Shown here piece after piece: positions 1 to 35,280 of a stretch of 35,280 nucleotides of DNA. The position numbers and the translations under genes were made by a program. The notes beneath the pieces are model-generated. The model was given only the letters and a program-made list of their open reading frames with translations. It was not told where the DNA came from and did not search any database. The stretch is from Gemmataceae bacterium (lineage in GTDB: Bacteria > Planctomycetota > Planctomycetia > Gemmatales > Gemmataceae): positions 1 through 35,280 of the forward strand of contig DATGHS010000223.1 of assembly GCA_035307785.1 (NCBI GenBank). Reading direction: 5' to 3'. Every line of letters begins with the position of its first letter. Positions within the stretch are counted from its first letter, which is position 1.

Positions 1-1410
1 GTCCCGATGCGCACGCTCACCGGCCACACCAATGCCGTGCTGTCGCTCGCCTTTTCGAGCGACGGGCAAACGCTGGCATCCGGAAGTGAAGACCGCACCA
101 TTCGACTGTGGGATTTGAAGGATTTGGCGAAGCGCAAGCCGCCCGTGCCATCGGAGACGCTGACCGGGCACACTGATGCCGTGGTAGCGCTGGCCTTCGC
201 GCCCGACGGCAAGACGCTGGCCAGCGGCAGCAGCTTCAACGATCAATCGTTGCGCCTGTGGGACGTGGCCCGGCGGCAGGAGCGGGCCCGGCTCAAAGGA
301 CACACCCGGGCCGTGTTTGCAGTCGCTTTTTCGCCCGATGGGCAAACGTTAGCGACCGGCAGCGTCGATCAAACGATTCGATTATGGGACCCCACGACCG
401 GCCGCGAGCGCACCGTTCTGCACGGCCATACCGCCCAGATTCTCACGCTGGCCTTTTCGCCGGACAATCGCCTGCTCGCCAGTGGCGGCTCCGATCGCGT
501 GGTGCGCCTATGGGACCTCGACGAACACCGGGAAGAAACGGAACAAGTGGGAGCGAAAGGCAAACTCGGGCCGATGCGCTTTGCCCCTGATGCCTCTTCA
601 CTCTGCTATGCCTACGATTCGCACCTGGAAGCCTTACAAATCGGCTCGAATACGAGTATCGAAATGCCGGGGCATTCCGGCGCCATTCGTCTGCTGGCCG
701 CTGGCGGCAATGATTACCTGGCATCCTACGGGGTCGATCAGACCGTGCGCATTTGGCAGCGTGGAAAACTCGTGCGCACCATGACCGGTTATCCGGCGGT
801 ACGCTCCCTGGCGATCTCGGCTAATGGTGCGCTGCTGGCCATTGCCGATGATCGCGGCATTCAGCTTTGGGACATTCGCGGCGGCGCCAGAGTAACGACG
901 CTTACGCAAGGCGTGGGCAGCGCCATGGTCCTCGCATTTTCTGCCGACGGACATTTTCTGGCGAGCGGCGGCCGAGATCGCCTCATCCGCGTGTGGGACA
1001 CGGTGAACCAGACCTTGTTCCGCACGTTGGCCGGCCATTCATTGGAAATCCGCGCGCTGGCCTTTTCGCCAAAGGGGCTTGGGCTGGCTAGTGGCAGTGC
1101 CCGCGGCCGAATCTTTCTTTGGGACTTGGCGGATAATCCTCTGGCCGACAATTCCGTTAAGCCGCTCGAATTATCGGGCCATGCGGACGCCATCTCGGCC
1201 CTGGCATTCACTCCCGACGGCAAGACATTGGCGAGCGGCGGCCGCGACCGGACGATCAAACTCTGGGACGCGCATACCGGGCAGGAGCGAGCGACGCTTA
1301 CGGGCCATACCGAACATCTGGAAGACCTTGCCTTTGGCGCTGACAGCACCCTCTTGGCGTCGGTGACTTCGGACGGTACGATCAAGCTCTGGCGGGCGGA
1401 CAGGCACTAA
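1..1410 (+). CDS. WD40-repeat protein, 5'-truncated by window edge (reading frame open from base 1; ORF track starts at M at 7)
   Basis: Repeated GH-x-AV-x-LAFSPDG-x-LASGS-D-x-TIRLWD units (at least 9 WD40 blades). Stop at 1408-1410. Confidence 0.8.
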   Translation, partial: VPMRTLTGHTNAVLSLAFSSDGQTLASGSEDRTIRLWDLKDLAKRKPPVPSETLTGHTDAVVALAFAPDGKTLASGSSFNDQSLRLWDVARRQERARLKGHTRAVFAVAFSPDGQTLATGSVDQTIRLWDPTTGRERTVLHGHTAQILTLAFSPDNRLLASGGSDRVVRLWDLDEHREETEQVGAKGKLGPMRFAPDASSLCYAYDSHLEALQIGSNTSIEMPGHSGAIRLLAAGGNDYLASYGVDQTVRIWQRGKLVRTMTGYPAVRSLAISANGALLAIADDRGIQLWDIRGGARVTTLTQGVGSAMVLAFSADGHFLASGGRDRLIRVWDTVNQTLFRTLAGHSLEIRALAFSPKGLGLASGSARGRIFLWDLADNPLADNSVKPLELSGHADAISALAFTPDGKTLASGGRDRTIKLWDAHTGQERATLTGHTEHLEDLAFGADSTLLASVTSDGTIKLWRADRH

Positions 1411-1493
1411 TAGCGGCAGAGCGTTGCATTTCTTGTCCCCGTTGCCGCGAGGTGGAAGGACAAGACCTGAGTTTCTTTCAACCGGAGGTTATC

Positions 1494-1925
1494 GTGAATC
1501 TTCGTCACGTTGGGTTCCTGATCGTGGCTTGCGCCACGTCTTTGGGCCTGGCCAATCACGTCCAGTCGGACGATATCGTGTCCATTGATCCCGGCTCCTA
1601 CGCTGCCATCGCCTACTCGCCGAAGACCACGAAGATTGGCGTGGGCTACAATTTTTCCAGTCGTGCCGCAGCCGAAAAGGAAGCGCTCAAAGAGTGCAGT
1701 GCGGACGACGCGCGAATCGTGACTTGGGTTAACGAGGGCTTCTGCGCCTTGGCCTTGGGCGACGACAAGAGTGTTTGGGGCGTTGGCTGGAGCTATGGCA
1801 ACGGCGCCAGCACCCGGGAGGCAAAAGCTTTTGCCCTGGAGGAATGCAACAAGCGCACGAAGAACGGAGAGATCTGGGCAGTGGTTTGCTCGTCCGATGC
1901 CGTGAAGCCATTCATCAAGAAGTGA
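1494..1925 (+). CDS. Secreted DUF4189-family protein (alternative ATG start at 1452)
   Basis: GTG at 1494 preceded by GGAGG (1482-1486). N-terminal signal peptide VNLRHVGFLIVACATSLGLA. Motifs AIAYSP...GVGYNFSSRAAAEKEAL..C....IV.W...FCALALG...WGVGW resemble DUF4189. Confidence 0.6.
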   Translation: MNLRHVGFLIVACATSLGLANHVQSDDIVSIDPGSYAAIAYSPKTTKIGVGYNFSSRAAAEKEALKECSADDARIVTWVNEGFCALALGDDKSVWGVGWSYGNGASTREAKAFALEECNKRTKNGEIWAVVCSSDAVKPFIKK

Positions 1926-2018
1926 ATAAACAGAGCCGCTTGCGGCTTCGCACTCCGTGAGAAACAACGGAGTCATGGGCATTGCTTAGCGGGCGCGATG
2001 CGACAGGCGGCCTTCCTC

Positions 2019-3029
2019 CTATTTCTTCACCCCCAGCATTCGATCCAGCGAATCCGAAGTTTGGTATATCAGCGCTTCTGGGAAGTGCGGATACGGGTGG
2101 AAATACTCGAAGGTGAGATACCCGCGATACCCCGTCTGATCGAATGCTTCGAGAACCGCCGGCCAATTCGTCGTTCCGTCCAAGAGCGGACGGAATGACT
2201 CCAGCGAATAGTCGGTGCCCTTCTTGGTGAATTCCTTCAGGTGCACATTTTTGATGCGCTTGCCCATTTGCATGATCCAGTGCTCGGGAAACTGGAACAT
2301 CATGATGTTGCCGGTGTCGAAATGCACGCGCACCCATTCGCTCTGGAAACTATCGACGAACGCGTTCATCTCCATCGGCGTCATCAGGTAGCCGTTGAAG
2401 AAGATGTTCTCGATGTTCAGGCTGACTTTTAGTTTTTCGGCTAGGGGCAGCAGTTTGCCAATGGCCTCCTTGGCCCGGCGGTCGCAAACATCGTTTGGCA
2501 CCGGCTCGTGATCGGTCCGCCAGGGAATATGCACGGCCCCGGGGACAACGAGCAGATTCTCAACGCCCAGTTCATGCGCGGCTTCAGTCATCTTGGTGGC
2601 CAGCTCCAGCGAACGCTTGCGCTTGGACGCATCGTTGCTGCTCATTGGGTAGGGCCAGAAGAGGAATGAACAAAGCCCGCTGATGGCGATGCCGATTTTT
2701 TCGGCCAGCAGACGGATCGCTTGCAATTCCTTAGGTCCGGCCTTGGGCGAGAGGTCGTTGTCCAGGTCGTAATTCAATTCGATGGCGTCGAACCCGGCAT
2801 CCTTCGCCAACCGCAGGCATTGTTCCAGGTTCATCTGCTGCGGATAGGGAAACGCCCACTGGTTGATCGACTTCTTGAAGTCGTACTTCTTAACCGGTAG
2901 CCGTTTCGGCTGCGGCTGCTCGTCGGCATGAATGTTCTGGGCAAACGGCCCGGCGAACAGGGCCGAACCAGCGGCAGCGGCGTAACCAAGCAATTCGCGG
3001 CGATGCAAGGGAGAAGTGGGGTCGAACAT
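2019..3029 (-). CDS. Sugar phosphate isomerase/epimerase (xylose-isomerase-like TIM barrel), Tat-type signal
   Basis: ORF 2019-3083. Likely start at M (3029) giving MFDPTSPLHRRELLGYAAAAGSALFAG, a twin-arginine-like signal. TIM-barrel hydrolase/isomerase-like composition (FDAIEL, ENLLVVPG, HFDTGN). Confidence 0.65.
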   Translation of the reverse strand: MFDPTSPLHRRELLGYAAAAGSALFAGPFAQNIHADEQPQPKRLPVKKYDFKKSINQWAFPYPQQMNLEQCLRLAKDAGFDAIELNYDLDNDLSPKAGPKELQAIRLLAEKIGIAISGLCSFLFWPYPMSSNDASKRKRSLELATKMTEAAHELGVENLLVVPGAVHIPWRTDHEPVPNDVCDRRAKEAIGKLLPLAEKLKVSLNIENIFFNGYLMTPMEMNAFVDSFQSEWVRVHFDTGNIMMFQFPEHWIMQMGKRIKNVHLKEFTKKGTDYSLESFRPLLDGTTNWPAVLEAFDQTGYRGYLTFEYFHPYPHFPEALIYQTSDSLDRMLGVKK

Positions 3030-3164
3030 GGTGAGGACTCCTGCTTGAGATTGTAAGAAAAGTGCTGCGGAGCATTCTCGCATTGCCGGCTTGGGGATTC
3101 AAGAGAACTGACGATACCTGATACAATTTCAAAGATCGGCTGTTGAACTGATGCGAGACTACCT

Positions 3165-3371
3165 ATGCCGCTGCAAATTGAAATTGAACAAGAAGAAGAC
3201 GGGCGCTGGCTAGCGGAAGTGCCTGAACTTCCGGGCGTATTGAGCTACGGTAAGACGCGCCAGGAAGCAATTGACCGCGCGCAAGCGCTGTCGCTTCGTG
3301 TTATCGCTGACCGGTTAGAACATGGCGAGCCGGTGCCGGAAATGAGCCAAGTGTTCGCGGTGGTGTCATGA
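3165..3371 (+). CDS. hicB: HicB-like antitoxin (UPF0150 / HicB_lk_antitox-like)
   Basis: 68 aa. EDGRWLAEVPELPGVLSYGKTRQEAIDRA matches the HicB N-terminal fold motif. 4-nt overlap (ATGA) with downstream hicA. Confidence 0.7.
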   Translation: MPLQIEIEQEEDGRWLAEVPELPGVLSYGKTRQEAIDRAQALSLRVIADRLEHGEPVPEMSQVFAVVS

Positions 3372-3583
3372 GCCAGTGGCCGTCGACCAAAGCGCGCCGG
3401 GTGCTGGCGGCTTTGCTCCGAATTGGCTGGCGGGTCAAGCGACAATCGGGCACATCACATAAGGTTTTGGAACGCAACGGTTGGCCAGATTATGTGTTCG
3501 CTTTTCATGATGACGAGGAGATCGGGCCGCGAATGCTTGCCCGCATTGCTAAGCGCACTGGTTTAGCGCCGGGGGATTTGTAA
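3368..3583 (+). CDS. hicA: HicA family toxin (YcfA-like mRNA interferase)
   Basis: 71 aa. KARRVLAALLRIGWRVKRQSGSH.VL...GW.D.VFAFHDDEEIGPRMLARIAKRTGL matches HicA pattern (K..ev...L...GW...RqkGSH..f.......vPvH...dl..g.l..Ilkq.GL). Confidence 0.75.
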   Translation: MSQWPSTKARRVLAALLRIGWRVKRQSGTSHKVLERNGWPDYVFAFHDDEEIGPRMLARIAKRTGLAPGDL

Positions 3584-3587
3584 CCGA

Positions 3588-4025
3588 TTAAATCCCAAGA
3601 ACTGAAATGCATTCGTGCTTCTGCAGTTGCTCAGTTAACCAAGCCGCTAGCTCCCGAATCATGTTGGTCAGATCTTTAGCATTAACAGCCAAATTCGCTG
3701 CAAAATCCGCTTCAGTATTCTGGTAGAAAAACCCGATCGATTCCGGAATCTCGCTTATAGATCGCACCGATGTTAGGTTTTGCGCAAGTTCGTCCAGATC
3801 GGAAATGACTTTTCGACAAGTAGTTTTGGAAACCGTTACAAAACCATAGTGGGCGAACCCAGGTACTTGACGTTCAAATACTGGTTCTATTAAACCAAAG
3901 ACCTCCTCATCCAAAAACACCGACTCGTCCTTCCAGCAGCTACCCTGGTATTCCCCGGGCATGAATTCGAAGTAACAGGTACCCACGAGTTCATTTTTGT
4001 TTCGAATGAGCCGAATCCGTCGCAT
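3588..4025 (-). CDS. Hypothetical protein, low-GC gene downstream of a HicB-like antitoxin (ORF extends to 4100; M at 4025 is the more likely start)
   Basis: ORF 3588-4100 (170 aa). No family recognised. Local GC markedly lower (~45%) than the surrounding ~60%. Co-directional and 20-95 nt downstream of HicB-like gene 4121-4342. Confidence 0.45.
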   Translation of the reverse strand: MRRIRLIRNKNELVGTCYFEFMPGEYQGSCWKDESVFLDEEVFGLIEPVFERQVPGFAHYGFVTVSKTTCRKVISDLDELAQNLTSVRSISEIPESIGFFYQNTEADFAANLAVNAKDLTNMIRELAAWLTEQLQKHECISVLGI

Positions 4026-4120
4026 GTCGTCACGTTTGCCACAACAGCGTTGGCACGTCCTCCCGCAGAACCTCGCGCTCCGAGATGGAACACACCTCAT
4101 AGCCGGACAAAACTCGGAGT

Positions 4121-4342
4121 TTACCCAACGGCCACCTCGATCTGCGTTACGAAAACGTCGCCGCCAAGTCGTTGCTGAACTTCAGCAGGCGATGCCCACT
4201 CGAAAAACAACTCAACAGCTTCGCGCAGATTATCGCGCGCTAATTCGATTGAATCCCCTTGGCTGGCAATGTCCAGCTCGGGACAAAGAGCAACGAAGCC
4301 GTCGTCTTCTTTTTGAATGATTGCCGTTAGTTGATTGCTCAT
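4121..4342 (-). CDS. HicB-like antitoxin domain protein (short HicB_lk_antitox form)
   Basis: 73 aa. IIQKEDDGFVALCPELDIASQGDSIELARDNLREAVELFFE matches the short HicB-like antitoxin consensus (..IEK.EDGGY.A.vPELPGC.SQGeT.EEA..N.kEAIELYLE). Confidence 0.65.
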   Translation of the reverse strand: MSNQLTAIIQKEDDGFVALCPELDIASQGDSIELARDNLREAVELFFEWASPAEVQQRLGGDVFVTQIEVAVG

Positions 4343-4414
4343 GATTGCACCCTATTCGCTCAATAACCATTTCGATGTAACTTAACTAGTGCGAACCCGC
4401 AAGCGGCAATTCGG

Positions 4415-5443
4415 TCACGTCTCCCCCAGCAACGTCGGCACCTTCTCGCGCAACAGGTCGATTTCCTGGTGCGTCTCACCGAGGTACGCCAGCAGCTTCA
4501 GGTCGTCACGGCGGACGGTGCCTCCGGAAAGCAACCACGAGCGCACGCGGAAGAGCTTGTACAGCTTCACGAGCTTGCGGTCGCTGATGAAGATGCGGTC
4601 TTCGCGCACCAGGGTTTTCACGATGCGCTGGAATTCGCGGAACACGTCCGGCGGGAAAAACAAATTGCGGTCGTTCTGCTCCTCGCTGTGCCGGCCATCT
4701 TCGATCTTGCGCGCGAACATGTAGGTGAGGTAGCGATTGGCTTTCAGCAAGTCTTCCAGCGTGCAATGCCCTTCCGCCCAGGGCCGCTGATTCAGGCCCC
4801 GCCATGATTCGGATTGGAGCCCATTGTCAATTAGCTCGGTAAAGAACTCGTCCTGCACGCTGCGGCTTTCGATCTTGAGCACGAAGCGGTCTTTCAGCGC
4901 CGCCAGTTCGCCTTGCTCCGGCACCTCATTCGTGGCCGCGAACAGGATGCGCAACTTTACCGGCACCGGGATGCCGTCCTGGTAGAACTTCTTTTCGTTA
5001 ATGATCGTGAGCAGGATGTTGAGGATCGCGGAGTTCGATTTGAAAATTTCATCGAGGAAGGCCAGCCGGGCCGTCGGCAGCTTGCCCTGCTCGCGCCGGA
5101 TGTAGCGGCCGTTGCGCAGTTCATTGATGTCGATGGGGCCAATTATTTCCGATGGCTCAGTGAAGCGCGTGAGCATGTACTCAAAGTAATCTTCGCTGCC
5201 CAGGCCTAGCGCGTCTTTGAACTTCAGCACCATGTCCGACTTGGCGGTGCCCGGCGGTCCGACCAACAGCAATGGCTCTTGAGCGATGGCGGCAACCACC
5301 ATCAGGTCGATGATGTCTTGCTTGTCCACGAAAAAGCGGTTGAGCGAAATGCGAAAACGGTTGATTTTCCCGCGCAATTGCTCCGCCTCTTGCTGCAACT
5401 CGGCAAACGTGGCTTCTTCGGCTTTCTCCATCAAGTCCGGCAT
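4415..5443 (-). CDS. AAA+ ATPase, MoxR/RavA-like (AAA_5-type)
   Basis: Walker A LLLVGPPGTAKS. Walker B LAFLDEIFK. Sensor region FAATNE. No adjacent VWA-domain partner seen. Confidence 0.8.
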   Translation of the reverse strand: MPDLMEKAEEATFAELQQEAEQLRGKINRFRISLNRFFVDKQDIIDLMVVAAIAQEPLLLVGPPGTAKSDMVLKFKDALGLGSEDYFEYMLTRFTEPSEIIGPIDINELRNGRYIRREQGKLPTARLAFLDEIFKSNSAILNILLTIINEKKFYQDGIPVPVKLRILFAATNEVPEQGELAALKDRFVLKIESRSVQDEFFTELIDNGLQSESWRGLNQRPWAEGHCTLEDLLKANRYLTYMFARKIEDGRHSEEQNDRNLFFPPDVFREFQRIVKTLVREDRIFISDRKLVKLYKLFRVRSWLLSGGTVRRDDLKLLAYLGETHQEIDLLREKVPTLLGET

Positions 5444-5572
5444 GAGAACACTTCCCCTCTAATCTTTTGCTTCGCCGCCAGCGGCAAATTCCATTATACG
5501 GCAACCCGTGCCGGACTGCCCAAATTGCCATTCCGCGCTCTTGAGTGCTTGCGTATACTTTTTCGACCGTAG

Positions 5573-5592
5573 GTCAGGCTTTCCAGCCTGAC
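5573..5592. other. 8-bp perfect stem / 4-nt loop hairpin (GTCAGGCT ttcc AGCCTGAC) in divergent intergenic region
   Basis: Read directly. Lies between divergent genes 4415-5443(-) and 5667-6404(+). No T-run, so not a terminator. Possible operator or RNA element. Confidence 0.3.
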
Positions 5593-5666
5593 GCGTCATT
5601 CGGATGGAGTGAATTTGGTCGTCGCCGCTCACCCTGGAAAGGTTGACCTAGAAGGCAAGGTGGACC

Positions 5667-6404
5667 ATGCGTGCTATTCCAATGGCGATCGCCGTTCTCT
5701 TGTTTGCCCCGGTTGCCCCTCTGATGGCAGCCGATCCTGTCCGCCCTGCTACCCCATCCTCCGCGGAACTGGCGGGCATTTTCCGCGCGCTACTGCTCAA
5801 TCACTTGCCCGACCCGCTTGTCGAAGGGCAAATCAATTGGGGACGCCAGATTCCAGCCCGCTTCGGCCCGCTGATGAAGAACAACGGTATTTGGCGGAGG
5901 TATCGTATCGTGGCGATGAGCCCAGCCCAGACACTGACCGTGGATATCAAGAACCTGAAACCGGTCGATGCCGAGCGTACGACGTTTGAGATGCTCGTCG
6001 GCTTCGATGCTCAGATCGAATTTCAACAGCAGCTTTGGGAACGCAACTTGCGGCTGTATAGCGGCTCCACGCTGGCCCGGGCCAGGGTGGTGGCGGTGCT
6101 GCAATGTGAAGTGACCACGCGGGTGGACTCGGGCAAGGGCCCCCTGCCCGACTTTGTCTTTCGCCTGCGCGTGGTCAAAGCGAATTTGAATTACAAGGAC
6201 CTGGATGTTGTTCACATCGCCGGCATCGGCGGCGATGGGGCCAAGATTTTGGGTGAAGCGCTGCACGGGCTCATGTTGGAACTGAAGCCATCATTGGAAA
6301 AAGACCTCTTGGAGCGCGCGAACACCGCCATCGTGAAGGCCGGCGACACGAAAGAAGTGCGTGTGAGTTTGAACAAGCTGCTCAAGCTGGGAGAAGCTAA
6401 GTAA
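5667..6404 (+). CDS. Secreted hypothetical protein
   Basis: Signal peptide MRAIPMAIAVLLFAPVAPLMAADP. AAGGTGG RBS-like immediately upstream. Protein-like composition versus junk composition of antisense ORF 5790-6266. Confidence 0.6.
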   Translation: MRAIPMAIAVLLFAPVAPLMAADPVRPATPSSAELAGIFRALLLNHLPDPLVEGQINWGRQIPARFGPLMKNNGIWRRYRIVAMSPAQTLTVDIKNLKPVDAERTTFEMLVGFDAQIEFQQQLWERNLRLYSGSTLARARVVAVLQCEVTTRVDSGKGPLPDFVFRLRVVKANLNYKDLDVVHIAGIGGDGAKILGEALHGLMLELKPSLEKDLLERANTAIVKAGDTKEVRVSLNKLLKLGEAK

Positions 6405-6510
6405 AGGAGTGCAAAATGCTTCGGCTTGTTTTTTTCGCCACGTCTGCCTACCCTGTGAGCCGCATGATTGCGGCGGCTTTTCGCCTTTGCACTCGAGCAG
6501 GGATGCTCCC

Positions 6511-8040
6511 ATGTCTCGCCATTTTCTTATCAGTAATTTGGTTCTGGCCTTCATGGTGGCTGGAAATTCTCTTCGGGCCGAGCAACCGGACGCGAACGTT
6601 TCACCGGTTTCTAAAGAGCTGGCAGTTCAACTGGCTCTTCGGCAAGCACAGGATCATTTGAAGCGCGGCGAGCCACGCCAAGCCATTGAGATTCTGGAAG
6701 GGCGGCTGGCGTGGATCAATGGCAACCGCGATTACCTGGCCGCGCTGCGCGAAGCCTACGCATCGTATTTGAAAGAACTCCAACTCCGCAAGCAGGATGC
6801 CGAGATACCGGCTGTGCTGGCAAAGCTGCGGTTGTACGACCCGAATGCCCAGCTGCCCGGCTTTCCGGCCGAGTCGAAGTTGGCGGCTGCGATCGCGGTT
6901 CCGCCACAGCCGATGGTTAAAGCCCAGGTCGATGAATTCGATCCCTTCCAACAGACGCCGGTGGCGCAGGGCCCCACTGCCGCCGATCTCTTGCGGCGTG
7001 CCGAATTGGCGTTTAGCCAGGATCGCTTTTCGGAAGCGGAAGAACTATTCGCGAAGGCTCGAACCCAGGATCCAACTGGTTCCATTCAAAGCAACGCCCA
7101 CTGGGCATATTGCCGGCTATTCCGCGTGGCCGACCAGTTAAACCGGAATGCGAACATTAATGACAACCAACTTGCGGCTTTTGAAAAAGAAACGGCCGAA
7201 GCGCTGGCCATGGCGCGCGACAATGCTCAGCTTTCGCAATTCGGCCAGAAGGTGCTCGAACAGGTGCACTTCCGACGCACCGGCAAAAGCGCGGTGACTC
7301 CGGTAAGCGCTCAAGTCCCTGCGTCGAGCGGTGATTGGAGCAGTAATGAATCGGCCAATTTTCGCCTGTTCCACCGGCAGCCGTCAGACTTCGCCAATCG
7401 GTTGTTGCAACTTGCGGAGGAGAATCGGAGCCGGCTCTACACGAAGTGGTATGGCTCAAACCCGTCCGCCTGGTCGCCGCGCTGCGACATTTACCTGCAC
7501 GGCAATGGCGCCGAGTATGCCAAGGCAACCGGGAAGCTGCCACAGGCGCCGGGCCACTCCACGTTGGAAGTACAGGGCGGGAAGGTGGTTCACCGGCGGA
7601 TCGATCTCGTTGCCAATCATCCGAACCTGCTGGGCGGGAACTTGCCGCATGAAATCATGCACGTCATCCTAGCCGACATCTTTCCGCAGCCACTGCTGCC
7701 GCGCTGGGCCGATGAGGCTCTGGCCGTCCTGGCCGAGCCGCGCGAGAACGTGCTGCGCTATCTGCGGTTGGTGCCGAAACTCCGCCAGGAGGGCAAGTTT
7801 TACCCTATGGGCCAGTTGATCTCGATGGCTGAGTTCCCCGAGCCGTCCTACATTACGGCCTTCTACGTGGAAAGCGTCTCACTGGTGGATATGCTGGTTA
7901 CCGAGAAGGGCGAGAAAGAATTCCTCATCTTCCTCCGCGACGCTCAGCGCTATGGTTATGAGAAAGCACTCGAGCGGAACTACAGCCTGCGCAACTACAA
8001 CGATCTTCAACGGCACTGGGCTGCCAAGCAGGGCGGCTGA
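6511..8040 (+). CDS. Secreted putative zinc metallopeptidase-like protein (HExxH; DUF1570/peptidase-MA-like) with N-terminal TPR-like region
   Basis: ORF from 6409 but signal peptide MSRHFLISNLVLAFMVAGNSLRAEQ begins at 6511. HEIMHVILADIF...PRWADEALAVLAE corresponds to HExxH plus a downstream Glu, as in MA-clan peptidases. Confidence 0.65.
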   Translation: MSRHFLISNLVLAFMVAGNSLRAEQPDANVSPVSKELAVQLALRQAQDHLKRGEPRQAIEILEGRLAWINGNRDYLAALREAYASYLKELQLRKQDAEIPAVLAKLRLYDPNAQLPGFPAESKLAAAIAVPPQPMVKAQVDEFDPFQQTPVAQGPTAADLLRRAELAFSQDRFSEAEELFAKARTQDPTGSIQSNAHWAYCRLFRVADQLNRNANINDNQLAAFEKETAEALAMARDNAQLSQFGQKVLEQVHFRRTGKSAVTPVSAQVPASSGDWSSNESANFRLFHRQPSDFANRLLQLAEENRSRLYTKWYGSNPSAWSPRCDIYLHGNGAEYAKATGKLPQAPGHSTLEVQGGKVVHRRIDLVANHPNLLGGNLPHEIMHVILADIFPQPLLPRWADEALAVLAEPRENVLRYLRLVPKLRQEGKFYPMGQLISMAEFPEPSYITAFYVESVSLVDMLVTEKGEKEFLIFLRDAQRYGYEKALERNYSLRNYNDLQRHWAAKQGG

Positions 8041-8045
8041 AAACG

Positions 8046-8120
8046 ATCGGAGCCGGGAGCGCCAGCGACCGGATGAGGGAACACGTCGCTCATCCGATCG
8101 CTGGCGCTCCCGGCTCCGAT
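8046..8120. repeat. 75-nt near-perfect palindrome (32-nt arms, 1 mismatch, 11-nt loop) directly after the stop of 6511-8040
   Basis: Left arm 8046-8077 (ATCGGAGCCGGGAGCGCCAGCGACCGGATGAG). Right arm 8089-8120 is its reverse complement apart from one position. Possible terminator or a REP/MITE-like element. Confidence 0.6.
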
Positions 8121-8329
8121 TGCGCTTCCGGCAACCGGACTCTGCATGCACTTCTTCCTCATTTTGCGGCCTTTGTGTTCTTTATCTCCTTTATGGAGAA
8201 GGCTTTCTGCGGTCTTTTCTCTGGTATTTTCGCTTCCCGGCGTGTATAGTTGCAGAAGGTTTTTCCGCAATTGCAGAGCGCGGCCAGGCTTCATTGGCCG
8301 CACGGCCTATCTTCTCGGTGAGAACTTCC

Positions 8330-9109
8330 ATGAGCATGTACTTTCGCCCGCGCACGCTCCTGCTGGCGGCTGCTGTTGGCTTGCTTTTCCCCGCTGCCAT
8401 GCAGGCGCAACAACTACGCTTCAACGAGCGCGAAGCGGCGCCCAGCCCGCATGTGCAGGACAAAGACGATATTTGGACGATAACCTTCCGCTTCAAAGAC
8501 CCGCGCATGCTGGTGGTCAACGTCCCCGGCCGCGGCCAGAAGGTGGTCTGGTACATGTGGTACCAGCTTATCAATAACGACAAGGTCCCCCACAGCGTGA
8601 TCCTGGATTTCGATCTCGTGACTCGTGACCTGGGAGAGCGGAATAGAAAACTTAGTTTCCACGATGAGATCCTGCCGGCAGTGCAGGAAGAGATTCGCAA
8701 GATCGAAGACCCGACTGATCGCTTCCATATTCAGAACACCGTCACCATTGGCCAGAAGCCGATCCCGATTAGCAAGCCCGATGCCGCCCCGCGCACGGTG
8801 ACCGGTGTGGCGATCTGGCCCGATGTGTTCGACAAAGCCCGCGACACCACGCACTTCGACATCTTTGTGAGCGGCCTGTCGAGCGGCTGGTCGATTGACG
8901 ACCAGGGGAAGATTCGCCGCAAGACCCTGCAACTGGAATTCAAGCGCCTGGGCGACGGTTCGCGTGTCGACAATAACGAAATCAAGTTTGTGGATTCGAA
9001 GTGGTTCTACCGCGAAACCACGGCCAATGTGGGTTTGCAACTGCCGCCGTCGGTGCAGCCTGAAGCCGCGCCTGCGGCGCCCCCCGCGGAACCGAAGAAG
9101 GATCAGTAG
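8330..9109 (+). CDS. Secreted hypothetical protein (ORF track starts at 7952, but the upstream part spans the palindrome and is non-coding)
   Basis: Signal peptide MSMYFRPRTLLLAAAVGLLFPAAMQAQQ at 8330. Upstream 8120-8329 is T-rich non-coding. Antisense ORF 8414-9040 has GC-junk composition. Confidence 0.55.
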   Translation: MSMYFRPRTLLLAAAVGLLFPAAMQAQQLRFNEREAAPSPHVQDKDDIWTITFRFKDPRMLVVNVPGRGQKVVWYMWYQLINNDKVPHSVILDFDLVTRDLGERNRKLSFHDEILPAVQEEIRKIEDPTDRFHIQNTVTIGQKPIPISKPDAAPRTVTGVAIWPDVFDKARDTTHFDIFVSGLSSGWSIDDQGKIRRKTLQLEFKRLGDGSRVDNNEIKFVDSKWFYRETTANVGLQLPPSVQPEAAPAAPPAEPKKDQ

Positions 9110-9134
9110 TGCCGGCCCCTTGCCGGGGTCATAG

Positions 9135-9193
9135 TATAATGGTTTGACGATTTAGCCGCGACGCGCAGCCACTCTGCTACACGTCGCGGCTAA
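9135..9193 (+). promoter_or_regulatory. TATAAT -10-like box (9135-9140) followed by perfect 12-bp inverted repeat (9152-9163 / 9182-9193, 18-nt loop) in the rpmA leader
   Basis: Read directly: TTAGCCGCGACG ...18 nt... CGTCGCGGCTAA. Ends 22 nt before rpmA ATG (9215). GGGGAA RBS-like at 9203-9208. Confidence 0.4.
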
Positions 9194-9214
9194 CGAATTT
9201 GATGGGGAATGATC

Positions 9215-9466
9215 ATGGCTCACAAGAAAGGCCAAGGCTCGACGCGGAATGGTCGCGATTCGAATGCCCAACGGCTCGGCATCAAGCGCTACGGCGGCGA
9301 AGCAGTGACGATCGGCTGCATTCTGATTCGCCAGCACGGCACGAAGTGGCATGCGGGCCGCGGCGTCAAGCGCGCGAAGGACGACACGCTGTTCGCAATT
9401 GCCGATGGCGTCGTGACGTTTGACCAGGGCGGACGACGAGTCAATGTGGTGCCGGCCGCAGGTTAG
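9215..9466 (+). CDS. rpmA: 50S ribosomal protein L27
   Basis: [29 protein letters not shown]... is the canonical L27 N-terminus. ORF track begins 2 codons earlier (9209). Confidence 0.9.
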
Positions 9467-9483
9467 CCATGCACATTAGCAGG

Positions 9484-10686
9484 CTAAGCTCCATACTTCG
9501 CCAATCTCTGCGCGTGCGCTAGCGCCAGCGTCATCAAATACATGGCCTGGAACTGGCCCAACCCACCTTGCAAGCATGCGCGCTCCGTGAATTCCGTAAC
9601 CGCATCCGTGCGGGCGAATTTCGACCACAGCAATACCGGCACCGGATGCCAGCTGTGCGTCTTCAGCTTGCTCGGCGTACTGTGGTCACCGGTGACGATC
9701 AGCACATCCGGTTTCAAATTGCGAATCGCCGGTATCGCCTTGTCTAACTCTTCGATCTTCTTCACCTTCTCCGCAAAAGCGCCGTCTTCGCCGGTCTTGT
9801 CGGTGTACTTGTAGTGCAGGAAGAAGAAGGTGTATTGGTGCCAGACTCTCTTTAGCGTATCGAGCTGATCCTGGAGTGAAGTTACCGGCAGCACGTTCAT
9901 GCCGACCAAGCGGGCGAGTCCACGGTACATCGGGTAGACCGCAATTGCGGCGCACTTCAAGCCGTATACGTCCTGCATGGTCTGAATCTTGGGGTAGCGA
10001 GCGAACCCGCGCAAGGTGATGCCGTTCGTCGGCGCGTCGTTCTGCAGCACCTGGTCGGCCTTGGCCACGAATTGATTGGCCGCTTCGGCCGTCTTCTGCG
10101 ATGCCTCGTTGGCGCCATGTGCCGGGTGCGGAGCGACGCCGGTCATTTGTGGATCGGTGTCGTTCACGGCATCGCCCAGCCCGTCGCCGCGAAAGACAAG
10201 CACGAAGCGATGTTCGCTTACCGGTTCCACGAAGGTTTCGACGCCAGGGACGGTGATGCTCTTCATTTTCTGCGCCATCGCCTTACAGCATTCGGTGGTA
10301 GGCCGGCCGGCCCGGCGATCAGTGATTTTTCCGCTGGCATCGAGCGTGCAAAAGTTGCCGCGAATGGCGACGTCCTTCGGGCCAACCGCGAAATCGATGC
10401 CGAGCGCTTCGAGCACGCCGCGGCCAATGCGGTACTGAAGCGGGTCATAGCCGAACAGGCCCAGGTGCCCCGGACCACTGCCCGGCGTGATCCCGTGGAG
10501 TACCGGGATACTCAAGCCGCAGACGCCTTCTTTCGCCAGGGCATCAAGATTGGGCCGGCGGGCGGTTTCCAGCTCCGTGAGTCCGCCCGGCTCCATCGGC
10601 AAGCCGCCCAGGCCATCGGCCACCAACAGCACGATTTTGGTGCCGTTTTCCTCGTGCAATTCTTGAATGAGTGCATGAAGGTCCAT
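9484..10686 (-). CDS. apgM: Cofactor-independent phosphoglycerate mutase, archaeal-type (ApgM family)
   Basis: ORF 9484-10797. Start likely MDLHALIQEL at 10686. Motifs LLVADGLGG, metalloenzyme-superfamily VTGDHSTP. Confidence 0.8.
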   Translation of the reverse strand: MDLHALIQELHEENGTKIVLLVADGLGGLPMEPGGLTELETARRPNLDALAKEGVCGLSIPVLHGITPGSGPGHLGLFGYDPLQYRIGRGVLEALGIDFAVGPKDVAIRGNFCTLDASGKITDRRAGRPTTECCKAMAQKMKSITVPGVETFVEPVSEHRFVLVFRGDGLGDAVNDTDPQMTGVAPHPAHGANEASQKTAEAANQFVAKADQVLQNDAPTNGITLRGFARYPKIQTMQDVYGLKCAAIAVYPMYRGLARLVGMNVLPVTSLQDQLDTLKRVWHQYTFFFLHYKYTDKTGEDGAFAEKVKKIEELDKAIPAIRNLKPDVLIVTGDHSTPSKLKTHSWHPVPVLLWSKFARTDAVTEFTERACLQGGLGQFQAMYLMTLALAHAQRLAKYGA

Positions 10687-10843
10687 CGGTTCTCCTTTTG
10701 GTATTTCCGTGGTGGAGTTTACTGATCGCCAAGTGCGACGTACAGTTAACTGAAAGCCACGCTTCGGCTTTCGGAAGCCGGCCGGCATCCCGGCCAACCG
10801 GCATTCCTTCGCTCAACCATGTCCGGGAACGCGGGATATTCGC

Positions 10844-12373
10844 ATGCAATTGGCCGATGAATTGGTGGAATACAACTACCAAAACGCGCTTGCCGCTCCC
10901 GCCGACGCCTGGACGCTCCTGGCCGAGCTGCAGGCAAAGCATTGCCTGCCGCGCCCGCGGCTGGAGGCCCTGAAACGCAACCTCGATGCGGTTTGGAGCC
11001 AGGTGAAGGCGGAACGCGAGGCCGAGCCGAAGCCGGGGCAGCCGGAACTTCAGCCGGGCTTTATCGAACTGCCGCAGAAATACCTCGACAACCACCGCCG
11101 CAAAGGCGAGGCCAGCGAACTGGGCCGCATGTTGGCGCTGGCCGGCCGGCTGCAGAGCGAAGTGGACCGCGTGGTCGTTCTGGGAATTGGCGGTTCGTAT
11201 ATGGGAGCGCGCGCTTTCTTCGAAGCGCTGTGCCCGAGTTATCACAACGAACTTCCGCCCAAAGCGCGGGCCGGCAAGCCCCGGATTTATTTTGAAGGCA
11301 ATGGCTTCGACAACGACAGCATGCAGGACCTTCTCGACCTGTTCGAAAACACATGCGTGGATCCGGCTATCCGGGAAGAGCGCTGGGGCGCCATTGTCAT
11401 CAGCAAGTCGGGCGAAACGCTGGAAACCGCCGCGGCCTACCGCATCTTTCGGGCCGAAGCAATGAAGTTCTATGGCTCGCAGCCGGACAAATGGCGGCGC
11501 TATATCTTGCCGGTCACCGGCGCGAAGGGCGCCTTGCGGGACTTGGTGGAGGCCGAAGGCTATCCGGAAGGCGATGTGCTCACGATCCCAGACAATGTGG
11601 GAGGTCGCTATTCGGTATTCACGGCCGTCGGCCTTTTGCCGGCCGCCGTCATGGGGCTCGACATTCGCGCACTGCTGCTCGGCGCTGCGACGATGACCAA
11701 GCGCTTTCTGGAAGAGCCATTCGAGCGTAATCCGGTTCTCCAATTTGCGGCGGTTAATTATCTATTCAACGAAGAGTTGCACAAGCCGATCCGCGTCATG
11801 GCGGTCTGGTCGAAAAAGCTGGAGGCGCTTGGCTTCTGGTATGATCAGCTTCTGTCGGAATCGCTGGGCAAGCAAGGCCGCGGCGCCATGCCGCTCACCG
11901 CGGTAGAAACACGCGATCTGCACTCTCGTGGCCAGCAACACCAAGACGGCCCGCGCGACAAGTTCATCAATAATCTGGTCGTAAAGGCACCCAAGCACGC
12001 GCCCATTGCCATCGGCATGGCGGATCACAATGAAGACGCTTTGAATTCACTTTCTCGCAAGACTTATATCGATCTGGCTCAGGCAGCCCTCCAGGGAACC
12101 AGCCAGGCGTATGCCGAGGTCGCTCGGCCCACCGCTGATCTGATTCTGCCTGCGCTCAGCGAACATGCCCTCGGCCAGGTGATGCAGATGCTGATGCTTG
12201 CCACGGTGGTGGAAGGCCGGCTGATGGGCATGAACCCGTACGGCCAGCCCGGCGTGCAGGCATACAAGTACAAGATGCGCGAGATACTAAAGAGTAGTGA
12301 GAACAAATCGTCAGTTCCTGGGTTAAGCCCATCGAAATCGAGCGCTAATCTACGAGGAGAGTCGCCCCCATGA
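10844..12373 (+). CDS. pgi: Glucose-6-phosphate isomerase
   Basis: GIGGSYMGARA, ISKSGETLET, GGRYSVFTAVGLLP motifs of PGI. Low-complexity C-terminal tail (SSENKSSVPGLSPSKSS) is unusual. Confidence 0.88.
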   Translation: MQLADELVEYNYQNALAAPADAWTLLAELQAKHCLPRPRLEALKRNLDAVWSQVKAEREAEPKPGQPELQPGFIELPQKYLDNHRRKGEASELGRMLALAGRLQSEVDRVVVLGIGGSYMGARAFFEALCPSYHNELPPKARAGKPRIYFEGNGFDNDSMQDLLDLFENTCVDPAIREERWGAIVISKSGETLETAAAYRIFRAEAMKFYGSQPDKWRRYILPVTGAKGALRDLVEAEGYPEGDVLTIPDNVGGRYSVFTAVGLLPAAVMGLDIRALLLGAATMTKRFLEEPFERNPVLQFAAVNYLFNEELHKPIRVMAVWSKKLEALGFWYDQLLSESLGKQGRGAMPLTAVETRDLHSRGQQHQDGPRDKFINNLVVKAPKHAPIAIGMADHNEDALNSLSRKTYIDLAQAALQGTSQAYAEVARPTADLILPALSEHALGQVMQMLMLATVVEGRLMGMNPYGQPGVQAYKYKMREILKSSENKSSVPGLSPSKSSANLRGESPP

Positions 12374-12805
12374 AGGCCCTCCGAGTCTTCGAGAATGCAG
12401 GGCCCGGGACGTGGCGAACACTCTCTGTCGTCGGCTCCCCGGATCTCGTCGCGTAGTTAACCGAGCTTAAACAGGTCGTTCTGCCAGGGATCCATCCTGG
12501 CACCCTTTAACATATCCCCGCATCTTCCCACGCCAAAAACTCGCCTTTACACGCAAGTAGATTCTGTTATCCCCACCCCGCTTTCGTGGCGCACGGACTC
12601 GCAGCCGCGAATGCTCGATCACGGATGATCGCTTAGGGGAGAGGGGGGCTGGCCGGGGTGCAGTGGCCCATGCCGCGGATGCGGCAGCGCGTCTCAAGTT
12701 TGGGCCGTTGCCGATCCGCGTTGCGGGCCGCTGTACTCCGGCGCCTTTTCATTGCACGAAATCGACGTCATTTTAGTTGCTGCATGGGAATCAGGAGGAT
12801 CGCCC

Positions 12806-13357
12806 ATGTTTGCCGCCGTGCCTATTCTCGCCATCGTCTTGCTGACGGCTCCGTCAGCCGAGCCCGTGCCGGCCATCTCGGCGGAATACTGGCCGGCCTT
12901 AAAGACGGTCATGCAACAGCTGGCCTGCCAATGGCAAATACTTGATCCGCGCGAGGATCGCTTGTTGCGGCAAGAAGAATTGGCGGCCGATTTGAAGATT
13001 CTGCGCGGCCGGCATCGCGATTTGGCAGACGCACCGAATCTGTACGACTACGTCCGTTTCCCGGAAAAAGCACTGGCCGTGGATTGTCTTTCGTTCAACC
13101 GCGCCTATCGGCGCGTCATCGAAAAGCGCATCCCGCTGGAATCTGATCGGGCGGCGGCACTGAAAGAAATTCTGCGTGAGACCGATGAGCTATACAAGAT
13201 CTGGGATGCCGTACGCGATGCCCGCTGCGAAATCTATTACGTTCCGGTGCGCCGGCAGGCGCTCAAGCAACTACGCAATCTCATCGGGGCCGAAGCTTAT
13301 TACAGCGGCCAACTCCCACCGCATGTGCCGCTGTGGAGGTTTGAGGAGATCAAATAA
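12806..13357 (+). CDS. Secreted hypothetical protein
   Basis: AGGAGG (12794-12799) 6 nt upstream of ATG 12806. Signal peptide MFAAVPILAIVLLTAPSAEP. ORF track begins at 12752. Confidence 0.55.
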   Translation: MFAAVPILAIVLLTAPSAEPVPAISAEYWPALKTVMQQLACQWQILDPREDRLLRQEELAADLKILRGRHRDLADAPNLYDYVRFPEKALAVDCLSFNRAYRRVIEKRIPLESDRAAALKEILRETDELYKIWDAVRDARCEIYYVPVRRQALKQLRNLIGAEAYYSGQLPPHVPLWRFEEIK

Positions 13358-13424
13358 GTTTGTAGTGACCCGCTTTAGCGTGTCACCGCCTTGGGAGGAC
13401 CGCCTGAACGCGGTCACTACAAAC
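13358..13424. terminator. Bidirectional terminator-like 15-bp inverted repeat between convergent genes
   Basis: GTTTGTAGTGACCCGC (13358-13373) pairs with GCGGTCACTACAAAC (13410-13424). Lies exactly between stop 13357 (+) and stop 13429 (-). Confidence 0.5.
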
Positions 13425-13428
13425 CAAT

Positions 13429-13734
13429 TCAGATATCAATCTGCACTTCGTCGCCGACAATCTGCACTGGAAATGTCTGCACTCCCGAACTCGCCGGTGG
13501 GCAGCGATGGCTGCCGGTGGCCAGATCAAATCGGGCCGCGTGCCAAGGACAGGTCACTTCGCCGTTGGCGCAGGTTCCTTCATGCAACGGGGCACCGCGA
13601 TGGGTACACGTATCAGCGATGGCGAATACTTTCCCATCGACGTTGAACAGCGCAATCTTACGGCCGGCGACGTCGACTTGCCTCCCCTTACCGGGATGGA
13701 TTTCAGATAGCAATGCAACTTTGGTAAACGCCAT
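13429..13734 (-). CDS. Rieske-type [2Fe-2S] domain protein (NirD-like small Rieske ferredoxin)
   Basis: CTHRGAPLHEG ... CPWHAARFDLATG gives the CxH...CxxH Rieske ligands. 101 aa. Confidence 0.8.
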   Translation of the reverse strand: MAFTKVALLSEIHPGKGRQVDVAGRKIALFNVDGKVFAIADTCTHRGAPLHEGTCANGEVTCPWHAARFDLATGSHRCPPASSGVQTFPVQIVGDEVQIDI

Positions 13735-13777
13735 AACGATTCTCTTGGCGATTGAGGTCCGAAAACAATCGTGCCGG

Positions 13778-14263
13778 CTATTTCAGGATCTTCACTTCCA
13801 GGATGCCGTCGCGGCAGGAGTGCGTGACTTTCTCCGGCACCGGTGCGAACGGTAAGACGACTTCCTTCATGTACTTGCGCGAACCTTTTTCGGCGCTGAT
13901 TTTGAGCGTTTCACCAACCAATTCCACCTTTACATCTTCGCTGGCCACGCCAGGCATGTCGGCCACAATGCGAATCTGCTCGGCCTCTTCCACGATTTCA
14001 GTGCCGGAGGCATCGCCGGTCGGCGTGCCTGGGCGCCTAGCCGGATTGCCGATTTCGATGGTCAGGGCGGGCCGCTCCAGATCCGCCTTCACGGTGAGGC
14101 TATATATGCCGTGTAGGCCCGTGCCCTCCGGGAAGACGCCTTTGCGCACCCGCTGCACGCCGCTTTCGGCCAGCTGCTGCACGGAATTGACGACATGATG
14201 CAGATTCGACAGCAAGCCCTTGAGGGCTTCGTCGGACGTTGGTTTCATTGGTTCTGAAGACAT
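13778..14263 (-). CDS. Hsp20/alpha-crystallin family small heat-shock protein
   Basis: IVADMPGVASEDVKVELVGETLKISAEK...EVVLPF...DGILEVKILK is the classic ACD pattern. Confidence 0.85.
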   Translation of the reverse strand: MSSEPMKPTSDEALKGLLSNLHHVVNSVQQLAESGVQRVRKGVFPEGTGLHGIYSLTVKADLERPALTIEIGNPARRPGTPTGDASGTEIVEEAEQIRIVADMPGVASEDVKVELVGETLKISAEKGSRKYMKEVVLPFAPVPEKVTHSCRDGILEVKILK

Positions 14264-14311
14264 GATTTTTCCAATCCCGATAAAGAGCGAGCACGCCCTC
14301 GCGTAAGGCGG

Positions 14312-17300
14312 TTAACCGGATTTGCGGGCCATGCGCGAGGCGCTCAATAGCCCATTATGCGAAGAATAGGCCAGTTTGGAAGCGGGCGGGTAGGCCACGG
14401 CATTCAACTTGCCGCAATCGCTTTGAAGCGTGAGTTGCGGTTCGCCGTTTTCGAGCTTCCAAATGCGCACCGTACCATCCCAGCTACAGGAGGCAAGTTG
14501 CTTGCCGCTTGGAGAAAGCGACAGGCAGCGAATCGATTCGCGATGTCCGCTGAGCGTTTGAATTTCGCGACCGGAGGCCAAATCCCAGCGCTTGATGGTG
14601 GTGTCCCAGCTTGCCGAAAAGAGTGTCTGACCATCGGGGGCAAAGAGGACCGAGCTGACCGCCAGGCCATGACCCGTCATCGCGAGCAGTTCTTCGCCGG
14701 CGGCCTGATCCCAGAGTCGTGCGGTCTTGTCCCAACTGGCGGATGCCAATGTCAGCCCATTCGGCGCAAAGGCAAGCGAAGTCACCATCTTTTCGTGGCC
14801 GGAACAAACGGCGCGGGCGCGGCCGGTTGCCAAGTCCCAGAGCCGGATCGTGCGGTCCCAGCTTCCGGAGGCCAGCACTTTGCCGGATGGATGGAATGCC
14901 AGCGAAGTGACGGCCCCCTTGTGGCCGGTGAGCGTCGCACGTTCGGCCTTGTGCTCTATGTCCCAAAGCTTGATGGTCGAATCCCAGCTGGCCGAAGCAA
15001 GAGTCTGGCCGTCGGGAGCGAATGCCACGCTGGTCACTTCGCCAGTATGGCCGGGAAGCACGACTAAGAGTTCGCCGGACGCGATGTCCCAAATGCGAAC
15101 GGTCTGATCGGCGCTGCCGCTTGCCAGGAATAGGCCATCCGGGGAGAAGGCGAGCGAGTTCACGTCCCGGGTGTGCCCCTTCAACTGGCTCAGCTGCTTG
15201 CCAATCTCGGCATTCCAAAGGGAAACTACCTGATCATTGCCCGCCACAGCCAGCACGGTAGCGCGCGTCGACACCGGCACATTCCTCACGTCGCGCGAAA
15301 CGAGCGGCACGACATGCGTTTCCGACACGCTGCCGCCTGGCGGCATGTCTTCCGTAGGGACCATGTCGTTGAAGCGGGGGATCGGCCTGGCCGGAGTCAG
15401 TTCTAAATCCGAAACGGAAGGTGCGGTGGTCGCACTGCCTGTGGCTTCCTCAGCCGTCGCGCGCGGTCTTCCAGAATTCGCTTCCCAGAAGTAGATGATT
15501 CCATTTGCCCCGGCGGCAGCCACGGTCTTCCCGTCCGGGCTAAATGTCACAGCCGCAATATCGGTTGGAAGACCGGTCCATTCGAAGCGCGATTTGCCGG
15601 TGATCGAATGCCAAAGCTTGACCGAGCGATCGGCACCGGCAGAGGCCAACAACGAACCGGTGCCGGAAAACGCTACAGCCATGACCGGTCCTTTGTGGGC
15701 ATCGATATCCACCCATTCGGCGCCCGTGGCCACGTCCCACAATTTCAGCTGTCCATCGACGCCGCCGGTGGCGACGGCTTGACCTTCCGGCGACATCGCC
15801 AGGCAGCGAATTTCCCGGCCATGCGCGGCAATATGATGCTTCTCGCGCCAATTGGCAAGGTCGAAGATCCGCAACATGCCCATCCCGTCGCCCGTCGCCA
15901 GGCTCTTCCCTTCTTGCGCCGCCGCAATAGCGCGCACCGCAGAATCGTGGCCCAAGAGCGATCGGCGAAGTTGTCTTGTCTGCAAATCCCAGACTTTCAC
16001 CGAGCCGTCTTCGCTGCTGGTAATCAACACCTGTCCATCGGGCGGGAATGCCAGGCCGGTAACAGGCCCGCCGTGGCCCGGTAAGGCCATCATGTCCTGG
16101 CCATTGGTATTCTCCCAAAGGCAAACTTTGCCCGCGCTATCGGCGCTGGCCACGAGCCGGCCATCGAATGGAAATCCAACGGCTGTAACTTCGCTGCCGT
16201 GGCCCTGCAAGCGCGAGAGGATTTCCCCGCTGGCGGCATCCCAGAGAAGCACTTCATTGCCGGAGCCCGACGCCAGAAATTGACCATCGGGTGAATAGGT
16301 TAACGCCTTGATCGGCTTACTGGCAATTCTCGAAAGCACCGATGGTTGCGACGGCTTCGCCTGTAGCTTGCTGGACTTCGGGTCTAACTTCGGGACCGCT
16401 GACTTGCTCAACGCCGGCGCCGATTTTCTATCGGCAGCCAAACCGGGCATCTTCGAGGCAGGCAGGGCTGCCGGCGCCAAAGGCAGCGCGGGGCTGCTTG
16501 CCTTGGCTGGCGCGCTTGCCGCCGGTAGTTGCAGGTTCGCCTTCGATTCCGATTGTGGTAGGCCGGAGGGCTTCTCTTCACCGAGTTGAACCGCGATGTT
16601 ATTCAGCTGCCGGCCCGTGCCCAGGTCCCAAGTCTTGACCGTGTGATCGAGGCTGCACGAGGCCAGCCCGTGGCAATCCGGGGAAAAGGCGATCGACGTG
16701 ACCACGCCGCCGTGGCCTTGCAAGGTCGCGCGCAACTCGCCGCTTTCCGCGCTCCAGAGCTTGACCGTGCGATCCCAGCTGGCCGTCGCGAGATATCGTC
16801 CATCGCGGGAGAAGGCAACGGCGGTCACCTCGCCGCCATGTCCGCGCAACGTGGCGCGTTCCTTCCTGGTTTCCACGTCCCAGAGCCGAATGCTGTGATC
16901 AAGACTGCCGGACGCCAGAGTTTTCCCTTCCCGCGAGAAGGCGACGGAGGTAACGTCACCGTTGTGGCCTTTGAGAACTGCCGCGGTCTTGCCCGTGTTC
17001 ACGTCCCATAAGCGCACCGTTTTGTCCCAGCTGCCGCTGGCCAGCAGCAAGCCACTGGGTGCATAAGCTACCGAGGTGACCATCTGCTCGTGCCCCTCGA
17101 GGGCCCTTAATTCGGCGCGGTCTTTTAAATCCCACAGCCGGACGGTCTTGTCCCAGCCACAGCTGGCCAACCGCGACCCGTCGGGCGAAAACGCCAGCGC
17201 CGTAACTACGCCCGTGTGGCCTTTAAGCGTGGTCACCGCATCGCCGTCGGGAAGCCGCCACAGTCGCACGGTCTTGTCCCAACTGGCACTGGCGAGCGTG

Positions 17301-18607
17301 AGGCCGTCGTCGGCAAAAAGAACGCAACTCACCACCCCGCCGTGGCCGCTCAGCGTGAGCAATTCGTTGCCGCTGGCCGCATCCCACAATTTAATTGTTT
17401 TATCCCAGCTCGCCGTAGCTAGCGCTTTACCGTCGGCCGAAAACGACAACGAAGTGATGTCTCCAGAGTGGCTCGAACTGCTGACAATTCTTGGACGCGA
17501 GGCAGCCTGCTCCGCCACCAGCTCCCAGTCAAAGCGGCTGGCCTTCGGGTTTGGAAGGTCCTGGTCGTGTACCAAATCCAGCGCCGGAGGATCTGCTAGA
17601 GCTCCGCCGTCTTGTACCGCTGGCGGTATCGACTCGCCGGCTGGCAAGCCGGTTGCGACTACAACAGGCACAATCGACGTCTGCCCCTCGCGTGGAGGCG
17701 GCACGGTCTTCGGCGGGGTTACCGGAGGCGCTGGTGGCTGGGCCGGCTCCTCTTTTTGCCAAGGCTCTATTGGCGGCTTGGAGCCACCCGCATCAAAGTC
17801 GACTTCACTGCTGAGCTCGGCTGCCGGGGCCACCGAGTCGGACGGAGTAAACAGATTCACTTGTTGTTTTTGCAGAACGGTGGCCATGCCCAGCCATTGG
17901 GCGAGCGTGTGATATTGCACCGCGGCTGGTGATTGGGGGTTCATCGCGATCACCGCCTTGCCGGCCAGCAGCGCTTTCGGCACCTCTGCGTCATAGGGAA
18001 TGGTTTGCGGCAGAATATAACGGCCAAAGATATGCCGGAGATCCACGTCGAAGCCACGGCCCGCAGTCTCGCCCGGTGGCATGGTGAGGAGGATGCCGCG
18101 CATCTGCACCGCGCTTCCTTGCGACTGCATGGCCTTGATGAGCTGGAGAAACATCGGCAATGTCCGGTACGACATGGGCTCGGCCCGGATGATCAGCATC
18201 AAATTGTCGCTGAAGAAAATGAGCTTGCGGAGCAAGTCACCGGTGACGATGGGCGGCGAATCGATGACCAGCCAGCCGTAGCGCTGCGATGACGGGTGCC
18301 GCGACACCGTCTTGAGAAAATCGTCCATCGGCTGCGTGAAGGCAGCGCCGTCACTAGCCGGTTGGATCACGTCGAGGCCGGGGACAACGTTGCGCCAAAC
18401 CACGCCGTCGGCCGCGATGCCCAGTTCGCGAAGCTGCGCTTTATCGGCATGGAGGTGTAAATTGAGTGACGCGGCAACACTTCCCAAGGGATCGGTATCG
18501 ACCAACAAGACCGGAATGCCTGACAGAGCCGCGGCGGTGGACAGATTAATAGCCGTCGTGGTCTTTCCGACGCCGCCTTTCTGGCTGGCGATCAACAATT
18601 TTCGCAC
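14312..18607 (-). CDS. Giant ParA/MinD-family ATPase fused to three WD40 beta-propellers (ORF extends to 18748; GTG 18607 after GGGGAGG avoids a 100-nt overlap with the upstream gene)
   Basis: N-terminal deviant Walker A LLIASQKGGVGKTTTAINL, Walker B WLVIDSPP. Pro-rich linker, then three blocks of ~7 WD40 repeats (GH..V.S.AFSPDG..LAS.S.D.T..LWD) separated by Ala/Pro/Ser/Lys-rich linkers. 1431-1478 aa. Confidence 0.8.
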   Translation of the reverse strand: MRKLLIASQKGGVGKTTTAINLSTAAALSGIPVLLVDTDPLGSVAASLNLHLHADKAQLRELGIAADGVVWRNVVPGLDVIQPASDGAAFTQPMDDFLKTVSRHPSSQRYGWLVIDSPPIVTGDLLRKLIFFSDNLMLIIRAEPMSYRTLPMFLQLIKAMQSQGSAVQMRGILLTMPPGETAGRGFDVDLRHIFGRYILPQTIPYDAEVPKALLAGKAVIAMNPQSPAAVQYHTLAQWLGMATVLQKQQVNLFTPSDSVAPAAELSSEVDFDAGGSKPPIEPWQKEEPAQPPAPPVTPPKTVPPPREGQTSIVPVVVATGLPAGESIPPAVQDGGALADPPALDLVHDQDLPNPKASRFDWELVAEQAASRPRIVSSSSHSGDITSLSFSADGKALATASWDKTIKLWDAASGNELLTLSGHGGVVSCVLFADDGLTLASASWDKTVRLWRLPDGDAVTTLKGHTGVVTALAFSPDGSRLASCGWDKTVRLWDLKDRAELRALEGHEQMVTSVAYAPSGLLLASGSWDKTVRLWDVNTGKTAAVLKGHNGDVTSVAFSREGKTLASGSLDHSIRLWDVETRKERATLRGHGGEVTAVAFSRDGRYLATASWDRTVKLWSAESGELRATLQGHGGVVTSIAFSPDCHGLASCSLDHTVKTWDLGTGRQLNNIAVQLGEEKPSGLPQSESKANLQLPAASAPAKASSPALPLAPAALPASKMPGLAADRKSAPALSKSAVPKLDPKSSKLQAKPSQPSVLSRIASKPIKALTYSPDGQFLASGSGNEVLLWDAASGEILSRLQGHGSEVTAVGFPFDGRLVASADSAGKVCLWENTNGQDMMALPGHGGPVTGLAFPPDGQVLITSSEDGSVKVWDLQTRQLRRSLLGHDSAVRAIAAAQEGKSLATGDGMGMLRIFDLANWREKHHIAAHGREIRCLAMSPEGQAVATGGVDGQLKLWDVATGAEWVDIDAHKGPVMAVAFSGTGSLLASAGADRSVKLWHSITGKSRFEWTGLPTDIAAVTFSPDGKTVAAAGANGIIYFWEANSGRPRATAEEATGSATTAPSVSDLELTPARPIPRFNDMVPTEDMPPGGSVSETHVVPLVSRDVRNVPVSTRATVLAVAGNDQVVSLWNAEIGKQLSQLKGHTRDVNSLAFSPDGLFLASGSADQTVRIWDIASGELLVVLPGHTGEVTSVAFAPDGQTLASASWDSTIKLWDIEHKAERATLTGHKGAVTSLAFHPSGKVLASGSWDRTIRLWDLATGRARAVCSGHEKMVTSLAFAPNGLTLASASWDKTARLWDQAAGEELLAMTGHGLAVSSVLFAPDGQTLFSASWDTTIKRWDLASGREIQTLSGHRESIRCLSLSPSGKQLASCSWDGTVRIWKLENGEPQLTLQSDCGKLNAVAYPPASKLAYSSHNGLLSASRMARKSG

Positions 18608-18648
18608 GATCCAAACCTCCCCGGCCGGTAGGCGTTGCCGCACCCGGT

Positions 18649-19302
18649 TCAGCGTTTCAACAGTGAGTCGTTCAAATTGCGGGCCAATGTACCAAATGCC
18701 GCGGAAGCCACACCTTGAGGAGGCGGGACCCCGGCCTTGAGCGCCCATTCGCGCATTTCCTGCTGCAAAGGAATGACCGGGCTCAGTAGCAATTCGCGAT
18801 GTCCTTCTTGTAACCGGCTAAGCACAGCGCGTTGCACTTCATCCTGGGCATCATAAATGCCGACTAGCAATCCCAATAATTCGAGCCGGCGATTGGCTTC
18901 TCGCGCCTTGCCAATTATCATTGCCGCGGCCGGCACCGTACGAATGGACAGCGGGTCTGCCAAGCTGGTGAGAATAATGCCGTCCGCCGCGCTCAGCACT
19001 CGCTGTGACAACGGATCAAGCAGCGACGGACTATCCACAATCACAATCTGAGTCTGGTGCGGGCCGGCAAGTGCTTCCAGACCGGTCTGAAATTGCACGT
19101 TCGGCCACGGGCACTGGCCGGCCGAATTCAGCGCCACCATGCTCATGGAACGCATCGGTACCGCGTCCACAAGCGTGACCGAGTGGCCCGCCTGACCCAA
19201 ATGCCAGCCCAGGCATAGCGCCGTAGTCGTCCGCCCGGTACCGCCCTTGTGGCTGACGATTCCCAAAATGTAGGGCGACCTCGCCAATGATTTCTCCTTC
19301 AC
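18649..19302 (-). CDS. ParA/MinD-family P-loop paralog with Walker A Lys-to-Arg (SHKGGTGRTTT)
   Basis: 217 aa. ILGIVSHKGGTGRTTTALCLG: signature first Lys present, GK[ST] Lys encoded as CGG (Arg) at 19231-19233 (checked in DNA). Walker B-like QIVIVDSPS. Confidence 0.7.
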   Translation of the reverse strand: MKEKSLARSPYILGIVSHKGGTGRTTTALCLGWHLGQAGHSVTLVDAVPMRSMSMVALNSAGQCPWPNVQFQTGLEALAGPHQTQIVIVDSPSLLDPLSQRVLSAADGIILTSLADPLSIRTVPAAAMIIGKAREANRRLELLGLLVGIYDAQDEVQRAVLSRLQEGHRELLLSPVIPLQQEMREWALKAGVPPPQGVASAAFGTLARNLNDSLLKR

Positions 19303-19537
19303 CGGCTCTTCGCCGAATGCTTGCTCTTGGAACCACGCCCGGCCATCACGTTGATCGGTGTGTCACATTCCTCAGCCGGGGCATGCAATGCCACGTACGA
19401 GTTGGCCAGGAATGGCCGCAACAGCGCAAGAACCTGATTCATCTGCTCACTTTCGGCTTCCAACCATTTCGGATCGAGGGTATCCACGACAATCAGGCTC
19501 CACGGGCGACCTTAAAGGAATGGTTTCGTGGATCGTC

Positions 19538-20296
19538 TCACACACGTGTCTGTTCCAGTGCTGCCAGCACGTCGGCATGATTTTTGCGCCCATGCCCGGC
19601 GAGCGGTTGGAGCCGCTCCGGAACCGTAATGACAAACCGGCTGCGGTCAGCGCCGCAGCTGAAGCAATCCGTTTGCAAGCAATCGAGTTCGGTCCCGGAG
19701 AAGACCGAAAACATGCCGCTCAGAAAGCCGGCCAACAGGGTCTCCACCGGTTGGCCGCCTTGCCGAACGCTTGCCCCCAGCATCGGTGTTTCCACTTCGA
19801 CGGTCAACAAGCCGCGGTCATAGCGGCTGAAACCAAATTGGAAGGTGCCCCAGCCATGATGCTCAAACGCCTGGGCGAGATTGGCACTGAACATAGCCAT
19901 CGGCAAATCCAGCAGCGCTTTGCCGAAATGCTGCTGCATTTGCGCCGCAAATTGTTCCGCTGCCTTGCGGCCCCATTCCCGGCCCGTCGCTTTCAGCACC
20001 GGCAACGCCCGATCCCCCATCTGCCCCTCCAACGAATTGCAGAAAGCGAGCAGGAAATCGTCGGTGAGGGCCAGCATGCGCACGCCGGCCCGATTCTGCA
20101 TCGTGCCCTTGCGCAGATCGTGCTCGATATAGCCGGGCTCGCCGAAGTAGTTGCCCTTCAGCAGCAGGCCTTCTGTATTGGCTTCCATTTCAAGCTCTTG
20201 TTGGTCTTGCCGCCACAAATCCATGTTCGGAGCCGGGGTCGCAAACGGCCGGATTGAGCGCCGTCTCCCATCCGGTCGCTTGCGCTCTCGGCTCAT
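19538..20296 (-). CDS. V4R (4-vinyl reductase / Bet3-like) domain protein (alternative start M at 20224)
   Basis: C-terminal ETLLAGFLSGMFSVFSGTELDCLQTDCFSCGADRSRFVI matches the V4R consensus (G.L.G......G..v.v.E..C...G...C.F.I). Confidence 0.5.
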   Translation of the reverse strand: MSRERKRPDGRRRSIRPFATPAPNMDLWRQDQQELEMEANTEGLLLKGNYFGEPGYIEHDLRKGTMQNRAGVRMLALTDDFLLAFCNSLEGQMGDRALPVLKATGREWGRKAAEQFAAQMQQHFGKALLDLPMAMFSANLAQAFEHHGWGTFQFGFSRYDRGLLTVEVETPMLGASVRQGGQPVETLLAGFLSGMFSVFSGTELDCLQTDCFSCGADRSRFVITVPERLQPLAGHGRKNHADVLAALEQTRV

Positions 20297-20315
20297 ATCC
20301 GTCTTTTAGCTACCG

Positions 20316-20852
20316 TTACGCACTCGTCGCCGCGGGTTCCGGCAGTTCGCTCAAGACTTCAATATTTCGGTCCAAATACGGTTGCAAAAGGGCCGCGGTT
20401 TGCGGGCTGGTATGCTTGGCCACTTGATCGCGCAAGAGCGTGAAGCAATCGCGGCTAAACTTCGGGCTGAAGTTGCCGGCCGCTAAAACTGTGCGCAGCC
20501 AGAACAAGACTTTTTCATCCAGCCAGCGCATGTGGTCGAGAATCATTGCCTGCACATTGAAGCGCAGCACCAATTGTACGTCGTTCTGCGTTTTGGCCAG
20601 CGCCGGGCCCTTTATCGCCGACGATTCCGGATAGCGCTGCTGCATCGCTTCGATCACTGCTTGAACGATGACGTCCTCATGCTCCTGCACCTGATCGGCC
20701 GCTTGAAAGCGCGCGGGCAGCGAGGCGGCTTGGGTCAGCAGCGCCCGTCGTTCATCGGCGTGGAAATAGCGCCCTTCGGCGCCACGGACGAGACTTTGCA
20801 ACTGCGAGTTCATGGGCGAACCTTTCTTCCAACCAGCCTTCCGGCGTGTCAT
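20316..20852 (-). CDS. Phycobilisome-like (globin-fold, PF00502-like) protein lacking the bilin-attachment Cys
   Basis: Aligns along its length to phycocyanin alpha: LVRGAEGRYF~AADTQGRFL, AMQQRYPESS~AVYQKFPYTT, WLDEKVL~PMDEYLI, AAGNFSP~STFDLSP, C-terminal L..YLD..I..L. Cys of the CARD chromophore site is absent. Confidence 0.5.
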   Translation of the reverse strand: MTRRKAGWKKGSPMNSQLQSLVRGAEGRYFHADERRALLTQAASLPARFQAADQVQEHEDVIVQAVIEAMQQRYPESSAIKGPALAKTQNDVQLVLRFNVQAMILDHMRWLDEKVLFWLRTVLAAGNFSPKFSRDCFTLLRDQVAKHTSPQTAALLQPYLDRNIEVLSELPEPAATSA

Positions 20853-21806
20853 TCATTCCCAGGCGGCCAGCGCCATCACCGTCGCCACCGTCCAGGCCGC
20901 ACCGCCGGTCGGCCCATAGCCGAAGAGAGGGACACCCTTGGCCAATGTGATCGTTTCCTTTTCGAGACCAGCGAGCGGATCGCGAATGGGATGGCGAACC
21001 TGATCCGGCCGGTTGCGCCAGTTCATCAGAGTAAAGTATCCCGCGGTCGTTACATTTCCCAGCGGAATAAGATCGGCTGTCGGCACATTCGGTTGTGTGA
21101 CGGGCTTGGACAGAGCAACCGGGATCGGGGCGGGCTTTTTTTCCTCCCGGGTGTTCCGCCAGTTGTACTTTTGCAAAAAGGAACTGGCCGGCTCGAGGGC
21201 CAACTCGGGTGGCGGCGCCGGCTTTTCCACTGCCTGCATTTCCGCTTCGTCCGCGGCGAGCGCGAAATGAACCGGCACCACAGGCGTAATGGGTACCTTG
21301 GGCATTTCCACTTTTGTCGGCGAAGCCACGGGCGGCTCTTCTTTGGCGGGAGAAATTGCAGGCAGTTGCAATTCGGCTTTGGATGGTGAAATAGCGGGTA
21401 GCTGTAGCTCTGCTTTCGATGATGATACGGGAGGCAGCTTCAACTCTGCCTTGGATTGCGACGCGGTAATCCGTTGAAGTTCCGCCCTGGAGAACGAAAC
21501 GGTAGGCGGCAACTTGGTTTCAGGATCGGACGGTCTGGCCGGCATCGCCGGCGGCACGGGCAACGGCAAGGGCGCGATCGGCACTTGCGCCGCGGCCGGC
21601 AGCGCATCCAGGTCCACGTCTTCCAGTGCGAGGCCAGGGGAATCGAATATCGGATGCGATGCTTCCAGCCCCGGTGACTGCGGAACAAACCCTGCGGCCA
21701 AGGGTTGGTTTTCGTCGGGCGGCAAGGGCGGCATCAATTCGGCCAATAACTCTGCGATCTTGGCCCGCTCCGGAATTTCCCTGCCGTTCATATTGCTGCC
21801 AGCCAT
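20853..21806 (-). CDS. Proline-rich protein with four 12-aa tandem repeats (S[KR]AELQLPAISP) and hydrophobic C-terminus
   Basis: AAGGGG RBS-like 5 nt upstream of ATG 21806. Stop overlaps or abuts downstream gene start (20852/20853). Repeats encoded by ~36-nt units at 21348-21491. Confidence 0.55.
   Translation of the reverse strand: MAGSNMNGREIPERAKIAELLAELMPPLPPDENQPLAAGFVPQSPGLEASHPIFDSPGLALEDVDLDALPAAAQVPIAPLPLPVPPAMPARPSDPETKLPPTVSFSRAELQRITASQSKAELKLPPVSSSKAELQLPAISPSKAELQLPAISPAKEEPPVASPTKVEMPKVPITPVVPVHFALAADEAEMQAVEKPAPPPELALEPASSFLQKYNWRNTREEKKPAPIPVALSKPVTQPNVPTADLIPLGNVTTAGYFTLMNWRNRPDQVRHPIRDPLAGLEKETITLAKGVPLFGYGPTGGAAWTVATVMALAAWE
21348..21491 (-). repeat. Four imperfect ~36-nt tandem repeats encoding the 12-aa units of the Pro-rich protein
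   Basis: Encoded SRAELQRITASQ / SKAELKLPPVSS / SKAELQLPAISP / SKAELQLPAISP. Nucleotide units such as ggcagttgcaattcggctttggatggtgaaatagcg and ggtagctgtagctctgctttcgatgatgatacggga. Confidence 0.5.
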
Positions 21807-21907
21807 GTTCGCCCCTTAAGCGGTCCTAATTCTGGATTATTCCCTCCGTGGAGTTTAGCTTTTTTTCTATGATCGTGCCGTAAACGACTCGGAACCGGCA
21901 TGAAAAA

Positions 21908-21936
21908 GGCCAGGGAGTTCGGTCCCTGGGTTTTCT
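21908..21936 (-). terminator. Rho-independent terminator-like hairpin after PDZ gene (7-bp stem CCAGGGA/TCCCTGG, 6-nt loop, T-run on both strands)
   Basis: Minus strand reads CCAGGGAccgaacTCCCTGGccttttt, 12 nt after stop at 21947. Plus strand also has gttttct after the stem. Confidence 0.5.
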
Positions 21937-21946
21937 GAATGTCACT

Positions 21947-23128
21947 CTATCTCTTATCGTCTCCCGATAGCGTTTTGACAGTTACGTTCATTGTCTTTTC
22001 GCCGCGGCGGACGTTGAGTGTAAACTCCTTTTCGCGGGCAAGGGCGCGGAAGATCAGCTCCTTCAGGCGCTCTGTACTGTCACATTTCTGTTCGCCCAAA
22101 GACAACACAACATCGCCTTTTTGAACTCCGGCCCGCCCGAGCAGGGAATTGGGGGGAACGGATTCCACACGCGTTTCGCTATCGGTTTGTTTGATTTTTA
22201 GCCCAAGCCGCTCGAGGTCGAAGAGCTTGATCATGCTGAGCGGCCCTTCTTCGCTTTCCACGAATTTGTTCTCGTCGGCACTGGCGCCGGGAGCACTTTT
22301 CAAATTGATATAGGTATTGCCAGTGGCCGAGGAATGCCGATCCACACCCCGGACCTGAAAAAAGGAACTACGCGCCGACACGCCGCCGCTGAAATCGCCA
22401 GTCGCCAGCACAATGCAGTTTTGCATGCGCATCACGCGGCCCACTCTGCCGGTGCACAGTACGAACGAGTCGGACAGCGACGAACAGCCTTCCAAATCGC
22501 CTGTCATTAACAGCACGCAATGGTCAATGGTCGAGACGCGGCCAAACGAGCCGGAGCACAAGCTCAGGCAGCGCGACATTTTGCTGTAGCGCGTGTTCAG
22601 GCCATCAAGGAGCAGCCGCGAGCCGGCTTCGCCTAATGGATTGAGTTCCGTGTGCACCGGCATGGCGGTGCAATCGTCGAATGGCTTGCGATAGCCGATG
22701 TTCCCGAGCTTGCCGGCCCGGGCAACCATGCCGTCAACAACGCGTTCTAGGCTGCGCCATCGGGCATCGGTGGCGTAACCGGGTTGGTGCAGCATGCGCT
22801 CAAGGAACAAATCGAACCCGTCGGCATTGACAGCGGTCAGGTCCTTTTGGAGCAAGCGGTCGAAGTTGCGCTCGCGGATGCTGTGAACGGCTGCCTTCGC
22901 CCGCCGAGCGATTTCGGGATTGGTGGAGTCAATCGCTTTTTCGAGCACCTCGGGAACGTCGGCCAACGCCGCCAGCTTACGGCTCGCCGATTCGCGCTCC
23001 GAAAATTTCGTGCTGCCGAGTTGCTCGATCCACGCGGCGATTTCCTTGTCGGAAGGCTCGGCCGCGACCGCCTGCAGCGGCAACAATAGCGCAGCCAAAA
23101 GGAACAAGCACAACGGCCAGCGAATCAT
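21947..23128 (-). CDS. Secreted protein with ~18-aa periodic Cys/Gly beta-helix-like repeats (bactofilin-like?) and C-terminal PDZ domain
   Basis: Signal peptide MIRWPLCLFLLAALLLPLQAVAAEP. Repeats SRCLSLCSGSFGRVSTID / HCVLLMTGDLEGCSSLSD / SFVLCTGRVGRVMRMQN / CIVLATGDFSGGVSARSS. C-terminal GLKIKQ...LLGRAGVQKGDVVLSLGEQ PDZ-like. Confidence 0.6.
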   Translation of the reverse strand: MIRWPLCLFLLAALLLPLQAVAAEPSDKEIAAWIEQLGSTKFSERESASRKLAALADVPEVLEKAIDSTNPEIARRAKAAVHSIRERNFDRLLQKDLTAVNADGFDLFLERMLHQPGYATDARWRSLERVVDGMVARAGKLGNIGYRKPFDDCTAMPVHTELNPLGEAGSRLLLDGLNTRYSKMSRCLSLCSGSFGRVSTIDHCVLLMTGDLEGCSSLSDSFVLCTGRVGRVMRMQNCIVLATGDFSGGVSARSSFFQVRGVDRHSSATGNTYINLKSAPGASADENKFVESEEGPLSMIKLFDLERLGLKIKQTDSETRVESVPPNSLLGRAGVQKGDVVLSLGEQKCDSTERLKELIFRALAREKEFTLNVRRGEKTMNVTVKTLSGDDKR

Positions 23129-23206
23129 GGAAAACCCTCGCGAGCAGAGGGATACTTACTCATCGACTTTACGCACCCCACGCCGCGGCGTCAACAAAAC
23201 TCCAAG

Positions 23207-23268
23207 CCGCAAGGCGAGTCTTCGAGCCTTGCGGGTTTCGCCACTCACCACTCTCTACTTGCTATAAT
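23207..23268 (+). promoter_or_regulatory. Candidate promoter: extended -10 TGCTATAAT (23260-23268) 6 nt before ATG 23275 (possible leaderless mRNA), preceded by 9-bp perfect inverted repeat CCGCAAGGC/GCCTTGCGG (23207-23234)
   Basis: Read directly from sequence. No good -35, consistent with extended -10 promoters. The inverted repeat could be an operator. Confidence 0.4.
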
Positions 23269-23274
23269 GCTCGC

Positions 23275-26200
23275 ATGCACCGGGAGTTACGAACGACGAA
23301 CGAGGCGTTTCAACCGCCGAAGATGGCCGGGCTCTGCCTGTTCACCGGCTTGCTGCTCTTTCTCGTTGGCCGCGACTTGTGGCCTGATTTGGCCTCTTTC
23401 CTCGGCCGCCAGGGGCTTGACCTGCCCACCGGCTCGCGCGAACTCTTCGGCTTCCGCTATGCCCTTTATGCCGCGGTGATTGGCGGCGCCCGGGTACTTT
23501 ACGGTTCACTCGAAAGCCTGTTCGAAGGAAAGCTCGGGGCCGATCTGGCGCTGGCGGTCGCCTGTATTGCCGCCATTCTTATCGGCGAACCGCTGGTTGC
23601 AGCGGAAGTCGTCCTCATCGGCCTGATTGGCGAGTGTCTGGAAGGCTTCACGTTTGCCCGCACGCAAAACGCCATACGCAAGCTGGCCGAACTTTTCCCC
23701 ATTCGTTGCTGGGTGGTGCGCGACGGACAGGAAATGCGCATGTTCGTAAGCGACGTCGTGGTGGGCGATGTCGTCGTCGTAAAGCCAGGGGCCAAGGTGC
23801 CGGTCGACGGCAACGTGCGCGACGGCCGCTCGGCTGTGGATGTGAGCGCGCTGACCGGCGAAAGCTTGCCGGTGGATAAAGGGCCGGGCGACGAAGTCTT
23901 GGCGGGTAGTTTGAACCAGAATGGCGCCTTAACGATTGAAGCAAAGCGCGTGCAGGAACAAACGGTCGCCGGCCGGGTGCTGGAACTCACCGCGAAGGCA
24001 CTGAAGGAAAAAGCTCCGGTAGCGCGGCACGCTGACCGGTTGGCGAAGTACTTTCTCCCAGCCGTGCTGGCCCTCGCCGCCGTGACCTTCATGGCGAATC
24101 TGCTCTGGTACGCGGGTCCCTTCCGCGGGGAAGCGGTGCGCTTGACGCTGGGCCAGGCGGCGCGGCTCAGCATGTACCCGGCCCTGGCGGTACTGGTGGT
24201 CGCATGCCCGTGCGCATTGATTCTCGCCACTCCGGCAGCGGTTATTGCCGCGCTCGGCCGCCTTGCGGGCACCGGGGTCCTGCTGAAAAGTGGGGCCGCG
24301 CTGGAGCGCCTGGCTGGGGTCACGAGTTTTGCCTTCGACAAGACTGGCACCCTAACGGAGGGCAAGCTCGAACTTGGCGATATTCTGCCGGTCGATAGCA
24401 CCACTCCACCGGAACAACTCTTGCGCCGGGCCGCCAACGCGGAACTGCCAAGCGAGCATCCGCTGGCTCGCGTGCTGGTGCAGGAAGCGCAGCGGCGATC
24501 ACTCGTGCTTGATCCGGTCGAGGAATTCATTGCCCATCCGGGAGCCGGCGTGCGAACGCGGGTTGGCGGCAAAACGCTGCTCGTCGGTACACCGCGGTTG
24601 CTGCAGGAGCAAGGCCTGTCGCCCGGCACCGAAGTGCGCGCACTGCTCGAGCGCCTCGAAAACGATGGCCAAACGCCATTGCTCATTGCCGCCGACGGCC
24701 GCATTCTCGGCGCCATTGGAGCGCGCGACCGTATTCGACCGGAAGCTCGCGGCATTATCGTGGAATTACGCGAATTGGGTATACAGGACATCTCGCTGCT
24801 GACCGGCGACCGGAACGCTGTGGCCGTGAAAGTCGCCTCGGACCTTGGCATCGAATCTGTGCATGCCGAATTGTTGCCGGCCGACAAGGCAAAGCTGGTT
24901 ACCGCCCAAGCGGACACGGAAGCAGCACAGTCGGTTGCCTTTGTTGGCGACGGCGTGAACGATGCGCCGGCACTGGCCAGCGCCACCGTTGGCCTGGCGG
25001 TCGGCGGCGGAGCCGAGATTGCTGCCGAGGCGGGCGACGTCGTGCTGATGGGCGATCCGCTGGCGCCGTTGCCGCTTCTGGTGCGCCTATCGCGGCAAAC
25101 GGTTCACATCATTCGGCAAAACATCGTCATCTTCGCGTTTGGCGTAAACATTGTCGGCATTGTCCTCACCGGCTGGCTCTGGCCGCTGCTTGCGCGCTCG
25201 CCGGAATGGTACGAACGCGCTCCGCTGGCCGGCGTGATCTACCATCAGCTCGGCTCGCTGCTCGTGCTACTGAATTCCATGCGGCTCCTGGCCTTTGAAC
25301 GCAAGAGCGTAAAGGCATCCTCCGGCCGGGTACGCAGCGCTCTACAGCAGCTTGATGTCTGGGTCGAGCGGGCCAGCAATGCGGATGAATGGCTGCACGA
25401 GCTTTCGCATCGCTGGAAGCCGATCGCGCTCGGCATCAGTCTCATCGGCGTTGCTGCCTACGCCGCGAGCGGCCTCACGCAAGTGGAGCCGAACGAAATT
25501 GCCGTGGTGCGGCGCTTTGGCCGGCCGCTTGAAGAGGATCTCGGCCCCGGCCTGCACTGGCGCTGGCCGTGGCCGGTGGAAACCGTGCTGAAGACACAGC
25601 CGGATCAAGTGCGCAGCGTGGAAGTGGGCTTTCGGGTGTTGAAAGATCGTCTGGCGAAAACAGAGGGTCAACAGACACGGGCCGCACTCACCTGGCTCAG
25701 CCAGCACGAAAGCGAAGGCGTGCTCCGGATCGAAGGCGAAGCCGTCATGCCCACCGGCGACGGCAACCTGATCGAACTCTTGGCCACGCTGCAATACCGC
25801 CTCCGCTCACCCCGACGCTATTTGCTGGAAGTGAATAATCCGGACGAAATTCTGCGCGCGAATTTGGAAGCGGCGTTGCGCGAACAGGCGGCCGGCGAAT
25901 CGTTTCTGGAATTGCTCACGCTGCGCCGGGCGGAGTTTCAGCGCGAGGTGTTCGCCCGCTTGCAGAAGCGCTTGCAATCCTACGGCGACCCGGGTCTTGG
26001 CATTGTCTTGGAAGGTCTTGCGCTGCGCGACCTGCACCCGCCGGCCCCGGTAGTGCCGTCGTTCCACGACGTGGCCAAAGCCGCCGAGGGGCACGACCAG
26101 ATGATAAAGGAAGCTGAGGCCGAGGCGCTGCGCATTCGCCGTGACGCCGAGAGCAAAGGGAAGGAAATCGAACGCCAAGCCGAAGCCGCCGCGCATCGCA

Positions 26201-26589
26201 CCGTGGAAATGGCGAAGAAAGACCGCGACGCCTTTCTGGCCTGGTACAGGCTGCGAACCGAACTCAGCCCGGCCGTCGAATCGCGGCTGGCAACGGAAAC
26301 GGTCGGTCTGATCCTGGCCGGGCAAGACGTAACCAGCGCCCTGGCCGACCATCAGCGCCGCCGGCAACAGCAACTGGAGAATCAGGCTTTCCTGGTTGAT
26401 TTCCGGCTGACGTGGATGGCCCTGGGCGAAACGCTCTCGCAGCGCGACAAGGTGTTCATCGATGCCGACAAACTCCCAGGCCGCCGCACGCTGCTGCTCT
26501 TCGGTCCGGACCAACTCACACCGCCGCCCATTATCCTTCCAAGCCGCATGCCAGGGCGAGGGCCGGGTGTGGAGGGGGAGGAACGCTAA
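23275..26589 (+). CDS. P1B-type (CPC) heavy-metal-translocating P-type ATPase fused in frame to a C-terminal HflK/SPFH (band-7) domain
   Basis: P1B ATPase motifs TGESLPVDK, CPCALILATPAA, FDKTGTLTEG, VGDGVNDAPALA. No N-terminal HMA/CxxC domain. After the last ATPase helices comes a TM helix PIALGISLIGVAAYAA, then the SPFH domain EPNEIAVVRRFGRPLEEDLGPGLHWRWPWPVETV, then an HflK-like coiled-coil tail (AEAEALRIRRDAESKGKEIERQAEAAA). Confidence 0.8.
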   Translation: MHRELRTTNEAFQPPKMAGLCLFTGLLLFLVGRDLWPDLASFLGRQGLDLPTGSRELFGFRYALYAAVIGGARVLYGSLESLFEGKLGADLALAVACIAAILIGEPLVAAEVVLIGLIGECLEGFTFARTQNAIRKLAELFPIRCWVVRDGQEMRMFVSDVVVGDVVVVKPGAKVPVDGNVRDGRSAVDVSALTGESLPVDKGPGDEVLAGSLNQNGALTIEAKRVQEQTVAGRVLELTAKALKEKAPVARHADRLAKYFLPAVLALAAVTFMANLLWYAGPFRGEAVRLTLGQAARLSMYPALAVLVVACPCALILATPAAVIAALGRLAGTGVLLKSGAALERLAGVTSFAFDKTGTLTEGKLELGDILPVDSTTPPEQLLRRAANAELPSEHPLARVLVQEAQRRSLVLDPVEEFIAHPGAGVRTRVGGKTLLVGTPRLLQEQGLSPGTEVRALLERLENDGQTPLLIAADGRILGAIGARDRIRPEARGIIVELRELGIQDISLLTGDRNAVAVKVASDLGIESVHAELLPADKAKLVTAQADTEAAQSVAFVGDGVNDAPALASATVGLAVGGGAEIAAEAGDVVLMGDPLAPLPLLVRLSRQTVHIIRQNIVIFAFGVNIVGIVLTGWLWPLLARSPEWYERAPLAGVIYHQLGSLLVLLNSMRLLAFERKSVKASSGRVRSALQQLDVWVERASNADEWLHELSHRWKPIALGISLIGVAAYAASGLTQVEPNEIAVVRRFGRPLEEDLGPGLHWRWPWPVETVLKTQPDQVRSVEVGFRVLKDRLAKTEGQQTRAALTWLSQHESEGVLRIEGEAVMPTGDGNLIELLATLQYRLRSPRRYLLEVNNPDEILRANLEAALREQAAGESFLELLTLRRAEFQREVFARLQKRLQSYGDPGLGIVLEGLALRDLHPPAPVVPSFHDVAKAAEGHDQMIKEAEAEALRIRRDAESKGKEIERQAEAAAHRTVEMAKKDRDAFLAWYRLRTELSPAVESRLATETVGLILAGQDVTSALADHQRRRQQQLENQAFLVDFRLTWMALGETLSQRDKVFIDADKLPGRRTLLLFGPDQLTPPPIILPSRMPGRGPGVEGEER

Positions 26590-26883
26590 GCGGCTGACAT
26601 CTCAGCTGCCATGCACCGCCATTCGTTGCCGAATTAGGCGGTCGGGTGCATAGTTCGGCCCAACGAATGCAACGTTGCAACGAATCTGTCGGGCCCGGCG
26701 ATCAAGTCCTGTAAGTATCCAGTAGCAAACGACTTGCGCAGAAAACGCTGTCCGGCTGCGCAATCTCGATTTGTTGCCGAATCCTGCGACCGCCGCCGAC
26801 ATGGCCGACGCGCGCAACGAATTGAGCCGTATCGCAGTGCTGGTAGTAGTTCGTTCGAGCTGATTAGCAGCCGGAATGCACTA

Positions 26884-27426
26884 CTACCTCGCCTCCCGTG
26901 GTGAGCTGCCCGGCGGCGGTTGACCGGGGCTCGATTCATTGGCATTGCCCGCCTTGGGCCCGCCCGGCAGATCGGGCCGGGTGGTCGATTGGTCGTTCTT
27001 TAATTCCTGGATGGGCTGACCGAAGTACATGTCCTTTGGTCCTGGGCCTTCCACTCCTTCGGGCCCCGGCACATCGTGATAGCGGCGCAGGAACTCCACG
27101 AGCTTGGCGTATTCTTTGCCCGTCAGATTGGCGCGCACGCGCATGTGGGCGGCCACATTCTGGAAGTTGGAAAATGGCCGCTCGGCCAGCGTAGGCGCAC
27201 TGTGGCAATAGCTGCAATACATCGAAAAGACCTTGCCGCCCGTCAGCGAATCCTCGTACGATTGGCAGCCATTGCCGTCTTTCACCGGCGTCGGCATGCG
27301 CAGCGGCGCCGGACCTTCCTCCAACGTCGAAGTCGCGACCGGCGTTTGGTGGCATCCATACGAGCCGAGGATGCCGGCCATGATCAGGGCCGGGGCAATC
27401 AGCCAGCGCTTCCCTTTGCTTCGCAT
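26884..27426 (-). CDS. Monoheme cytochrome c, probable lipoprotein
   Basis: CSYCHS (CxxCH). N-terminal LIAPALIMAGILGSYGC lipobox-like. Pro/Gly-rich C-terminal tail. Confidence 0.7.
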   Translation of the reverse strand: MRSKGKRWLIAPALIMAGILGSYGCHQTPVATSTLEEGPAPLRMPTPVKDGNGCQSYEDSLTGGKVFSMYCSYCHSAPTLAERPFSNFQNVAAHMRVRANLTGKEYAKLVEFLRRYHDVPGPEGVEGPGPKDMYFGQPIQELKNDQSTTRPDLPGGPKAGNANESSPGQPPPGSSPREAR

Positions 27427-27439
27427 ATACCGCTACTCC

Positions 27440-29026
27440 TTACCAGCCCCAGGCCAATTGGAAGAGCAAATTGTTGTCGTGAAGATGGAACCCGGGCTCG
27501 TCGTTGATTTCATAGGCCGCCTGCAACAGCATGCGCGGCGAAATATAGTAGTTCAGTCCAAACGCATTCTGTTGCCGGGTCACCGGCACATCGACCGGCG
27601 TGGGGTAGGTCCCGATCGTGAGCGTCGTGGGATCGATGCCCTGGAAATTCACGTAGCTATAGCGATAGACGAACTCCAGTTTTTGCAGGAAGCGGTTGGC
27701 ACTGTCGCGCGGCCGGTAGGCGAGCTGGCCATAGAAGCCCTGGCGCACGATGTCGGTGCCAATGATGTCGCCGGCCTGCTGGTACAGCGCGCCGTACTCG
27801 AACCGGAAATCCCAGTTGCCTTTGCGGTAGTTGAAATCGGCCGCCCAAAGCGTGATCGAGTCGTTGAAGCCGGCCATGTACGGGCCGTTGTACATGGCCG
27901 ACAATCCGGCCGCCAAACCAACTTCCGGCCACCACAGGCCGATTCGGCCGCCGAATGCCTTTTGATTCGAGATCAGGCTAAACGTGCCTTCCATGCCTTC
28001 AAGGTTGGCCAGCTCATCGGGAGTCGGCGCTCCAGGCGCTCCCGGCGTCACGTTCATGGCGTTCGACACGTACGCGTTGTACTCAAGCTTGATTGGCGAA
28101 CAGCCCAGGTAGAAGGAGCCTTGTGCTTGGACGCCCAGTAGCGCCGTCGGCGGCAAAACTTGCATCCAGAGGATCGGCACGCCGCCGGGCGCATCGCCGG
28201 GGAGCTTGTTGATCCAGGGATTATTCAGGCGCTCGTTGTACCAGCCGATCGGCGCCACAAAGCGGCCGGCAATGATTGTCAGCCAGTCGTTGACAAAGAA
28301 GTCGGCCTGGAGGAACGTCGGATTCACGGTCCCGCCGGCGCCGACCGAGATTTCGCCCTCGAAGAGAATCCACTCGTTGAGCTTCAGGAAGAAGTCGGGC
28401 GAGAATTCGCCGAAGTAAAAGCCTCCTGGCACATCGGGCCGCCCGGCGCCATTGGCCGCCGTGGTTGGGTCGCCCAGGAGCTTCGCGTAACCAAACGCCA
28501 TCGTGCTGTAAATGCTAAGCGGCGATTCATTGGTCTGGCTGGGGAAGAACAGTTCTTTGAGCTGCGTCGGCAAGCGCGGTCCGTTGCGTTCGTCGGCATC
28601 GATATGCGCGTTGAGGGCATCGACCGCCGATTCCAATTGCTGGTCGCGCTGGGCCGCTTGCACCGAGCGCGCTTCCAACGTGGCGGTCTGCGCCTGAAGC
28701 TTTTCGATGGCGGGAGCGGATGGCGGCTGCTTTTTCAGTTGCTCGGCCAGCAGTTCGATCATTTTCTGCTGAAGCTCGACTTGCTTGCGCAATAACTCGA
28801 CTTGCTTCTTGACGTCGTCGTCTTTGGGTTCGTCGGCCTGGATGCGCACAAATTCCGGCGGCGCAGCGGCCGAATCTCGAACCGGCGGACCAAATTGCGC
28901 CGCCGCCGGACTGGGCATTCTGGGGGGGGCAAGAATGGGCTGGCCCGGACTTTCCTGGCCGCCGGCGTTATTCGTGGCCACCAGAACCACCGTTGCCATC
29001 AGGGCAGCGCCAAACCAAATGCGCAT
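27440..29026 (-). CDS. Outer-membrane porin-like protein: N-terminal coiled coil + C-terminal beta-barrel (DcaP-like architecture); ORF extends to 29122
   Basis: Signal peptide MRIWFGAALMATVVLVATNNAGGQE at 29026. Coiled-coil KKQVELLRKQVELQQKMIELLAEQLKK. Alternating aromatic/Gly beta-strand region ending in an aromatic C-terminus (LAWGW). Confidence 0.55.
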   Translation of the reverse strand: MRIWFGAALMATVVLVATNNAGGQESPGQPILAPPRMPSPAAAQFGPPVRDSAAAPPEFVRIQADEPKDDDVKKQVELLRKQVELQQKMIELLAEQLKKQPPSAPAIEKLQAQTATLEARSVQAAQRDQQLESAVDALNAHIDADERNGPRLPTQLKELFFPSQTNESPLSIYSTMAFGYAKLLGDPTTAANGAGRPDVPGGFYFGEFSPDFFLKLNEWILFEGEISVGAGGTVNPTFLQADFFVNDWLTIIAGRFVAPIGWYNERLNNPWINKLPGDAPGGVPILWMQVLPPTALLGVQAQGSFYLGCSPIKLEYNAYVSNAMNVTPGAPGAPTPDELANLEGMEGTFSLISNQKAFGGRIGLWWPEVGLAAGLSAMYNGPYMAGFNDSITLWAADFNYRKGNWDFRFEYGALYQQAGDIIGTDIVRQGFYGQLAYRPRDSANRFLQKLEFVYRYSYVNFQGIDPTTLTIGTYPTPVDVPVTRQQNAFGLNYYISPRMLLQAAYEINDEPGFHLHDNNLLFQLAWGW

Positions 29027-29353
29027 GGGAATTCTCGCCAGTTCGCTCGCACAATCGACGGGCCCAGGGCACCAGGCCCGCGCAGATTCGCCGCGCCGCC
29101 GTGGCGCGCGGATTTGCCGCAATTGCCGATTGGGCAGAATGTACTGGTATTATCGGTTTTGCTGCGTTTATTAATGAGCGAACTTTGGCAAACCGACCGT
29201 GCTTCAAGCCAGATGCAAGGTAGCAATTCAGCGAGCGCATGGTGCAAGCAATCTCAACGCTTGCAGCTCATGCGGCTACAACATTCCTTGTGCCGGAAAC
29301 TTCTCTTTCAAAAAAGTGACAAGGATTTCGCCTTTCATTGCTGGGTTTCGCCA

Positions 29354-32300
29354 ATGCGACCTTACTTTCATTCGTTCGTCCTGGTTTTCGTCGGTTTGAC
29401 TCAATCCTCCTCATTCGCACAAACGCCGCCCATCCGAAACGGCACCGACGCCGCGCGGAAGGAGATGGCCGCGTTCCGCTATCCGGCCGGGCTCAAAGTC
29501 GAACTGTTTGCCTGCGAGCCGATGCTCGCCAGTCCGGTGGCCATTTGTCTCGACGAAAAGGGCCGCGTGTTCGTGGCTGAGGAGTATCGTTTCAACCAGG
29601 GGACGGAAGAGAACCGCACGCGCCCGTTTTTGCTCGAAGATGACTTGCAGTTGCGCACAGTAGATGACCGCCTCGCCATGTACAAGAAGCATGCTGACAA
29701 GTTTCCTGGCGGCATGAGTTGGTTCTCGAAACATTCCGACCAGGTGCGCATGCTGGTGGACCGCGCCGGCACCGGCCATGCCGATTATTCCACCGTCTTT
29801 GCGGGCGGCTTCAACGATCCGCTCGACGGTCTGGCCGCAGGAGTCCTGGCGCGCGACGGAAACCTTTATTTCACCTGCATTCCGCATCTGTGGCTGCTGA
29901 AAGACACGAGAGGCACCGGTCACGCCGACGTGCGCATTCCGTTGCATCGCGGCTTCGGCGTCGATTGCGCCTTCCTGGGCCACGACTTGCACGGCCTGAC
30001 TTGGGGACCTGACGGCAAGTTGTATTTCTCGGTGGGCGATCGCGGGTTCAACGTCACCTCGAAGGAAGGGAAGACCTTCGTTGGCCCGCGCACCGGCGGC
30101 GTGTTTCGCTGCAATCCCGACGGCTCGGAATTGGAGCTAATCTTCCGCGGCCTGCGGAATCCACAGGGGTTGGCCTTCGACCAGTACGGCAACCTCTTCG
30201 CCGACGACAACAACTGCGACAAGGGCGACGATTCGCGCCTGGTCTACATTGCCGAAGGCGGCGACGCGGGCTGGAATATGGCCTACCAGACCATCCCCGA
30301 GCCGTATCTCACCGGCCCCTGGCACGCGGAGCGCATGTGGCATCTGTACCACAAGGGCCAACCGGCGTGGATCGTGCCGCCGGTGGGCAAGATCGGCACC
30401 GGGCCGTCCGGCTTCGAGTTCACGAGCGGCATCAGCCTACCGCCGCGCTACCACAACCGCTTCTTCATGTGCAATTACACCGGCAACGGCGGCGTGGAGT
30501 CATTCGGCGTCGTGAACAAAGGCGCGGGTTTCGAGATAGTCGATTACCACGATTTCCTCAAGCCGATCCACGCGACCGACGTAAAGATGGGCTACGACGG
30601 CAAGCTTTATGTTTCCGATTTCGTTGACTTGCTCTGGAACGGCGGCACAGCGGGGGGGCGGATTTACACGGTGCTTGATCCGGAGCGGGTGAAGAGCCTC
30701 CAGGTACAAGACGTCCAATCTCTGTTTAAAACGGGCATCTCCCGCCTCGCCCGGAACAGCGATTTGGCGGAGTTAATGGCCTATCCCGATTTGCGCGTCC
30801 GACAACGTGCTCAGTTCGCGCTCGCCGAACGCGGCGCGAAATCGATAGCCGTGCTTAACGAAGTGCTGGCACACGGGTTCCGACATCCTGAATGGAACAC
30901 GGAACAACTAGGCAGAATGCACGCTATCTGGGGCCTGGGACAAATTGGCCGGCACGCACCAGAGGCATTGAAAAAGCTGCTGCCCTTCCTTAAAGACCCG
31001 GATGTCGAAATTCGTGCCCAGGTCTTGCGCATTCTTGGTGATGACCATTTCCGTGGCGCAGAAGACGAGTTCGTAGGCCTGCTGAAGGATGAGAGCCCGC
31101 GTGTCCGCTATTTCGCGGCGATGGGGCTGGGAAAACTAAAGCATCGCGCTGCCGTCGATGGCCTTTTCGCCATGTTGGAACAGAATCATGACGACGACCC
31201 CTTCCTTCGTCACGTGGGGATCTATGCTCTGGCTCAAATCGGCGATGCCGAAGCGGTGCAAGCCCGAGCGAAGCACCCGTCGCCATCGGTTCGCGTGGCT
31301 GTCCTCCTCATTCAGCGGCGCTTGCAAGACAAACGAATCAGCCAGTTCCTGAACGACAGCGAACTCGACATCGTCACGGAAGCGGCGCGGGCCATTCACG
31401 ACCTGCCGCTCGACAGCGAGCTTCCCGCTCTGGCCGCCGCCCTGGATCGCTTCGCCGGCCGAATGGAATCGGAAGCGGAGCCCTTGCTGCGCCGGATTAT
31501 CGATGCGCATTTCCGCCTGGGTCAAGCCGAGAACGCACGGGCTTTAGCTCGCTATGTGGCCAACGACGCCGGTTCGCCGCGAATGCGCTCGGAAGCATTG
31601 TCCGCCCTGGCCGACTGGACCGAGCCATCACCCCGTGATCGCGTGACCTGGTTCTGGCGGCCGCTGGCCAAGCGCGATCAGCAGATCATCAAGCAGGTAT
31701 TGGAAGAATCCATCGGCACGATCCTGAGCCGGACTTCGGGCCAGCCACAGATTCAAGCGGTTAATCTCATCACGAAGAATCAGATCAAGGCCGACGATGG
31801 CACGTTCTTCCGCTGGCTGACCGATCCACAGCGCGATGGCCCGGCTCGTTTGGCCGCCCTCCGACTGCTCGTGTCCCGCAAGTTTCCGCAGTTGGACCTC
31901 GCCATTGGACTGTGCATGAAAGACAGCGACCCGCACGTCCGCGCGGAAGCTCGCCAGGCCCTGGCAGGTCTTCATCCCGAATTGGCCACGCCCTTGCTGG
32001 CTGAAGCACTTTGCCGGCCGCAAAGCGCGGTGGTGGAGAAACAGCAGGCCCTGGCCACCTTGGCCCGGATGCGCGCTGAGCCGGCCAGGAAACTTCTCGA
32101 AGCCTGGGCCGCCCGGTTGGCCAAGGGCGAAGCGCCGCTGGAACTGCAACTCGACTTGCTCGAAGCACTTGGCCAAGTGCCCGGCGATCCCTTCAAGCAG
32201 GCGATTCAGAAATTCCAATCCAGGCAATCGCCATCCGACCCGCTCGCCAAGTTTCGCGTCAGCCTGTACGGCGGCGATGCCGAGCGCGGCCGGCAATTAT

Positions 32301-32695
32301 TCGTCGGCCATTCGGTGGCCCAGTGTATCCGCTGCCACAAGATCGACGGTCAGGGCGGCGATGCCGGGCCGGATTTGTCGAAGGTCGCCGAGCGCAATCC
32401 CAAGAACACGCGCGAGTATCTACTGGAATCGATGATCTTCCCGAACGCCAAAATCGCCCCGGGCTATGGTTCCGTCACGCTGACGCTAACCAACGGCAAA
32501 GTCGTCGCCGGCATCGTCAAGTCCGACACCGAGCAAGCCGTCGTGCTGCTTGGCTCCGATGGAAAAGAAGTAACTGTGCGCACTAAAGATATTGAGGAGC
32601 GCACGGCGCCAACGTCCGCAATGCCGGAGATGGGCCGCGCGCTCTCGCTGCGCGAATTGCGCGATCTGGTGGAATTTCTGGCGGCAAGGAAATGA
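29354..32695 (+). CDS. PVC-type membrane-bound-dehydrogenase-domain / HEAT-repeat / cytochrome c protein (TIGR02604 + TIGR02603-like architecture)
   Basis: ORF from 28802, but the first 184 codons are antisense to the porin gene. Signal peptide MRPYFHSFVLVFVGLTQSSSFAQ at 29354. Beta-propeller dehydrogenase-like block (GLAFDQYGNLFADDNNCDKGDD). HEAT repeats (DPDVEIRAQVLRILG, SPRVRYFAAMGLG, SPSVRVAVLL). C-terminal CIRCHKIDGQGGDAGPDL heme site. Confidence 0.8.
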   Translation: MRPYFHSFVLVFVGLTQSSSFAQTPPIRNGTDAARKEMAAFRYPAGLKVELFACEPMLASPVAICLDEKGRVFVAEEYRFNQGTEENRTRPFLLEDDLQLRTVDDRLAMYKKHADKFPGGMSWFSKHSDQVRMLVDRAGTGHADYSTVFAGGFNDPLDGLAAGVLARDGNLYFTCIPHLWLLKDTRGTGHADVRIPLHRGFGVDCAFLGHDLHGLTWGPDGKLYFSVGDRGFNVTSKEGKTFVGPRTGGVFRCNPDGSELELIFRGLRNPQGLAFDQYGNLFADDNNCDKGDDSRLVYIAEGGDAGWNMAYQTIPEPYLTGPWHAERMWHLYHKGQPAWIVPPVGKIGTGPSGFEFTSGISLPPRYHNRFFMCNYTGNGGVESFGVVNKGAGFEIVDYHDFLKPIHATDVKMGYDGKLYVSDFVDLLWNGGTAGGRIYTVLDPERVKSLQVQDVQSLFKTGISRLARNSDLAELMAYPDLRVRQRAQFALAERGAKSIAVLNEVLAHGFRHPEWNTEQLGRMHAIWGLGQIGRHAPEALKKLLPFLKDPDVEIRAQVLRILGDDHFRGAEDEFVGLLKDESPRVRYFAAMGLGKLKHRAAVDGLFAMLEQNHDDDPFLRHVGIYALAQIGDAEAVQARAKHPSPSVRVAVLLIQRRLQDKRISQFLNDSELDIVTEAARAIHDLPLDSELPALAAALDRFAGRMESEAEPLLRRIIDAHFRLGQAENARALARYVANDAGSPRMRSEALSALADWTEPSPRDRVTWFWRPLAKRDQQIIKQVLEESIGTILSRTSGQPQIQAVNLITKNQIKADDGTFFRWLTDPQRDGPARLAALRLLVSRKFPQLDLAIGLCMKDSDPHVRAEARQALAGLHPELATPLLAEALCRPQSAVVEKQQALATLARMRAEPARKLLEAWAARLAKGEAPLELQLDLLEALGQVPGDPFKQAIQKFQSRQSPSDPLAKFRVSLYGGDAERGRQLFVGHSVAQCIRCHKIDGQGGDAGPDLSKVAERNPKNTREYLLESMIFPNAKIAPGYGSVTLTLTNGKVVAGIVKSDTEQAVVLLGSDGKEVTVRTKDIEERTAPTSAMPEMGRALSLRELRDLVEFLAARK

Positions 32696-32830
32696 AGGCG
32701 GAGTTTTTTTAATTGGTCCCAGTTTTGTTTCCCGAGGGCGGCACCGGCAGTCCGACAGAACGACACAGTTGCGGGAATTGGAGGTAGGTCCTGTCCAATA
32801 CTACCGGTGCGGCGCGCCGTCGGGCTGCTT

Positions 32831-33226
32831 CTATTGCGTCGACAAGGTCACCACGTGGGTTTCATAGTTACGGGTGCGCCGGTTCCAGATCAGAAGCTCC
32901 ACGGTCCCATTGGAACGCTGCAGCTCGTTCGGCAGCGGGTACACGTAACCGTTCACGATGCCGATCCGCTTCCCATCCACCCTCACAATGTAATCGCCTT
33001 GTTCCAACCCCAGCCTCCAGGCCGGTGAGTTCACGATGACACTCGTAATACGAGCGCCCGATTCCGTGTTCTCGTAGTACACGCCGAGTTTGTAGATGGG
33101 GTTTCGCCCGCCGGGTACCATTTGCGGCAGTTGCGCCTGAGCCTGGGCCAACGCAACGTCGGCGCCGCCCAAAGCGAAGGCCACCGCAAGACCCAAAGCC
33201 ATCAGGTTTTTGCTTTGGTAAATCAT
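32831..33226 (-). CDS. Small secreted PDZ-like domain protein (ORF extends to 33331)
   Basis: Signal peptide MIYQSKNLMALGLAVAFALGGADVALAQAQA at 33226. ARITSVIVNSPAWRLGLEQGDYIVRVDGKRI PDZ-like core. Confidence 0.5.
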   Translation of the reverse strand: MIYQSKNLMALGLAVAFALGGADVALAQAQAQLPQMVPGGRNPIYKLGVYYENTESGARITSVIVNSPAWRLGLEQGDYIVRVDGKRIGIVNGYVYPLPNELQRSNGTVELLIWNRRTRNYETHVVTLSTQ

Positions 33227-33378
33227 GGGCGTTCTCCTTTCGGGATGCAGTGCAGGTGCCCCCAAATGCTGTCTTCTCTCCTCAACCTTTCTTAATTCAG
33301 GGAAACGGCGAAATCCTGGAGCGATCACCAAACAATTGGATAACCGCCGTATTCCCCGACCTTCCCTTCGCCGTGTGA

Positions 33379-34119
33379 TTAGTCCTTCGGTGGTTGAGAA
33401 TTCTCCTTTTCTTTGAGTTTCCGAATGTATTCCAGTTCGCTCAACGCCAACTTATTGTTGGGCTCGACTTTCAGCGATTGCTCGTAAGCCGCTTTGGCCT
33501 CGTCCAGGCGGCCGAGGTCGATGAGAGTCGCCCCTACTCCACGCAGCGCCACGCCGTGCTGGCTCTGGTTGCTGGCAAATTGCTCCGCCAGCTTCACCGC
33601 CTGCTCATACGACTCCAGCCCTTCTTGCAATCGGCCGAGCCGGTTCAGGATGAACCCCTGTTCGGTGAGCGCGTTGGTTGCGAGCGGCCGGTATTCAATT
33701 TCGACCCGCGAATACTCAAGTGCATCGGCGTATTGCTTCCGCTCGGCCGCGACGAAGGTCTTGTAATGAAGTGCTTCGCCATACGCATAATCCAGCCATT
33801 CGACTTTGCCGAGTTTCGGGTTGGCTTTTTGGTAATACTCGAATTCGGCCTTGTTGGCGAACGACAGATAGGTCGCCTTGGGGTCGGTCATGAGCTTCTG
33901 GAAGGCAGCGATAACCTCGTCGCAAGCCTGATCGACCTCGGCCAGTTTTCCCTGTTGCGCGAGATTGGTGAATTCTTCGATCACTTTGCGATGCTCAAAG
34001 CCAATGCCGGGCTCGAGGCCGGACACCGGCGCGTGCGTGACGACGGGTGTTGACTCCTGCGCGAAAGCGACGTTGGCAATCAAGATGACGCAGAACGTGA
34101 ATAGGTGGCGTGCGAACAT
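33379..34119 (-). CDS. Secreted TPR-repeat protein
   Basis: Signal peptide MFARHLFTFCVILIANVAFAQE. TPR-like helices (ALEYSRVEIEYRPLATNALTEQGFILNRLGRLQEGLESYEQAVKLAEQ..., GRLDEAKAAYEQSLKVEPNN). Confidence 0.7.
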   Translation of the reverse strand: MFARHLFTFCVILIANVAFAQESTPVVTHAPVSGLEPGIGFEHRKVIEEFTNLAQQGKLAEVDQACDEVIAAFQKLMTDPKATYLSFANKAEFEYYQKANPKLGKVEWLDYAYGEALHYKTFVAAERKQYADALEYSRVEIEYRPLATNALTEQGFILNRLGRLQEGLESYEQAVKLAEQFASNQSQHGVALRGVGATLIDLGRLDEAKAAYEQSLKVEPNNKLALSELEYIRKLKEKENSQPPKD

Positions 34120-34395
34120 GGCATTCCCTCCCTATCGTTCGATTTGACGACGGTGAAGCGCCAGCCTCGCCGGCATAAAGTCCCAAGCAGAATCTCGGAC
34201 CGAGGCACCGGAAAACGGAGCAAACCTTGTGCCCGCATAAACCAAGCGGCTGGCGGAGAGTGCAAACAGCAGGAAATGACGGGATTTAGCGAGGCGGTAT
34301 CAAGAACGGCGAGTGCCTGGACCAGCAAGCGGCGCGCGGCCCCCGCACGCCGCCGCGAGCGGTGTGTGCCGAACCCGCACGGACGAATTCTGTTC

Positions 34396-34530
34396 ATGAG
34401 CGAGCTGTATCGCATCGTTGAAGACATCGACGAGCGCCCGATCCGAACGCCCGCGATCCCGCAAATAGGCTGCGCGCTGTCGCTGCGCGAATTGCGCGAT
34501 CTGGTGGAATTGTTGCCGGCAAGGAAATGA
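34396..34530 (+). pseudogene. Remnant/duplicate of the 3' end (~40 codons) of a PVC cytochrome-c protein paralogous to 29354-32695
   Basis: 34470-34530 (gcgctgtcgctgcgcgaattgcgcgatctggtggaattgttgccggcaaggaaatga) is near-identical to 32637-32695. Encoded EDIDERPIRTPAIPQIGCALSLRELRDLVELLPARK matches KDIEERTAPTSAMPEMGRALSLRELRDLVEFLAARK. Upstream ORF sequence is unrelated. Confidence 0.5.
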
Positions 34531-34702
34531 GGGTTGTGTCACTTCAACTGAGTAGTTCAAAATCTTAGATGACAACTCAATTTGATCCACATTCTTGGGA
34601 TTTTCTTAAGAATTTTGCTTGACTCGCAGAAGCGCGCATGTTCTCATGGCAGGCAGTCGCGTGCTGGATTGCCCCCACACTCTCTACGCTAGGATCTGCC
34701 CC

Positions 34703-35280
34703 ATGAAGTTGCCCCCGCGCTGGTTCGGCAGGAATCGCATTTGGCTGAGGCTCGAACAACTCGAAGACCGCAACGCTCCTTCCGACTCACTCTCGGCCAT
34801 CCTGCAAGCCGCCTGCCTAAGTAACGCAGCGGTGGATTTTGCCGCTGCACAAACAGCTCCCGCCGGTGACTTCACGACTGCCGAAGACCCACTGGCTGCG
34901 GTCAGCCTCTCATCGTCGTCCCCTGCAACCACCGACTTGACCGAGTGGTTACCTGCCAACGATTCCGGGCGAACCCCGAGCGCTCAGACCGACTTGGATC
35001 GGCCCGCCGCGAACGGCTTATCTTTCGACCAACGCCCGGCCGACGCCCTGTTTGCCAACTGGATCGACAGCAGCATCGACCGGAGCGACCTCTCGGCGTC
35101 TCTCGACGGTCAATCCGCTGGGCCAAGCTTTGTTGCCCCAGGCAACAATGTGCCGGCTCCCCAGCCAGCGGGGGCAGCTACACCGGGCGGCGCGCAGACG
35201 GGGGCGACAAATGCCAATCCCACCAGCGCGTCGCCCTCGTTTTCACCGTCCACAAGCAGCAATTTCACGCCGCCATTTAT
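34703..35280 (+). CDS. 5' end of a secreted/large protein with planctomycete-type N-terminal motif (R..LRLEQLEDRN); continues beyond window
   Basis: ATG 34703. Open frame to window end (not in ORF track because it has no stop). MKLPPRWFGRNRIWLRLEQLEDRNAPS followed by low-complexity Ser/Ala/Pro/Thr-rich sequence. TTGACT -35-like at 34619-34624 upstream. Confidence 0.5.
   Translation, partial: MKLPPRWFGRNRIWLRLEQLEDRNAPSDSLSAILQAACLSNAAVDFAAAQTAPAGDFTTAEDPLAAVSLSSSSPATTDLTEWLPANDSGRTPSAQTDLDRPAANGLSFDQRPADALFANWIDSSIDRSDLSASLDGQSAGPSFVAPGNNVPAPQPAGAATPGGAQTGATNANPTSASPSFSPSTSSNFTPPF

What the first reader, a model, noticed from the sequence alone, without database searches (positions are those of the whole stretch)
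3165..4342. Toxin-antitoxin island: hicB-hicA plus a convergent HicB-like antitoxin paired with an unassigned low-GC gene
3165-3583 is a HicB-HicA pair with a 4-nt overlap. Immediately convergent, a second short HicB-like protein (4121-4342) sits 20-95 nt upstream of a 145-170-aa protein with no recognisable family that is clearly not HicA-like. In type II TA operons the antitoxin commonly precedes its toxin, so 3588-4025 is a candidate non-canonical toxin partner for a HicB-like antitoxin. Alternatively it is an unrelated horizontally acquired gene.
Basis: inference. Interest (0 to 1): 0.65.

Follow-up and report, generated by a model that had tools for sequence, protein, structure and literature searches.

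The report
Decayed HicAB module beside acquired gene
The "mystery toxin" next to the second HicB antitoxin is not its partner: the true partner, a HicA toxin gene, was cut down to a 69-base stump when a foreign, low-GC gene for a small acidic, probably inhibitor-type protein replaced it, so this is an ordinary decayed toxin-antitoxin locus.

Summary
3165-3583 is an intact hicB-hicA pair with a 4-nt overlap. 4121-4342 encodes a HicB-family protein (HicB2). Downstream of it lies a family-less, low-GC ORF.

- The 95-nt "spacer" holds the 5' stump of a hicA gene (4128->4060, frameshifted). It starts 8 nt inside hicB2, exactly as intact HicA partners do elsewhere.
- An 84%-identical relative (L021) has hicB2, an intact 73-aa hicA and a membrane-protein gene, then the same convergent hicA1. 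The window replaces about 766 bp of that with a 476-bp segment (3584-4059, GC 0.47 vs 0.60) carrying only the ORF.
- 0 of 84 HicB2 loci carry the ORF. 0 of 10 ORF-homolog loci tested carry HicB, HicA or MoxR.

The ORF is 145 aa (ATG at 4025). It belongs to an unnamed, mostly stand-alone acidic family of about 750 cluster representatives. It has a YfbM/DMP12-like fold at weak scores and no conserved catalytic-type residues. One relative is fused to Barstar, one is a tandem duplicate, and one sits between ankyrin and SUKH genes. My best guess is an orphan immunity or inhibitor-type protein, not a toxin. Interest is low to moderate.

The parts
3165..3371 (+). hicB1: short (68 aa) HicB-like antitoxin with no DNA-binding domain; intact
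   Evidence: Pfam HicB_lk_antitox E 1.8e-6, 28.6 bits against cut-off 27. Acidic, pI 4.4. 4-nt overlap with hicA1.
3368..3583 (+). hicA1: 71-aa HicA toxin; intact
   Evidence: Pfam HicA_toxin E 3.2e-10, 40.4 bits against cut-off 27. It contains a G-T-S-H stretch at the position where the HicA2 partners read GSH (direct reading). Basic, pI 10.9. Homologous DNA is present at the same convergent position in L021 (75% identity).
3584..4059 (.). 476-bp replacement segment with no counterpart in relative L021. It carries ORF145 plus a 34-nt leader and a 4-nt trailer.
   Evidence: Window/L021 homology stops at 4060 and resumes at 3582. GC 0.466 against 0.597 for the window. No flanking repeats, promoter or terminator consensus.
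3588..4025 (-). ORF145: 145-aa acidic alpha/beta protein of an unnamed family. Putative orphan immunity or inhibitor-type protein; not a toxin partner.
4030..4128 (-). hicA2 remnant. TTG start 8 nt inside hicB2. HicA homology runs 4128->4060, with a 1-nt deletion near 4076. The remnant ORF of 32 codons ends at TGA 4032-4030, 4 nt before the ORF145 ATG.
   Evidence: tblastn with L018 HicA: LGKLRVLSGYEVCSISER, 15/18 identical, E 2e-5. DNA alignment to L021 hicA. Same 8-nt overlap as intact partners. Homology ends before the GSH stretch conserved in intact partners (residues 28-30 of L018 HicA).
4121..4342 (-). hicB2: intact 73-aa HicB-family antitoxin, now orphaned
   Evidence: 4036 homologous clusters, the best 120 at 74-95% identity, annotated as HicB by sources. 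Intact HicA partner in 44-51 of 81 evaluable loci. Profile hit to TTHA1756, E 0.0013. 22 synonymous against 4 non-synonymous codon differences from L021.
4415..5443 (-). Context only: bpMoxR-type AAA+ ATPase upstream on the same strand. MoxR->hicB2 synteny is conserved in relatives.
   Evidence: Pfam bpMoxR E 7.8e-58. Same order in L021 and in the P0011 contig.

Best explanation
The region holds two HicAB-type type II toxin-antitoxin modules facing each other.

The first, hicB1-hicA1 (3165-3583, + strand), is intact and canonical.

The second, on the - strand, was originally hicB2-hicA2, with the toxin gene starting at a TTG 8 nt inside the antitoxin gene. In this lineage a 476-bp low-GC segment (3584-4059) replaced the 3' two-thirds of hicA2 and a neighbouring membrane-protein gene. 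What remains is an intact orphan hicB2 (4121-4342) and a dead, frameshifted 69-nt hicA2 stump (4128->4060). The stump has lost the part of the gene that holds the conserved GSH stretch.

The incoming segment carries one gene, ORF145 (4025->3588, 145 aa). It is therefore not the toxin of HicB2. It is an unrelated, horizontally acquired gene that happens to sit where the toxin used to be. This much is shown by comparison with relatives.

The following is inferred.
- ORF145 is probably expressed from the hicB2 (or MoxR-hicB2) transcript. Translational coupling is possible, because the remnant ORF's stop codon lies 4 nt before the ORF145 ATG.
- ORF145 is most likely a non-enzymatic binding protein of the immunity or inhibitor type, that is, an orphan immunity protein against a toxin delivered by other bacteria. 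I put this at about 0.45.
- HicB2 persists either as a decaying relic or as an orphan antitoxin able to buffer related HicA toxins.

The confidence of 0.85 applies to the shown part: a decayed hicBA module, with ORF145 an unrelated replacement and not the toxin.
For: The hicA2 stump:
- tblastn of the HicA partner from L018 finds window 4128->4075, 15/18 identical, E 2e-5. The start overlaps the hicB2 stop exactly as in L018.
- DNA homology to L021 continues to 4060, with a 1-nt deletion.

The replacement:
- L021 2-995 matches window 5044->4060 at 84% identity. L021 1762-2010 matches window 3582->3333 at 75%.
- Between those, L021 has an intact 73-aa HicA plus a 189-aa Peptidase_M50B-like membrane protein. 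The window has ORF145.
- Segment GC is 0.466 against 0.597.

The canonical partner of HicB2 is HicA:
- Of 81 evaluable loci, 44 have an intact HicA with a standard start, 7 have an intact frame with CTG at that position, about 29 are disrupted and 1 has none.
- ORF145 appears in 0 of 84 by tblastn and by profile search.

ORF145 is a stand-alone gene:
- No HicB, HicA or MoxR lies within +-5 kb in 10 loci.
- No neighbour is conserved across those loci.
- The family has 756 representatives, nearly all 140-150 aa.

Inhibitor-type reading of ORF145:
- Median pI of the family is 4.87, against 10.9 for HicA1.
- The only positions at least 90% conserved are M1, L13, E20, G24, W31, S35, W129 and G144. 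This is not a catalytic constellation.
- P0233 is a TM + Barstar + ORF145-domain protein, in a locus with a second Barstar protein.
- P0261 is a tandem duplicate of the domain.
- In Gemmata algarum the order is ankyrin -> ORF145 homolog -> SMI1_KNR4/SUKH-1, all on one strand.
- Tandem repeats of one immunity domain, fusions of unrelated immunity domains and tandem arrays of immunity genes are described for immunity proteins in PMC3482391.

Not an artefact: three independent assemblies are at least 99.97% identical over 4.0-6.2 kb spanning the region.
Against: - The immunity or inhibitor assignment rests on one Barstar fusion, one tandem duplicate and one suggestive neighbourhood among the roughly 165 family members and loci I looked at.
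- No adjacent toxin gene was seen in any locus.
- Profile comparison with a shallow YfbM alignment found no similarity.
- In two Acidobacteria the gene sits among metabolic genes.
- Only one relative (L021, plus its shorter copies L022 and L023) shows the pre-replacement state. The direction of the event is inferred from the truncated hicA and the GC contrast.
- Co-transcription and translational coupling are untested. No promoter consensus was found, and the scan is for sigma-70-type sites only.
Confidence: 0.85

Rival explanations
1. ORF145 is a novel, non-HicA toxin whose cognate antitoxin is the upstream HicB-like protein: a new HicB-X type II TA pair.
For: Same strand, downstream of a HicB-family gene, with no recognised family. 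The remnant ORF's stop lies 4 nt before the ORF145 ATG, so the two could be co-expressed.
Against: - The true HicA partner is still recognisable as a stump between the two genes.
- The 84%-identical relative L021 has an intact hicA and no ORF145.
- 0 of 84 HicB2 loci have ORF145. 0 of 10 ORF145 loci have a HicB.
- The family is almost always a stand-alone gene with no conserved neighbour. A toxin could not persist like that.
- It is acidic, whereas HicA1 is basic. It has no conserved catalytic-type residues.
Confidence: 0.03
2. ORF145 is a YfbM/DMP12-like cytoplasmic regulator, for example a DNA-mimic protein that binds a nucleoid or DNA-binding protein. It has no role in inter-bacterial conflict, and its position next to hicB2 is accidental.
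For: - The family is acidic.
- Most members are solitary genes, some among metabolic genes.
- P0192 is fused to an HTH_17 domain (E 4.1e-5, 24.2 bits, below the cut-off of 27).
Against: - No sequence-level link to DUF1877 or to any PDB chain.
- The Barstar fusion, the tandem duplicate and the Ank/SUKH neighbourhood point to immunity-type roles instead.
- The two readings overlap mechanistically: both describe acidic proteins that block another protein by binding it.
Confidence: 0.25
3. Neo-operon. After replacing hicA2, ORF145 has been functionally recruited in this lineage, and HicB2 now regulates or binds it. That would be a lineage-specific new pairing rather than an ancestral one.
For: - hicB2 is intact and differs from L021 mostly by synonymous changes (22 against 4).
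- Spacing between the remnant ORF and ORF145 is tight.
- The arrangement is stable across three samples.
Against: - The three assemblies are essentially one strain (at least 99.97% identical), so there is no evidence of long-term retention.
- The synonymous excess mostly reflects selection before the event.
- HicB2 has no DNA-binding domain.
- Intact orphan hicB beside a decayed hicA is common in this family without ORF145.
Confidence: 0.05
4. Metagenome assembly chimera: the low-GC block was stitched in by the assembler.
For: Abrupt GC drop and sharp homology breakpoints.
Against: Identical arrangement in contigs from three independent samples and assemblers: JGI 3300027842, ENA ERZ27279682 and Logan SRR5579864.
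Confidence: 0.01

Closest known systems
HicAB type II toxin-antitoxin systems, short HicB/UPF0150 antitoxin form (Pfam PF15919/PF21748 with PF07927)
   Same: hicB1-hicA1 is a standard member: antitoxin first, a 4-nt overlap, an acidic antitoxin and a basic toxin. hicB2 belongs to a large HicB family whose members are normally followed by an overlapping 73-aa HicA.
   Different: The second module has lost its toxin. Only 69 nt of hicA2 remain, and they are frameshifted. Both HicB proteins are single-domain (68 and 73 aa), shorter than the 123-position HicB_lk_antitox profile, of which they match only about the first half. From general knowledge, many HicB proteins carry a C-terminal RHH or HTH DNA-binding domain.
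Degenerate TA loci with orphan antitoxins
   Same: An intact antitoxin sits beside an inactivated toxin gene. The same pattern recurs in about a third of the related HicB2 loci sampled.
   Different: Here the toxin was removed by replacement with a foreign gene, not only by a point mutation or frameshift. That created the false impression of a new antitoxin-toxin pair.
Immunity proteins of polymorphic toxin systems, including polyimmunity proteins and loci (Zhang et al. 2012, PMC3482391)
   Same: Small, acidic and non-catalytic in appearance. Patchy phylogenetic spread: Planctomycetota, Acidobacteriota, Verrucomicrobiota. GC is below the surroundings in 10 of 13 loci. One member is fused to Barstar, one is a tandem duplicate, and one is flanked by Ank and SUKH-1 genes.
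   Different: The family matches no Pfam-A model, including its Imm families. No adjacent toxin was found. The supporting contexts are few.
YfbM/DUF1877 (PDB 1ryl) and Neisseria DNA-mimic protein DMP12 (PDB 3w1o)
   Different: No detectable sequence or profile similarity. Foldseek is not significant. The function of YfbM is itself unknown.

Membership tests
HicA toxin (PF07927): gene 3368-3583 | Profile match above the Pfam gathering score | tested here: met
   E 3.2e-10, 40.4 bits against 27.
HicA toxin (PF07927): gene 3368-3583 | Adjacent, overlapping HicB-family gene | tested here: met
   hicB1 ends at 3371 and hicA1 starts at 3368.
HicB-like antitoxin (PF15919): gene 3165-3371 | Profile match above the gathering score | tested here: met
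   28.6 bits against 27, E 1.8e-6. This is marginal but above the cut-off.
HicB/UPF0150 antitoxin: gene 4121-4342 | Profile match above the gathering score | tested here: not met
   UPF0150 15.9 bits against 27.3. HicB_lk 12.9 bits against 27. A family profile hits the 67-aa uncharacterised protein TTHA1756 (2yzt) at E 0.0013.
HicB/UPF0150 antitoxin: gene 4121-4342 | Conserved operon partner is a HicA toxin | tested here: met
   The partner is PF07927-positive in L018-L020. An intact HicA frame is present in 51 of 81 related loci and decayed HicA in about 29 more.
HicA toxin: remnant 4128-4030 | Full-length domain including the conserved GSH stretch (residues 28-30 of the partner HicA) | tested here: not met
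   Homology covers only codons 1-23, with a frameshift after codon 18. It is a pseudogene.
Type II TA toxin: ORF145 (3588-4025) | Recurrent adjacency to a cognate antitoxin gene across relatives | tested here: not met
   0 of 10 ORF145 loci have HicB or HicA. No neighbour is conserved. 0 of 84 HicB2 loci have ORF145.
Type II TA toxin: ORF145 (3588-4025) | Growth inhibition relieved by the antitoxin | not testable with these tools
   Needs an expression assay.
DUF1877 / YfbM (PF08974): ORF145 | Sequence or profile match to the family | tested here: not met
   No Pfam hit in any of 8 members. hhalign against a YfbM alignment gives probability 0.4% (the YfbM profile was shallow).
DUF1877 / YfbM (PF08974): ORF145 | Same fold | tested here: inconclusive
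Polymorphic-toxin immunity protein: ORF145 | Occurrence in polyimmunity proteins or loci (fusion or tandem with known immunity domains) | tested here: inconclusive
   One Barstar fusion, P0233. One tandem duplicate, P0261. One Ank-ORF145-SUKH-1 locus, L006. Most members are solitary.
Polymorphic-toxin immunity protein: ORF145 | Gene immediately downstream of a toxin whose activity it neutralises | tested here: not met
   No toxin domain was identified among the ORF145 neighbours I scanned. Pfam found nothing toxin-like in neighbours from L001, L003, L005, L006, L009 and L010. Precomputed Pfam hits for called genes in L001 and L002 also show none. Neutralisation itself is not testable here.

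The most novel reading that the evidence does not exclude
ORF145 founds a previously unnamed, widespread family of immunity or inhibitor proteins: about 750 clusters at 50% identity, spread across Planctomycetota, Acidobacteriota and Verrucomicrobiota. It has a YfbM/DMP12-like fold and a still-unknown target toxin. Here it has been captured into a dead hicBA operon, where it borrows the antitoxin's transcription and translation signals. A bolder version is that HicB2 and ORF145 now work together in this lineage.
Probability: 0.35. Interest if true: 0.45.

Novelty: new member of a known kind. Interest (0 to 1): 0.27.

Why it matters
The main value is as a corrective. A short antitoxin gene followed by an unassigned gene looks like a new TA pair. 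Here the apparent pairing is a scar of gene replacement, and the real toxin survives only as a 69-nt stump that gene callers ignore. Screens that mine "antitoxin + unknown neighbour" pairs for new toxins would score this as a false positive.

Two by-products may be useful.
- There is a sizeable uncharacterised protein family, absent from Pfam, with a confident structure model and hints of an immunity or inhibitor role.
- In this unusually conserved 73-aa HicB family, the toxin gene is decayed in roughly a third of the sampled loci while the antitoxin stays intact.

Tried and rejected
- Pfam, NCBIfam and PADLOC scans of ORF145 gave only noise. The weak VMAP-M1 hit (E 0.1) beside a MoxR gene looked tempting, but it appears in 1 of 8 members and L021 has MoxR without ORF145, so I rejected it.
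- Profile searches of PDB sequences with 8- and 88-sequence alignments found nothing.
- Foldseek against PDB and BFVD found nothing significant. The AFDB50 library was unavailable.
- hhalign against YfbM found no similarity. However, the YfbM alignment was shallow because the word-based search returned only enterobacterial sequences.
- I looked for mobile-element signatures at the junctions of the replaced segment: direct or inverted repeats, promoter, terminator. None were found.
- I considered whether hicA homology extends to the ORF145 ATG, as microhomology around CATGC-ACG. Local alignment ends at 4060, so this is not supported.
- An IMG/VR scan for phage-borne ORF145 relatives found none. 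The scan with the 88-sequence alignment could not be run.
- Literature searches for YfbM and DUF1877 turned up nothing functional.
- The 170-aa reading (ATG 4100) and NCBI's 110-aa model are both rejected in favour of 145 aa, on the basis of homolog alignment.

Full report
**What is in the sequence.** The window is a 35,280-bp contig of a Gemmataceae MAG, according to the source names.
- 3165-3371(+), 68 aa, matches HicB_lk_antitox (E 1.8e-6, 28.6 bits, cut-off 27).
- 3368-3583(+), 71 aa, matches HicA_toxin (E 3.2e-10, 40.4 bits). The two overlap by ATGA.
- On the other strand, 4342->4121 encodes a 73-aa protein, HicB2. Its own Pfam hits are sub-threshold (UPF0150 E 0.012, HicB_lk E 0.12).
- Downstream of it is an ORF listed as 170 aa (4100->3588), with no hit in Pfam, NCBIfam or PADLOC.
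- GC falls to 0.44-0.48 over 3450-4050, against about 0.60 elsewhere.

**The true extent of the unassigned ORF.** Seven homologs found by the word-indexed search are 143-147 aa, apart from one 115-aa protein with an internal deletion. They all begin M..IRLIRN..EL.GTCYFEF. The gene therefore starts at ATG 4025 and encodes 145 aa; I call it ORF145. The 25-residue Cys/Arg-rich extension of the 170-aa reading has no counterpart in homologs. NCBI's 110-aa model is too short at the N-terminus.

**HicB2 and its normal partner.** HicB2 belongs to a very large and unusually conserved family. There are 4036 clusters; the best 120 are 74-95% identical and nearly all are 73 aa. Sources name them HicB-family antitoxins. 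A profile of the family hits the 67-aa Thermus protein TTHA1756 (E 0.0013).

In L018-L020 the homolog is followed by a 73-aa PF07927 HicA. Its TTG start lies 8 nt inside hicB. I fetched 80 metagenomic loci and classified 84 loci in all.
- 44 have an intact HicA frame with a standard start at exactly that position.
- 7 have an intact 73-codon frame with CTG at that position.
- About 29 have a truncated or frameshifted HicA.
- 1 has none.
- 3 run off the contig.

None of the 84 contains an ORF145 relative, either by tblastn or by a family HMM on six-frame translations.

**The missed feature.** The 95 nt between hicB2 and ORF145 is not spacer. tblastn with the L018 HicA finds window 4128->4075 encoding LGKLRVLSGYEVCSISER. 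This is 15/18 identical (E 2e-5), and it starts at the same TTG 8 nt inside hicB2. It is the 5' stump of hicA2.

**The decisive comparison.** L021 is a 2-kb metagenome contig whose HicB2 is 95% identical.
- It aligns to window 5044->4060 at 84% identity. That stretch covers the MoxR 3' end, hicB2 and the first 69 nt of hicA2.
- It aligns again to window 3582->3333 at 75% identity, which is the convergent hicA1.
- Between those blocks, L021 carries the rest of an intact 73-aa HicA and a 189-aa membrane protein with a weak Peptidase_M50B hit.
- The window instead carries 476 bp (3584-4059) with GC 0.466. That segment consists of a 34-nt leader, ORF145 and 4 nt.

The stump also has a 1-nt deletion near 4076, which shifts the frame after codon 18.

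So ORF145 arrived by a replacement that destroyed hicA2 and removed a neighbouring gene. I found no repeats, promoter consensus or terminator at the junctions. The mechanism of insertion is unknown.

The arrangement is present at 99.97% identity or more in contigs from three other samples and assemblers. That rules out a chimera. It also shows that only one strain-level lineage is known to carry it.

**ORF145 elsewhere.**
- I tested ten loci from Gemmataceae (including Gemmata algarum), Thermoanaerobaculia, Pyrinomonadaceae, another Acidobacteriota MAG and Akkermansiaceae. No HicB, HicA or MoxR lies within +-5 kb in any of them.
- No neighbour is shared between loci, except between two closely related Acidobacteria.
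- An exhaustive profile search finds 756 cluster representatives at E<=1e-3, and 402 at E<=1e-10. Nearly all are stand-alone proteins of 140-150 aa.
- In 10 of 13 loci the gene's GC is below that of its surroundings, by up to 0.21. This fits frequent lateral movement.

A gene that is habitually solitary cannot be a TA toxin.

**What ORF145 might do.** The AF2 model is confident (pLDDT 91.9, pTM 0.88). It is a four-stranded sheet packed against long helices.
- Foldseek against PDB and BFVD is not significant.
- Sequence profiles link it to nothing.
- The family is acidic: median pI 4.87 and window protein 4.85, against 10.9 for HicA1.
- In an 88-sequence alignment, only M1, L13, E20, G24, W31, S35, W129 and G144 are at least 90% conserved. 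That is a structural pattern, not a catalytic one.

Rare architectures are informative.
- P0233 is TM + Barstar (E 4e-12) + ORF145 domain. It sits in a locus with a second Barstar protein.
- P0261 is a tandem duplicate of the domain.
- In Gemmata algarum JC673, the homolog lies between an ankyrin-repeat gene and an SMI1_KNR4/SUKH-1 gene on one strand.

Zhang et al. 2012 (PMC3482391) describe tandem repeats of one immunity domain, fusions of unrelated immunity domains and tandem arrays of immunity genes as typical of immunity proteins of polymorphic toxin systems. I therefore favour an orphan immunity or inhibitor-type binding protein, at about 0.45. A DMP12-like regulator is the main alternative. 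Both readings describe an acidic protein that blocks another protein by binding it. No cognate toxin was seen, so this remains inference.

**Expression (inferred).** hicB2, the 32-codon remnant ORF and ORF145 form a chain. The remnant starts 8 nt inside hicB2. Its TGA (4032-4030) lies 4 nt before the ORF145 ATG (4025-4023). The acquired gene could therefore ride on hicB2 transcription and be translationally coupled.

hicB2 itself is intact. It differs from the L021 copy by 22 synonymous and 4 non-synonymous codon changes.

**Verdict.** The locus is one canonical HicBA module, one decayed HicBA module (orphan antitoxin plus toxin stump) and an unrelated, laterally acquired gene of an unnamed family. 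Its alternative is supported. Novelty is limited to a new, probably immunity-type protein family and a clear example of how gene replacement can mimic a novel TA pair.

Noticed in passing
L011, L012 and L024-L103 (HicB2 loci); window 4060-4128: In the highly conserved 73-aa HicB2 family, about 29 of 81 evaluable loci have a truncated or frameshifted hicA next to an intact hicB. Some loci are the same lineage (L066/L070/L072 and L093/L097), and metagenome frameshift errors may contribute. Such strong antitoxin conservation (74-95% identity among the best 120 of 4036 clusters) alongside frequent toxin decay is unusual for a TA antitoxin.
   Followed up: partly
L021 926-1147; L038, L047, L050, L053, L065, L067, L071: HicA partners start at a TTG 8 nt inside hicB, and gene callers can miss them: the intact hicA in L021 was not called. 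Seven loci have CTG at that position with an intact 73-codon frame. This could be a non-canonical start or another start site.
   Followed up: no
window 4415-5443 (-) and 7-1410 (+): A bpMoxR-type AAA+ ATPase (Pfam E 7.8e-58; the family is named for MoxR-vWA-beta-propeller ternary systems) sits directly upstream of hicB2. No vWA gene lies among the adjacent ORFs I scanned. A WD40 beta-propeller ORF lies 3 kb away at the contig start. MoxR->hicB2 synteny is conserved in L021 and in the P0011 contig.
   Followed up: partly
window 3588-4025 (NCBI locus tag VKS79_10245): The deposited protein model is 110 aa. Homolog alignment shows that the conserved N-terminal 35 residues are encoded upstream, so the real product is 145 aa.
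   Followed up: yes
L105 3895-5091 and 5937-6629: A low-GC metagenome contig encodes a TM + Barstar + ORF145-domain protein and, 850 bp away, a second Barstar-domain protein of 230 aa. Several unannotated small genes lie between them. This may be a polyimmunity locus.
   Followed up: partly
L006 4437-6041 (Gemmata algarum JC673): An ankyrin-repeat gene, an ORF145 homolog (the short variant with an internal deletion) and an SMI1_KNR4/SUKH-1 gene lie in a row on one strand, downstream of a 598-aa protein with two aspartyl-protease domains.
   Followed up: partly
L002 1588-7935: An ORF145 homolog, the 115-aa variant with an internal deletion, lies at the edge of a prophage structural module (portal, S78 protease, capsid, connector). 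No ORF145 relatives were found in IMG/VR with the search patterns used.
   Followed up: partly
L021 1162-1731: A 189-aa multi-pass membrane protein with a weak Peptidase_M50B hit occupies the ancestral position between hicA2 and hicA1. It is absent from the window, lost in the same replacement event.
   Followed up: partly
window 1452-1925 (+) and 2019-3083 (-): A DUF4189 protein and a xylose-isomerase-like TIM-barrel protein flank the TA region. The TIM-barrel protein's N-terminus (…HRRELLGYAAAAGSALFAG…) looks like a twin-arginine signal by eye; I did not test this. Both look like ordinary chromosomal context.
   Followed up: no

Follow-up and report, generated by a model that had tools for sequence, protein, structure and literature searches.

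A reduced member of a planctomycete BBAG globin/V4R gene cluster linked to a tandem pair of ParA-like ATPases

Organization of the cluster

The window analysed here is a 35,280-nt stretch of contig DATGHS010000223.1 from a soil-dwelling Gemmataceae bacterium. A first-pass annotation, made from its sequence alone, described seven co-directional minus-strand genes between positions 13429 and 21806, and all seven ORFs are present (Table 1). Pfam supports the domains assigned there as well: a globin, a V4R protein, two ParA-like ATPases, WD40 repeats, an Hsp20 and a Rieske protein. Several gene starts were revised where homology supported another codon, and the gap sizes changed accordingly. Instead of the 0-nt gap (20853/20852) reported between protein X and the globin, the homology-supported globin start at 20813 leaves 39 nt, and the presumed overlap of 40-100 nt between the ATPase genes becomes a 41-nt gap between the start of ParA-long and the ParA-s stop codon. 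The gap of ~235 nt upstream of ParA-s in turn contains a 62-aa ORF with a conserved N-terminal motif, the stop codon of which overlaps the ParA-s start. The intergenic gaps in the cluster are 0-130 nt. Promoter and terminator scans of the window were uninformative. A GC-rich hairpin preceding X is likely the 5' boundary of the transcription unit, although it is weak evidence, since terminator-like sites were overall not above the shuffled expectation. A bpMoxR ternary-system ATPase is encoded 9 kb away on the same contig.

Table 1. Positions of the cluster genes, domains and the putative boundary in the window.
Feature	Position	Strand	Description	Remarks
Hairpin	21910..21929	-	GC-rich hairpin, then T-run	Terminator-like site between upstream PDZ gene and X
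Protein X	20853..21806	-	317 aa, Pro-rich	No family
Globin	20316..20813	-	165 aa, phycobiliprotein family, BBAG-type	Longest ORF to 20852
V4R-B	19538..20188	-	216 aa, slr0147 type	Longest ORF to 20296
Small ORF	19299..19487	-	62 aa, GTG start	TGA overlaps GTG at 19302
ParA-s	18649..19302	-	217 aa, degenerate ParA/Soj-like ATPase	Alternative TTG 19287 after AAGGAG
ParA-long	14312..18607	-	About 1431 aa	GTG 18607; longest ORF to 18748
ParA domain of ParA-long	about 17867-18607	-	Canonical (KGGVGKTT, DTDP)	Pfam, NCBIfam
WD40 propellers of ParA-long	about 16625-17503, 15482-16324, 14417-15304	-	Three propellers	Pfam, blade counting
Hsp20	13778..14263	-	161 aa, alpha-crystallin domain	PF00011 36.7 bits, E 4.6e-9
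Rieske	13429..13734	-	101 aa, Rieske-type [2Fe-2S] ferredoxin	PF00355 E 3.5e-21; CxH...CxxH intact

The globin and the V4R protein

The globin matched the Pfam phycobilisome family (PF00502, E 1.9e-17), in agreement with the initial call, and its family profile found phycocyanin and allophycocyanin in the PDB at E about 1e-9. It had also been described as lacking the bilin-binding Cys, and indeed Thr75 aligns with Cys84 of CpcA. The CXRD bilin-attachment motif has degenerated to TQND, with both the Cys and the Arg gone, whereas xRD is kept in about 90% of the globin family representatives. The orthologs that adjoin a bilin reductase in loci L001 and L020 of our comparison set retain C[YF]RD, and so does that of L017, whose contig ends short of the reductase position. 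The window globin was nearer to the globin in the slr0149 position (29% identity, 1e-13) than to that in the slr0146 position, and by sequence is closest to the slr0149-type BBAG.

V4R-B scored 32.2 bits against PF02830 (cutoff 31), and its start at 20188 is supported by the NCBI annotation as a 4-vinyl reductase of 216 aa. A Foldseek search with its AF2 model (pLDDT 77) retrieved the sensor domains of MopR/DmpR/PoxR at E about 1e-8 and a V4R structure. TRAPP Bet3 (TRAPPC3), to which V4R had been called homologous in the first-pass annotation, was matched with E values of about 1e-5 to 1e-4. The predicted model superposes on both folds, although sequence identity to the MopR/DmpR/XylR sensor domains and to Bet3 is just 13-18%, and suggests that V4R-B has the full MopR/DmpR-type small-molecule sensor fold. 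Unlike those regulators, V4R-B is a stand-alone protein without an AAA+ or DNA-binding output. It shares 38-41% identity with the second V4R protein of clusters L092, L093 and L090 and 21-31% with the first. Sequence comparison indicates that V4R-B and the V4R-A protein of related loci are orthologs of the two V4R types in canonical BBAG clusters.

Protein X and the small ORF

Protein X had no match in Pfam or NCBIfam, and its family comprises 8 clusters among 5.8e9 proteins. The helix IAELLAELMP lies at its N-terminus, FxxxNWRN occurs twice in its interior, repeats of the form SKAELxLP are present, and the sequence closes with ...AAWE. In the alignment of its orthologs, which lie between V4R-A and the globin in seven loci, NWRN and the C-terminal Trp are invariant, and this Trp is always within the last 1-3 residues. 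The AF2 model (mean pLDDT 49) shows helices at the four motifs only, and X is predicted to be largely disordered. A triple motif of X, V..FF...[NP]W.G, also occurs in the 118- and 132-aa proteins of L092 and L093, and by its sequence X is an elongated counterpart of the small protein in the slr0145 position of cyanobacterial clusters. As this triple motif is found in slr0145-position proteins of clusters that have no ParA, the W motifs are an ancestral trait of X.

The motif at the N-terminus of the small ORF, LDPxLLxxEaxRMxxVLxLL, is conserved in at least nine other loci, where it was found in the same gap by three-frame translation, and on contig P0006 a 63-aa gene is annotated at this position. 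Given so short a motif, tblastn lends the small ORF weak statistical support (E 0.002-0.4).

The two ParA paralogs

ParA-s matched CbiA, AAA_31 and ParA_partition (Pfam/NCBIfam). Its Walker A motif is SHKGGTGRTT, in which the P-loop Lys is replaced by Arg and the signature Lys is retained. This replacement, pointed out in the first-pass annotation, is invariant (KGGTGR) in all orthologs that the motif scan recovered. In contrast, the change of the catalytic Asp to Val, which gives DAVP in place of DxDP, was seen only in the window copy. ParA-long is fully canonical, with KGGVGKTT and the DxDP Asp. The ATPase asymmetry is constant, KGGTGR versus KGGVGKTT being invariant and the signature Lys being present in both paralogs. 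In dimers of deviant Walker A ATPases the signature Lys acts in trans.

Pfam detected the ParA domain and 18 WD40 stretches in ParA-long, and blade counting resolved 21 blades of 42 aa each, that is, three seven-bladed propellers joined by Pro/Ala/Ser-rich linkers. The proposed fusion of a canonical ParA domain to three propellers therefore stands. The GTG start is preceded by GGAGG 8 nt before and agrees with the protein alignment to L001 and L013.

T. thermophilus Soj (1wcv/2bek) is the closest structure. It was the best PDB match of ParA-s (1wcv) and covered the whole ParA domain of ParA-long at E 3e-19, and both proteins share the fold, the signature Lys and Walker B with Soj/ParA-MinD ATPases. 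However, there are two divergent tandem paralogs here (about 24% identity), ParA-s is about 35 residues shorter, and ParA-long carries a C-terminal extension of 1,180 residues, replaced by a transmembrane tail in L025/L026; ParB, MinE and a centromere are absent. Two arginines of Soj, in the motifs YDGRT and NVRL, reportedly bind DNA (Hester and Lutkenhaus 2007). At the Soj positions YDGRT and NVRL, ParA-s has YDAQD and QQEM and ParA-long has PPGET and DAEV. The analogy to cargo-positioning motors drawn in the first-pass annotation is weakened by the lack of both arginines in both paralogs.

This bears on whether the ParA pair could, in the manner of McdAB, distribute a cytoplasmic body such as an assembly of globin and V4R within the large cells of Gemmataceae, which we consider improbable; that disordered X would be a McdB-like adaptor acting via its C-terminal Trp is improbable to the same degree. 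Standard positioning motors do consist of ParA-family ATPases and partner proteins, and the common feature here is a ParA-type ATPase beside a disordered partner with an invariant C-terminal Trp. However, the W motifs of X are older than the association with ParA, the long ParA is membrane-anchored in one lineage, and Pfam detected neither a microcompartment shell gene nor another obvious cargo gene among the cluster genes and most window ORFs of >=150 aa. Moreover, there are two ATPases instead of one, and both retain the signature Lys, which S. elongatus McdA is not known to have. The parallel for X is alpha-McdB, which is fully disordered and needs its invariant C-terminal Trp for cargo binding (PMC11321042).

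Conservation and relation to the BBAG cluster

The cluster was compared with some 25 Planctomycetia loci taken from metagenomes and MAGs. Wherever flanking DNA was available, the gene for the KGGTGR ParA had V4R-B upstream and a canonical ParA downstream, and ParA-long immediately followed ParA-s in every locus reaching that far. Neighbourhood conservation had been suggested as a check, and the order indeed recurs in these relatives, across several planctomycete lineages. As the proteins share just 38-58% identity, this is more than would be expected by chance. It is thus scarcely credible that the genes are mere neighbours expressed independently, a reading to which the uninformative promoter and terminator scans and the truly just adjacent Rieske gene would lend themselves, but which is contradicted by the conservation of order in about 25 loci; the short gaps and the overlap at the ParA-s start also speak against it.

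The fuller order is Ser/Thr kinase, pre-PcyA-like bilin reductase, V4R-A, X, globin, V4R-B, small ORF, ParA-s, ParA-long and Hsp20. This order identifies the upstream half as the BBAG globin/V4R bilin-associated cluster defined by Rockwell, Martin and Lagarias (2023; PMC10151467), which includes cyanobacterial slr0144-slr0149. The bilin-binding globins of this cluster are related to cyanobacterial antenna proteins. Homologs of the reductase, which is ferredoxin-dependent (FDBR), were found in L001, L012, L013 and L020 (PF05996, 44 bits in L020), and Ser/Thr kinases, of the Hanks type, lie within the cluster in ten loci; one canonical planctomycete BBAG cluster encodes an STK, a PAS histidine kinase and a Fer2::Pkinase fusion. 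The window shares with BBAG clusters the phycobiliprotein-family globin, the slr0147-type V4R and the W-motif protein of the slr0145 position; orthologous loci also have the slr0144-type V4R and the FDBR, with CXRD retained in part of their globins. However, BBAG clusters contain two globins, whereas ParA-linked loci have one, and the Fer2-type Fe-S protein and heme oxygenase occurred in no ParA-linked locus seen. The ParA-linked loci add the small ORF, the degenerate ParA, the canonical ParA with or without three WD40 propellers, and the sHsp. The first-pass annotation did not recognize the combination as a described system; this is incorrect for the upstream half and holds for the remainder, since no description of the ParA pair, the WD40 fusion or Hsp20 together with a BBAG module was found in the literature searched, and the BBAG papers do not mention the small ORF, either ParA, the WD40 fusion or the sHsp.

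The 3' end is more variable. Hsp20, which has a conserved N-terminal region and whose best NCBIfam match is archaeal Hsp20 (73 bits, below cutoff), follows ParA-long in five of the six loci reaching that far. Its orthologs (44-46% identity) lie directly after ParA-long in L001, L012 and L013 and after an inserted regulator gene in L020, and L008 has none. The WD40 fusion is lineage-specific: the C-terminal end of the long ParA in L025/L026 is instead a transmembrane helix. Since the lineage of L009, L025 and L026 lacks both the WD40 fusion and Hsp20, neither is essential to the core function. The Rieske domain (HcaC/AndAb-like, below NCBIfam cutoffs) is sound, but its inclusion in the cluster is not: tblastn found no counterpart of the gene in L001-L030, where Hsp20 is followed instead by a TIG-domain protein (L001) or by a protein of 249-278 aa rich in hydrophobic stretches and probably membrane-spanning (L012/L013). 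The ferredoxin of the canonical BBAG cluster is of the Fer2 type. Judging from this comparison, the Rieske gene is a mere neighbour and not a conserved cluster member.

The evidence thus supports well that the window holds a reduced member, not the archetype, of a conserved cluster of Planctomycetia (Gemmataceae and relatives). Equally well supported are an ancestral upstream half, the BBAG module of V4R-A, X, globin and V4R-B, and a lineage-specific 3' module of small ORF, KGGTGR ParA and canonical ParA, the last of which in Gemmataceae carries three fused WD40 propellers and precedes the sHsp. The window copy is without the kinase, the reductase and V4R-A (FDBR and V4R-A were not found anywhere on the contig), and it has lost the globin Cys and Arg and the ParA-s catalytic Asp. 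It probably functions with no covalently bound bilin, its second ATP site being fully inactive.

Possible functions of the cluster

From domain content and synteny we infer, tentatively and with low confidence, somewhat below even odds, that in this cluster a module sensing tetrapyrroles is coupled to a scaffold in which the ParA pair serves as an asymmetric ATP switch. ParA-s and ParA-long would pair as a heterodimer of the ATP-sandwich kind. One of its sites would be hydrolytic, and the other, degenerate, would bind ATP and hydrolyse it poorly. Rather than surfing the nucleoid as a motor, the pair would serve as a slow nucleotide-dependent switch that governs how partner proteins assemble on the WD40 platforms or, in one lineage, at the membrane via the transmembrane tail. 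As input, the globin/V4R sensor would supply its ligand state, the ligand being bilin, another tetrapyrrole or a hydrophobic molecule, and in full clusters the kinase may contribute as well. X and the small ORF both contain a short conserved helix and may serve as adaptors for the two ATPases or regulate them, and the sHsp could stabilise the assembly. The sensor-coupled scaffold considered in the first-pass annotation is a reasonable reading, and the kinases and bilin reductase of the fuller clusters add to it. However, a sensor role is an assumption, because in vitro BBAGs are photoinert and fluoresce weakly (PMC10151467).

The main alternative, which we regard as unlikely but weightier than any other, is an assembly or chaperone factor. 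The globin and V4R would carry or buffer a tetrapyrrole or bilin, and, as an unlikely possibility of the same rank, the ParA pair, WD40 platforms and sHsp would be an ATP-dependent assembly or holdase machine, handing on the cofactor or keeping a client complex stable. The homologous cyanobacterial operon has been linked to photosystem II assembly and stability, not signalling (PMC9145668, PMC13326532), and a role parallel to that proposed for slr0144-0152 would follow; planctomycetes, however, lack photosystems, neither the cluster nor its surroundings encode a client complex, and the recurring kinases are more typical of signalling. Many ParA-fold relatives are delivery or maturation ATPases, and weak NCBIfam matches to Mrp, ApbC and Get3/ArsA were obtained, but both ATPases match Soj/ParA best. 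Photosynthetic organisms have Get3d, a dimeric SIMIBI-class P-loop ATPase related to the ParA fold and coupled to an alpha-crystallin domain, in lineages with tetrapyrrole-rich systems (PMC10248533). In Get3d that domain is C-terminal, whereas here a gene of its own encodes it, both ATPases resemble Soj and not ArsA/Get3, and the weak Pfam match of the window Hsp20 to ArsA_HSP20, which points towards the assembly reading, is below cutoff. Also consistent with assembly, the WD40-bearing clade has a conserved sHsp immediately downstream, and in one lineage the long ParA is membrane-anchored; Hsp20 is nevertheless missing from L008 and from the L009/L025/L026 lineage.

WD40 and STK proteins are common in NTPase-based immunity and programmed-death systems. 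That the kinase, WD40 repeats and KGGxGR P-loop ATPase form such a conflict or anti-phage system, typical of morphologically complex bacteria, is nonetheless very improbable. Pointing in this direction are the bpMoxR gene and a weak NCBIfam hit of ParA-s, to the "KGGVGR-motif variant AAA ATPase" (NF047398; 27 bits), but the score of this hit is far under the cutoff of 90, PADLOC gave generic P-loop and WD40 similarity alone, and no version of the cluster contains an effector domain (nuclease, TIR, protease, pore). Moreover, the link to a metabolic or cofactor module is stable and its order conserved, whereas defence islands turn over rapidly.

Returning to the ATP-switch scaffold, a point against it is that the window lineage has both ATPases and neither the kinase nor the reductase, which implies that the ATPase module can work without these two.

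Gene content and boundaries of the cluster

All seven minus-strand open reading frames listed by the first-pass annotation are present, and Pfam and NCBIfam scans bore out each of its domain calls. The start codons were reset by homology to orthologs, which changed the spacing of the genes. The overlap of 40-100 nt reported between the two ParA genes was wrong and arose from use of the longest ORF: judged by a Shine-Dalgarno sequence, the GTG at 18607 and the alignments of orthologs, the giant ParA-WD40 gene (ParA-long) and the small degenerate ParA gene (ParA-s) are 41 nt apart. The gap of about 235 nt reported between the V4R gene (V4R-B) and ParA-s contains a 62-aa ORF whose stop overlaps the GTG of ParA-s at 19302. 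At least nine other loci have its N-terminal motif LDPxLLxxEaxRMxxVLxLL in the corresponding gap, and a related contig has a called gene of 63 aa there.

Upstream, a hairpin with a T-run lies between the PDZ gene and the gene for the Pro-rich protein X. This is weak evidence, as the promoter and terminator scan gave site counts no higher than the shuffled expectation. There were no Rfam matches over the whole window and no tandem DNA repeats in 13000-22000; the repeat of X (SKAELxLP) exists at the peptide level only.

Positions of the features discussed, in the window and in related loci
Feature	Locus	Positions	Strand	Description
X	window	20853-21806	-	Pro-rich protein, 317 aa
Globin	window	20316-20813	-	165 aa; start as in all 18 relatives
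V4R-B	window	19538-20188	-	216 aa; start per NCBI annotation
Small ORF	window	19299-19487	-	62 aa, between V4R-B and ParA-s; sequence begins MDTLDPKWLEAESEQMNQVLALLRPFL
ParA-s	window	18649-19302	-	
ParA-long	window	14312-18607	-	GTG start 8 nt past GGAGG, same residue as the L001 and L013 ortholog starts
Hairpin and T-run	window	21910-21929		Between PDZ gene and X
WD40 protein	window	7-1410	+	Runs off the contig start
bpMoxR AAA+ ATPase	window	4415-5443	-	
P-type (E1-E2) ATPase::SPFH	window	23275-26589	+	1104 aa
Putative response regulator	L020	14923-16830		
Divergently transcribed protein, 414-545 aa	L001	5871-7127	-	
Protein after Hsp20, 249-278 aa	L012	12018-12761		
Protein after Hsp20, 249-278 aa	L013	15403-16152		
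ParA-long without WD40	L025	3192-4194		
ParA-long without WD40	L026	3609-4650		
Canonical cluster	L090	3551-11777		Planctomycete-like
slr0145-position protein	L092	9103-9459		
slr0145-position protein	L093	6150-6548		

The cluster is conserved in related loci

The cluster is real and conserved: the same gene order recurs in about 25 related loci (L numbers), which were gathered from contigs carrying close and distant relatives of the window globin, from species-representative genomes and from metagenomes. The metagenomes were scanned with a ParA-s profile and the species-representative genomes with a globin profile. The latter scan, pattern-based and of limited sensitivity, yielded no cultured host; its only two matches were an uncultured Gemmataceae MAG and a Planctomycetia MAG. 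Wherever the DNA was present, tblastn placed V4R-B directly upstream and ParA-long directly downstream of ParA-s, with protein identities to the window of only 38-58% across the related loci.

The fullest order, seen in L012, L013 and L020, reads Ser/Thr kinase, homolog of a bilin reductase of the ferredoxin-dependent type (FDBR), V4R-A (the slr0144-type V4R), X, globin, V4R-B, (small ORF), ParA-s, ParA-long and Hsp20, with a regulator gene before Hsp20 in L020. L001 has this order minus the kinase, and L005-L008 have the kinase and no FDBR, L008 being also without Hsp20. A second, short kinase lies between V4R-B and ParA-s in L009, L020, L025 and L026. PF05996 scores for the FDBR homolog were 44 bits (L020) and 25 bits (L001). 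Hsp20 follows ParA-long in five of the six loci that extend so far.

Not every locus has the WD40 fusion: ParA-long is about 345 aa in L025 and L026 and about 300 aa in L009, and none of these three loci has Hsp20. The conserved core therefore excludes both and consists of the globin, V4R-B, an X-like protein, ParA-s and ParA-long, in most cases together with a kinase. The Gemmataceae-type clade has added the WD40 propellers and the small heat shock protein (sHsp). In the clade of the window itself (globins P0001-P0010), the kinase, FDBR and V4R-A are all missing beside the cluster; the syntenic 34.6-kb contig of P0006 carries P-type ATPase/SPFH, PDZ, X, globin, V4R, a 63-aa ORF, ParA-s and the giant.

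Some loci carry further genes. Read from its translation, the L020 gene between ParA-long and Hsp20, in a GC-rich lineage, encodes a putative sigma-54-type (NtrC-like) response regulator. A conserved, divergently transcribed protein, with a signal-peptide-like N-terminus and a C-terminus ending in DFIVRY, lies upstream of the kinase/FDBR end in L001, L005, L008 and L013; it looks like an outer-membrane beta-barrel and does not occur in the window. The protein encoded directly after Hsp20 in L012 and L013 (64% identical between these loci, absent in the window and L001) has several long hydrophobic stretches and is probably membrane-spanning; its L013 copy, the only one scanned, had no Pfam match.

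The upstream half corresponds to the BBAG/V4R cluster

The first-pass annotation did not recognise the combination as a described system. This appears to stand for the ParA/WD40/sHsp half, but the upstream half matches the bilin-binding globin (BBAG) clusters that Rockwell, Martin and Lagarias described in 2023 in heterotrophic bacteria including Planctomycetes (PMC10151467). These clusters contain a pre-PcyA FDBR, heme oxygenase, an Fe-S protein, V4R proteins of two distinct clades and phycobiliprotein-like globins, for which bilin binding was shown, and slr0144-slr0149 is their cyanobacterial descendant. In 2023 the globins, V4R partners and pre-PcyA reductases were recognised as the forerunners, in heterotrophs, of phycobiliproteins and phycocyanobilin synthesis (PMC10151467). 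Within the cyanobacterial operon, the V4R pair consists of Slr0144 and Slr0147 (PMC13326532), slr0148 encodes Fed5 (PMC4284462) and slr0151 a TPR protein (PMC4853703).

V4R proteins more distantly related to that of the window occur in just such canonical clusters, which have no ParA. In L090 the order is Ser/Thr kinase, PAS histidine kinase, Fer2, two V4Rs, two globins, heme oxygenase and Fer2::Pkinase; in the cyanobacterial-type L092/L093 it is V4R, a 118/132-aa protein, globin, V4R, Fer2, globin and TPR, which agrees with slr0144-slr0151 as far as published. The ferredoxin-Ser/Thr kinase fusion of L090 is unusual and suggests redox-coupled signalling.

The window shares the phycobiliprotein-family globin with the BBAG cluster. 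However, a tblastn search of the entire 35-kb contig found no homolog of FDBR, whereas one adjoins the cluster in L001, L012, L013 and L020, and there was no heme oxygenase among the larger window ORFs scanned with Pfam. Only the slr0147-type V4R-B is present in the window, in contrast to both clades in L001, L005-L008, L012, L013 and L020. The Fer2 Fe-S protein (slr0148/Fed5-like) is present in L090, L092 and L093 but absent in the window cluster, L001, L012, L013 and L020. As the window copy is without FDBR and heme oxygenase, its BBAG membership rests on orthology. We place the upstream half in this recently described cluster. The downstream half (tandem ParA with a Lys-to-Arg subunit, the ParA::3xWD40 giant and sHsp) appears undescribed: a link to ParA, WD40 or sHsp is unmentioned in the BBAG paper, its supplement and the 2026 follow-up (PMC13446030), and our literature searches returned nothing on ParA-WD40 fusions in Planctomycetes or on ParA tied to BBAG clusters.

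Globin and bilin-binding motif

The window globin matched PF00502 (Phycobilisome) with E 1.9e-17, and its family profile gave full-length alignments (E about 1e-9) to PDB chains of phycocyanin and allophycocyanin. In pairwise comparison its closest canonical-cluster globin was the slr0149-position one (29% identity, 1e-13), ahead of the slr0146-position one. The bilin cysteine is missing, as had been claimed: a Thr sits opposite CpcA Cys84 and the CXRD motif reads TQND. C[YFA]RD is kept in the globins of L001, L017, L020 and P0017. Because most of 120 single-domain family representatives are without the Cys and about 90% keep the Arg-Asp, it is the loss of the Arg that is unusual in the window globin. 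In phycobiliproteins this Arg contacts a bilin propionate.

A "cysteine swap", in which loss of Cys75 would be offset by Cys123, was suggested by 13 sequences and failed on the 120 representatives: 87 had neither Cys, 20 only Cys75, 10 only Cys123 and three both, without anticorrelation. Cys123 aligns with CpcA Ala132, one helical turn past Trp128. Some family relatives are "polyglobins" with 4-7 tandem phycobiliprotein-like domains per polypeptide (representative-library sequences P0043, P0084, P0091, P0120 of about 970 aa, P0069 of 835 aa, P0099, P0064 and P0110).

V4R-B and protein X

The V4R/Bet3-like assignment was upheld by both the Pfam HMM (PF02830, 32.2 bits, cutoff 31) and the fold of the AlphaFold model (pLDDT 77). 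Foldseek matched the model to the aromatic-sensor domains of MopR/DmpR/PoxR (E about 1e-8) and also to the MJ1460 V4R structure and TRAPP Bet3/TRAPPC3 (the latter with E about 1e-5 to 1e-4), all with probability 1.00. Pairwise comparison assigned it to the slr0147-position type (38-41% identity versus 21-31% to the other type) and the V4R-A proteins of L001 and L013 to the slr0144-position type.

Protein X matched no Pfam or NCBIfam family, and its AF2 model (mean pLDDT 49) forms helices at four conserved motifs only. The motif V..FF...[NP]W.G/N occurs in three copies both in X and in the slr0145-position protein (for example, VADFFGRVNWKN in X of L020 versus VREFFGLIPWGG in L092). From this shared motif and the shared position, with overall similarity not significant, we read X as an elongated relative of the slr0145-position small protein, and the FF...NW motif thereby also annotates these orphan, uncharacterised cyanobacterial proteins. 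The slr0145-position proteins of L092 and L093, with three V..FF...[NP]W.G motifs, end in DDLAQLF, which resembles the N-terminal IAQLLAELMP helix of X. At residues about 100-160 the window X contains the SKAELxLP repeat insertion, which is not in its closest relatives (256 aa). P0026 and P0027, which are more distant, have repeats of the SKAEFKLEP type.

The conserved short helices of X and of the 62-aa ORF make these two proteins candidate partners of the ATPases, of the ParB/MinE/McdB type. X is predicted to be disordered and has an invariant C-terminal Trp, like McdB (PMC11321042), which would fit a McdAB-like positioning system. We regard such a system as less likely, since the same X motifs are found in clusters without any ParA and the ATPases are without DNA-binding arginines. 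The W motifs are equally present where there is no ParA, which weakens the view of X as a dedicated McdB-like adaptor; two or three genes separate X from the ParA genes.

The ParA pair is asymmetric

Both ATPases had T. thermophilus Soj as their best match (ParA-long full-length, E 3e-19) and are only about 24% identical to each other. ParA-long is canonical in its DTDP and in its Walker A sequence, which reads SQKGGVGKTT in the window protein and all its orthologs. In ParA-s the proposed change of Lys to Arg in Walker A was confirmed: the motif reads SHKGGTGRTT, and all orthologs that the motif scan picked up had KGGTGR, so that ParA-s retains the signature Lys but has Arg in place of the P-loop Lys. 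The signature lysine of deviant Walker A ATPases acts across the dimer interface. In addition, the window copy alone carries a Val where Soj has Asp44.

In Soj, the DNA-binding arginines (R189/R218) lie in the motifs YDGRT and NVRL. At the positions aligned with these motifs both window proteins are acidic or neutral, with aligned residues E/E in ParA-long and Q/E in ParA-s. The window ParAs have neither equivalents of the DNA-binding arginines nor a membrane-targeting helix; a C-terminal transmembrane segment was seen in L025/L026 only, where ParA-long is without WD40 and ends in a hydrophobic transmembrane-like helix (WVPWIAASMLIGVVGAVVIRLAWG), which makes it a tail-anchored ParA.

The pair is a candidate for a natural, conserved ParA heterodimer with one ATP site degenerate (Lys to Arg), and the giant protein-interaction extension on the other subunit lies outside the usual paradigm of a ParA with an adaptor on the nucleoid. 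A defence system is unlikely, as PADLOC gave only generic matches, none of them specific, and no effector domain is present. ParA-s scored far under the cutoff for NF047398, the NCBIfam model of KGGVGR-motif variant AAA ATPases (27 versus 90 bits), and membership in a defence system was rejected.

WD40 propellers, Hsp20 and Rieske protein

Pfam detected 18 WD40 stretches in the giant, and the blade count agrees with the three propellers claimed for it, each of seven 42-residue blades. The linkers are Pro/Ala/Ser-rich and about 110, 115 and 75 residues long. The genome is rich in WD40 proteins, and the fusion partner would therefore have been drawn from a large paralog pool. Another WD40 protein, at the start of the contig, has repeats 31-35% identical to the giant's propellers.

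The Hsp20 gene encodes an alpha-crystallin domain (PF00011, E 4.6e-9, 36.7 bits, cutoff 20.8). The conserved sHsp is one of the observations that fit an assembly or chaperone role of the cluster, the chief rival to a signalling function; the others are the PSII-assembly phenotype of the cyanobacterial counterpart operon and the precedent of Get3d (PMC10248533), in which a related P-loop ATPase carries an alpha-crystallin domain.

The Rieske gene, which had been counted as a member, encodes a Rieske domain (PF00355, E 3.5e-21) with the ligands CTH and CPWH read from the translation. However, tblastn found no homolog in any related locus, and the genes after Hsp20 differ elsewhere. Canonical clusters use Fer2, which has a different fold, and we rejected the Rieske protein as the Fe-S component of the cluster. 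The gene is a bystander.

The window copy is a reduced variant

Kinase, FDBR and V4R-A were found nowhere on the window contig. The window copy combines this with a globin without the Cys and Arg of CXRD and with a second inactivating change in ParA-s. Taken together, TQND, the three lost genes and the second ParA-s change point to a derived form that would no longer depend on covalent bilin. The lost genes may be dispersed elsewhere in the genome, of which the 35-kb contig was covered. The window holds a reduced variant and not the archetype.

A possible ATP-gated switch

The analysis establishes what the domains are, that the gene order is conserved, that there is orthology with the BBAG module and that the two ATPases are invariantly asymmetric. 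Beyond these points, the two ParAs would pair as a heterodimer in which one ATP site is competent and the other degenerate, and this heterodimer would act as a switch or scaffold and not as a nucleoid-based motor, while the globin and V4R proteins would provide ligand-dependent input. The recurrent kinases, including the Fer2::kinase fusion and the PAS histidine kinase of the canonical planctomycete cluster, point to signalling. In its boldest form this reading makes the globin/V4R module a genuine bilin-based (light or heme-breakdown) sensor that drives ATP-gated assembly of the ParA heterodimer with its three WD40 platforms, instead of acting through transcription or a second messenger. We consider that form improbable. 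If true, it would represent a signalling logic unknown so far, from a photoreceptor or tetrapyrrole sensor through a ParA switch to a protein scaffold in non-photosynthetic bacteria, and a first functional handle on the family that gave rise to cyanobacterial phycobiliproteins.

The BBAG module gains concrete, testable partners through its conserved linkage to Ser/Thr kinases, the ParA pair, WD40 platforms and sHsp. Moreover, the reductase, the Cys, the kinase and the WD40 fusion are each present in some variants and absent in others; these variants form a natural comparison set and can be compared directly.

Other genes on the window contig

About 9 kb from the cluster lies a gene for a bpMoxR AAA+ ATPase (PF20030, E 7.8e-58) of the MoxR-vWA-beta-propeller ternary type. 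On the plus strand, a P-type ATPase carries a C-terminally fused SPFH/Band 7 domain, and both this fusion and the neighbouring PDZ protein recur on the syntenic P0006 contig.

What the first reader, a model, noticed from the sequence alone, without database searches (positions are those of the whole stretch)
14312..18748. ParA/MinD ATPase fused to three WD40 beta-propellers; start site ambiguous with a ~100-nt overlap
A 1.4-kaa single ORF has a ParA ATPase domain, then a Pro-rich linker, then three blocks of ~7 WD40 repeats separated by Ala/Pro/Ser/Lys linkers. This is unusual: ParA proteins are normally ~250-300 aa stand-alone proteins. The longest ORF start (18748) overlaps the upstream ParA paralog by 100 nt. 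A GTG at 18607 preceded by GGGGAGG gives a canonical-looking ParA N-terminus (V-R-K-L-L-I-A-S-Q-KGGVGKTT).
Basis: partly seen in the sequence, partly recalled or inferred. Interest (0 to 1): 0.7.

Follow-up and report, generated by a model that had tools for sequence, protein, structure and literature searches.

The report
ParA-type ATPase fused to three propellers
This is a real, single 1431-residue gene of a Gemmataceae (Planctomycetota) bacterium that joins a ParA/MinD-type ATPase switch to three seven-bladed WD40 propellers; it belongs to a conserved but unstudied family that usually sits in one operon with a small ParA-like partner and a bilin-globin/V4R sensor-like gene set.

Summary
The ORF at 14312..18748 (-) exists. 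It has an intact ParA/MinD ATPase domain, a disordered Pro-rich linker and exactly 3 x 7 WD40 blades.

The start is the GTG at 18607, which gives 1431 aa. Orthologues start at M/V-RKLL, some with in-frame stops just upstream. Another assembly calls exactly this product.

The fusion is not an assembly artefact. The same architecture is in frame in about 20 protein clusters, including the isolate genome of Telmatocola sphagniphila. The one frameshifted relative lies in an error-rich long-read contig.

The family is a paralogue of a commoner Gemmataceae ParA-linker-transmembrane family. The positions of Soj's DNA-binding arginines read E/Y/E, and there is no parB, minE or membrane helix. It is therefore not a partition ParA or a MinD.

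In four lineages it follows a small ParA-like gene with an invariant KGGTGR P-loop and a globin/V4R set that resembles BBAG clusters.

Most likely mechanism (inferred): a nucleotide-gated dimerising scaffold, probably working with the KGGTGR partner, that assembles or positions protein partners through its propellers.

I found no paper on it. Interest is moderate.

The parts
14312..18607 (-). CDS of the ParA-WD40 protein, 1431 aa, from GTG 18607 through the stop codon at 14312-14314
   Evidence: ORF. Start supported by orthologue N-termini and by in-frame stops upstream of them. Exactly this product is called in another assembly, L091.
18616..18622 (-). Shine-Dalgarno-like GGGGAGG, 8 nt upstream of the GTG
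   Evidence: Sequence read directly. L001 has GGGAGGAATTGATC-GTG in the same place.
18608..18748 (-). 47-codon extension of the longest ORF (ATG 18748), judged not translated; 18649-18748 overlaps the end of the upstream gene
   Evidence: The extension is absent from all orthologues, and stops lie 1-12 codons upstream of the start in L001, L082, L086 and L084. The 1478-aa product is not on record. The codon-position GC test was uninformative.
17873..18607 (-). ParA/MinD-type ATPase domain, aa 1-245
   Evidence: Pfam CbiA and AAA_31. AF2 pLDDT above 90. Foldseek matches FlhG, Soj, ParA, BcsQ and MinD. phmmer best PDB match is T. thermophilus Soj 1WCV, E=6e-19.
18557..18580 (-). Deviant Walker A motif KGGVGKTT (aa 10-17), with both the signature Lys and the P-loop Lys
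17468..17872 (-). Disordered Pro-rich and acidic linker 1 (aa 246-380). It contains VNLF (aa 250-253, nt 17849-17860), the local form of a clade-specific motif [VI][DE][LI]F.
   Evidence: AF2 pLDDT below 50. The motif is present in 11 of 16 WD-type proteins and 0 of 57 TM-type proteins.
16586..17467 (-). WD40 propeller 1, seven blades (aa 381-674)
   Evidence: Its best matches are the first propellers of orthologues, at 57-59% identity.
16316..16585 (-). Disordered Ala/Pro/Ser/Lys linker 2 (aa 675-764)
15446..16315 (-). WD40 propeller 2, seven blades (aa 765-1054), the most divergent of the three
15260..15445 (-). Disordered linker 3 (aa 1055-1116)
14390..15259 (-). WD40 propeller 3, seven blades (aa 1117-1406)
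   Evidence: Its best matches are the last propellers of P0125 and P0180, at 57% identity.
18649..19302 (-). Small ParA-like partner gene (217 aa, or 212 aa as called elsewhere) with the P-loop SHKGGTGRTTT (Walker A Lys to Arg)
   Evidence: Pfam CbiA. The motif is invariant in 6 loci and in 69 of 73 clusters. It sits directly upstream of the ParA-WD40 gene in L001, L085, L087/L088, L091 and L092.
19538..20296 (-). V4R-domain protein, part of the conserved upstream gene set
   Evidence: Pfam V4R, 32.2 bits against a cut-off of 31. Syntenic homologues occur in L085, L001, L092 and L088.
20316..20852 (-). Globin of the Pfam 'Phycobilisome' family (BBAG-like)
   Evidence: Pfam E=1.9e-17. Syntenic in L001, L085 and L092. 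Compare the BBAG clusters described in PMC10151467.
20853..21806 (-). Pro-rich protein of unknown family. Its stop abuts the globin start, and its C-terminus is weakly conserved in L085 and L001.
13778..14263 (-). Hsp20 gene 48 nt downstream on the same strand. It is not conserved in the related loci.

Best explanation
One genuine gene (GTG 18607 to stop 14312, 1431 aa) encodes a soluble ParA/MinD-superfamily ATPase. The ATPase is joined by a roughly 135-aa disordered linker to three seven-bladed WD40 propellers, which are themselves separated by disordered linkers. It is an orthologue of a conserved, uncharacterised Gemmataceae family, for example WP_213496410.1 of Telmatocola sphagniphila. 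That family is a paralogue of the commoner Gemmataceae 'ParA - Pro-rich linker - transmembrane helix' proteins. All of this is shown.

The mechanism is inferred. ATP binding dimerises the ParA domains, as in all deviant-Walker-A ATPases. The likely partner or regulator is the co-transcribed small ParA-like protein, whose invariant KGGTGR P-loop should bind nucleotide but hydrolyse it poorly. Dimerisation brings up to six flexibly tethered propellers together. This would make a nucleotide-gated scaffold that assembles, sequesters or positions protein partners rather than DNA. The positions of Soj's DNA-binding arginines are not basic, and no ParB, MinE or membrane-targeting helix is present. 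In the TM paralogues the same ATPase is tethered to the membrane instead, so the C-terminal part looks like the localisation or cargo device. The conserved upstream globin/V4R genes plausibly supply a small-molecule (bilin or redox) input.
For: Gene and architecture.

Start: orthologues begin at [M/V]RKLL. In-frame stops lie 1-12 codons upstream in four loci, and L001 has the same GGAGG-8nt-GTG arrangement. The 1431-aa product is called in assembly ERZ27279682, whereas the 1478-aa version is not on record.

The fusion is real and old. In-frame relatives are P0001 (99%), P0004, P0121/L085, L092 (39% identity end to end, 3 x 7 blades), P0125/L087/L088, P0123 (isolate genome), P0124, P0155, P0180, P0201, P0202, P0220, P0269, P0274, P0306, P0317, P0248 and P0293. 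The propellers are positionally orthologous. The blade DNA copies are only 60-70% identical to each other.

Paralogy with the TM type: 95 of 97 long homologues have a hydrophobic segment and the WD-type proteins have none. An NJ tree separates the two types.

Catalytic motifs are kept, while the Soj arginine positions read E, Y and E.

Partner: the small gene is directly upstream in five related loci, and KGGTGR is invariant.

The globin/V4R set is upstream in four lineages.
Against: No experiment exists for any family member. Heterodimerisation with the KGGTGR protein is inferred only from adjacency.

Two WD-type genes (Telmatocola L082 and L086) are solitary. They lack both the small partner and the globin/V4R set nearby, so neither association is obligatory.

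Several WD-type members have lost the signature lysine, or in one case the P-loop lysine (P0269, P0274, P0306, P0155, P0220). This suggests that ATP turnover is dispensable in part of the family.

The numbering of the Soj DNA-binding arginines comes from my memory of the B. subtilis sequence and of Hester & Lutkenhaus 2007, which I could not open.

The propeller ligands are unknown.
Confidence: 0.6

Rival explanations
1. Assembly or annotation artefact: two separate genes, a ParA and a WD40 protein, were wrongly joined in this contig.
For: In the closest complete relative (L001, 67% identical ParA domain) the ParA part and the 1064-aa WD40 part are in different frames.
Against: L001 is an error-rich long-read-style contig in which neighbouring genes (kinase, V4R, V4R-like, cobW-like) are also split. 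Its break lies within about 80 nt of linker sequence. The fusion is in frame in the window, in a second assembly (L091), in a 99% identical variant (P0001), and in about 20 divergent clusters that include an isolate's complete genome. There are no long DNA repeats that could cause a misjoin.
Confidence: 0.02
2. The protein starts at ATG 18748 (1478 aa), with a 100-nt overlap on the upstream gene.
For: It is the longest ORF. The gene caller behind P0001 chose this start.
Against: The extension is not conserved in any orthologue, and stops lie immediately upstream of the conserved start in four loci. A strong RBS precedes the GTG. The overlapped stretch encodes the conserved C-terminus of the small ParA-like protein. 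The GTG product is the one on record.
Confidence: 0.04
3. It is a DNA-partition ParA (Soj-type) that moves a chromosome or plasmid over the nucleoid with a ParB partner, with the propellers as an accessory.
For: The best PDB sequence match is Soj. The NCBIfam ParA_partition model gives a weak hit.
Against: The ParA_partition score is 73 against a cut-off of 180. No parB-like gene is present in the operon or the window. Soj's three DNA-binding arginine positions read E, Y and E, and this is conserved in the family consensus.
Confidence: 0.04
4. It is a sensor or effector of a conflict (immunity) system. This could be analogous to STAND NTPases with C-terminal WD40 sensor arrays, or to the (inactive) MinD/ParA-like effector domains of the vWA-MoxR ternary systems.
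For: An NTPase with a long WD40 array is the STAND-like layout. Kaur et al. 2020 (PMC7159879) report MinD/ParA-like domains, often next to Ser/Thr kinases, in vWA-MoxR systems. A bpMoxR gene lies at 4415..5443 in this window. A Ser/Thr kinase heads the cluster in L085 and L001.
Against: PADLOC gives no relevant match. No effector (nuclease, protease, TIR) or vWA gene is linked. The MoxR gene is about 9 kb away, beyond glycolytic genes and on the far side. The catalytic motifs are intact here, whereas those effectors are predicted to be inactive. Synteny is stable with a globin/V4R set rather than variable as in defence islands.
Confidence: 0.1
5. It is a pseudo-enzyme scaffold. The ParA domain serves only as a constitutive dimerisation or interaction module, and nucleotide turnover plays no regulatory role.
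For: Several WD-type relatives have lost the signature Lys or altered the P-loop (QAGGAGKT, PKAGVGKT, SAGGVGKT, RRSGVGRT, PTVGVGKT). The operon partner has KGGTGR.
Against: In the window protein and most relatives, Walker A (93 of 135 are exactly SQKGGVGKTT), Walker A' and Walker B are strictly conserved. That argues for selection on catalysis.
Confidence: 0.15

Closest known systems
Soj/ParA of Thermus thermophilus (PDB 1WCV, 2BEJ, 2BEK) and other chromosomal ParA proteins
   Same: The ATPase domain has the same fold and motifs: identical QKGGVGKTTTAINL, Walker A' Asp and Walker B Asp. phmmer gives E=6e-19 and Foldseek a TM-score of 0.76 on the target. ATP-sandwich dimerisation is expected.
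   Different: Sequence identity is only 27-28%. The DNA-binding arginine positions are replaced by E, Y and E, and there is no ParB. The protein carries about 1190 extra residues (linkers plus three propellers). It scores below the NCBIfam partition-ParA cut-off.
MinD, FlhG/FleN and BcsQ (non-DNA ParA/MinD positioning and regulatory ATPases)
   Same: Structural similarity is comparable to that with Soj. Like them, it is an orphan ParA-like ATPase without ParB that presumably positions or regulates a protein assembly.
   Different: No C-terminal amphipathic membrane-targeting helix follows the domain; a disordered linker does instead. No min, flagellar or bcs genes are nearby. Scores are far below the family cut-offs (BcsQ 73.7 against 157.85; MinD 29.6 against 212.9).
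Gemmataceae 'ParA - Pro-rich linker - transmembrane helix' proteins (e.g. P0024, P0093 of Telmatocola; annotated 'ParA family protein')
   Same: These are the closest sequence relatives of the ATPase domain outside the WD clade, at 40-48% identity. They share the IPYDxEV and LTLPxGE signatures and a long disordered linker after the domain. In Telmatocola this type is also preceded by the KGGTGR small partner.
   Different: The C-terminal device is one or two transmembrane helices rather than three propellers. They lack the [VI][DE][LI]F motif (0 of 57).
Uncharacterised ParA-WD40 proteins in databases (WP_213496410.1 'AAA family ATPase' of Telmatocola sphagniphila; HTK75688.1; JGI 'WD40 repeat protein/cellulose biosynthesis protein BcsQ')
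   Same: The architecture and propeller order are the same, with 35-63% identity. The window protein is a member of this family.
   Different: Linker lengths vary, some members have one or two propellers (P0293, P0180), some have degenerate Walker A motifs, and some are solitary genes.
STAND NTPases with WD40 arrays (Apaf-1-like, NACHT-WD40)
   Same: The layout is the same: an N-terminal oligomerising NTPase followed by C-terminal WD40 propellers that could sense or bind ligands.
   Different: The NTPase belongs to a different class (SIMIBI deviant Walker A, which dimerises, rather than STAND AAA+-like, which forms rings). There is no effector domain.

Membership tests
ParA/MinD superfamily (deviant Walker A, SIMIBI-class ATPases) | Deviant Walker A KGGxGK[ST] with the N-terminal signature lysine | tested here: met
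   aa 10-17 read KGGVGKTT.
ParA/MinD superfamily (deviant Walker A, SIMIBI-class ATPases) | Walker A' Asp and Walker B Asp | tested here: met
   VDTDP and VIDSPP align with Soj LLVDLDP (D44) and LLDAPP. Both are invariant or nearly invariant in the family.
ParA/MinD superfamily (deviant Walker A, SIMIBI-class ATPases) | Fold and profile match | tested here: met
   Pfam CbiA 64.7 bits (cut-off 25.4) and AAA_31 61.3 bits (cut-off 27). AF2 pLDDT above 90. Foldseek probability 1.00 to FlhG, Soj, ParA, BcsQ and MinD.
Partition ParA (Soj / type I plasmid ParA) | Reaches the NCBIfam ParA_partition equivalog cut-off | tested here: not met
   73.1 bits against a cut-off of 180.
Partition ParA (Soj / type I plasmid ParA) | Basic residues for non-specific DNA binding (B. 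subtilis Soj R189, R215, R218) | tested here: not met
   The aligned positions read E, Y and E (TMPPGETA; IPYDAEV). The residue numbering comes from my recollection of the Soj sequence and paper, which I could not open.
Partition ParA (Soj / type I plasmid ParA) | Adjacent parB or other centromere-binding partner gene | tested here: not met
   None was found among the operon genes or elsewhere in the window.
MinD | C-terminal amphipathic membrane-targeting helix, minC/minE neighbours and the family score | tested here: not met
   The domain is followed by a disordered linker. minD_bact scores 29.6 against 212.9. There are no min genes.
BcsQ | Family score and bcs operon context | tested here: not met
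   TIGR03371 scores 73.7 against 157.85. No cellulose synthase genes are present.
Gemmataceae ParA-WD40 family (unnamed; e.g. WP_213496410.1) | An N-terminal ParA domain of the IPYD/LTxPPGE type, followed by a disordered linker and then WD40 propellers in conserved order | tested here: met
   End-to-end alignments: 43% identity at 99% coverage to P0121 and 39% over aa 1-1418 to L092. Propellers 1 and 3 match their positional counterparts best. The ParA domains of this type cluster together in the tree.
Gemmataceae ParA-WD40 family (unnamed; e.g. WP_213496410.1) | Motif [VI][DE][LI]F 8-11 residues after the ATPase domain | tested here: inconclusive
   The window has VNLF (Asn in place of Asp/Glu) at the right position. 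The canonical motif occurs in 11 of 16 family members.
STAND NTPase-WD40 proteins | NACHT, NB-ARC or another STAND NTPase domain | tested here: not met
   Pfam and NCBIfam give only ParA/MinD-type matches for the N-terminal domain.
BBAG-type gene cluster (globin + two V4R + Fe-S protein, with or without HO/FDBR; Rockwell et al. 2023) | Phycobiliprotein-family globin with V4R proteins in one cluster | tested here: met
   The window has the globin (E=1.9e-17) and one V4R gene. L085 and L092 have the globin, a V4R gene and a V4R-like gene. Cluster definition is taken from PMC10151467.
BBAG-type gene cluster (globin + two V4R + Fe-S protein, with or without HO/FDBR; Rockwell et al. 2023) | Associated Fe-S protein, heme oxygenase or bilin reductase; bilin binding by the globin | tested here: inconclusive
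   A Rieske 2Fe-2S gene lies at 13429..13734 (-), two genes downstream, but it is not conserved in L085 or L092. No HO or FDBR is present in the window. The globin lacks a CxRD motif. Bilin binding cannot be tested here.

The most novel reading that the evidence does not exclude
The six-gene module (V4R - unknown - phycobiliprotein-like globin - V4R-like - KGGTGR mini-ParA - ParA-3xWD40), conserved in at least four Gemmataceae lineages, may be a previously undescribed signalling or spatial-organisation system. In it, a bilin- or redox-sensing globin/V4R unit would control an asymmetric ParA heterodimer, one catalytic and one hydrolysis-impaired subunit. The ATP state of that dimer would gate assembly of a six-propeller protein scaffold. 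This would be a new functional class of ParA/MinD ATPase, and the first output assigned to BBAG-type globin clusters in heterotrophs.
Probability: 0.25. Interest if true: 0.7.

Novelty: new variant of a known kind. Interest (0 to 1): 0.5.

Why it matters
ParA/MinD ATPases are the general bacterial device for placing chromosomes, plasmids, division sites, flagella, carboxysomes and chemoreceptor arrays. In all studied cases the ATPase is a small stand-alone protein that needs a surface (nucleoid or membrane) and a separate partner.

Here the same switch is covalently tied, by a long flexible tether, either to three protein-binding propellers or, in the paralogue, to a membrane anchor. It is also paired with a P-loop-variant mini-ParA. 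If it works as proposed, it would extend the ParA/MinD paradigm to a built-in cargo adaptor and to an asymmetric heterodimer.

It occurs in Gemmataceae, bacteria with unusual endomembranes and FtsZ-less budding division whose cell biology is largely unexplained. It also gives a testable downstream partner for the BBAG/V4R globin clusters, whose function is unknown (PMC10151467). A cultured organism, Telmatocola sphagniphila, carries both paralogues, so experiments are feasible.

Tried and rejected
(1) The genome-contig scan with the ParA alignment was wasted.

(2) The first word-indexed homologue search with the ParA domain missed most WD-type relatives. The full-length search and the exhaustive representative search recovered them.

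(3) Codon-position GC content could not decide between the two starts, because the region is too short and the values are similar.

(4) My first regex and HMM attempt to count blades failed. A blade-signature regex and the AF2 model settled the count.

(5) The promoter and terminator scans gave nothing beyond chance. There is one plausible terminator-like hairpin after the PDZ gene at 21929-21910, and a weak one after the ParA-WD40 stop.

(6) PADLOC gave only a WD40-to-WD40 hit, so there is no defence-system assignment.

(7) Literature searches for ParA + WD40 + Planctomycetes/Gemmata and for orphan ParA-like ATPases found no description of this architecture. Hester & Lutkenhaus 2007 could not be opened.

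(8) The AF2 model gives no structure for the linker motif, whose pLDDT falls from about 70 to below 50. The idea that it docks on the ATPase domain therefore remains untested.

(9) The Hsp20 gene was considered as part of the system and rejected, because it is not syntenic in L085, L001 or L092.


Full report
**Observation.** The window is a complete 35,280-bp contig of a Gemmataceae (Planctomycetota) metagenome-assembled genome. The small upstream ParA-like protein is 100% identical to a database entry named 'MAG TPA: ParA family protein [Gemmataceae bacterium]', whose longest contig is 35,280 bp.
- The longest ORF on the minus strand runs 14312..18748 (1478 aa).
- Its N-terminal 245 residues match Pfam CbiA and AAA_31 above their gathering scores and carry KGGVGKTT.
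- The rest gives massive WD40 matches.
- A blade-signature scan finds exactly 21 blades with a 42-residue period, in three groups of seven.
- An AlphaFold2 model of residues 375-1431 shows three blocks of 28 strands at pLDDT about 90, corresponding to aa 384-672, 766-1053 and 1118-1405. Disordered linkers separate them and a disordered tail follows.
- The ATPase domain itself models at pLDDT above 90, and the 135-residue Pro-rich segment after it is disordered.

**Start codon.**
- All orthologues begin at M/V-RKLL-[IV]-ASQKGGVGKTT.
- In four related loci an in-frame stop lies 1-12 codons upstream of that start, so no extension is possible there.
- The closest complete relative, L001, uses GTG preceded by GGGAGGAATTGATC, almost the same as here.
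- The 100 nt that the ATG-started ORF would overlap encode the conserved C-terminus of the upstream protein.
- The 1431-aa GTG product is on record as a called gene in a second assembly (ENA ERZ27279682, a 22-kb contig). The 1478-aa version is not on record.
- A codon-position GC test was uninformative.
- I take 18607 as the start.

In L001 the ParA part (P0002, 397 aa) and a 1064-aa three-propeller ORF overlap in different frames. That contig, however, has many split genes, including the kinase, the V4R and the V4R-like genes. Its break lies within about 80 nt of linker sequence. This is typical of uncorrected long-read indels.

Against that single case, the same architecture is in frame in many independent sources:
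- the window and the second assembly;
- a 99% identical variant (P0001) and a 57% identical fragment (P0004);
- P0121 on a short-read contig;
- a 1422-aa protein on a 677-kb Gemmataceae contig, 39% identical over residues 1-1418 with 3 x 7 blades;
- P0125 in two assemblies;
- the complete genome of the isolate Telmatocola sphagniphila (WP_213496410.1, 1640 aa);
- about a dozen further clusters.

Propellers 1 and 3 of the window protein match the first and last propellers of orthologues better (57-59%) than they match each other (46%). The three-propeller layout is therefore ancestral. The blade DNA copies are only 60-70% identical, so repeat-driven misassembly is unlikely.

**Family relations.** An exhaustive search of 1.84 billion representatives finds 128 clusters at E below 1e-30.
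- Most are 440-540-aa Gemmataceae proteins with the same ATPase domain, a long Pro-rich linker and a hydrophobic segment. Of the long homologues, 95 of 97 have such a segment and the WD-type proteins have none.
- At least eleven of the listed representatives are WD40 fusions.
- In a neighbour-joining tree most WD-type ATPase domains group apart from the TM type. P0125/P0180 fall beside the TM clade and P0155 is an outlier.
- Most WD-type proteins share a short motif [VI][DE][LI]F 8-11 residues after the domain. It occurs in 11 of 16 WD-type and 0 of 57 TM-type proteins, and reads VNLF in the window.
- Telmatocola has both paralogues.

**What kind of ParA?**
- The closest solved relatives by sequence are T. 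thermophilus Soj (E=6e-19) and other Soj/ParA proteins. By fold, Soj, FlhG, FleN, BcsQ and MinD are about equally close.
- Walker A, including the signature lysine, is conserved, as are the Walker A' Asp and the Walker B Asp.
- The protein is below the cut-off for every curated subfamily: ParA_partition 73 against 180, BcsQ 74 against 158, MinD 30 against 213.
- At the positions of the three arginines that mediate Soj's non-specific DNA binding, the family has E, Y and E. The arginines are R189, R215 and R218 in B. subtilis, numbered from my recollection. The review PMC9178275 confirms only that surface arginines mediate the binding.
- There is no parB, minC/E, flagellar or bcs gene in the window, and no amphipathic helix follows the domain.
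- It is therefore a member of the ParA/MinD superfamily, but not of any characterised subfamily.

**Context.** The gene is preceded, 41 nt upstream, by a 217-aa ParA-like gene whose P-loop is SHKGGTGRTTT.
- The Lys-to-Arg change is invariant in six loci and present in 69 of 73 clusters, all apparently Gemmataceae.
- This small gene directly precedes the ParA-WD40 gene in L001, L085, L087/L088, L091 and L092. In Telmatocola it precedes the TM paralogue.
- Further upstream, on the same strand, lie a V4R-domain gene, a globin of the Pfam 'Phycobilisome' family and a Pro-rich unknown.
- The order V4R - unknown - globin - V4R-like - small ParA - ParA-WD40 is conserved in L085 and L092 and, with split genes, in L001. 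The window lacks only the first V4R.
- This set resembles the BBAG clusters (bilin-binding globin, two V4R proteins and an Fe-S protein) that Rockwell et al. 2023 described in heterotrophs and cyanobacteria, whose function is unknown (PMC10151467).
- The associations are not universal. The Telmatocola and L086 WD-type genes are solitary, and two TM-type genes lack the small partner.

**Mechanism.** The following are shown:
- an intact deviant-Walker-A ATPase;
- long disordered tethers;
- three propellers;
- a conserved operon partner with a hydrolysis-type P-loop substitution;
- no DNA-binding or membrane-binding signature.

The following is inferred from what is established for the superfamily:
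- ATP induces a sandwich dimer.
- With the KGGTGR protein this could be an asymmetric heterodimer.
- Dimerisation would cluster up to six propellers, giving a nucleotide-gated scaffold that recruits or positions protein partners.
- The TM paralogue does the equivalent at the membrane.
- The globin/V4R genes may provide the input signal.

I put about 0.95 on the gene model and family assignment and about 0.35 on this mechanism. The loss of the signature lysine in several relatives keeps a pseudo-enzyme scaffold reading alive. A conflict-system reading (STAND-like, or vWA-MoxR effector-like; PMC7159879) is weakly suggested by a bpMoxR gene 9 kb away. Neither PADLOC nor the stable synteny supports it.

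**Novelty and verdict.**
- I found no publication describing ParA-WD40 proteins.
- Members are already in public databases under generic names.
- WD40 arrays are fused to many signalling domains in Planctomycetes (PMC5587647, PMC8567305), which tempers the surprise.
- I classify this as a new variant of a known kind: a ParA/MinD ATPase with a built-in triple-propeller adaptor and a P-loop-variant partner.
- Interest is moderate (0.5). It would be higher if the link to the globin/V4R module proves functional.

Noticed in passing
window 19538-21806 (-); also L085 3823-6834, L092 6415-8907, L001 6277-9324: A non-photosynthetic planctomycete carries a globin of the Pfam 'Phycobilisome' family together with V4R-domain genes. 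This resembles the BBAG clusters of Rockwell et al. 2023. In these loci the set is conserved directly upstream of the ParA pair, and in L085 and L001 a Ser/Thr kinase heads it. The window globin has no CxRD motif, and no HO or FDBR gene is in the window.
   Followed up: partly
window 18649-19302 (-): The small ParA-like family has an invariant [SG]HKGGTGR[ST]T P-loop (Walker A Lys to Arg) in 69 of 73 clusters, all apparently Gemmataceae. It scores only 27 bits against the NCBIfam KGGVGR-variant model (cut-off 90), so it is a separate, unnamed family.
   Followed up: partly
window 17849-17860 (-) and the equivalent positions in relatives: The short linear motif [VI][DE][LI]F lies 8-11 residues after the ATPase domain. 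It is often repeated two or three times in the acidic linker (for example VVDLF, AVDLF and AIDF in L092). It is specific to the WD-type clade, in 11 of 16 against 0 of 57 TM-type proteins. Its function is unknown.
   Followed up: partly
window 23275-26589 (+): A 1104-aa P-type ATPase (E1-E2_ATPase plus HAD hydrolase) carries a C-terminal SPFH/Band 7 domain (aa 736-951). This is an unusual fusion.
   Followed up: no
window 4415-5443 (-): A bpMoxR AAA+ gene (PF20030, the MoxR of MoxR-vWA-beta-propeller ternary systems, E=8e-58) is followed on the other strand by three ORFs without Pfam matches (5667-6404, 6409-8040, 7952-9109). These might be the vWA and partner components.
   Followed up: no
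window 7-1410 (+): A second WD40-repeat ORF (eight or more repeats) lies at the left end of the contig and is probably truncated by the contig end. It is 30-39% identical to the propellers of the ParA-WD40 family.
   Followed up: no
window 13429-13734 (-) and 13778-14263 (-): Hsp20 and Rieske [2Fe-2S] genes follow the ParA-WD40 gene on the same strand, with a 48-nt gap before the Hsp20 gene. They are not syntenic in L085, L001 or L092. The Rieske protein could nevertheless correspond to the Fe-S component of BBAG clusters.
   Followed up: partly
L001 (ENA ERZ25039463 contig_37036), whole 21-kb locus: Many genes are split by frame changes relative to their intact counterparts in L085 and the window (cobW-like, kinase, V4R, V4R-like and ParA-WD40). 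This indicates uncorrected indel errors in that public assembly.
   Followed up: partly
window 28802-32695 (+): A 1297-aa protein combines DUF7133 or a GSDH-like propeller, HEAT repeats and a C-terminal cytochrome c domain. A homologue lies near the solitary ParA-WD40 gene in L086 (29% identity). This is probably coincidental.
   Followed up: no

Follow-up and report, generated by a model that had tools for sequence, protein, structure and literature searches.

A conserved clade of ParA-like proteins with arginine in the Walker A motif, encoded next to a canonical ParA and usually at bilin/BBAG gene clusters of Planctomycetota

The window considered here, i.e., the whole stretch of 35,280 nt that was analysed, is a single metagenome-assembled contig of a Gemmataceae bacterium (GCA_035307785.1, contig DATGHS010000223.1). 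It carries a co-directional gene array on the minus strand, extending from 21806 to 13429 with gaps of 50 nt or less, in which nine genes were counted and eight are named here (all coordinates below refer to minus-strand features). The array begins with an ORF for a 317-aa Pro-rich repeat protein (20853..21806), whose C-terminal part is conserved between the V4R-A and BBAG genes of four other loci (L002, L004, L006, L008). It continues with a phycobiliprotein-like globin of the BBAG type (20316..20852; Pfam Phycobilisome, 1.9e-17) and a V4R-domain protein (19538..20296) of the clade-B type of the bilin cluster, based on its Pfam V4R match and on tblastn matches to the V4R-B of other loci. A conserved small ORF of 62 aa follows (19299..19487, MDTLDPKWLEAESEQMNQVL...), its stop codon overlapping the GTG of the next gene (GTGA). 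Related ORFs of 50-64 aa, with an N-terminal motif in common, occupy the same site in L002, L004, L006, L008 and L014, and the product is possibly a small partner protein. The gene next in line (18649..19302; ORF, Pfam and AlphaFold2 evidence) encodes a ParA/MinD-fold P-loop protein with an arginine in its P-loop, which we name ParR, and is followed by the gene of a Lys-bearing ParA, which we name ParK. In the window, the latter takes the form of a large fusion, ParK-WD40 (14312..18607; Pfam and P-loop scan), made of a ParA domain with the motif SQKGGVGKTT (about 17798-18607), a Pro-rich linker and WD40 beta-propeller regions (18 repeats in Pfam). Directly downstream lies a gene for an HSP20-domain protein (13778..14263; Pfam HSP20), found at the same position in L002, L003 and L004, and the last gene of the array encodes a Rieske [2Fe-2S] protein (13429..13734; Pfam Rieske, 3.5e-21).

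The ParR ORF is intact and encodes 217 aa when read from the GTG at 19302. Its true start, however, is probably the TTG at 19287, which stands six bases after an AAGGAG and yields a protein of 212 aa; the NCBI entry (P0001) has 212 aa and is named 'ParA family protein'. For ParK-WD40 the most likely start, based on the arrangement GGGGAGG-N8-GTG, is the GTG at 18607, and the two genes are therefore separated by 41 nt, versus an overlap of 100 nt when the longest ORF is considered. The placement of ParR immediately upstream of the ParA-WD40 gene, as given by the initial annotation, thus holds. A scan for terminators and promoters gave counts at chance level, with no terminator-like site between ParR and ParK, and no homologues of ParB, MinE or McdB were found near ParR. 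Genes for V4R-A, heme oxygenase, bilin reductase and ferredoxin were not found within the 35 kb of the window; the cluster is partial here, and because its own cluster is without them, the tie of the window to bilin metabolism is indirect.

ParR is a genuine ParA/MinD-class P-loop protein, as had been proposed from the sequence at the outset. It matches the Pfam families CbiA (35.4 bits, cut-off 25.4) and AAA_31 (33.8 bits, cut-off 27), and its AlphaFold2 model, computed with an alignment of 69 homologues, reaches a pLDDT of 93.4 and a pTM of 0.91. When this model was submitted to Foldseek, the top PDB match was Soj (2bek, TMq 0.82, E 3e-13), and other ParAs, ParF, McdA, MinD and BcsQ were also among the structural matches; Soj is the best PDB match by sequence (HMMER) as well as by fold. 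Soj/ParA, ParF, McdA and MinD share with ParR the fold (TM 0.71-0.84 on the query) and the deviant Walker A, A' and B motifs, and the size of ParR is that of the small ParF-type proteins. It differs from all of them by the absence of the cis-acting lysine and by its neighbours, namely a second ParA, WD40 propellers, an HSP20 protein and a bilin cluster.

The deviant Walker A motif, S17-H-K-G-G-T-G-R-T-T26 (19225..19254; sequence and Soj alignment), lies within the minus-strand codons ATC GTC AGC CAC AAG GGC GGT ACC GGG CGG ACG ACT (I V S H K G G T G R T T). In the HMMER alignment against the PDB, ParR residues 13-52 fall on residues 9-48 of Thermus Soj, with K19 equivalent to the signature K15, R24 to the Walker A K20 and V48 to the catalytic, water-activating D44. 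ParR has thus kept the signature Lys19 of the xKGGxxK[ST] motif, and lacks the cis-acting Lys of GK[ST], for which Arg24 (CGG, 19231-19233) stands in. The Walker A' or switch I element, mapped on Soj, reads D46-A47-V48 (19159..19167): its first Asp is present and its second is replaced by Val48 (GTA, 19159-19161). The Walker B Asp90 (IVIVDSP, 19033..19035) is present too, and is an Asp in 71/72 homologues.

A homologue search of 5.8 billion proteins retrieved 73 ParR homologues of 42-100% identity, one of them a 149-aa fragment and the other 72 full-length. Arginine occupies the position of the Walker A Lys in all 72 full-length homologues, within a P-loop that reads KGGTGR[TS][TAS] with the one exception of KGGTSRTT. 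In the family alignment (69-72 homologues), H18, K19, G20, G21, T22, R24 and D46 (100%) are invariant and T25 (97%), T26 and D90 (99%) nearly so, within a mean column identity of 57% and many other invariant positions. Five arginine codons are used at position 24 across 36 non-identical copies (CGC 14, CGG 12, CGA 6, CGT 3, AGA 1), and it is therefore the residue, not the DNA sequence, that is conserved. The clade is spread across Planctomycetota and the window copy is not a one-off. Judging from this pattern, Arg24 is kept by selection across the whole planctomycetal clade, its conservation going far beyond chance. The initial annotation had considered the Lys-to-Arg change in KGGTGRTT as natural, since CGG is two substitutions away from AAG, had noted that the signature Lys (HKGG) is retained, and had held that Lys-bearing orthologs would point to an error or a strain-specific mutation. 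The change and the retained Lys both stood up to the comparison: every ortholog carries Arg, which excludes a sequencing error, and K19, aligned on K15 of Soj, is invariant in the 72 homologues.

The second Walker A' position tells a different story, as Asp is found at position 48 in 69/72 homologues (96%), Glu in 2, and Val in the window copy alone. The closest relative of the latter (P0002, 90% identical) has Glu at this position, one nucleotide away from Val. Since Val replaces the water-activating Asp on top of Arg24, the ParR of the window is probably hydrolysis-dead, but Val48 could also be a polymorphism or an error, the contig being a single metagenome assembly. The Soj chain 2bek_A has an Ala at the counterpart of position 48 (Asp mutated to Ala), and this mutant is reportedly, from the work of Leonard and colleagues in 2005, hydrolysis-deficient. 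Further away from ParR, searching a profile against 1.84 billion cluster representatives gave 67 relatives with E below 1e-30, in which position 24 is mostly Arg, with few Gln, Thr and Asn and a small group of Lys. Past about E = 1e-28, the listed matches with a readable P-loop have Lys as usual, the exceptions being a few short fragments of the Arg type. In a rough neighbour-joining tree without support values, the Arg-type sequences form one group and the exceptions, including the small Lys subclade, are nested inside. Position 48 is not Asp (N, A, S, E or V) in 12/40 Arg-type representatives, i.e., the water-activating Asp is found in 70% of them versus 82% of Lys-type comparators, a depletion that is mild and therefore a hint rather than strong evidence. 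One member of the wider clade (P0089) combines Thr24 with Val48.

From public contigs and a scan of one genome per species, 28 further distinct loci were collected. They originate from Saltatorellus ferox Poly30, the one cultured carrier found, and from Gemmataceae, Gemmatales, Fimbriiglobus and other Planctomycetota. Six of the locus records are titled 'uncultured Alcaligenaceae' at source. ParR is followed directly by ParK, with or without the WD40 fusion, in 27/27 distinct loci having more than 400 nt of downstream sequence; the gaps measure 29-140 nt for single-domain ParR, and the genes overlap in L005. ParR and ParK are about 25-30% identical and belong to separate clades, which rules out ParR as a recent tandem duplicate of the neighbouring ParA. 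Its initial description as a paralog of this neighbour is thus not to be understood as a recent relationship.

On the other side of ParR, 22 of the 25 loci with enough upstream sequence have, at a distance of at most 5 kb, a BBAG-type globin gene with V4R genes on its flanks. Heme oxygenase and ferredoxin genes often precede BBAG, with bilin reductase and Ser/Thr kinases alongside, and a complete bilin cluster is present in L035. ParR thus usually sits at the distal end of the bilin/BBAG cluster, and its co-directional linkage to BBAG and V4R is conserved. The genes upstream of ParR match the gene set published for the pre-PcyA/BBAG cluster, which comprises heme oxygenase, an Fe-S protein, two V4R, a phycobiliprotein-like globin and a bilin reductase (Rockwell et al., 2023; PMC10151467), and which occurs in Planctomycetes among other phyla (PMC10151467; 2026 follow-up, PMC13446030). 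ParA-like ATPases are not mentioned in the main texts of these two papers; compared to the published clusters, the Planctomycetota loci examined add ParR with ParK, the fusion to WD40 and a gene for HSP20.

Several lineages carry more elaborate forms of ParR. In three MAGs of planctomycetes other than Gemmataceae (L025, L028, L030), it is a polyprotein of roughly 1,160-1,200 aa with three SHKGGTGR domains, a fourth domain whose P-loop is fully degenerate, and a C-terminal region. The ParR of Saltatorellus ferox has three domains and has kept the motif in the last one only. Position 48 is N or R in these multi-domain forms, and ParK is a separate gene downstream of every one of them. Elsewhere, P0102 joins a Ser/Thr kinase to a ParR domain, P0098 and P0114 have long extensions at the C-terminus, and in a 5'-truncated metagenomic gene call (P0103) the C-terminal part of ParR is continuous with ParK, no stop codon intervening. 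These tandem forms, together with D48V and the conserved bilin/BBAG cluster, had escaped the initial annotation.

No NCBIfam model is matched by ParR above its curated cut-off, and the assignment of the protein to the BcsQ, ParA_partition, MinD, VirC1, Mrp or KGGVGR families was rejected on this basis. It obtains 52.4 bits versus a cut-off of 180 for the ParA family partition ATPase (NF041546), and matches the BcsQ models in the P-loop region only (TIGR03371, 37.4 bits versus 157.85; PF06564, 19.1 versus 21.3). Curators have defined two families of MinD/ParA-like domains with the same Lys-to-Arg P-loop, namely NF047398 ('KGGVGR-motif variant AAA ATPase') and NF040564 ('SCO2523 family variant P-loop protein'). 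Yet ParR has 27 bits against a cut-off of 90 for the former, over residues 12-47 only, when a true member from Streptomyces (L033) scores 143.5 bits; based on these scores, ParR lies outside both the NF047398 and SCO2523 families despite its KGGTGR P-loop. The motif SHKGGTGRT can be read in this Streptomyces protein and in one from Acidimicrobiia (L032, below the cut-off for NF047398 and the SCO2523 family). In L033, a protein of 1370 aa, it belongs to the N-terminal domain; the rest of the chain looks NB-ARC/TPR-like by eye, and there is no bilin cluster accompanied by a ParK. A role of ParR as a defence-system protein found no meaningful match in PADLOC, which returned a 22-bit match to the P-loop only for ParR and a match to the WD repeats only for ParK-WD40. 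A literature search on KGGVGR, KGGTGR, KGGxGR and SCO2523 in the searchable library found nothing relevant. That Lys can be changed to Arg in the P-loop is thus already known, having been noticed by curators in other MinD-like families. What appears to be new in the sequences gathered here is a conserved Arg-P-loop clade of ParA-like proteins with a canonical ParA as obligatory neighbour, attached to the bilin/BBAG cluster.

What the arginine does may be approached through two laboratory mutants with the same replacement of the cis-acting Walker A Lys, in which the signature Lys and the rest are intact. P1 ParA K122R binds ATP, dimerises and binds DNA, yet ParB cannot trigger its hydrolysis and it stays bound to ParB; McdA K15R locks onto its cargo, the carboxysomes, its partner-stimulated hydrolysis being blocked; in both mutants, binding of ATP and of the matrix as well as dimerisation persist (PMC8684754). 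These data agree with the statement of the initial annotation that engineered K-to-R mutants still bind nucleotide and hydrolyse poorly: they bind ATP and cannot be stimulated to hydrolyse it. There are differences, as both are dominant-negative mutations that poison a cycling system, whereas Arg is the wild-type state of the ParR clade, and as ParR, unlike the mutants, is always accompanied by a separate Lys-bearing ParA. A natural parallel is offered by BcsQ, a ParA/MinD-class assembly factor whose P-loop is degenerate: both lysines are missing, another residue stands in for the catalytic, water-activating Asp, and the protein is constitutively an ATP-bound sandwich dimer of weak ATPase activity (PMC7840130). 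The ParR of the window has likewise lost this Asp. BcsQ is stabilised by BcsR, a partner of about 7 kDa, and both are essential for cellulose secretion (PMC7840130); ParR has the 62-aa ORF just upstream, although no relation of the small ORFs to BcsR was detected by Pfam or PADLOC. The two P-loops are degenerate in different ways, BcsQ (RGGVGTTT) having Arg at the signature and Thr at the cis position where ParR has Lys at the signature and Arg at the cis position, and no second canonical ATPase is reported for BcsQ (PMC7840130), whereas ParR has ParK.

Based on these comparisons, the reading that we favour, with somewhat better than even confidence, is that ParR is a natural ATP-trap adaptor from an Arg-P-loop clade, with ParK as its cycling partner, and that the pair serves the bilin-globin cluster. 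ParR would bind Mg-ATP and close into a sandwich dimer like other members of the family, and the replacement of Lys by Arg would render its ATP hydrolysis very slow or nil, even under stimulation by a partner. The hydrolysis impairment proposed in the initial annotation is plausible by this analogy. A long-lived, ATP-bound dimer with little or no hydrolysis is most likely because the trans-acting signature Lys, the GG pair, the Mg-binding Thr25, Asp46 and Asp90 are all kept, and self-pairing is favoured in view of the chains of other lineages, in which three or four such domains are fused. With hydrolysis so slow or absent, ParR would not be a cycling motor but a long-lived adaptor or scaffold that depends on nucleotide, i.e., a natural equivalent of the P1 ParA K122R and McdA K15R 'ATP-trap' that is functionally BcsQ-like. 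ParK would contribute the hydrolysing, dynamic activity, its WD40 propellers making the contacts to cargo, and the ParR-ParK pair would serve the products of the bilin-globin cluster. Asp48 is mostly kept nonetheless, and a site dead for long might drift more; slow or regulated hydrolysis may therefore matter.

This reading has to be weighed against others. ParR and the ParA domain of ParK might combine in one ATP sandwich, an asymmetric heterodimer in which the signature Lys of either subunit serves its partner, the ParK site being competent and the ParR site degenerate. This is in essence what the initial annotation had in mind. Such an arrangement would resemble the ABC heterodimers with one degenerate site or the two unequal halves of ArsA. 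The adjacency of the genes in all 27 loci, with very short gaps and the overlap in L005, is what one would expect of such partners, and in both proteins the signature Lys and the GG at the dimer interface are intact. The P0103 reading from ParR into ParK points the same way, but this is a single truncated gene call that may be a frameshift, and the known fusions join ParR-type domains with one another, three to four per chain, leaving ParK separate. As the two proteins are moreover only about 25-30% identical, we regard the heterodimer as unlikely, though as a serious contender. Less probable still, in our opinion, is that Arg is a working substitute for Lys and ParR an ordinary, if slow, cycling ATPase of the ParA type. 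His18 and Thr22 are invariant along with R24 and could be compensating changes, as judged from the alignment; the rest of the catalytic residues are conserved, with the water-activating Asp present in 69/72 close homologues, and the nesting of a Lys-bearing subclade within the Arg clade suggests that Lys and Arg may be interchangeable. Yet K-to-R abolishes partner-stimulated hydrolysis in both P1 ParA and McdA (PMC8684754), position 24 tolerates Q, T and N, none of which is able to replace a phosphate-binding Lys, and Asp48 has been lost repeatedly, including in the window copy.

Among the neighbours are Fer2 or Rieske proteins, heme oxygenase, a bilin reductase and globins of a bilin-binding family, and some homologues faintly match ArsA and PF10609 (NUBPL/Mrp). 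This brings to mind another kind of function, in which ParR and ParK would be maturation NTPases comparable to CooC, Mrp/NBP35 or SIMIBI proteins of the NifH type. They would then insert a bilin or an Fe-S centre into a protein of the cluster (ferredoxin, Rieske protein or globin) instead of positioning or scaffolding it. We hold this to be very unlikely, as ParR is closest, both in sequence and in fold, to Soj, ParF, McdA and MinD and not to Mrp or NifH, and as it has no CxxC or bridging-Cys motif: Cys64 and Cys113 are partly conserved but not invariant, and the latter is a Ser in the window copy. An Fe-S carrier role of ParR itself is ruled out by the absence of a Cys motif. Finally, a sequencing error, a strain-specific mutation or a decaying pseudogene can be discounted almost entirely. 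The source is a single metagenome-assembled contig and D48V is unique to it, but the ORF is intact and confidently modelled, the family alignment is well conserved, and the 72 arginines come from independent assemblies and are encoded by five codons. Error or strain mutation is thus ruled out for Arg24, and it is the Val48 call alone that may be an error.

Coming back to the ATP-trap adaptor, one may go further and picture a two-ATPase module, in which a permanently ATP-locked ParR and a cycling ParK-WD40 would join in building, anchoring or positioning a BBAG/V4R complex of non-photosynthetic planctomycetes; this is a tentative proposal that we consider rather doubtful in so specific a form. 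The presence of ParA-type proteins, WD40 scaffolds, HSP20 and Ser/Thr kinases next to the cluster nevertheless suggests that the bilin-globin proteins act in an organised, possibly positioned, complex. Should the Arg be functionally neutral, the finding would shrink to an annotation note. Cycling ParA/MinD ATPases need the Walker A Lys, and placing an Arg there is the standard way of freezing the ATP state in the laboratory; a clade in which this 'frozen' residue is fixed and constantly accompanied by a normal ParA would be a natural experiment on the division of labour between a locked and a cycling ATPase. The ParR-ParK pair also extends the heterotrophic bilin/BBAG clusters, the proposed origin of phycocyanobilin synthesis and of phycobiliproteins. 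A 2024 review of ParA/MinD cargos holds no entry from planctomycetes or bilin clusters. If a ParR-ParK module indeed acts on a bilin-globin complex, it would represent a new class of cargo for the ParA/MinD family, and would provide a cell-biological handle on the ancestors of phycobiliproteins.

Directly upstream of ParR, the ParA/MinD-fold protein with an arginine at the Walker-A lysine position, the window carries a small ORF (19299-19487, minus strand) whose TGA stop overlaps the GTG start of ParR. An ORF of this kind, 50-64 aa long, is kept next to ParR in the window and in loci L002 (9843-9995), L004 (9803-9997), L006, L008 and L014, and its members have in common the N-terminal motif LDPK-x-hydrophobic-x-x-E-x-x-R-M-x-x-V-L. 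In size and position it resembles BcsR, which is encoded upstream of the ParA/MinD-class protein BcsQ of enterobacterial cellulose secretion. In many loci (L004, L005, L007, L011, L013, L015, L018-L021, L023, L024, L027 and L029), the protein whose gene lies immediately 5' of ParR has a conserved aromatic C-terminus of the form F/W-x-W-[ED]-stop or F-x-W-stop; examples are FKWE, FNWE, FHWE, YKWE and FEW. This tail may serve as a docking peptide for ParR. The corresponding protein ends in RWQ-x-stop in loci where ParR belongs to a polyprotein.

The bilin-type cluster of the window (13429-21806, minus strand) is partial. It includes the phycobiliprotein-like globin BBAG and one V4R gene, while no genes for V4R-A, heme oxygenase, ferredoxin-dependent bilin reductase or Fer2 were found within the 35 kb, and the array instead ends with a Rieske protein gene. 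A Pro-rich protein of 317 aa (20853-21806, minus strand) contains approximately three copies of a near-perfect internal repeat (SKAELKLPPVSS / SKAELQLPAISP), and is conserved in other loci only over its C-terminal ∼80 aa, the counterpart of which occupies the equivalent position there, with V4R-A and BBAG on either side. Elsewhere in the window are a MoxR ATPase that matches the "MoxR-vWA-beta-propeller ternary system" type (Pfam PF20030, 7.8e-58), adjoined by three proteins without Pfam match, and a WD40 propeller protein at the window edge (jointly 4415-5443, minus strand, and 5667-9109 and 7-1410, plus strand). An 1104-aa P-type (E1-E2) ATPase (23275-26589, plus strand) carries a SPFH/Band-7 domain at its C-terminus, an unusual fusion.

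The source records of several contigs bearing the planctomycete-type cluster (those of L007, L012, L021, L022, L023 and L005) give the title as "uncultured Alcaligenaceae bacterium". These MAGs are probably mislabeled taxonomically, because the name-giving source of P0073 assigns the same contig to Gemmataceae.

Domains of the ParR type also occur in larger architectures. Giant polyproteins in L025 (9200-12799), L028 (1917-5546), L030 (8039-11977) and L026 (8120-11818; Saltatorellus ferox Poly30, NZ_CP036434.1) consist of three to four such domains in tandem, with P-loops that are either SHKGGTGR or fully degenerate, followed by a TPR-like C-terminal region; a separate canonical ParA gene comes directly after each. 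P0103 (508 aa) is an apparent read-through joining ParR and the canonical-lysine ParK in a single ORF, P0102 (508 aa) fuses a Ser/Thr kinase to a ParR domain (ARGGGGRTT), and P0098 (L035, 8001-9434) and P0114 (1260 aa) have long C-terminal extensions, one of them with paired CxxC motifs.

The ParR relative P0089 (L034, 52-714), whose gene is followed by that of a WD40 protein, has a threonine at the Walker-A lysine position (HKGGSGTTT), as does BcsQ, and a valine at the catalytic aspartate position (LDAVPL), as does ParR of the window. The SHKGGTGRT P-loop is found identically in two proteins unrelated to ParR: a 1370-aa Streptomyces sp. protein (L033, 9920-14032) with an N-terminal NF047398 domain and, as judged by eye, an NB-ARC/TPR-like remainder, and a 289-aa SCO2523-like protein from an Acidimicrobiia MAG (L032, 9992-10861). 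The Lys-to-Arg P-loop therefore recurs across phyla.

Follow-up and report, generated by a model that had tools for sequence, protein, structure and literature searches.

A phycobiliprotein-fold globin and a V4R protein upstream of two ParA genes: a putative reduced bilin cluster in a Gemmataceae operon

The contig DATGHS010000223.1 of a Gemmataceae bacterium, analysed here over its 35,280 nt (hereafter the window), raises the question of why a globin of the phycobiliprotein type should be encoded beside a V4R/Bet3-like protein, just upstream of two ParA genes. The host is a soil planctomycete, a heterotroph of the Gemmataceae. A preliminary description, made from the sequence letters, had drawn attention to the two genes and located them correctly. 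The starts that it took from the open reading frames, at 20852 and 20296, did not hold. Orthologues and the deposited annotation place the start of the globin gene downstream, at 20813 (20316..20813, minus strand, 165 aa), and that of the V4R gene at 20188 (19538..20188, minus strand, 216 aa). The identity of the pair is well supported: a globin of the kind found in planctomycete pre-PcyA clusters (a phycobiliprotein paralogue of the BBAG type, the bilin biosynthesis-associated globins) and a V4R protein of clade B, named V4R-B below.

The globin matched the Pfam family PF00502 (Phycobilisome) with E=1.9e-17 and 64.1 bits, the cut-off being 22.2 bits, over profile positions 8-154 of 155. A profile of its own family aligned over the entire length with phycocyanin alpha of Gloeobacter (2vjr_A); in this alignment GRYF, QQRYPES and NFSP stand opposite GRF, NKFPY and NLSP. 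The AF2 model (pLDDT 87, pTM 0.82) contained the N-terminal X-Y hairpin and a globin-like helical fold, both superposable on phycobiliprotein structures; in Foldseek, matches to chains of phycocyanin and allophycocyanin covered 163 of its 165 columns, with TM values of 0.75-0.81 and a probability of 1.0. The full-length resemblance to phycocyanin alpha noticed earlier, with its N-terminal, FPY-like and SP-like motifs, was therefore borne out. The score of the globin lay below the cut-off of every NCBIfam model for a phycobiliprotein subunit (22 bits against 225 for CpeA, 18 against 269 for CpcA). Its identity to the globins of two full bilin clusters was 42% (L016) and 38% (L015), and the family profile gave 126-186 bits on the globins of clusters L015-L018, versus at most 41 on phycobiliproteins in the PDB. 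A position closer to these cluster-associated globins than to antenna proteins is well supported, and the profile scores would assign the protein to the BBAG-1/3 lineage.

The chromophore-binding Cys had been reported as missing, and so it is. At the site of the CXRD bilin-attachment motif the globin reads KTQND (20580..20594, minus strand), a degenerate version with Thr in place of Cys, Asn in place of Arg, and Asp retained; the profile alignment sets this Thr opposite Cys84 of 2vjr_A, within its AKCARD motif. The absence of Cys alone is hardly informative, because many BBAG-like globins lack it: about three quarters of the related globins have no Cys and nevertheless keep the RD pair. Across 119 family representatives, the Arg was conserved in 82% and the Asp in 96%; all eight sequences of the sister group have both. 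The globin family counts roughly 460 representatives in all. Two residues conserved throughout the family, Arg77 and His68, were replaced by varying residues in the clade of the window only; Asp78 and many other residues conserved family-wide were retained. No gene for a haem oxygenase (HO), an FDBR or a ferredoxin was detected within the 35-kb window. Since this contig alone represents the genome, HO and FDBR could be encoded outside it, and non-covalent bilin binding is possible.

The assignment of V4R-B was based on PF02830 (V4R; E=1.1e-7, 32.2 bits, cut-off 31 bits), on Foldseek and on the alignment of orthologues. The AF2 model, of moderate confidence (pLDDT 69, pTM 0.72), was matched by Foldseek to the sensor domains of MopR, PoxR and DmpR, to Bet3/TRAPPC3, to MJ1460 and to BcsD, with E values of 4e-7 to 1e-5 for MopR, PoxR, DmpR and Bet3. 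Hence both Pfam searches proposed as a check gave scores above the cut-offs, and structure prediction returned a phycobiliprotein fold for one protein and a V4R/Bet3 fold for the other. The C-terminal V4R segment DCLQTDCFSCG (19652..19684, minus strand) is present as described; of the three Cys that had been singled out, C170 and C175 are conserved among orthologues and C178 is variable. The Cys/Glu/Cys/Cys site, which provides the zinc ligands in DmpR (PMC7264223), is complete in PoxR, in MopR and in every V4R-A protein of the relatives. In V4R-B its positions read Glu149, Gln172, Cys175 and Ser183, so that one of the four is kept.

That the globin and V4R genes lie upstream of two ParA genes was confirmed. 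The nearer one, ParA-1 (18649..19302, minus strand), is a small protein of the ParA/MinD family (PF01656/AAA_31; NCBIfam ParA_partition) with a Walker A motif, SHKGGTGRTT (19225-19254), where the P-loop Lys is changed to Arg; the orthologues in L001, L016 and L015 all have this exact motif. ParA-2 (14312..18607, minus strand; likely start a GTG at 18607 preceded by GGAGG) is a fusion in which a ParA domain of about 240 aa, with a canonical KGGVGKTT that fits the deviant Walker A consensus KGGxGK[ST], is followed by a Pro-rich linker and some 19 WD40 repeats. Its N-terminal domain shares 45% identity with the stand-alone ParA of L016, 40% with that of L015 and 28% with that of L018. Faint Fer4_NifH matches raised the possibility of an electron-donor ATPase of the NifH/BchL type; this was rejected, the ParA-2 domain having no Cys at all. 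An anti-phage defence system was likewise discarded, as PADLOC yielded only generic WD40 and P-loop matches.

Between V4R-B and ParA-1 lies a conserved small ORF (19299..19487, minus strand, 62 aa) whose 3' end overlaps the start of ParA-1 by 4 nt. A homologue of 64-66 aa occupies the equivalent site in L013/L014, and the gene calls at this position in the P0006 and P0011 loci have lengths of 63 and 57 aa. Probably the final gene of the operon is one for an Hsp20/alpha-crystallin protein (13778..14263, minus strand, PF00011); an Hsp20 gene likewise follows the large ParA-WD40 gene in L001, and none was seen in the L006 locus. At the other end, a terminator-like hairpin (21910..21929, minus strand) separates an upstream PDZ gene from the first gene of the operon. 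It is weak evidence, since a promoter and terminator scan found no more sites in the region than expected from shuffled sequence. The gaps between genes are short or overlapping across the operon. Values of dN/dS, which are rough given that dS is saturated, ranged from 0.09 to 0.16 across the globin (0.14), V4R-B (0.12), ParA-1 and the protein encoded upstream of the globin (about 0.16 against L013). For all four, pN was far below pS, suggesting that the operon genes remain under purifying selection.

The protein encoded directly upstream of the globin (20853..21806, minus strand, 317 aa), absent from the preliminary description, is disordered and proline-rich and had no match in Pfam or NCBIfam. 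Its N-terminal helix, RAKIAELLAELMP, is conserved; two motifs of the form hydrophobic-x4-N-W-x-N (FLQKYNWRN and YFTLMNWRN) lie in its interior, and its C-terminus ends in AAWE. It is referred to here as the Trp-motif protein. In L001, L004, L013, L015, L016 and L018, the genes for V4R-A and the globin flank one for a protein of the same architecture, which is kept across phyla. By analogy with McdB, it is a candidate adaptor or scaffold, and a better candidate for the adaptor role than the globin and V4R-B, to which that role had been tentatively given.

More distant relatives, found in Saltatorellus ferox Poly30, in Gemmataceae contigs and in metagenome contigs, carry the full set of genes in the order FDBR, haem oxygenase, 2Fe-2S ferredoxin, V4R-A, Trp-motif protein, globin, V4R-B, Ser/Thr kinase, ParA-1 and ParA-2. 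Full bilin clusters, with both HO and FDBR genes, were present at L015 (S. ferox Poly30, CP036434.1, 126.7-147.2 kb), L016 (a Gemmataceae MAG), L019 and L020; the Fe-S protein is restricted to the more distant full clusters and is absent from the window. The FDBRs of the relatives exceed the Pfam cut-off, and that of L001 is 30% identical to that of L016 (E=6e-13). Within the family of the window, L001-3 contain FDBR and V4R-A genes and a globin with the motif KCYRD; V4R-A without an FDBR next to it is found at L004, L006, L009, L011 and L013; both genes are missing from the window and from P0006. V4R-A is present in eight other loci of the family, and the window has V4R-B only. The idea that the loss of V4R-A tracks the loss of the CXRD Arg was disproved by the P0009 locus, where the motif is KTTSD and V4R-A is nonetheless present. 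The set found in the window consists of the Trp-motif protein, the globin, V4R-B, the small ORF, ParA-1, the ParA-2-WD40 fusion and Hsp20. Poly-globin proteins were seen beside some clusters.

The order globin, V4R-B, ParA-1, ParA-2 recurred in each family locus of sufficient length, with globin identities of 44-100%. Orthologous ParA-1/ParA-2 pairs also follow the globin and V4R genes in the distant planctomycete clusters L015, L016 and L019. The cluster of a deltaproteobacterial MAG (L018) has a single ParA together with a kinase, and that of a myxococcote (L017) has no ParA within 10 kb. Across the clusters, the globin and V4R genes are accompanied by those for the ParA pair, for the kinase and for the Trp-motif protein with its likeness to McdB. 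From gene order alone, a functional link between globin/V4R and the ParA genes appears strongly supported. A profile search of genome contigs with seven family members returned two Gemmataceae genomes only, and a search of metagenomes returned five short loci; this scarcity indicates that the window-type family is rare and that co-occurrence statistics are small.

How the locus might have arisen and what it might do can be put together as follows. From an ancestral cluster, the lineage of the window would have been stripped of bilin synthesis, together with the genes for the ferredoxin, the kinase and V4R-A; the CXRD motif would have lost its Cys and Arg, the zinc site of V4R-B three of its four residues, and ParA-2 would have gained WD40 propellers by fusion. 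The Trp-motif protein, the globin, V4R-B, ParA-1 and ParA-2 would have been kept as a single operon under purifying selection. The globin and V4R-B may form a complex, as their Synechocystis counterparts do, acting as a sensor or regulator, or as cargo, of a ParA-type positioning machine. The working ATPase of that machine would be ParA-2, with ParA-1, which has the Lys to Arg change in the P-loop, as a regulatory partner; the Trp-motif protein could act, like McdB, as the adaptor between the ATPases and the globin/V4R-B complex. The reduced globin would no longer be covalently pigmented; its role would lie mainly in protein-protein contacts, with non-covalent ligand sensing at most. On balance we lean, by no great measure, towards this joint reading of a reduced, non-covalent bilin-cluster globin and V4R-B that serve as sensor or cargo partner of a ParA positioning or regulatory machine. 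The input or cargo end proposed for the two proteins in the preliminary description is a reasonable conjecture.

A reading that deserves serious weight, although we think it rather unlikely, is that the globin is still a sensor or carrier that holds a bilin or another tetrapyrrole non-covalently. HO and FDBR would then be encoded elsewhere, V4R-B would hold or pass on the ligand, and the ParA pair would be the output of the switch. The retention of Asp78 and of most residues conserved across the family is in keeping with it, as are the many related globins that lack Cys and have the RD pair, the purifying selection on the genes, the Arg-less motif that coexists with V4R-A in P0009, and the occasional splitting of pre-1 clusters across the genome (PMC10151467). 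The replacement of Arg77 and His68 in exactly the clade of the window, however, looks like a relaxed constraint on the pocket. HO, FDBR and ferredoxin genes are missing from the 35 kb, and V4R-B is degenerate at the zinc site, which gives the ligand cavity its shape in the V4R domains that have been characterised. The PF00502 match and the full-length structural likeness to phycocyanin alpha would also fit a light-harvesting phycobiliprotein or a gas-sensing haem globin, but either identity is extremely improbable. Scores of 18-22 bits on NCBIfam subunit models with cut-offs of 225-269, the missing attachment Cys, the absence of lyase, linker and photosystem genes from the locus and the heterotrophic Gemmataceae host all speak against an antenna function, and the BBAGs studied to date fluoresce weakly and are photoinert (PMC10151467). 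A haem globin was rejected because no His is invariant in the family, which leaves no proximal haem ligand.

The adjacency to ParA could also be meaningless, the globin and V4R-B being what is left of a decaying bilin cluster that happens to lie beside an unrelated ParA-WD40 system. With bilin synthesis, V4R-A, the CXRD Cys and Arg and the zinc ligands of V4R-B all gone, decay has some appeal, and the myxococcote cluster does without ParA. Yet the low pN relative to pS in four genes, the constant order of globin, V4R-B, ParA-1 and ParA-2 in all sufficiently long family loci, the orthologous ParA pairs of L015, L016 and L019, the single ParA of L018, and the short or overlapping gaps within the operon point the other way. 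Synteny and selection largely refute this reading, and we give it very little credence.

The joint reading of a ParA-linked, reduced globin/V4R-B matters because the cyanobacterial phycobiliproteins are believed to have evolved from the stock that BBAG globins and their V4R partners represent. The linkage to a ParA pair, a Ser/Thr kinase and a Trp-motif protein offers a first concrete handle on what BBAG and V4R proteins do, those of slr0144-slr0149 included. In this lineage, the globin/V4R/ParA part survives where the bilin-synthesis genes and the attachment site have been shed, which suggests a part in signalling or in organising the cell interior, and not in storing pigment. A bolder proposal, which we consider improbable and offer as speculation, is that BBAG and V4R proteins, perhaps with the poly-globin proteins, build a discrete intracellular assembly in heterotrophic bacteria, positioned or organised by a two-component ParA system of its own through the multivalent Trp-motif adaptor, a 'proto-phycobilisome' body that predates light harvesting. 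If so, the lineage of the window would show an assembly and positioning function outlasting the loss of pigment chemistry. Saltatorellus ferox Poly30, a cultured organism with a complete cluster, is suited to testing the ParA idea.

Several known systems resemble parts of this locus. The globin shares with phycocyanin alpha and allophycocyanin the fold, including the N-terminal helical hairpin, and the GRY/F, FPY-like, D(87), LR and SP motifs; it differs in its low identity (about 19%), in having neither the attachment Cys nor an equivalent of Arg86, and in lacking a neighbouring gene for an alpha/beta partner, lyase or linker. V4R-B has the two-layer alpha/beta fold of MopR/PoxR/DmpR and Bet3/TRAPPC3, proteins of the V4R/Bet3 fold being dimers with a hydrophobic ligand cavity, and the C-terminal E-x-C...G...R-F segment. 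Unlike MopR, PoxR and DmpR, it stands alone, with no AAA+ or DNA-binding domain, and it retains a single position of the zinc site that PoxR and MopR have in full. McdB engages its cargo through a C-terminal Trp and its ParA through a basic N-terminus (PMC11321042). In McdA/McdB, as in the window, the gene for a ParA-family ATPase adjoins that for a disordered partner, and the Trp-motif protein resembles McdB in its basic N-terminus and in the Trp-acidic motif at its extreme C-terminus. The likeness is one of architecture, without sequence homology. The Trp motif is present three times in the window protein, the ParA paralogues come as a pair, of which one carries Arg instead of the P-loop Lys, and microcompartment genes are absent from the window locus.

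The operon slr0144-slr0152 of Synechocystis sp. PCC 6803 encodes a cyanobacterial BBAG, two V4R proteins, a ferredoxin, a TPR protein and the SpkG kinase. It is not known to contain ParA genes. Its tie between a Ser/Thr kinase and a ferredoxin recalls the kinases and Fer2-kinase fusions of L015-L019; the window locus has neither kinase nor ferredoxin. Synechocystis is a phototroph and its operon is tied to photosystem assembly or repair, whereas the host of the window is a heterotrophic planctomycete. The operon descends from the same ancestral cluster (PMC10151467), and Slr0144-Slr0149 co-fractionate and co-purify, which indicates physical association (PMC9880817).

The closest comparison is with the pre-PcyA (pre-1/pre-3) bilin-biosynthesis clusters described by Rockwell, Martin and Lagarias in 2023 (PMC10151467), which combine BBAG-1 or BBAG-3 globins with two V4R proteins, of clades A and B, an Fe-S protein, HO and FDBR; bilin binding by BBAGs was shown experimentally, and Planctomycetes are among the hosts of pre-1 clusters (PMC10151467). 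The pairing of globin and V4R is therefore already known as the BBAG and V4R module of these clusters, and the window copy appears to be a reduced derivative of it. The same two families are adjacent in the same order (V4R-A, globin, V4R-B in the relatives), the globin shares the phycobiliprotein-like fold, and its relatives sit with HO, FDBR and a 2Fe-2S protein. The window copy differs in having none of HO, FDBR, Fe-S protein and V4R-A nearby, in its degenerate CXRD motif and in the lost zinc site of V4R-B; the WD40 fusion and Hsp20 are confined to its Gemmataceae family. The main texts of two BBAG papers (PMC10151467 among them) do not mention the Trp-motif protein, the Ser/Thr kinase or the ParA pair, and no paper covered by a literature search treats V4R, ParA, heme oxygenase and phycobilisome protein together. 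What is new here, beyond those main texts, is that a ParA pair, a kinase and an McdB-like Trp-motif protein travel with the globin and V4R genes.

Six minus-strand genes of the window are packed in a tight row (13778-21806): a proline-rich protein of 317 aa with no Pfam match (20853-21806), a globin (ORF 20316-20852), a V4R protein (ORF 19538-20296), a small protein of the ParA family (ParA-1; 18649-19302), a large protein with an N-terminal ParA domain followed by many WD40 repeats (ParA-2::WD40; ORF 14312-18748, likely starting at a GTG at 18607 with GGAGG 8 nt before it), and Hsp20 (13778-14263). The window spans an entire 35,280-bp contig of a Gemmataceae (Planctomycetota) MAG, and its globin and V4R protein were 100% identical to deposited Gemmataceae MAG proteins. 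The preliminary description had seen in them a phycobilisome-like globin without the bilin Cys and a V4R/Bet3-like protein, followed by two ParA genes. The globin ORF matched nearly the entire PF00502 profile (E=1.9e-17). The globin-family profile aligned full-length with Gloeobacter phycocyanin alpha, placing Thr75 at the chromophore Cys and Asn77 at the Arg of AKCARD, with the Asp retained, and the AF2 model (pLDDT 87) superposed on phycocyanin and allophycocyanin chains (TM 0.75-0.81 over 163 columns). The V4R ORF scored slightly over the PF02830 gathering score, and its AF2 model (pLDDT 69) superposed on the MopR/PoxR/DmpR sensor domains and on Bet3/TRAPPC3. The description was thus correct, except in two details: both genes are in place but the ORF starts first noted were too long, orthologues indicating 20813 and 20188, and the three Cys remarked on in DCLQTDCFSCG are present, although only two are conserved among orthologues.

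Other features of the contig were also recorded. The Hsp20/alpha-crystallin gene follows the ParA-2::WD40 gene both here and in the 52%-identical L001 locus (Hsp20 at L001:16522-17064), while the L006 locus lacks Hsp20 at that place; this Hsp20 might serve the large WD40 protein, or the assembly, as a chaperone. A conserved 62-aa ORF (19299-19487, minus strand; pattern D.KWLEAE.E.M..LALL.PF) lies between the V4R and ParA-1 genes, overlapping the ParA-1 start by 4 nt. It has a homologue in L013/L014 and none in L001, and small ORFs are called at its position in the loci of the globin-family proteins P0006 and P0011. On the plus strand, 23275-26589 encodes a 1104-aa fusion in which a P-type ATPase (E1-E2 and HAD domains) carries an SPFH/Band 7 domain at its C-terminus; the syntenic P0006 contig encodes a protein of identical length with these same three domains. 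The minus-strand gene at 4415-5443 codes for a bpMoxR-type AAA protein, which is part of MoxR-vWA-beta-propeller ternary systems, and has unannotated ORFs and WD40 proteins in its vicinity (7-1410).

Phycobiliprotein-like globins paired with V4R proteins have been described before. The pre-PcyA ferredoxin-dependent bilin reductases (FDBRs) of heterotrophic bacteria, Planctomycetes included, are encoded in clusters that also contain genes for a haem oxygenase, for an Fe-S protein and for two V4R proteins, one each from clades A and B; the globin of these clusters was named BBAG (bilin biosynthesis-associated globin). The BBAGs tested bind bilins, some carry the attachment motif CXRD, and their function was reported as unknown (Rockwell, Martin and Lagarias, PMC10151467). 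The window pair, whose V4R protein is of clade B (V4R-B), is a member of this lineage. The close globin family comprises 19 proteins (44-100% identity), all from soil metagenomes or Gemmataceae. Wherever the contig is long enough, their genes keep a constant order: a Trp-motif protein (20853-21806 in the window), globin, V4R-B, ParA-1 and ParA-2::WD40. Most of these loci have a second, clade-A-like V4R gene upstream, and L001-3 additionally encode an FDBR homologue, 30% identical to a Pfam-positive FDBR. Distant relatives show a stereotyped order: (kinase), FDBR, haem oxygenase, 2Fe-2S ferredoxin, V4R-A, Trp-motif protein, globin, V4R-B, Ser/Thr kinase, ParA-1, ParA-2. The full cluster was found in the cultured planctomycete Saltatorellus ferox Poly30 (L015), a Gemmataceae MAG (L016) and a JGI contig (L019), and the same left half in L020. 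A deltaproteobacterial MAG (L018) has Fer2, V4R-A, Trp-motif protein, globin, V4R-B, ParA, kinase and haem oxygenase, and a Myxococcota MAG (L017) the cluster with kinases and no ParA within 10 kb.

Immediately upstream of the complete L016 cluster (L016:1-2341, minus strand) are genes for a GAF-PHY-PAS histidine kinase of the phytochrome type, for another kinase and for a response regulator, so the haem oxygenase of this cluster may also serve a phytochrome. Five metagenome proteins of 835-979 aa (P0042, P0085, P0093, P0119 and P0068) are single polypeptides in which six to seven phycobiliprotein-like globin cores follow one another, several with K-x-x-R-D; the gene for a 761-aa relative (L020:1588-3873) immediately precedes, on its upstream side, a complete FDBR-HO-Fer2-V4R-globin-V4R cluster. 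To our knowledge, poly-globins of this kind have not been described.

The linkage of the globin and V4R genes to two orthologous ParA genes is conserved. The window ParA-1 was 41% and 37% identical to those of L016 and L015, and the N-terminal domain of the large protein 45%, 40% and 28% identical to ParA-2 of L016, L015 and L018. The ParA-1 Walker A motif is an invariant SHKGGTGRTT, with the P-loop Lys changed to Arg; ParA-2, which has no Cys, carries the canonical KGGVGKTT. The main texts of the BBAG papers examined do not mention ATPases or treat kinases as part of the cluster, and in the literature searched we found no report joining V4R, ParA, heme oxygenase and a phycobilisome protein. 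Three things therefore appear to be new: the extension of the cluster by Trp-motif protein, kinase and ParA pair; the reductive series with the window form at its end; and the WD40 fusion.

No haem oxygenase, FDBR, ferredoxin, kinase or V4R-A gene of the full cluster was found in the window's 35 kb. At the CXRD position the window globin has KTQND, and its clade (P0001-P0010) KT-x-x-D; elsewhere in the family four lineages have KCYRD, KCFRD or RCARD, the rest being x-x-R-D without Cys. Among 119 single-domain representatives the Arg is present in 82%, the Asp in 96% and the Cys in a minority. Of the polar residues conserved throughout the family, Arg77 and His68 are the two that the window clade specifically has replaced, in both cases by variable residues. 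The zinc-site positions of V4R-B, Cys/Glu/Cys/Cys in PoxR and MopR and zinc-coordinating in DmpR (PMC7264223), are Glu/Gln/Cys/Ser in the window; the site is intact in every V4R-A protein and in the V4R-B of the deltaproteobacterial cluster. Compared with their L013 orthologues, the genes for the globin, V4R-B, ParA-1 and the Trp-motif protein showed pN far below pS (dN/dS 0.09-0.16, with dS saturated). These losses are not decay, and the four genes are under purifying selection.

The preliminary description had suggested the globin and V4R protein as a possible input or cargo-adaptor end of the cluster. The Trp-motif protein is a better candidate adaptor. It has no database match. Across phyla, all clusters examined encode, between V4R-A and the globin, a protein built on the same plan: disordered, with a conserved N-terminal helix bearing basic residues, two internal hydrophobic-x4-N-W-x-N/G motifs, and a Trp one to three residues from the C-terminus (AAWE, VAWQ, DWKD, IAWE, FAWD, IEW, VAW). 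This architecture, with its basic N-terminus and Trp near the C-terminal end, matches that of the McdB adaptors of ParA-type carboxysome positioning, in which an invariant C-terminal Trp binds cargo and the basic N-terminus addresses the ATPase (PMC11321042).

We infer that the globin and V4R-B would form a complex, on the model of Slr0144-Slr0149, which co-fractionate and co-purify (PMC9880817). In the ancestral cluster this complex would receive bilin from the haem oxygenase and FDBR. The complex would act as a sensor/regulator or as cargo of the ParA pair, to which the Trp-motif protein would link it. The window lineage would have given up the pigment chemistry and kept the protein-protein role. 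In the main rival reading the globin would still be a non-covalent bilin binder that relies on genes located elsewhere in the genome; this reading is consistent with the retention of Asp78 and of most conserved globin residues, and the search covered a single contig of this genome, so bilin genes could lie outside it. A chance adjacency to ParA, or a decaying remnant, is contradicted by the ParA orthology across clusters and by the low pN. The globin-family data contradict a haem globin, and a true antenna protein and a defence system are likewise contradicted by the data.

The finding provides a lead, open to experiment, on the role of the proteins thought to be ancestral to phycobiliproteins, with a culturable organism, S. 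ferox Poly30, available for testing; nothing established is overturned. The V4R-B model also resembles, in PDB comparison, the cellulose-synthase subunit BcsD (with weak Pfam Cellsynth_D matches), the partner of the proline-rich BcsH in filament formation, and ParA-1 gives weak BcsQ matches; a Pro-rich protein combined with a V4R/BcsD-like fold and a ParA/BcsQ-like ATPase echoes BcsH-BcsD-BcsQ, a likeness that may reflect nothing beyond shared folds. Ferredoxin (2Fe-2S) domain-Ser/Thr kinase fusions adjoin BBAG clusters (L016:5182-6810, L017:15870-17450), and stand-alone kinases lie inside those of L015, L016, L018 and L019, paralleling the relationship of the SpkG kinase and ferredoxin-5 in the Synechocystis slr0144-slr0152 operon. 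Compared with the BBAGs themselves, the window globin lacks two of the features that gave them their name, the adjoining bilin-synthesis genes and the CXRD motif, although the latter, found in tested BBAGs, is not universal among them.

What the first reader, a model, noticed from the sequence alone, without database searches (positions are those of the whole stretch)
23275..26589. In-frame fusion of a P1B (CPC) heavy-metal P-type ATPase with an HflK/SPFH band-7 domain
All P-type ATPase catalytic motifs are present (DKTGT, TGES, GDGVNDAP, CPC in the transport helix). The reading frame then continues through an extra TM helix into a complete SPFH domain and an HflK-like coiled-coil tail. SPFH proteins normally form separate membrane-microdomain or protease-regulating oligomers, so a covalent fusion to a metal pump is an atypical architecture. 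The gene also lacks the usual N-terminal HMA metal-binding domain. A candidate extended -10 promoter with an upstream 9-bp inverted repeat directly precedes it, and a cyt c lipoprotein plus a porin follow on the other strand.
Basis: partly seen in the sequence, partly recalled or inferred. Interest (0 to 1): 0.7.

Follow-up and report, generated by a model that had tools for sequence, protein, structure and literature searches.

The report
Metal pump fused to HflK scaffold
This gene really does encode one protein that joins a heavy-metal export pump to an HflK-type membrane-scaffold domain, and the join is conserved across several bacterial phyla, which suggests these scaffold cages are directly connected to metal export.

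Summary
It has a complete P1B ATPase, a 43-aa basic linker, a ninth TM helix, and a full HflK-like module outside the membrane.

It is not a frameshift artefact. At least 120 protein clusters and about 65 of 75 species-level loci carry the same uninterrupted ORF.

New findings:
- In most relatives the fusion heads an operon: pump-HflK, then hflC, then a plain hflK. This holds in Gemmataceae, an Isosphaeraceae locus and a Sumerlaeota locus. The window's sub-lineage is a derived "solo" copy, but its SPFH part is still strongly conserved.
- The same kind of HflK module is also fused to CDF metal exporters, followed by the same two genes.
- Every fused module examined has a ~30-aa insertion with invariant Trp-x3-His. 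Plain HflKs lack it.
- The pump has CPC in M4 and His-Gln in M6, aligned to His-Glu of the P1B-4 pump sCoaT. A divalent-metal substrate is therefore more likely than the automatic "Cu+" label.

The promoter, inverted repeat and downstream-gene remarks are not conserved. I found no published description. The function is inferred: a pump tethered into an HflK/C-type cage.

The parts
23275..26589 (+). Whole gene: P1B ATPase-HflK fusion, 1104 aa plus stop codon
   Evidence: ORF; three Pfam domains; conserved full-length homologs; AF2 model with mean pLDDT 81
23275..25290 (+). P1B-type ATPase part (aa 1-672): invariant N-terminal MHR, helices MA/MB and M1-M6, and the A, P and N domains
   Evidence: TIGR01525 546.6 bits against a 346 cut-off, aa 90-671; Foldseek best matches CopA 4bbj by E-value, ZntA 4umw by TM-score (0.91) and sCoaT 7qbz; hydropathy and model helices
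23854..23865 (+). TGES dephosphorylation motif (aa 194-197)
   Evidence: T194, G195 and E196 invariant in 76 sequences
24205..24213 (+). CPC motif in transport helix M4 (aa 311-313)
   Evidence: CPC in 34 of the 35 full-length fusion proteins aligned, the exception P0199 reading CSC
24337..24351 (+). DKTGT phosphorylation motif (aa 355-359)
24946..24969 (+). GDGVNDAP hinge motif (aa 558-565)
25243..25248 (+). M6 His657-Gln658, aligned with His657-Glu658 of the HEGxT motif of the P1B-4 pump sCoaT
   Evidence: Alignment to 7qbz; invariant within the family, and H(Q/E) in all fusions; role of H657/E658 in sCoaT from PMC8880997
25291..25419 (+). Cytoplasmic linker (aa 673-715): basic (8 K/R), helical in the model, with a conserved LHxLSHxW motif just before the next helix
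   Evidence: H708 invariant and H712 nearly invariant among 76 sequences; both invariant among the 15 C-terminal sequences aligned
25420..25482 (+). Ninth transmembrane helix (aa 716-736), equivalent to the single TM anchor of HflK; places the rest of the protein outside the cytoplasm
   Evidence: Hydropathy and positive-inside count; model helix 714-731; aligns to the HflK TM and first strands
25483..26049 (+). SPFH / Band_7 domain (aa 737-925)
   Evidence: PF01145 82.9 bits against a 23.6 cut-off; HflK is the only PDB sequence match; top four fold matches are HflK chains
25627..25740 (+). Insertion specific to transporter-fused HflK modules (aa ~785-822) with invariant G785, R787, W807, H811 and E822; predicted to be a flexible loop
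   Evidence: No counterpart in E. coli HflK; present in all P1B- and CDF-fused modules aligned and absent from plain HflKs; pLDDT below 50 for aa 791-810
26050..26442 (+). Coiled-coil region (aa 926-1056): one 70-residue helix and two further helices
   Evidence: Model helices 926-995, 999-1014 and 1019-1056 at pLDDT 80-90; aligns to the HflK coiled coil
26443..26514 (+). Conserved C-terminal segment RDKVFIDADKLPGRRTLLLF (two short beta strands), comparable to the HflK C-terminus
   Evidence: Nearly invariant R1057, K1059, P1068, R1071 and invariant D1063, G1069; strands in the C-terminal model. That the equivalent HflK segment closes the cage top is my own knowledge of the HflK/C structures, not read from a paper here
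23260..23268 (+). TGcTATAAT, an extended -10-like element ending 6 nt before the ATG (would give a leaderless or nearly leaderless mRNA)
   Evidence: Sequence; not reported by the two-hexamer scan; not conserved in 48 homologous loci
23204..23237 (.). Inverted repeat AAGCCGCAAGGC / GCCTTGCGGGTT in the divergent intergenic region
   Evidence: no comparable repeat is visible in the homologous upstream regions printed, which was not a formal repeat search

Best explanation
The gene encodes an active P1B-type transition-metal export ATPase whose cytoplasmic C-terminus continues, through a basic linker and one extra membrane helix, into a complete HflK-type SPFH module on the periplasmic side. The pump stands where HflK normally has its cytoplasmic N-terminal tail. 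I propose that the HflK module oligomerises into an HflK/C-type ring or cage. In most relatives it would do so with the HflC and plain HflK encoded directly downstream. In this lineage it would do so either alone or with partners encoded elsewhere. Metal export would then take place at or inside an SPFH-delimited patch of membrane. The substrate is most likely a divalent metal of the Zn/Co/Cd/Fe type, not Cu+. The most likely purpose is to couple the pump to the HflK/C environment, meaning FtsH-dependent quality control or turnover and the local lipid domain. The fusion-specific Trp-x3-His/Glu loop, which by analogy with HflK would lie near the membrane, may sense or receive the exported ion. 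Shown here: the intact conserved fusion, catalytic motifs, topology logic, HflK-like fold, the insertion, the operon context in relatives, and constraint on the SPFH part. Inferred: the substrate, cage formation, FtsH coupling, and the role of the loop.
For: The fusion is intact and conserved. All catalytic motifs are present and invariant. Eight pump helices, a Lys/Arg-rich linker and one further helix place the SPFH part outside, as in HflK. The C-terminal module matches only HflK by sequence in the PDB, and its four best fold matches are HflK chains covering about 300 columns including the coiled coil. The C-terminal segment is conserved. The order pump-HflK, then HflC, then plain HflK holds in all six related operons tested individually, namely four P1B loci and two CDF loci, and in the CDF reference locus L003. 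It also holds in most of about 50 Gemmatales loci that have hflC downstream. NCBIfam places the downstream genes above the HflC and HflK cut-offs in L002 and L003. The same kind of module is fused to CDF exporters. All fused modules examined share the W-x3-H insertion and plain HflKs lack it. In the solo clade the SPFH part is at least as conserved as in the operonic clade at matched ATPase divergence; for P0003 the ATPase is 86% and the SPFH 95% identical. For the substrate: H657-Q658 in M6 aligns with H657-E658 of sCoaT, the only PDB pump that aligns through M6 to its C-terminus. ZntA gives the highest TM-score. TIGR01512 (Cd family) is above its cut-off while TIGR01511 (Cu) is below. The CDF partners carry His/Asp sites.
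Against: Nothing here shows oligomerisation, FtsH binding or transport. The window's copy has no hflC or hflK within 35 kb, so its partners are unknown. Its HflK score is below NCBIfam's cut-off, although that is true of all Gemmataceae HflKs tested, including a plain one. Twelve pumps on one HflK/C-type ring may be sterically difficult; that is my own estimate. The insertion is predicted disordered and offers only one His and one Glu per protomer. CPC in M4 is also the Cu+-class motif, so Cu cannot be excluded from sequence alone. A distance tree of the shared core does not resolve the fused modules as one clade, with 11% bootstrap support.
Confidence: 0.6

Rival explanations
1. Assembly or annotation artefact: two adjacent genes, a pump and an HflK, were joined by a missed stop codon or a frameshift near 25250-25450.
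For: About seven of the 75 genome loci show the reading frame broken into two or three ORFs: L007, L024, L027, L031, L035, L067 and L073.
Against: At least 120 independent clusters from different sources hold one ORF of about 1100 aa. About 65 of 75 species-level loci hold both halves in one uninterrupted ORF. Conservation runs through the junction, the linker has its own conserved motif, and H708 is invariant. The broken loci break at different positions, mostly inside the ATPase, and several come from the MFD-labelled MAG series. That pattern looks like sequencing error or pseudogenes, but I did not check it at read level.
Confidence: 0.02
2. The SPFH module works in cis only. It would be a periplasmic regulatory or sensor domain that tunes its own pump, for example by feedback from exported metal through the W-x3-H loop, and it would not build an HflK/C-type cage. 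This would be especially plausible in the solo lineage.
For: The window copy has no hflC or hflK nearby. The fusion-specific insertion carries invariant His and Glu. Only metal exporters were found fused to this module among the best 150 representatives.
Against: The long coiled coil and the conserved C-terminal segment are retained under strong constraint. In solved SPFH proteins these are the oligomerisation elements (for the matches; their role is my own knowledge). In most relatives the gene sits in the hflK position of an hflK-hflC operon.
Confidence: 0.17
3. The fusion mainly makes the pump a permanent client of FtsH. The HflK module would deliver the attached pump to the protease for rapid, regulated degradation, and the module would have no metal-related role of its own.
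For: E. coli HflK/C surrounds FtsH and enhances degradation of some membrane substrates (PMC12048511). The module is HflK-like and pairs with HflC in relatives.
Against: If generic turnover were the purpose, many transporter types should be fused, yet only P1B and CDF metal exporters were seen. The fused modules carry their own conserved insertion. No ftsH gene is linked in any locus examined.
Confidence: 0.13
4. It is an ordinary Cu+ exporter, as the JGI annotation 'Cu+-exporting ATPase' says, with an accessory SPFH domain.
For: CPC in M4. CopA structures are among the best sequence and fold matches.
Against: The Cu+ signatures in M5 (YN) and M6 (MxxSS), which I know from the family literature, are absent. 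M6 has YHQLGS and M5 has N616 and N625. TIGR01511 (Cu) scores 380.6, below its 397 cut-off, whereas TIGR01512 (Cd family) scores 406.7 against 313.5. CopA alignments stop before M6, and only sCoaT aligns through it. The parallel fusion partner is a CDF family with His/Asp sites; that CDFs carry only divalent cations is my own knowledge.
Confidence: 0.12

Closest known systems
HflK of the E. coli FtsH-HflK/C complex (PDB 7vhp, 7wi3, 9cz2)
   Same: Single TM anchor with the SPFH domain outside the cytoplasm, SPFH core, long coiled coil and conserved C-terminal segment. HflK is the only PDB sequence match and gives the four best fold matches. In relatives the fused gene sits directly upstream of hflC.
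   Different: The cytoplasmic N-terminal tail is replaced by a complete 8-helix metal pump. There is a ~30-aa insertion with invariant W-x3-H. The window protein scores below the HflK family cut-off. The window has no linked hflC. FtsH association is untested.
P1B-4 ATPases such as sCoaT (PDB 7qbz); CzcP and CtpD are further members that I know from the literature
   Same: No classical N-terminal metal-binding domain. The M6 His aligns with the essential H657, and the sequence aligns through M6 to the last residues of sCoaT.
   Different: M4 has CPC where this class has SPC. M6 has HQLGS where the class has HEGxT; some distant fusions keep HE. About 430 extra C-terminal residues carry the HflK module.
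ZntA-type P1B-2 Zn/Cd/Pb pumps (PDB 4umv, 4umw)
   Same: CPC in M4. Highest structural TM-score, 0.91. The NCBIfam Cd-family model is above its cut-off.
   Different: The M5 Lys and M6 Asp pair of ZntA (K693 and D714 in PMC8880997) is replaced by Asn and His-Gln. There is no HMA domain.
CDF-HflK fusion proteins (for example MDP8248239.1 of Candidatus Tritonobacter lacicola; P0213, P0232, P0196)
   Same: The same kind of HflK module with the W-x3-H insertion, and the same downstream hflC and plain hflK.
   Different: The exporter is a 6-helix cation-diffusion-facilitator, not a P-type ATPase. No CDF cytoplasmic C-terminal domain was detected.
Non-covalent SPFH cage and membrane-protein pairs: stomatin with aquaporin 1 (PDB 9zd2), prohibitin with the m-AAA protease, QmcA with YbbJ
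   Same: An SPFH oligomer associated with a specific membrane protein. These cage-forming proteins all appear among the fold matches.
   Different: Here the client is covalently joined to the scaffold subunit, so the pairing is fixed by the gene itself.

Membership tests
P1B-type heavy-metal ATPase (TIGR01525) | Family HMM score above the curated cut-off | tested here: met
   546.6 bits against 346.25, aa 90-671
P1B-type heavy-metal ATPase (TIGR01525) | P-type catalytic motifs: DKTGT, TGES, GDGxNDxP and the nucleotide-domain HP | tested here: met
   DKTGT at aa 355, TGES at 194, GDGVNDAP at 558, SEHP at 393-396; invariant in 76 sequences
P1B-type heavy-metal ATPase (TIGR01525) | Cys/Pro-containing motif in M4 and the eight-helix MA, MB, M1-M6 core | tested here: met
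   CPC at aa 311-313; model helices and TM-score 0.91 to ZntA
P1B-1 Cu+/Ag+ pumps (TIGR01511) | Subfamily HMM above its cut-off; M5 YN and M6 MxxSS signatures | tested here: not met
   380.6 bits against a 397 cut-off; M5 reads NIVIFAFGVN and M6 reads YHQLGS; the signatures themselves are my own knowledge of the family
P1B-2 Zn/Cd/Pb pumps (TIGR01512; ZntA) | Subfamily HMM above its cut-off | tested here: met
   406.7 bits against 313.5, in three stretches
P1B-2 Zn/Cd/Pb pumps (TIGR01512; ZntA) | M5 Lys and M6 Asp pair (K693 and D714 in ZntA) | tested here: not met
   Asn in M5 and His-Gln in M6; the pair is described in PMC8880997; the ZntA equivalog models are far below their cut-offs
P1B-4 Co/Zn/Cd pumps (sCoaT type) | SPC motif in M4 | tested here: not met
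   CPC; the motif definition is from PMC8880997
P1B-4 Co/Zn/Cd pumps (sCoaT type) | HEGxT motif in M6 | tested here: inconclusive
   HQLGS: the His aligns with H657, and Gln replaces E658; some distant fusions have HE
P1B-4 Co/Zn/Cd pumps (sCoaT type) | No classical N-terminal heavy-metal-binding domain | tested here: met
   No HMA hit; the class feature is from PMC8880997
SPFH / Band_7 (PF01145) | Domain HMM above the gathering score | tested here: met
   82.9 bits against 23.6, aa 736-951
HflK (TIGR01933) | Equivalog HMM above the curated cut-off | tested here: not met
   120.6 bits against 159.4 for the window protein. Distant fusions P0194 (200.7) and P0213 (162.6) pass. All Gemmataceae HflKs tested, including a plain one, score 109-130.
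HflK (TIGR01933) | N-in single TM anchor, periplasmic SPFH domain, coiled coil and C-terminal segment | tested here: met
   Topology logic, models, HflK as the best fold match over about 300 columns
HflK (TIGR01933) | Encoded next to hflC | tested here: not met
   No other SPFH ORF in the 35-kb window. The feature is met in most relatives.
HflK (TIGR01933) | Forms a hetero-oligomeric cage with HflC and binds FtsH | not testable with these tools
   Needs biochemistry or multimer modelling

The most novel reading that the evidence does not exclude
HflK/C-type SPFH cages in PVC-group and neighbouring phyla are dedicated divalent-metal export compartments. One or more exporter molecules, a P1B ATPase or a CDF, are built into the ring through a specialised HflK subunit. 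That subunit's Trp-x3-His/Glu loops would line the membrane-proximal periplasmic face and bind or sense the released metal. A plain HflK paralog would dilute the number of pumps per ring. This would be the first case in which the client of an SPFH cage is defined genetically, and it would give a natural sample for seeing where a client sits relative to the cage.
Probability: 0.3. Interest if true: 0.8.

Novelty: new variant of a known kind. Interest (0 to 1): 0.62.

Why it matters
Many SPFH proteins (HflK/C, stomatin, prohibitin, flotillin, erlin) now have solved cage structures, as the fold matches show. In my reading of the field, what they enclose and why is still argued case by case. A conserved gene fusion acts as a Rosetta-stone link, because it shows that the scaffold and the fused protein work together. 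Here the same kind of HflK module is fused to two unrelated families of metal exporters and is followed by the same hflC and hflK genes. That points to a specific and previously unreported link between HflK/C assemblies and metal export. It also corrects automatic annotation, since these proteins are currently named either 'Cu+-exporting ATPase' or 'HflK', never both. Finally, it offers a tractable target: one polypeptide carrying both scaffold and client, suited to cryo-EM and genetics.

Tried and rejected
- A 13-sequence C-terminal alignment was too diverse for the genome scan. A 6-sequence version worked but is biased towards Gemmatales.
- The AFDB fold library was unavailable, so I could not look for cultured organisms that carry the fusion.
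- A bootstrapped NJ tree of the shared SPFH core was unresolved. Fused modules were monophyletic in 11 of 100 replicates, and neither the P1B-fused nor the CDF-fused set formed a clade. Common ancestry of the fused modules therefore rests only on the shared insertion.
- The promoter scan reported nothing on the + strand upstream. The TGcTATAAT and inverted repeat seen by eye are not conserved, so I do not count them as part of the system.
- A fourth operon gene was sought and is not conserved.
- I tried to map the reported HflK Arg191-FtsH contact onto the fusion. Residue 191 in the aligned E. coli sequence is Ala by my count, so I dropped it.
- I considered that the SPFH part might be decaying in the solo lineage. 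I rejected this because it is as conserved as in the operonic clade, or more so.
- The four apparently stand-alone relatives (P0179, P0202, P0206, P0248) begin with, or have within their first residues, the end of pump helix M6, '...(LN)xxRLL'. I read them as truncated fusions; the evidence is weaker for P0248, which shows only '...SRLL'.
- Four literature searches for SPFH or HflK fused to P-type ATPases or CDFs found nothing relevant.


Full report
**Observation.** The window holds an uninterrupted ORF at 23275..26589 on the + strand, 1104 aa, starting with ATG. Pfam finds E1-E2_ATPase (aa 140-331), the HAD Hydrolase domain (352-570) and Band_7/SPFH (736-951), and no HMA domain. NCBIfam places aa 90-671 in the heavy-metal P1B family at 546.6 bits against a 346 cut-off. 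It places aa 737-1017 nearest to HflK at 120.6 bits, below that model's 159.4 cut-off. TGES (194), CPC (311), DKTGT (355) and GDGVNDAP (558) are present. Base composition around the gene is unremarkable for the window.

**Is the fusion real?** A search of the large protein collection returned at least 120 clusters, 56-100% identical and 959-1150 aa long. Every one carries the three Pfam domains, and those with a source name are labelled Gemmataceae. In an alignment of these, conservation runs through the junction. The first residues, MHR, are at least 98% conserved, which supports the 1104-aa start over the 1088-aa call of the identical protein P0001. A scan of one genome per species found 75 loci, most of them labelled Gemmataceae, Gemmatales, Limnoglobus or Fimbriiglobus. 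About 65 of them hold ATPase and SPFH sequence in one uninterrupted ORF. About seven show the frame broken at varying positions, mostly inside the ATPase, which looks like sequencing error or pseudogenes.

**Anatomy and topology.** Hydropathy and the AlphaFold model (mean pLDDT 81) give the eight helices of a P1B pump. A 43-aa helical linker (aa 673-715) with 8 Lys/Arg follows, then a ninth hydrophobic helix at aa 716-736. After that come β-strands and helices of an SPFH domain, a 70-residue helix (926-995), two more helices (to 1056), and a conserved terminal segment with two short strands. A P1B pump ends in the cytoplasm, so one more helix puts the SPFH part outside the cytoplasm, which is the orientation of HflK. 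In the E. coli complex only residues 79-355 of HflK are modelled, which leaves a long unmodelled N-terminal part (PMC12048511). I read that part as the cytoplasmic tail, and the pump occupies its position.

**Identity of the two halves.**
- The ATPase model superimposes best on ZntA by TM-score (0.91). CopA 4bbj has the best E-value, with ZntA and sCoaT close behind.
- Only sCoaT, a P1B-4 pump, aligns by sequence through M6 to its own last residues. In that alignment the invariant His657-Gln658 of this protein matches His657-Glu658 of the HEGxT motif. These residues are implicated in ion binding and release (PMC8880997).
- M4 has CPC where the P1B-4 class has SPC.
- Among the 35 full-length fusion proteins aligned, all but one (P0199, CSC) have CPC in M4. 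All have H(Q/E)xxS...RLL in M6.
- The Cu-family model falls below its cut-off and the Cd-family model passes.
- The C-terminal module matches only HflK among PDB sequences. Its four best fold matches are HflK chains, followed by stomatin, erlin, prohibitin, QmcA, HflC and flotillin.

**Context in relatives.**
- An exhaustive profile-free search with the C-terminal 429 aa found 162 representatives at E below 1e-30. Of the best 150, about 35 are full-length pump-HflK fusions with SPFH identity down to 30%. Most shorter hits are fragments that begin with pump sequence.
- A separate class of 557-619 aa consists of a Cation_efflux (CDF) transporter fused to the same kind of module.
- In six related operons tested gene by gene, the fusion gene is followed directly by an HflC-like gene and then a plain HflK-like gene. 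These are four P1B loci (L002 of unknown lineage, a Gemmataceae locus, an Isosphaeraceae locus, a Sumerlaeota locus) and two CDF loci. The CDF reference locus L003 has the same order.
- NCBIfam scores the two downstream genes above the HflC and HflK cut-offs in L002 and L003. The fused modules of P0194 and P0213 also pass the HflK cut-off.
- About 50 of the Gemmatales genome loci have hflC directly downstream, and most also have the plain hflK.
- Source names place the P1B fusion in Planctomycetota (Gemmataceae, Isosphaeraceae) and Candidatus Sumerlaeota. A partial member of one cluster is labelled Abditibacteriales. The CDF fusion is named in Candidatus Auribacterota.

**The window's copy is a derived solo version.** No other SPFH ORF exists in the 35 kb, and no metal regulator or ftsH either. 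The closest relatives whose neighbourhoods could be read also lack downstream Band_7 genes: P0003 (87%, syntenic), P0004 (71%) and P0011 (68%). P0018 at 60% identity has them. The SPFH part is not decaying in this clade. At matched ATPase divergence its SPFH and coiled-coil identities equal or exceed those of the other clade, and against P0003 the SPFH is 95% identical versus 86% for the ATPase. One caveat: only three 'solo' and two 'operonic' members were verified by context. The low HflK score is a lineage trait, since Gemmataceae fused, solo and plain HflKs all score 109-130 bits.

**A signature of the fused modules.** Residues of roughly 780-813 have no counterpart in E. coli HflK. This ~30-aa insertion carries invariant G785, R787, W807 and H811, with E822 just beyond it. 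It is present in every P1B- and CDF-fused module aligned and absent from the plain HflKs of the same operons. By a spacing and motif count, 45 of 49 fused modules have W-x3-H, against 0 of 11 plain HflKs. The four fused exceptions look like failures of my regular expression. The loop is predicted to be flexible. A distance tree of the shared core is unresolved. Whether all fused modules descend from one ancestor therefore rests on this insertion alone.

**Mechanism.** The shown facts are listed above; the rest is inference. The retained coiled coil and C-terminal segment, and the hflK-position of the gene ahead of hflC, argue that the module joins an HflK/C-type ring, which would tether the pump to it. 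A plain hflK is kept beside the fused one. My own reading is that mixed rings limit the number of bulky pumps per ring. The substrate is probably a divalent metal, for four reasons: the M6 His-Gln/Glu, the structural similarity to ZntA and sCoaT, the HMM scores, and the parallel CDF fusion. The CDF partners have HSxSD and HSxxD sites, and that such sites mark Zn/Co/Cd-type CDFs is my own knowledge. Two possible purposes are FtsH-linked turnover or quality control, and sensing or receiving the exported ion through the His/Glu loop. Only metal exporters were found fused, which argues against a purely generic turnover role.

TGcTATAAT ends 6 nt before the ATG, which would give a leaderless mRNA, and the inverted repeat is real. 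Neither recurs in 48 homologous upstream regions. Lack of an HMA domain is normal for the nearest pump class. The downstream 'cytochrome c lipoprotein' and 'porin' have no family hits and are not conserved neighbours.

**Novelty.** Four full-text searches found no description of an SPFH or HflK domain fused to a P-type ATPase or a CDF. Databases name these proteins as one half or the other. Both components are well known, and the covalent combination, its operon and its specific insertion appear undescribed. I class it as a new variant of a known kind. Interest is moderate to high, because it gives the SPFH field a genetically defined client.

Noticed in passing
L003:8001-11573, L080:5001-8672, L081:5001-8806: Cation-diffusion-facilitator (CDF) exporters are fused to the same kind of HflK module, with the W-x3-H insertion, and are followed by hflC and a plain hflK. 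The CDF part has HSxSD (TM2) and HSxxD (TM5) sites, and no cytoplasmic C-terminal domain was detected.
   Followed up: yes
window 18649-21806 (- strand): A gene cluster reads ParA/CbiA-like ATPase (18649-19302), V4R-domain protein (19538-20296), a protein matching Pfam Phycobilisome PF00502 at E 1.9e-17 (20316-20852), and an abutting Pro-rich repeat protein (20853-21806). A phycobilisome-type globin fold is unexpected in what looks like a Gemmataceae genome. The same gene order occurs on the contig of the 87%-identical relative P0003.
   Followed up: partly
window 23260-23277: TGcTATAAT ends 6 nt before the ATG and there is no Shine-Dalgarno sequence, which implies a leaderless or nearly leaderless transcript. 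The arrangement is not seen in 48 homologous loci, where -10-like hexamers lie 20-45 nt upstream.
   Followed up: yes
window 23275-23286 and 25381-25419: The N-terminal residues M-H-R are invariant across the family, and distant fusions have His-rich N-termini (for example HHEHPEHHH in P0199). A conserved LHxLSHxW motif lies in the cytoplasmic linker just before the ninth TM helix. Both could be cytoplasmic metal-binding or regulatory elements.
   Followed up: partly
window 25171-25215 (aa 633-647): The Gemmatales-type pumps have an 11-residue Trp-rich insertion (GWLWPLLARSPEWYE) in the M5-M6 loop on the outer face. The shorter, more distant fusion proteins lack it.
   Followed up: no
L007, L024, L027, L031, L035, L067, L073: In about seven of 75 species-level genomes the fusion gene is broken into two or three overlapping ORFs at different positions, mostly inside the ATPase. 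Several come from the MFD-labelled MAG series. These are likely assembly frameshifts or pseudogenes, but this was not checked at read level.
   Followed up: partly
L022, L023, L046, L077 and L061, L062, L069: Contigs carrying Gemmatales-type fusion operons are labelled 'uncultured Alcaligenaceae' or 'Candidatus Kuenenia' in their records. The taxonomic labels of these MAGs are probably wrong.
   Followed up: no
window 4415-5443 (-), 7-1410 (+), 14312-18748 (-): There is a MoxR ATPase of the MoxR-vWA-beta-propeller ternary-system type (PF20030, E 8e-58). Two large WD40 beta-propeller proteins are also present, one of 1478 aa.
   Followed up: no
window 26884-27426 (-) and 27440-29122 (-): A 180-aa protein has a lipoprotein-like signal and a single CSYCH haem motif. 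A 560-aa protein has an N-terminal coiled coil and a C-terminal aromatic residue. Neither matches any Pfam family. They are not conserved next to the fusion gene in relatives.
   Followed up: partly
window 28802-32695 (+): A 1297-aa protein combines DUF7133, a glucose/sorbosone dehydrogenase-like propeller, HEAT repeats and a C-terminal cytochrome c domain.
   Followed up: no

Follow-up and report, generated by a model that had tools for sequence, protein, structure and literature searches.

The 3' end of a heme-protein gene occurs twice

In the 35,280-nt stretch of DNA analyzed here (the window), the 3' end of an intact gene encoding a PVC-type heme-binding CxxCH protein is found a second time further downstream, in the same orientation and detached from any gene body. 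This second copy (copy B) is probably a non-functional 3'-terminal pseudogene relic of the same lineage as the adjacent heme-protein gene, which a rearrangement stranded between two genes and which then decayed.

The intact gene (29354..32695, plus strand) encodes a protein of 1,113 aa composed of an N-terminal TIGR02604 domain (DUF7133), HEAT repeats and a C-terminal TIGR02603 heme domain in which the translation reads CIRCH at the CxxCH motif. It belongs to both families, since TIGR02604 matched with 160.5 bits (NCBIfam cutoff, 122.2) and TIGR02603 with 102.1 bits (cutoff, 68.15), the latter over residues 974 to 1110 and profile positions 1 to 132 of 134. Furthermore, Pfam DUF7133 was detected with an E value of 1e-34. 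A 100% identical protein (P0001) is recorded as a Gemmataceae MAG protein. The nearest relative of the gene is P0019 (75% identical), located on a 2.6-kb contig, and the orthologs P0002, P0007 and P0008 are 60 to 65% identical to the 1,113-aa protein, their loci having no neighbor in common with the window. A literature search yielded no work specifically on paralog dynamics in the PVC-type heme-binding CxxCH family.

Copy A (32585..32716, plus strand) comprises the last 37 codons of this gene with their stop codon, followed by roughly 21 nt of 3' flank. Copy B (34420..34551, plus strand) is an orphan fragment that aligns with it without gaps at an offset of 1,835 nt, the repeat amounting to about 115 bases. 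Its 5' zone (34420-34471) is decayed; a near-identical core that includes the TGA stop codon follows (34472-34530), and then a post-stop stretch of weak similarity (34531-34551). Within the core, 55 of 59 positions are identical to 32637-32695 (P=1e-26, with a background identity of 27% at offset 1835). An exact 32-mer (32645-32676 and 34480-34511) has just these two occurrences in the window and was recovered in 0 of 100 shuffles. Upstream of the core, the similarity extends to 32585 in copy A and 34420 in copy B (36/52 identical; P=3e-10). Judging from the alignment, the homology probably also continues beyond the stop codon for some 21 nt, where 11 of 21 positions are identical (P=0.012). 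Outside 32585-32716 and 34420-34551, the identity is at background level. The near-exact repeat, stop codon included, that the first-pass annotation had reported at 34470-34530 and 32637-32695 is thus real and far above chance, with the correction that the core of copy B starts at 34472. The upstream similarity at the protein level was also found; counting back from the stop, it spans 37 codons in all, about 18 of them upstream of the core, rather than some 40.

Two genes lie between the copies, both on the minus strand. One (32831..33226) encodes a PDZ-domain protein of 131 aa from its ATG that is predicted to be secreted (PDZ_6, E=8e-8); the exact 131-aa product is also called on a JGI contig. 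The other (33379..34119) encodes a 246-aa TPR-repeat protein with a signal-peptide-like N terminus (TPR_12, E=3e-10), whose relatives are only distant, generic TPR proteins. Look-ups with the complete 246-aa sequence, and with the 1,113-aa heme-protein sequence, for exact matches gave no record. Copy B itself is situated in the 583-nt intergenic region that separates this TPR gene from the next, divergent plus-strand gene (34703..35280), which starts with MKLPPRWFGRNRIWLRLEQLEDRNAPS, runs off the contig end and has no family match.

The repeat reflects DNA homology and most probably a genuine arrangement

The peptide encoded by this segment, MP..L..E.RD[LV][IV]E[YF]L, is family-wide, being present in 118 of 120 homologs. 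This would suit an explanation in which a common C-terminal peptide was merely conserved or convergently coded, without any specific duplication of DNA, and the first-pass annotation had named a short sorting motif shared by many unrelated proteins as the case that would overturn its reading. The sorting-motif label is wrong, as what the segment encodes is the C terminus of the TIGR02603 heme domain. The motif-only explanation itself is ruled out at the codon level and retains next to no probability. Indeed, among the 16 codons specifying the same amino acid in both copies, 14 are also identical as codons, compared to 5.8 expected (P=9e-6), and these include the rare AGG, GCA and TTG. Ortholog tails are far less similar to copy A, with 54 to 67% DNA identity and 33 to 57% codon identity. 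Moreover, a wobble-degenerate scan of the JGI metagenome collection for the combination of peptide and codon families returned a single other sequence encoding the LRELRDLVEFLA peptide. This sequence (L004) is from a distant family member; its codon identity with copy A falls in the same 33 to 57% range, and it differs from copy A at 4 wobble positions in 12 codons. A scan of the GTDB representative genomes with a 27-mer of the core gave no match, so that neither further copies nor a parent paralog were found in these two collections. The spelling ALSLRELRDLVE and the ..RK ending are limited to copy A and P0019 among the 120 homologs, and these two are also the top tblastn matches to copy B. 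Additionally, copy B is preceded by no gene body. The similarity between the copies is therefore real DNA homology that goes beyond a motif.

Because the window derives from a MAG contig, a metagenome assembler might have joined or duplicated sequence at the shared repeat, in which case the copies would not truly lie 1.8 kb apart. Two JGI contigs from sample 3300027842 make this very improbable. Contig L023 is 100% identical to window positions 30274-33441 and spans copy A, and contig L005 is 100% identical to positions 33463-35009 and spans copy B. Each copy is thus interior to a contig of its own, between unique flanks of hundreds of bases, and it follows that copy B is not an assembly join. 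The two contigs end 21 nt apart, and among the DNA sequences examined only the MAG contig links copy A to copy B, but the JGI break falls away from the repeat, inside the TPR gene. The TPR reading frame and the last TPR repeat (Pfam, to residue 228) are continuous across this 21-nt gap. Furthermore, the records of one 20- to 50-kb contig hold both the PDZ product and the open reading frame of copy B, and the diverged 5' zone gives copy B a sequence of its own.

Copy B is a fragment lacking the essential features of the family

Copy B encodes no working heme domain. The 141-aa open reading frame that carries it (34105-34530) contains no CxxCH and hence falls outside the family with respect to heme attachment. 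At codon -25, ATG has become ATC, replacing by isoleucine the methionine of the MP motif, which is kept in 118 of 120 homologs and is presumed, by analogy with class I cytochromes c, to be the axial ligand. A custom family HMM matched only 34 residues of this frame (positions 114-147 of 150; 21.5 bits), and with filters off it detected nothing before residue 105 (envelope from residue 87). NCBIfam and Pfam gave no match at E<=0.01, a full-length TIGR02603 domain being absent. A gapped tblastn alignment with P0099 reached 34141, as a longer decayed gene upstream of copy B would predict; this candidate was rejected as noise, the family HMM being silent there. The upstream part of the frame (34105..34419, plus strand) is mechanical, overlaps the start of the TPR gene and looks non-coding: its codon log-odds are 0.004 bits/codon, compared to 0.25 to 0.54 for most confident genes of the contig (0.087 for the PDZ gene), and it displays no GC3 periodicity. 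This is in agreement with the earlier statement that the rest of this frame is unrelated to the heme-protein family.

Both public annotations place a gene on copy B. NCBI lists a 44-aa hypothetical protein, VKS79_10370 (34396..34530, plus strand), and JGI an 84-aa product starting at 34276 (P0121 and P0122 are gene calls of the same frame). A word-filtered search for a parent paralog with the copy B peptide gave nothing but these calls and was thus uninformative. An exhaustive phmmer search of 1.84 billion protein representatives recovered, besides the query itself, only three long, unrelated multi-stretch proteins, and no stand-alone homolog. The dN/dS ratio between the copies is 0.65 overall, over 36 codons only, and 0.67 in the 5' zone, where 10 of the 13 changed codons are non-synonymous; on this small sample, the values are in line with relaxed selection. 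The frame of copy B is still open and its stop codon is kept, which is expected because the fragment is so short, although it may still be expressed. Copy B is a fragment without essential features and is not conserved as a stand-alone protein, and the 44-aa and 84-aa calls are probably spurious and represent a gene relic.

These properties are those of a truncated pseudogene or gene remnant, in the sense that copy B is a short, intergenic partial homolog with neither a start nor the N-terminal domains, missing essential residues and not conserved alone. It differs from the usual case in two respects: public records call it a hypothetical protein instead of a pseudogene, and divergence is far lower over the last 59 nt than elsewhere, suggesting that this stretch was homogenized with the intact neighbor at a later time.

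Divergence along the repeat is uneven

The 5' zone shows 69% identity and a dS of 0.51, whereas the core shows 93% identity and a dS of 0.15. The 32-nt perfect run was significant in a run-length permutation test (p=0.002-0.011), as was a patch in a likelihood test (p=0.004); a one-breakpoint max-chi-square heterogeneity test was not (p=0.10). The block is thus heterogeneous, in keeping with a short patch of gene conversion or with a mosaic origin. Conversion as the cause would rest on the run-length and patch tests, carried out over about 110 to 130 sites. To this extent, the earlier suggestion of a possible gene-conversion site agrees with the data, as the uneven identity resembles a conversion patch. 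The pattern recalls short-tract ectopic gene conversion, with a patch of near-identity (32 nt perfect, 59 nt at 93%) and older homology on both sides. It differs in that there is one pair of copies here with about 130 sites, over which uneven decay after direct descent is possible, and in that the only cue to polarity is the match of the core of copy A to its relative P0019.

Alternative explanations for the second copy

The lower divergence of the core compared to its flanks, the open frame called as a gene by both NCBI and JGI, and the position of copy B upstream of the TPR start codon on the opposite strand would be compatible with a functional element, the core being kept as a small protein (44 or 84 aa, with a C-terminal helix) or as an RNA. 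In the latter case, a TPR-PDZ transcript starting to the right of copy B would carry a leader antisense to about 59 nt of the 3' end of the heme-protein mRNA. We regard such a function as improbable. Apart from the missing stand-alone homologs and the loss of family-conserved residues, the copies gave no Rfam match at E<=1, folding was no better than for shuffled sequences on both strands (z-scores of -0.6 to +1.9), and no promoter-like site was found near copy B. The identity to copy A at synonymous sites indicates recency or conversion rather than independent constraint. A structured RNA, a tRNA target and a terminator were rejected on the same Rfam and folding results and on the lack of tRNAs and of a terminator-like site at either copy. 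Very little likelihood attaches to the core being maintained either because the repeats make PDZ-TPR a recombination module or because the reverse complement of copy B couples expression with the heme-protein mRNA. As a module, PDZ-TPR may be excised and re-inserted via a circular intermediate, with the heme-protein gene in frame; in the coupling variant, the reverse complement of copy B in the TPR-PDZ leader may pair with the 3' end of the heme-protein mRNA.

An integration scar would account for the geometry differently. According to this explanation, a Campbell-type or site-specific event inserted the 1.8-kb PDZ-TPR segment into the gene at its 3' end and duplicated that end, copy B being the displaced original tail. 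The direct repeats do correspond exactly to the 3' end of the gene plus a few bases, the left one belonging to the intact gene and the right one being an orphan stub, with sharp outer boundaries, as in attL/attR duplications at the 3' ends of protein genes. The GC content is slightly lower in 33250-34000 (0.53 to 0.58) than in the flanks, and the codon usage of the PDZ gene (0.087 bits/codon) is atypical. Nevertheless, an integration scar is unlikely. No integrase, transposase or other recombinase, and no reverse transcriptase, was detected between the repeats or on the 35-kb contig (open reading frames of at least 200 aa screened), and neither tRNAs nor terminal inverted repeats were found. 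The segment holds just two ordinary secreted-protein genes, of which the TPR gene has typical codon usage. Furthermore, a simple Campbell integration predicts even divergence and not a young core within older flanks. Thus, unlike attL/attR duplications, the locus has no integrase or mobility gene, an interval of only 1.7 kb and a repeat that is not uniformly identical. A diversity-generating retroelement is superficially similar, given a repeat of about 110 nt over the C-terminal codons of a large secreted-type protein with a second, non-coding copy nearby. This candidate was rejected: the contig has no reverse transcriptase, the repeated segment is a conserved and not a variable part of the protein, and the mismatches are not adenine-specific, as 3 of 23 fall at adenines of copy B and 4 of 23 at adenines of copy A. 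The 23 mismatches comprise 13 transitions and 10 transversions of all types.

Origin and significance of the probable relic

We therefore favor a decayed gene relic. The stranding rearrangement might have removed the body of a duplicate or paralog that lay nearby, or it might have copied the tail of copy A itself to an ectopic site. The fragment would then have decayed neutrally, and most likely a short conversion tract with the intact gene as donor re-homogenized its last 59 nt or so. The first-pass annotation had proposed a decayed paralog or a recombination scar within a large paralog family. The decay is evident from the missing CxxCH and the Met-to-Ile change; the paralog family is not, as no second paralog is visible. 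Since the closest relatives of copy B are copy A and P0019, copy B could be a copy of the tail of copy A and not the remnant of a distinct paralog. The history given here is an inference, as the record consists of this contig alone and the nearest ortholog with DNA at hand is only 65% identical and without shared neighbors.

Copy B is ordinary genomic debris that raises no new biological question and is mainly a matter of annotation housekeeping; VKS79_10370 and the 84-aa JGI call are best treated as a pseudogene fragment. Its sole plausible present role would be a passive one, as a direct repeat (32 nt perfect, 59 nt near-perfect) for RecA-type recombination. The computed product of a crossover between the copies lacks the 1,835-bp PDZ-TPR segment and leaves the large gene in frame, and the 32-nt perfect repeat could thus mediate an in-frame 1.8-kb deletion. 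Overall, the locus offers a small, clean planctomycete case of unevenly distributed divergence that is compatible with gene conversion over a short tract.

The end of the heme-protein gene is repeated downstream

The window is an entire contig (35,280 bp) from a Gemmataceae metagenome-assembled genome (MAG). A repeat search identified a direct repeat whose two copies, 32586-32715 and 34421-34550, are spaced 1835 nt apart. Copy A is the 3' end of the intact heme-protein gene (29354-32695, + strand) and copy B an orphan repeat of it within a 141-aa ORF (34105-34530, +). We scored identity in ungapped register at offset 1835, where the background is 27%. The core (A, 32637-32695; B, 34472-34530; TGA included) was identical at 55/59 positions (P = 1e-26), the 52 nt 5' of the core at 36/52 (P = 3e-10) and the 21 nt past the stop codon at 11/21 (P = 0.012), and identity outside both repeat ends was at background level. 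An exact 32-mer is common to both copies (32645-32676 and 34480-34511); allowing up to 3 mismatches, it recurs nowhere else in the window, and 100 shuffles gave no instance of it. This confirms the near-identical repeat of the gene end, stop codon included, described in the first-pass annotation. The core of copy B nevertheless starts at 34472 and not at 34470, and the protein similarity, which does extend beyond the core, spans 37 codons in total instead of the core plus about 40 codons.

Each copy also lies in the interior of a separate metagenomic contig of JGI sample 3300027842, both 100% identical to the window, which speaks for a genuine repeat and not an assembly join. In L023 (window 30274-33441), copy A is flanked by 2.3 kb on the upstream side and 0.75 kb on the downstream side; in L005 (33463-35009), the corresponding flanks of copy B are about 0.96 kb and 0.47 kb. 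Neither contig breaks off at a repeat; their facing ends fall within the TPR gene, 21 nt from each other, and in the MAG contig the frame and the last TPR repeat of this gene are continuous across the gap. Nothing repetitive is evident at the break (33441-33463), and a coverage drop or strain variation could be its cause. Among the DNA read, A and B are joined on the MAG contig only; the records also mention a 20-50-kb contig on which both the B ORF and the PDZ product occur.

The similarity is not explained by a shared peptide motif

The C-terminal sequence MP..L..E.RD occurs in 118/120 homologs and is thus a family-wide motif. In the 3' zone (the core part with the gene end), however, A and B use the same codon at 14 of the 16 degenerate codons that are identical in amino acid, compared to 5.8 expected from the contig's own codon usage (P = 9e-6). 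Among these shared codons are AGG, GCA and TTG, which are rare (3% of Arg codons, 10% and 20%, respectively). Control tails from orthologs L001-L003 and from L004, the only metagenomic sequence found to encode the LRELRDLVEFLA peptide in the same codon families, were 54-67% identical to A in this zone, with 33-57% codon identity. The codon counts and these controls rule out a motif-only reading, the case named in advance as fatal to a duplication, and the duplication stands. Furthermore, the ALSLRELRDLVE spelling and the ..RK ending were confined, among the 120 homologs, to A and P0019, its nearest relative; these two are also the best tblastn matches to B. Because of this, together with the codon identity and the ortholog controls, copy B is tied by its DNA to A's lineage, with which specifically it shares recent ancestry or has exchanged sequence.

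Copy B is a fragment and not a gene

A profile HMM of the family, trained on the C-terminal 150 residues of 119 homologs, matched the B ORF at profile positions 114-147 only (ORF residues 105-138; window 34417-34518), and gave no match to the 105 upstream residues with all filters off at E ≤ 1000. One long gapped tblastn alignment reaching 34141, which would have suggested a longer decayed gene, is thus noise. The upstream part scored 0.004 bits per codon in codon log-odds, compared to 0.25-0.54 in most of the confident contig genes, and showed no GC3 periodicity, bearing out the earlier statement that the rest of the ORF is unrelated. The PDZ ORF, at 0.087 bits per codon, also scored below most of the confident genes.

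The B ORF lacks CxxCH, and in the near-invariant MP motif it has Ile in place of the Met that we take, from class I cytochromes c, to be the distal heme ligand. Changes were non-synonymous in 10/13 changed codons of the 5' zone (the repeat part upstream of the core), and dN/dS between A and B was 0.67 there and 0.65 overall. In this small sample, such a value is consistent with one constrained and one neutral lineage. No stand-alone relative of the B ORF was returned when 1.84 billion representatives were searched exhaustively with phmmer, and no other relic of the heme-protein family was found on the contig. Two public gene calls on the relic, the 44-aa hypothetical protein VKS79_10370 of NCBI at the end of the ORF (P0122; 34396-34530, +) and the 84-aa JGI/ENA call P0121 (34276-34530, +), are probably spurious.

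Divergence is uneven along the repeat

Synonymous divergence between A and B was 0.51 in the 5' zone versus 0.15 in the 3' zone. Identity in the 5' zone was about 69-71% (36/52; 71% over 51 nt), no higher than that of A to orthologs of other genera (61-69%). Since the family conserves the peptide of the 5' zone as strongly as that of the 3' zone, this difference cannot be put down to constraint acting on A alone. The 32-nt perfect run among 20-30 mismatches was unusual by permutation (p = 0.011 with the coding part only, then 0.006, and 0.002 with the post-stop stretch included), and a two-breakpoint likelihood test for a patch gave p = 0.004; a one-breakpoint max-chi-square test for heterogeneity reached only p = 0.10. 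The run-length and two-breakpoint results support the suspected site of gene conversion, and the simplest reading would be a short conversion patch from A into an older, decayed homologous stub.

Alternative origins of the repeat

Duplication of the gene end as the att site of an integrative element would fit the geometry, in which the left-hand repeat ends an intact gene and the right-hand one is an orphan stub. However, neither the interval between the repeats nor the ORFs of at least 200 aa screened across the contig encode a recombinase, no tRNA and no terminal inverted repeat was found, and the GC dip is only mild. A diversity-generating retroelement is rejected, the A-B mismatches being of all types and not confined to adenines, with no reverse transcriptase. 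A structured RNA or terminator is likewise rejected: there was no Rfam match, folding was no better than that of shuffled sequence, and neither copy has a terminator-like site. A functional micro-protein or antisense leader at B is without positive support.

Setting of the repeat and other architectures on the contig

The 1113-aa heme protein consists of an N-terminal TIGR02604 "PVC-type heme-binding CxxCH protein" domain (160.5 bits versus a cutoff of 122.2; Pfam DUF7133 also matched), HEAT repeats and a C-terminal TIGR02603 heme-binding domain (102.1 bits versus 68.15) ending at most 3 residues from the C-terminus. Its stop codon is followed (32696-32716) by GGCGGAG and a run of seven Ts, without a canonical hairpin by terminator scan; this T-run is absent from copy B. 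Upstream, at 27233-29353, long ORFs overlap on both strands (27440-29122, -, 560 aa; 27233-28141 and 28160-28795, +; and a TTG-initiated 184-codon 5' extension of the heme-protein frame from 28802, +), and these overlapping ORFs had no NCBIfam match. Downstream lie the PDZ-domain gene (32831-33226, -) and the TPR gene (33379-34119, -), the latter separated by a 583-nt divergent intergenic region from a gene at 34703-35280 (+) that continues beyond the contig end. Its 192 visible residues have no family match; its N-terminus reads MKLPPRWFGRNRIWLRLEQLEDRNAPS, with an "LEDR"-type motif that is presumably common in planctomycete secreted proteins.

Elsewhere, a single 1104-aa ORF (23275-26589, +) joins a heavy-metal P-type ATPase (TIGR01525, residues 90-671, E = 8e-164) to a C-terminal HflK/SPFH-like region (TIGR01933, residues 737-1017, E = 8e-35), an unusual fusion in which a membrane-scaffold or protease-modulator domain is attached to a transporter. 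A 1478-aa ORF (14312-18748, -) is of atypical architecture, with an N-terminal ParA/MinD/BcsQ-type ATPase (residues ~50-287) and TolB/WD40-like beta-propeller repeats (~900-1350). The regions 7-1410 (+) and 4415-9109 encode a WD40 beta-propeller protein and a bpMoxR AAA+ ATPase (PF20030, "MoxR-vWA-beta-propeller ternary system"); the ORFs that follow this ATPase (5667-6404, 6409-8040 and 7952-9109) had no Pfam match and could be the remaining parts of that system.

Origin and recombination potential of copy B

Copy B could derive from a second copy or paralog that formerly ended at 34530, a deletion having taken everything 5' of codon -37, or from ectopic copying of A's own tail. The outcome in both scenarios is an inert relic. 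The ortholog loci (60-65% identical) and the window have no neighbours in common. At 32 nt, the perfect run is about as long as the minimum that Shen and Huang (1986) reportedly found to be needed in E. coli for efficient RecA-dependent recombination. By computation, a crossover inside this run would remove exactly 1835 bp, and with them the PDZ and TPR genes, while the heme-protein gene would stay in frame, its predicted product ending in ...LRELRDLVELLPARK*.

Overall, the feature is real and its first interpretation was correct. Copy B is an ordinary gene remnant, and its practical value lies in correcting the annotation and in adding one minor case of what is probably gene conversion over a short tract.
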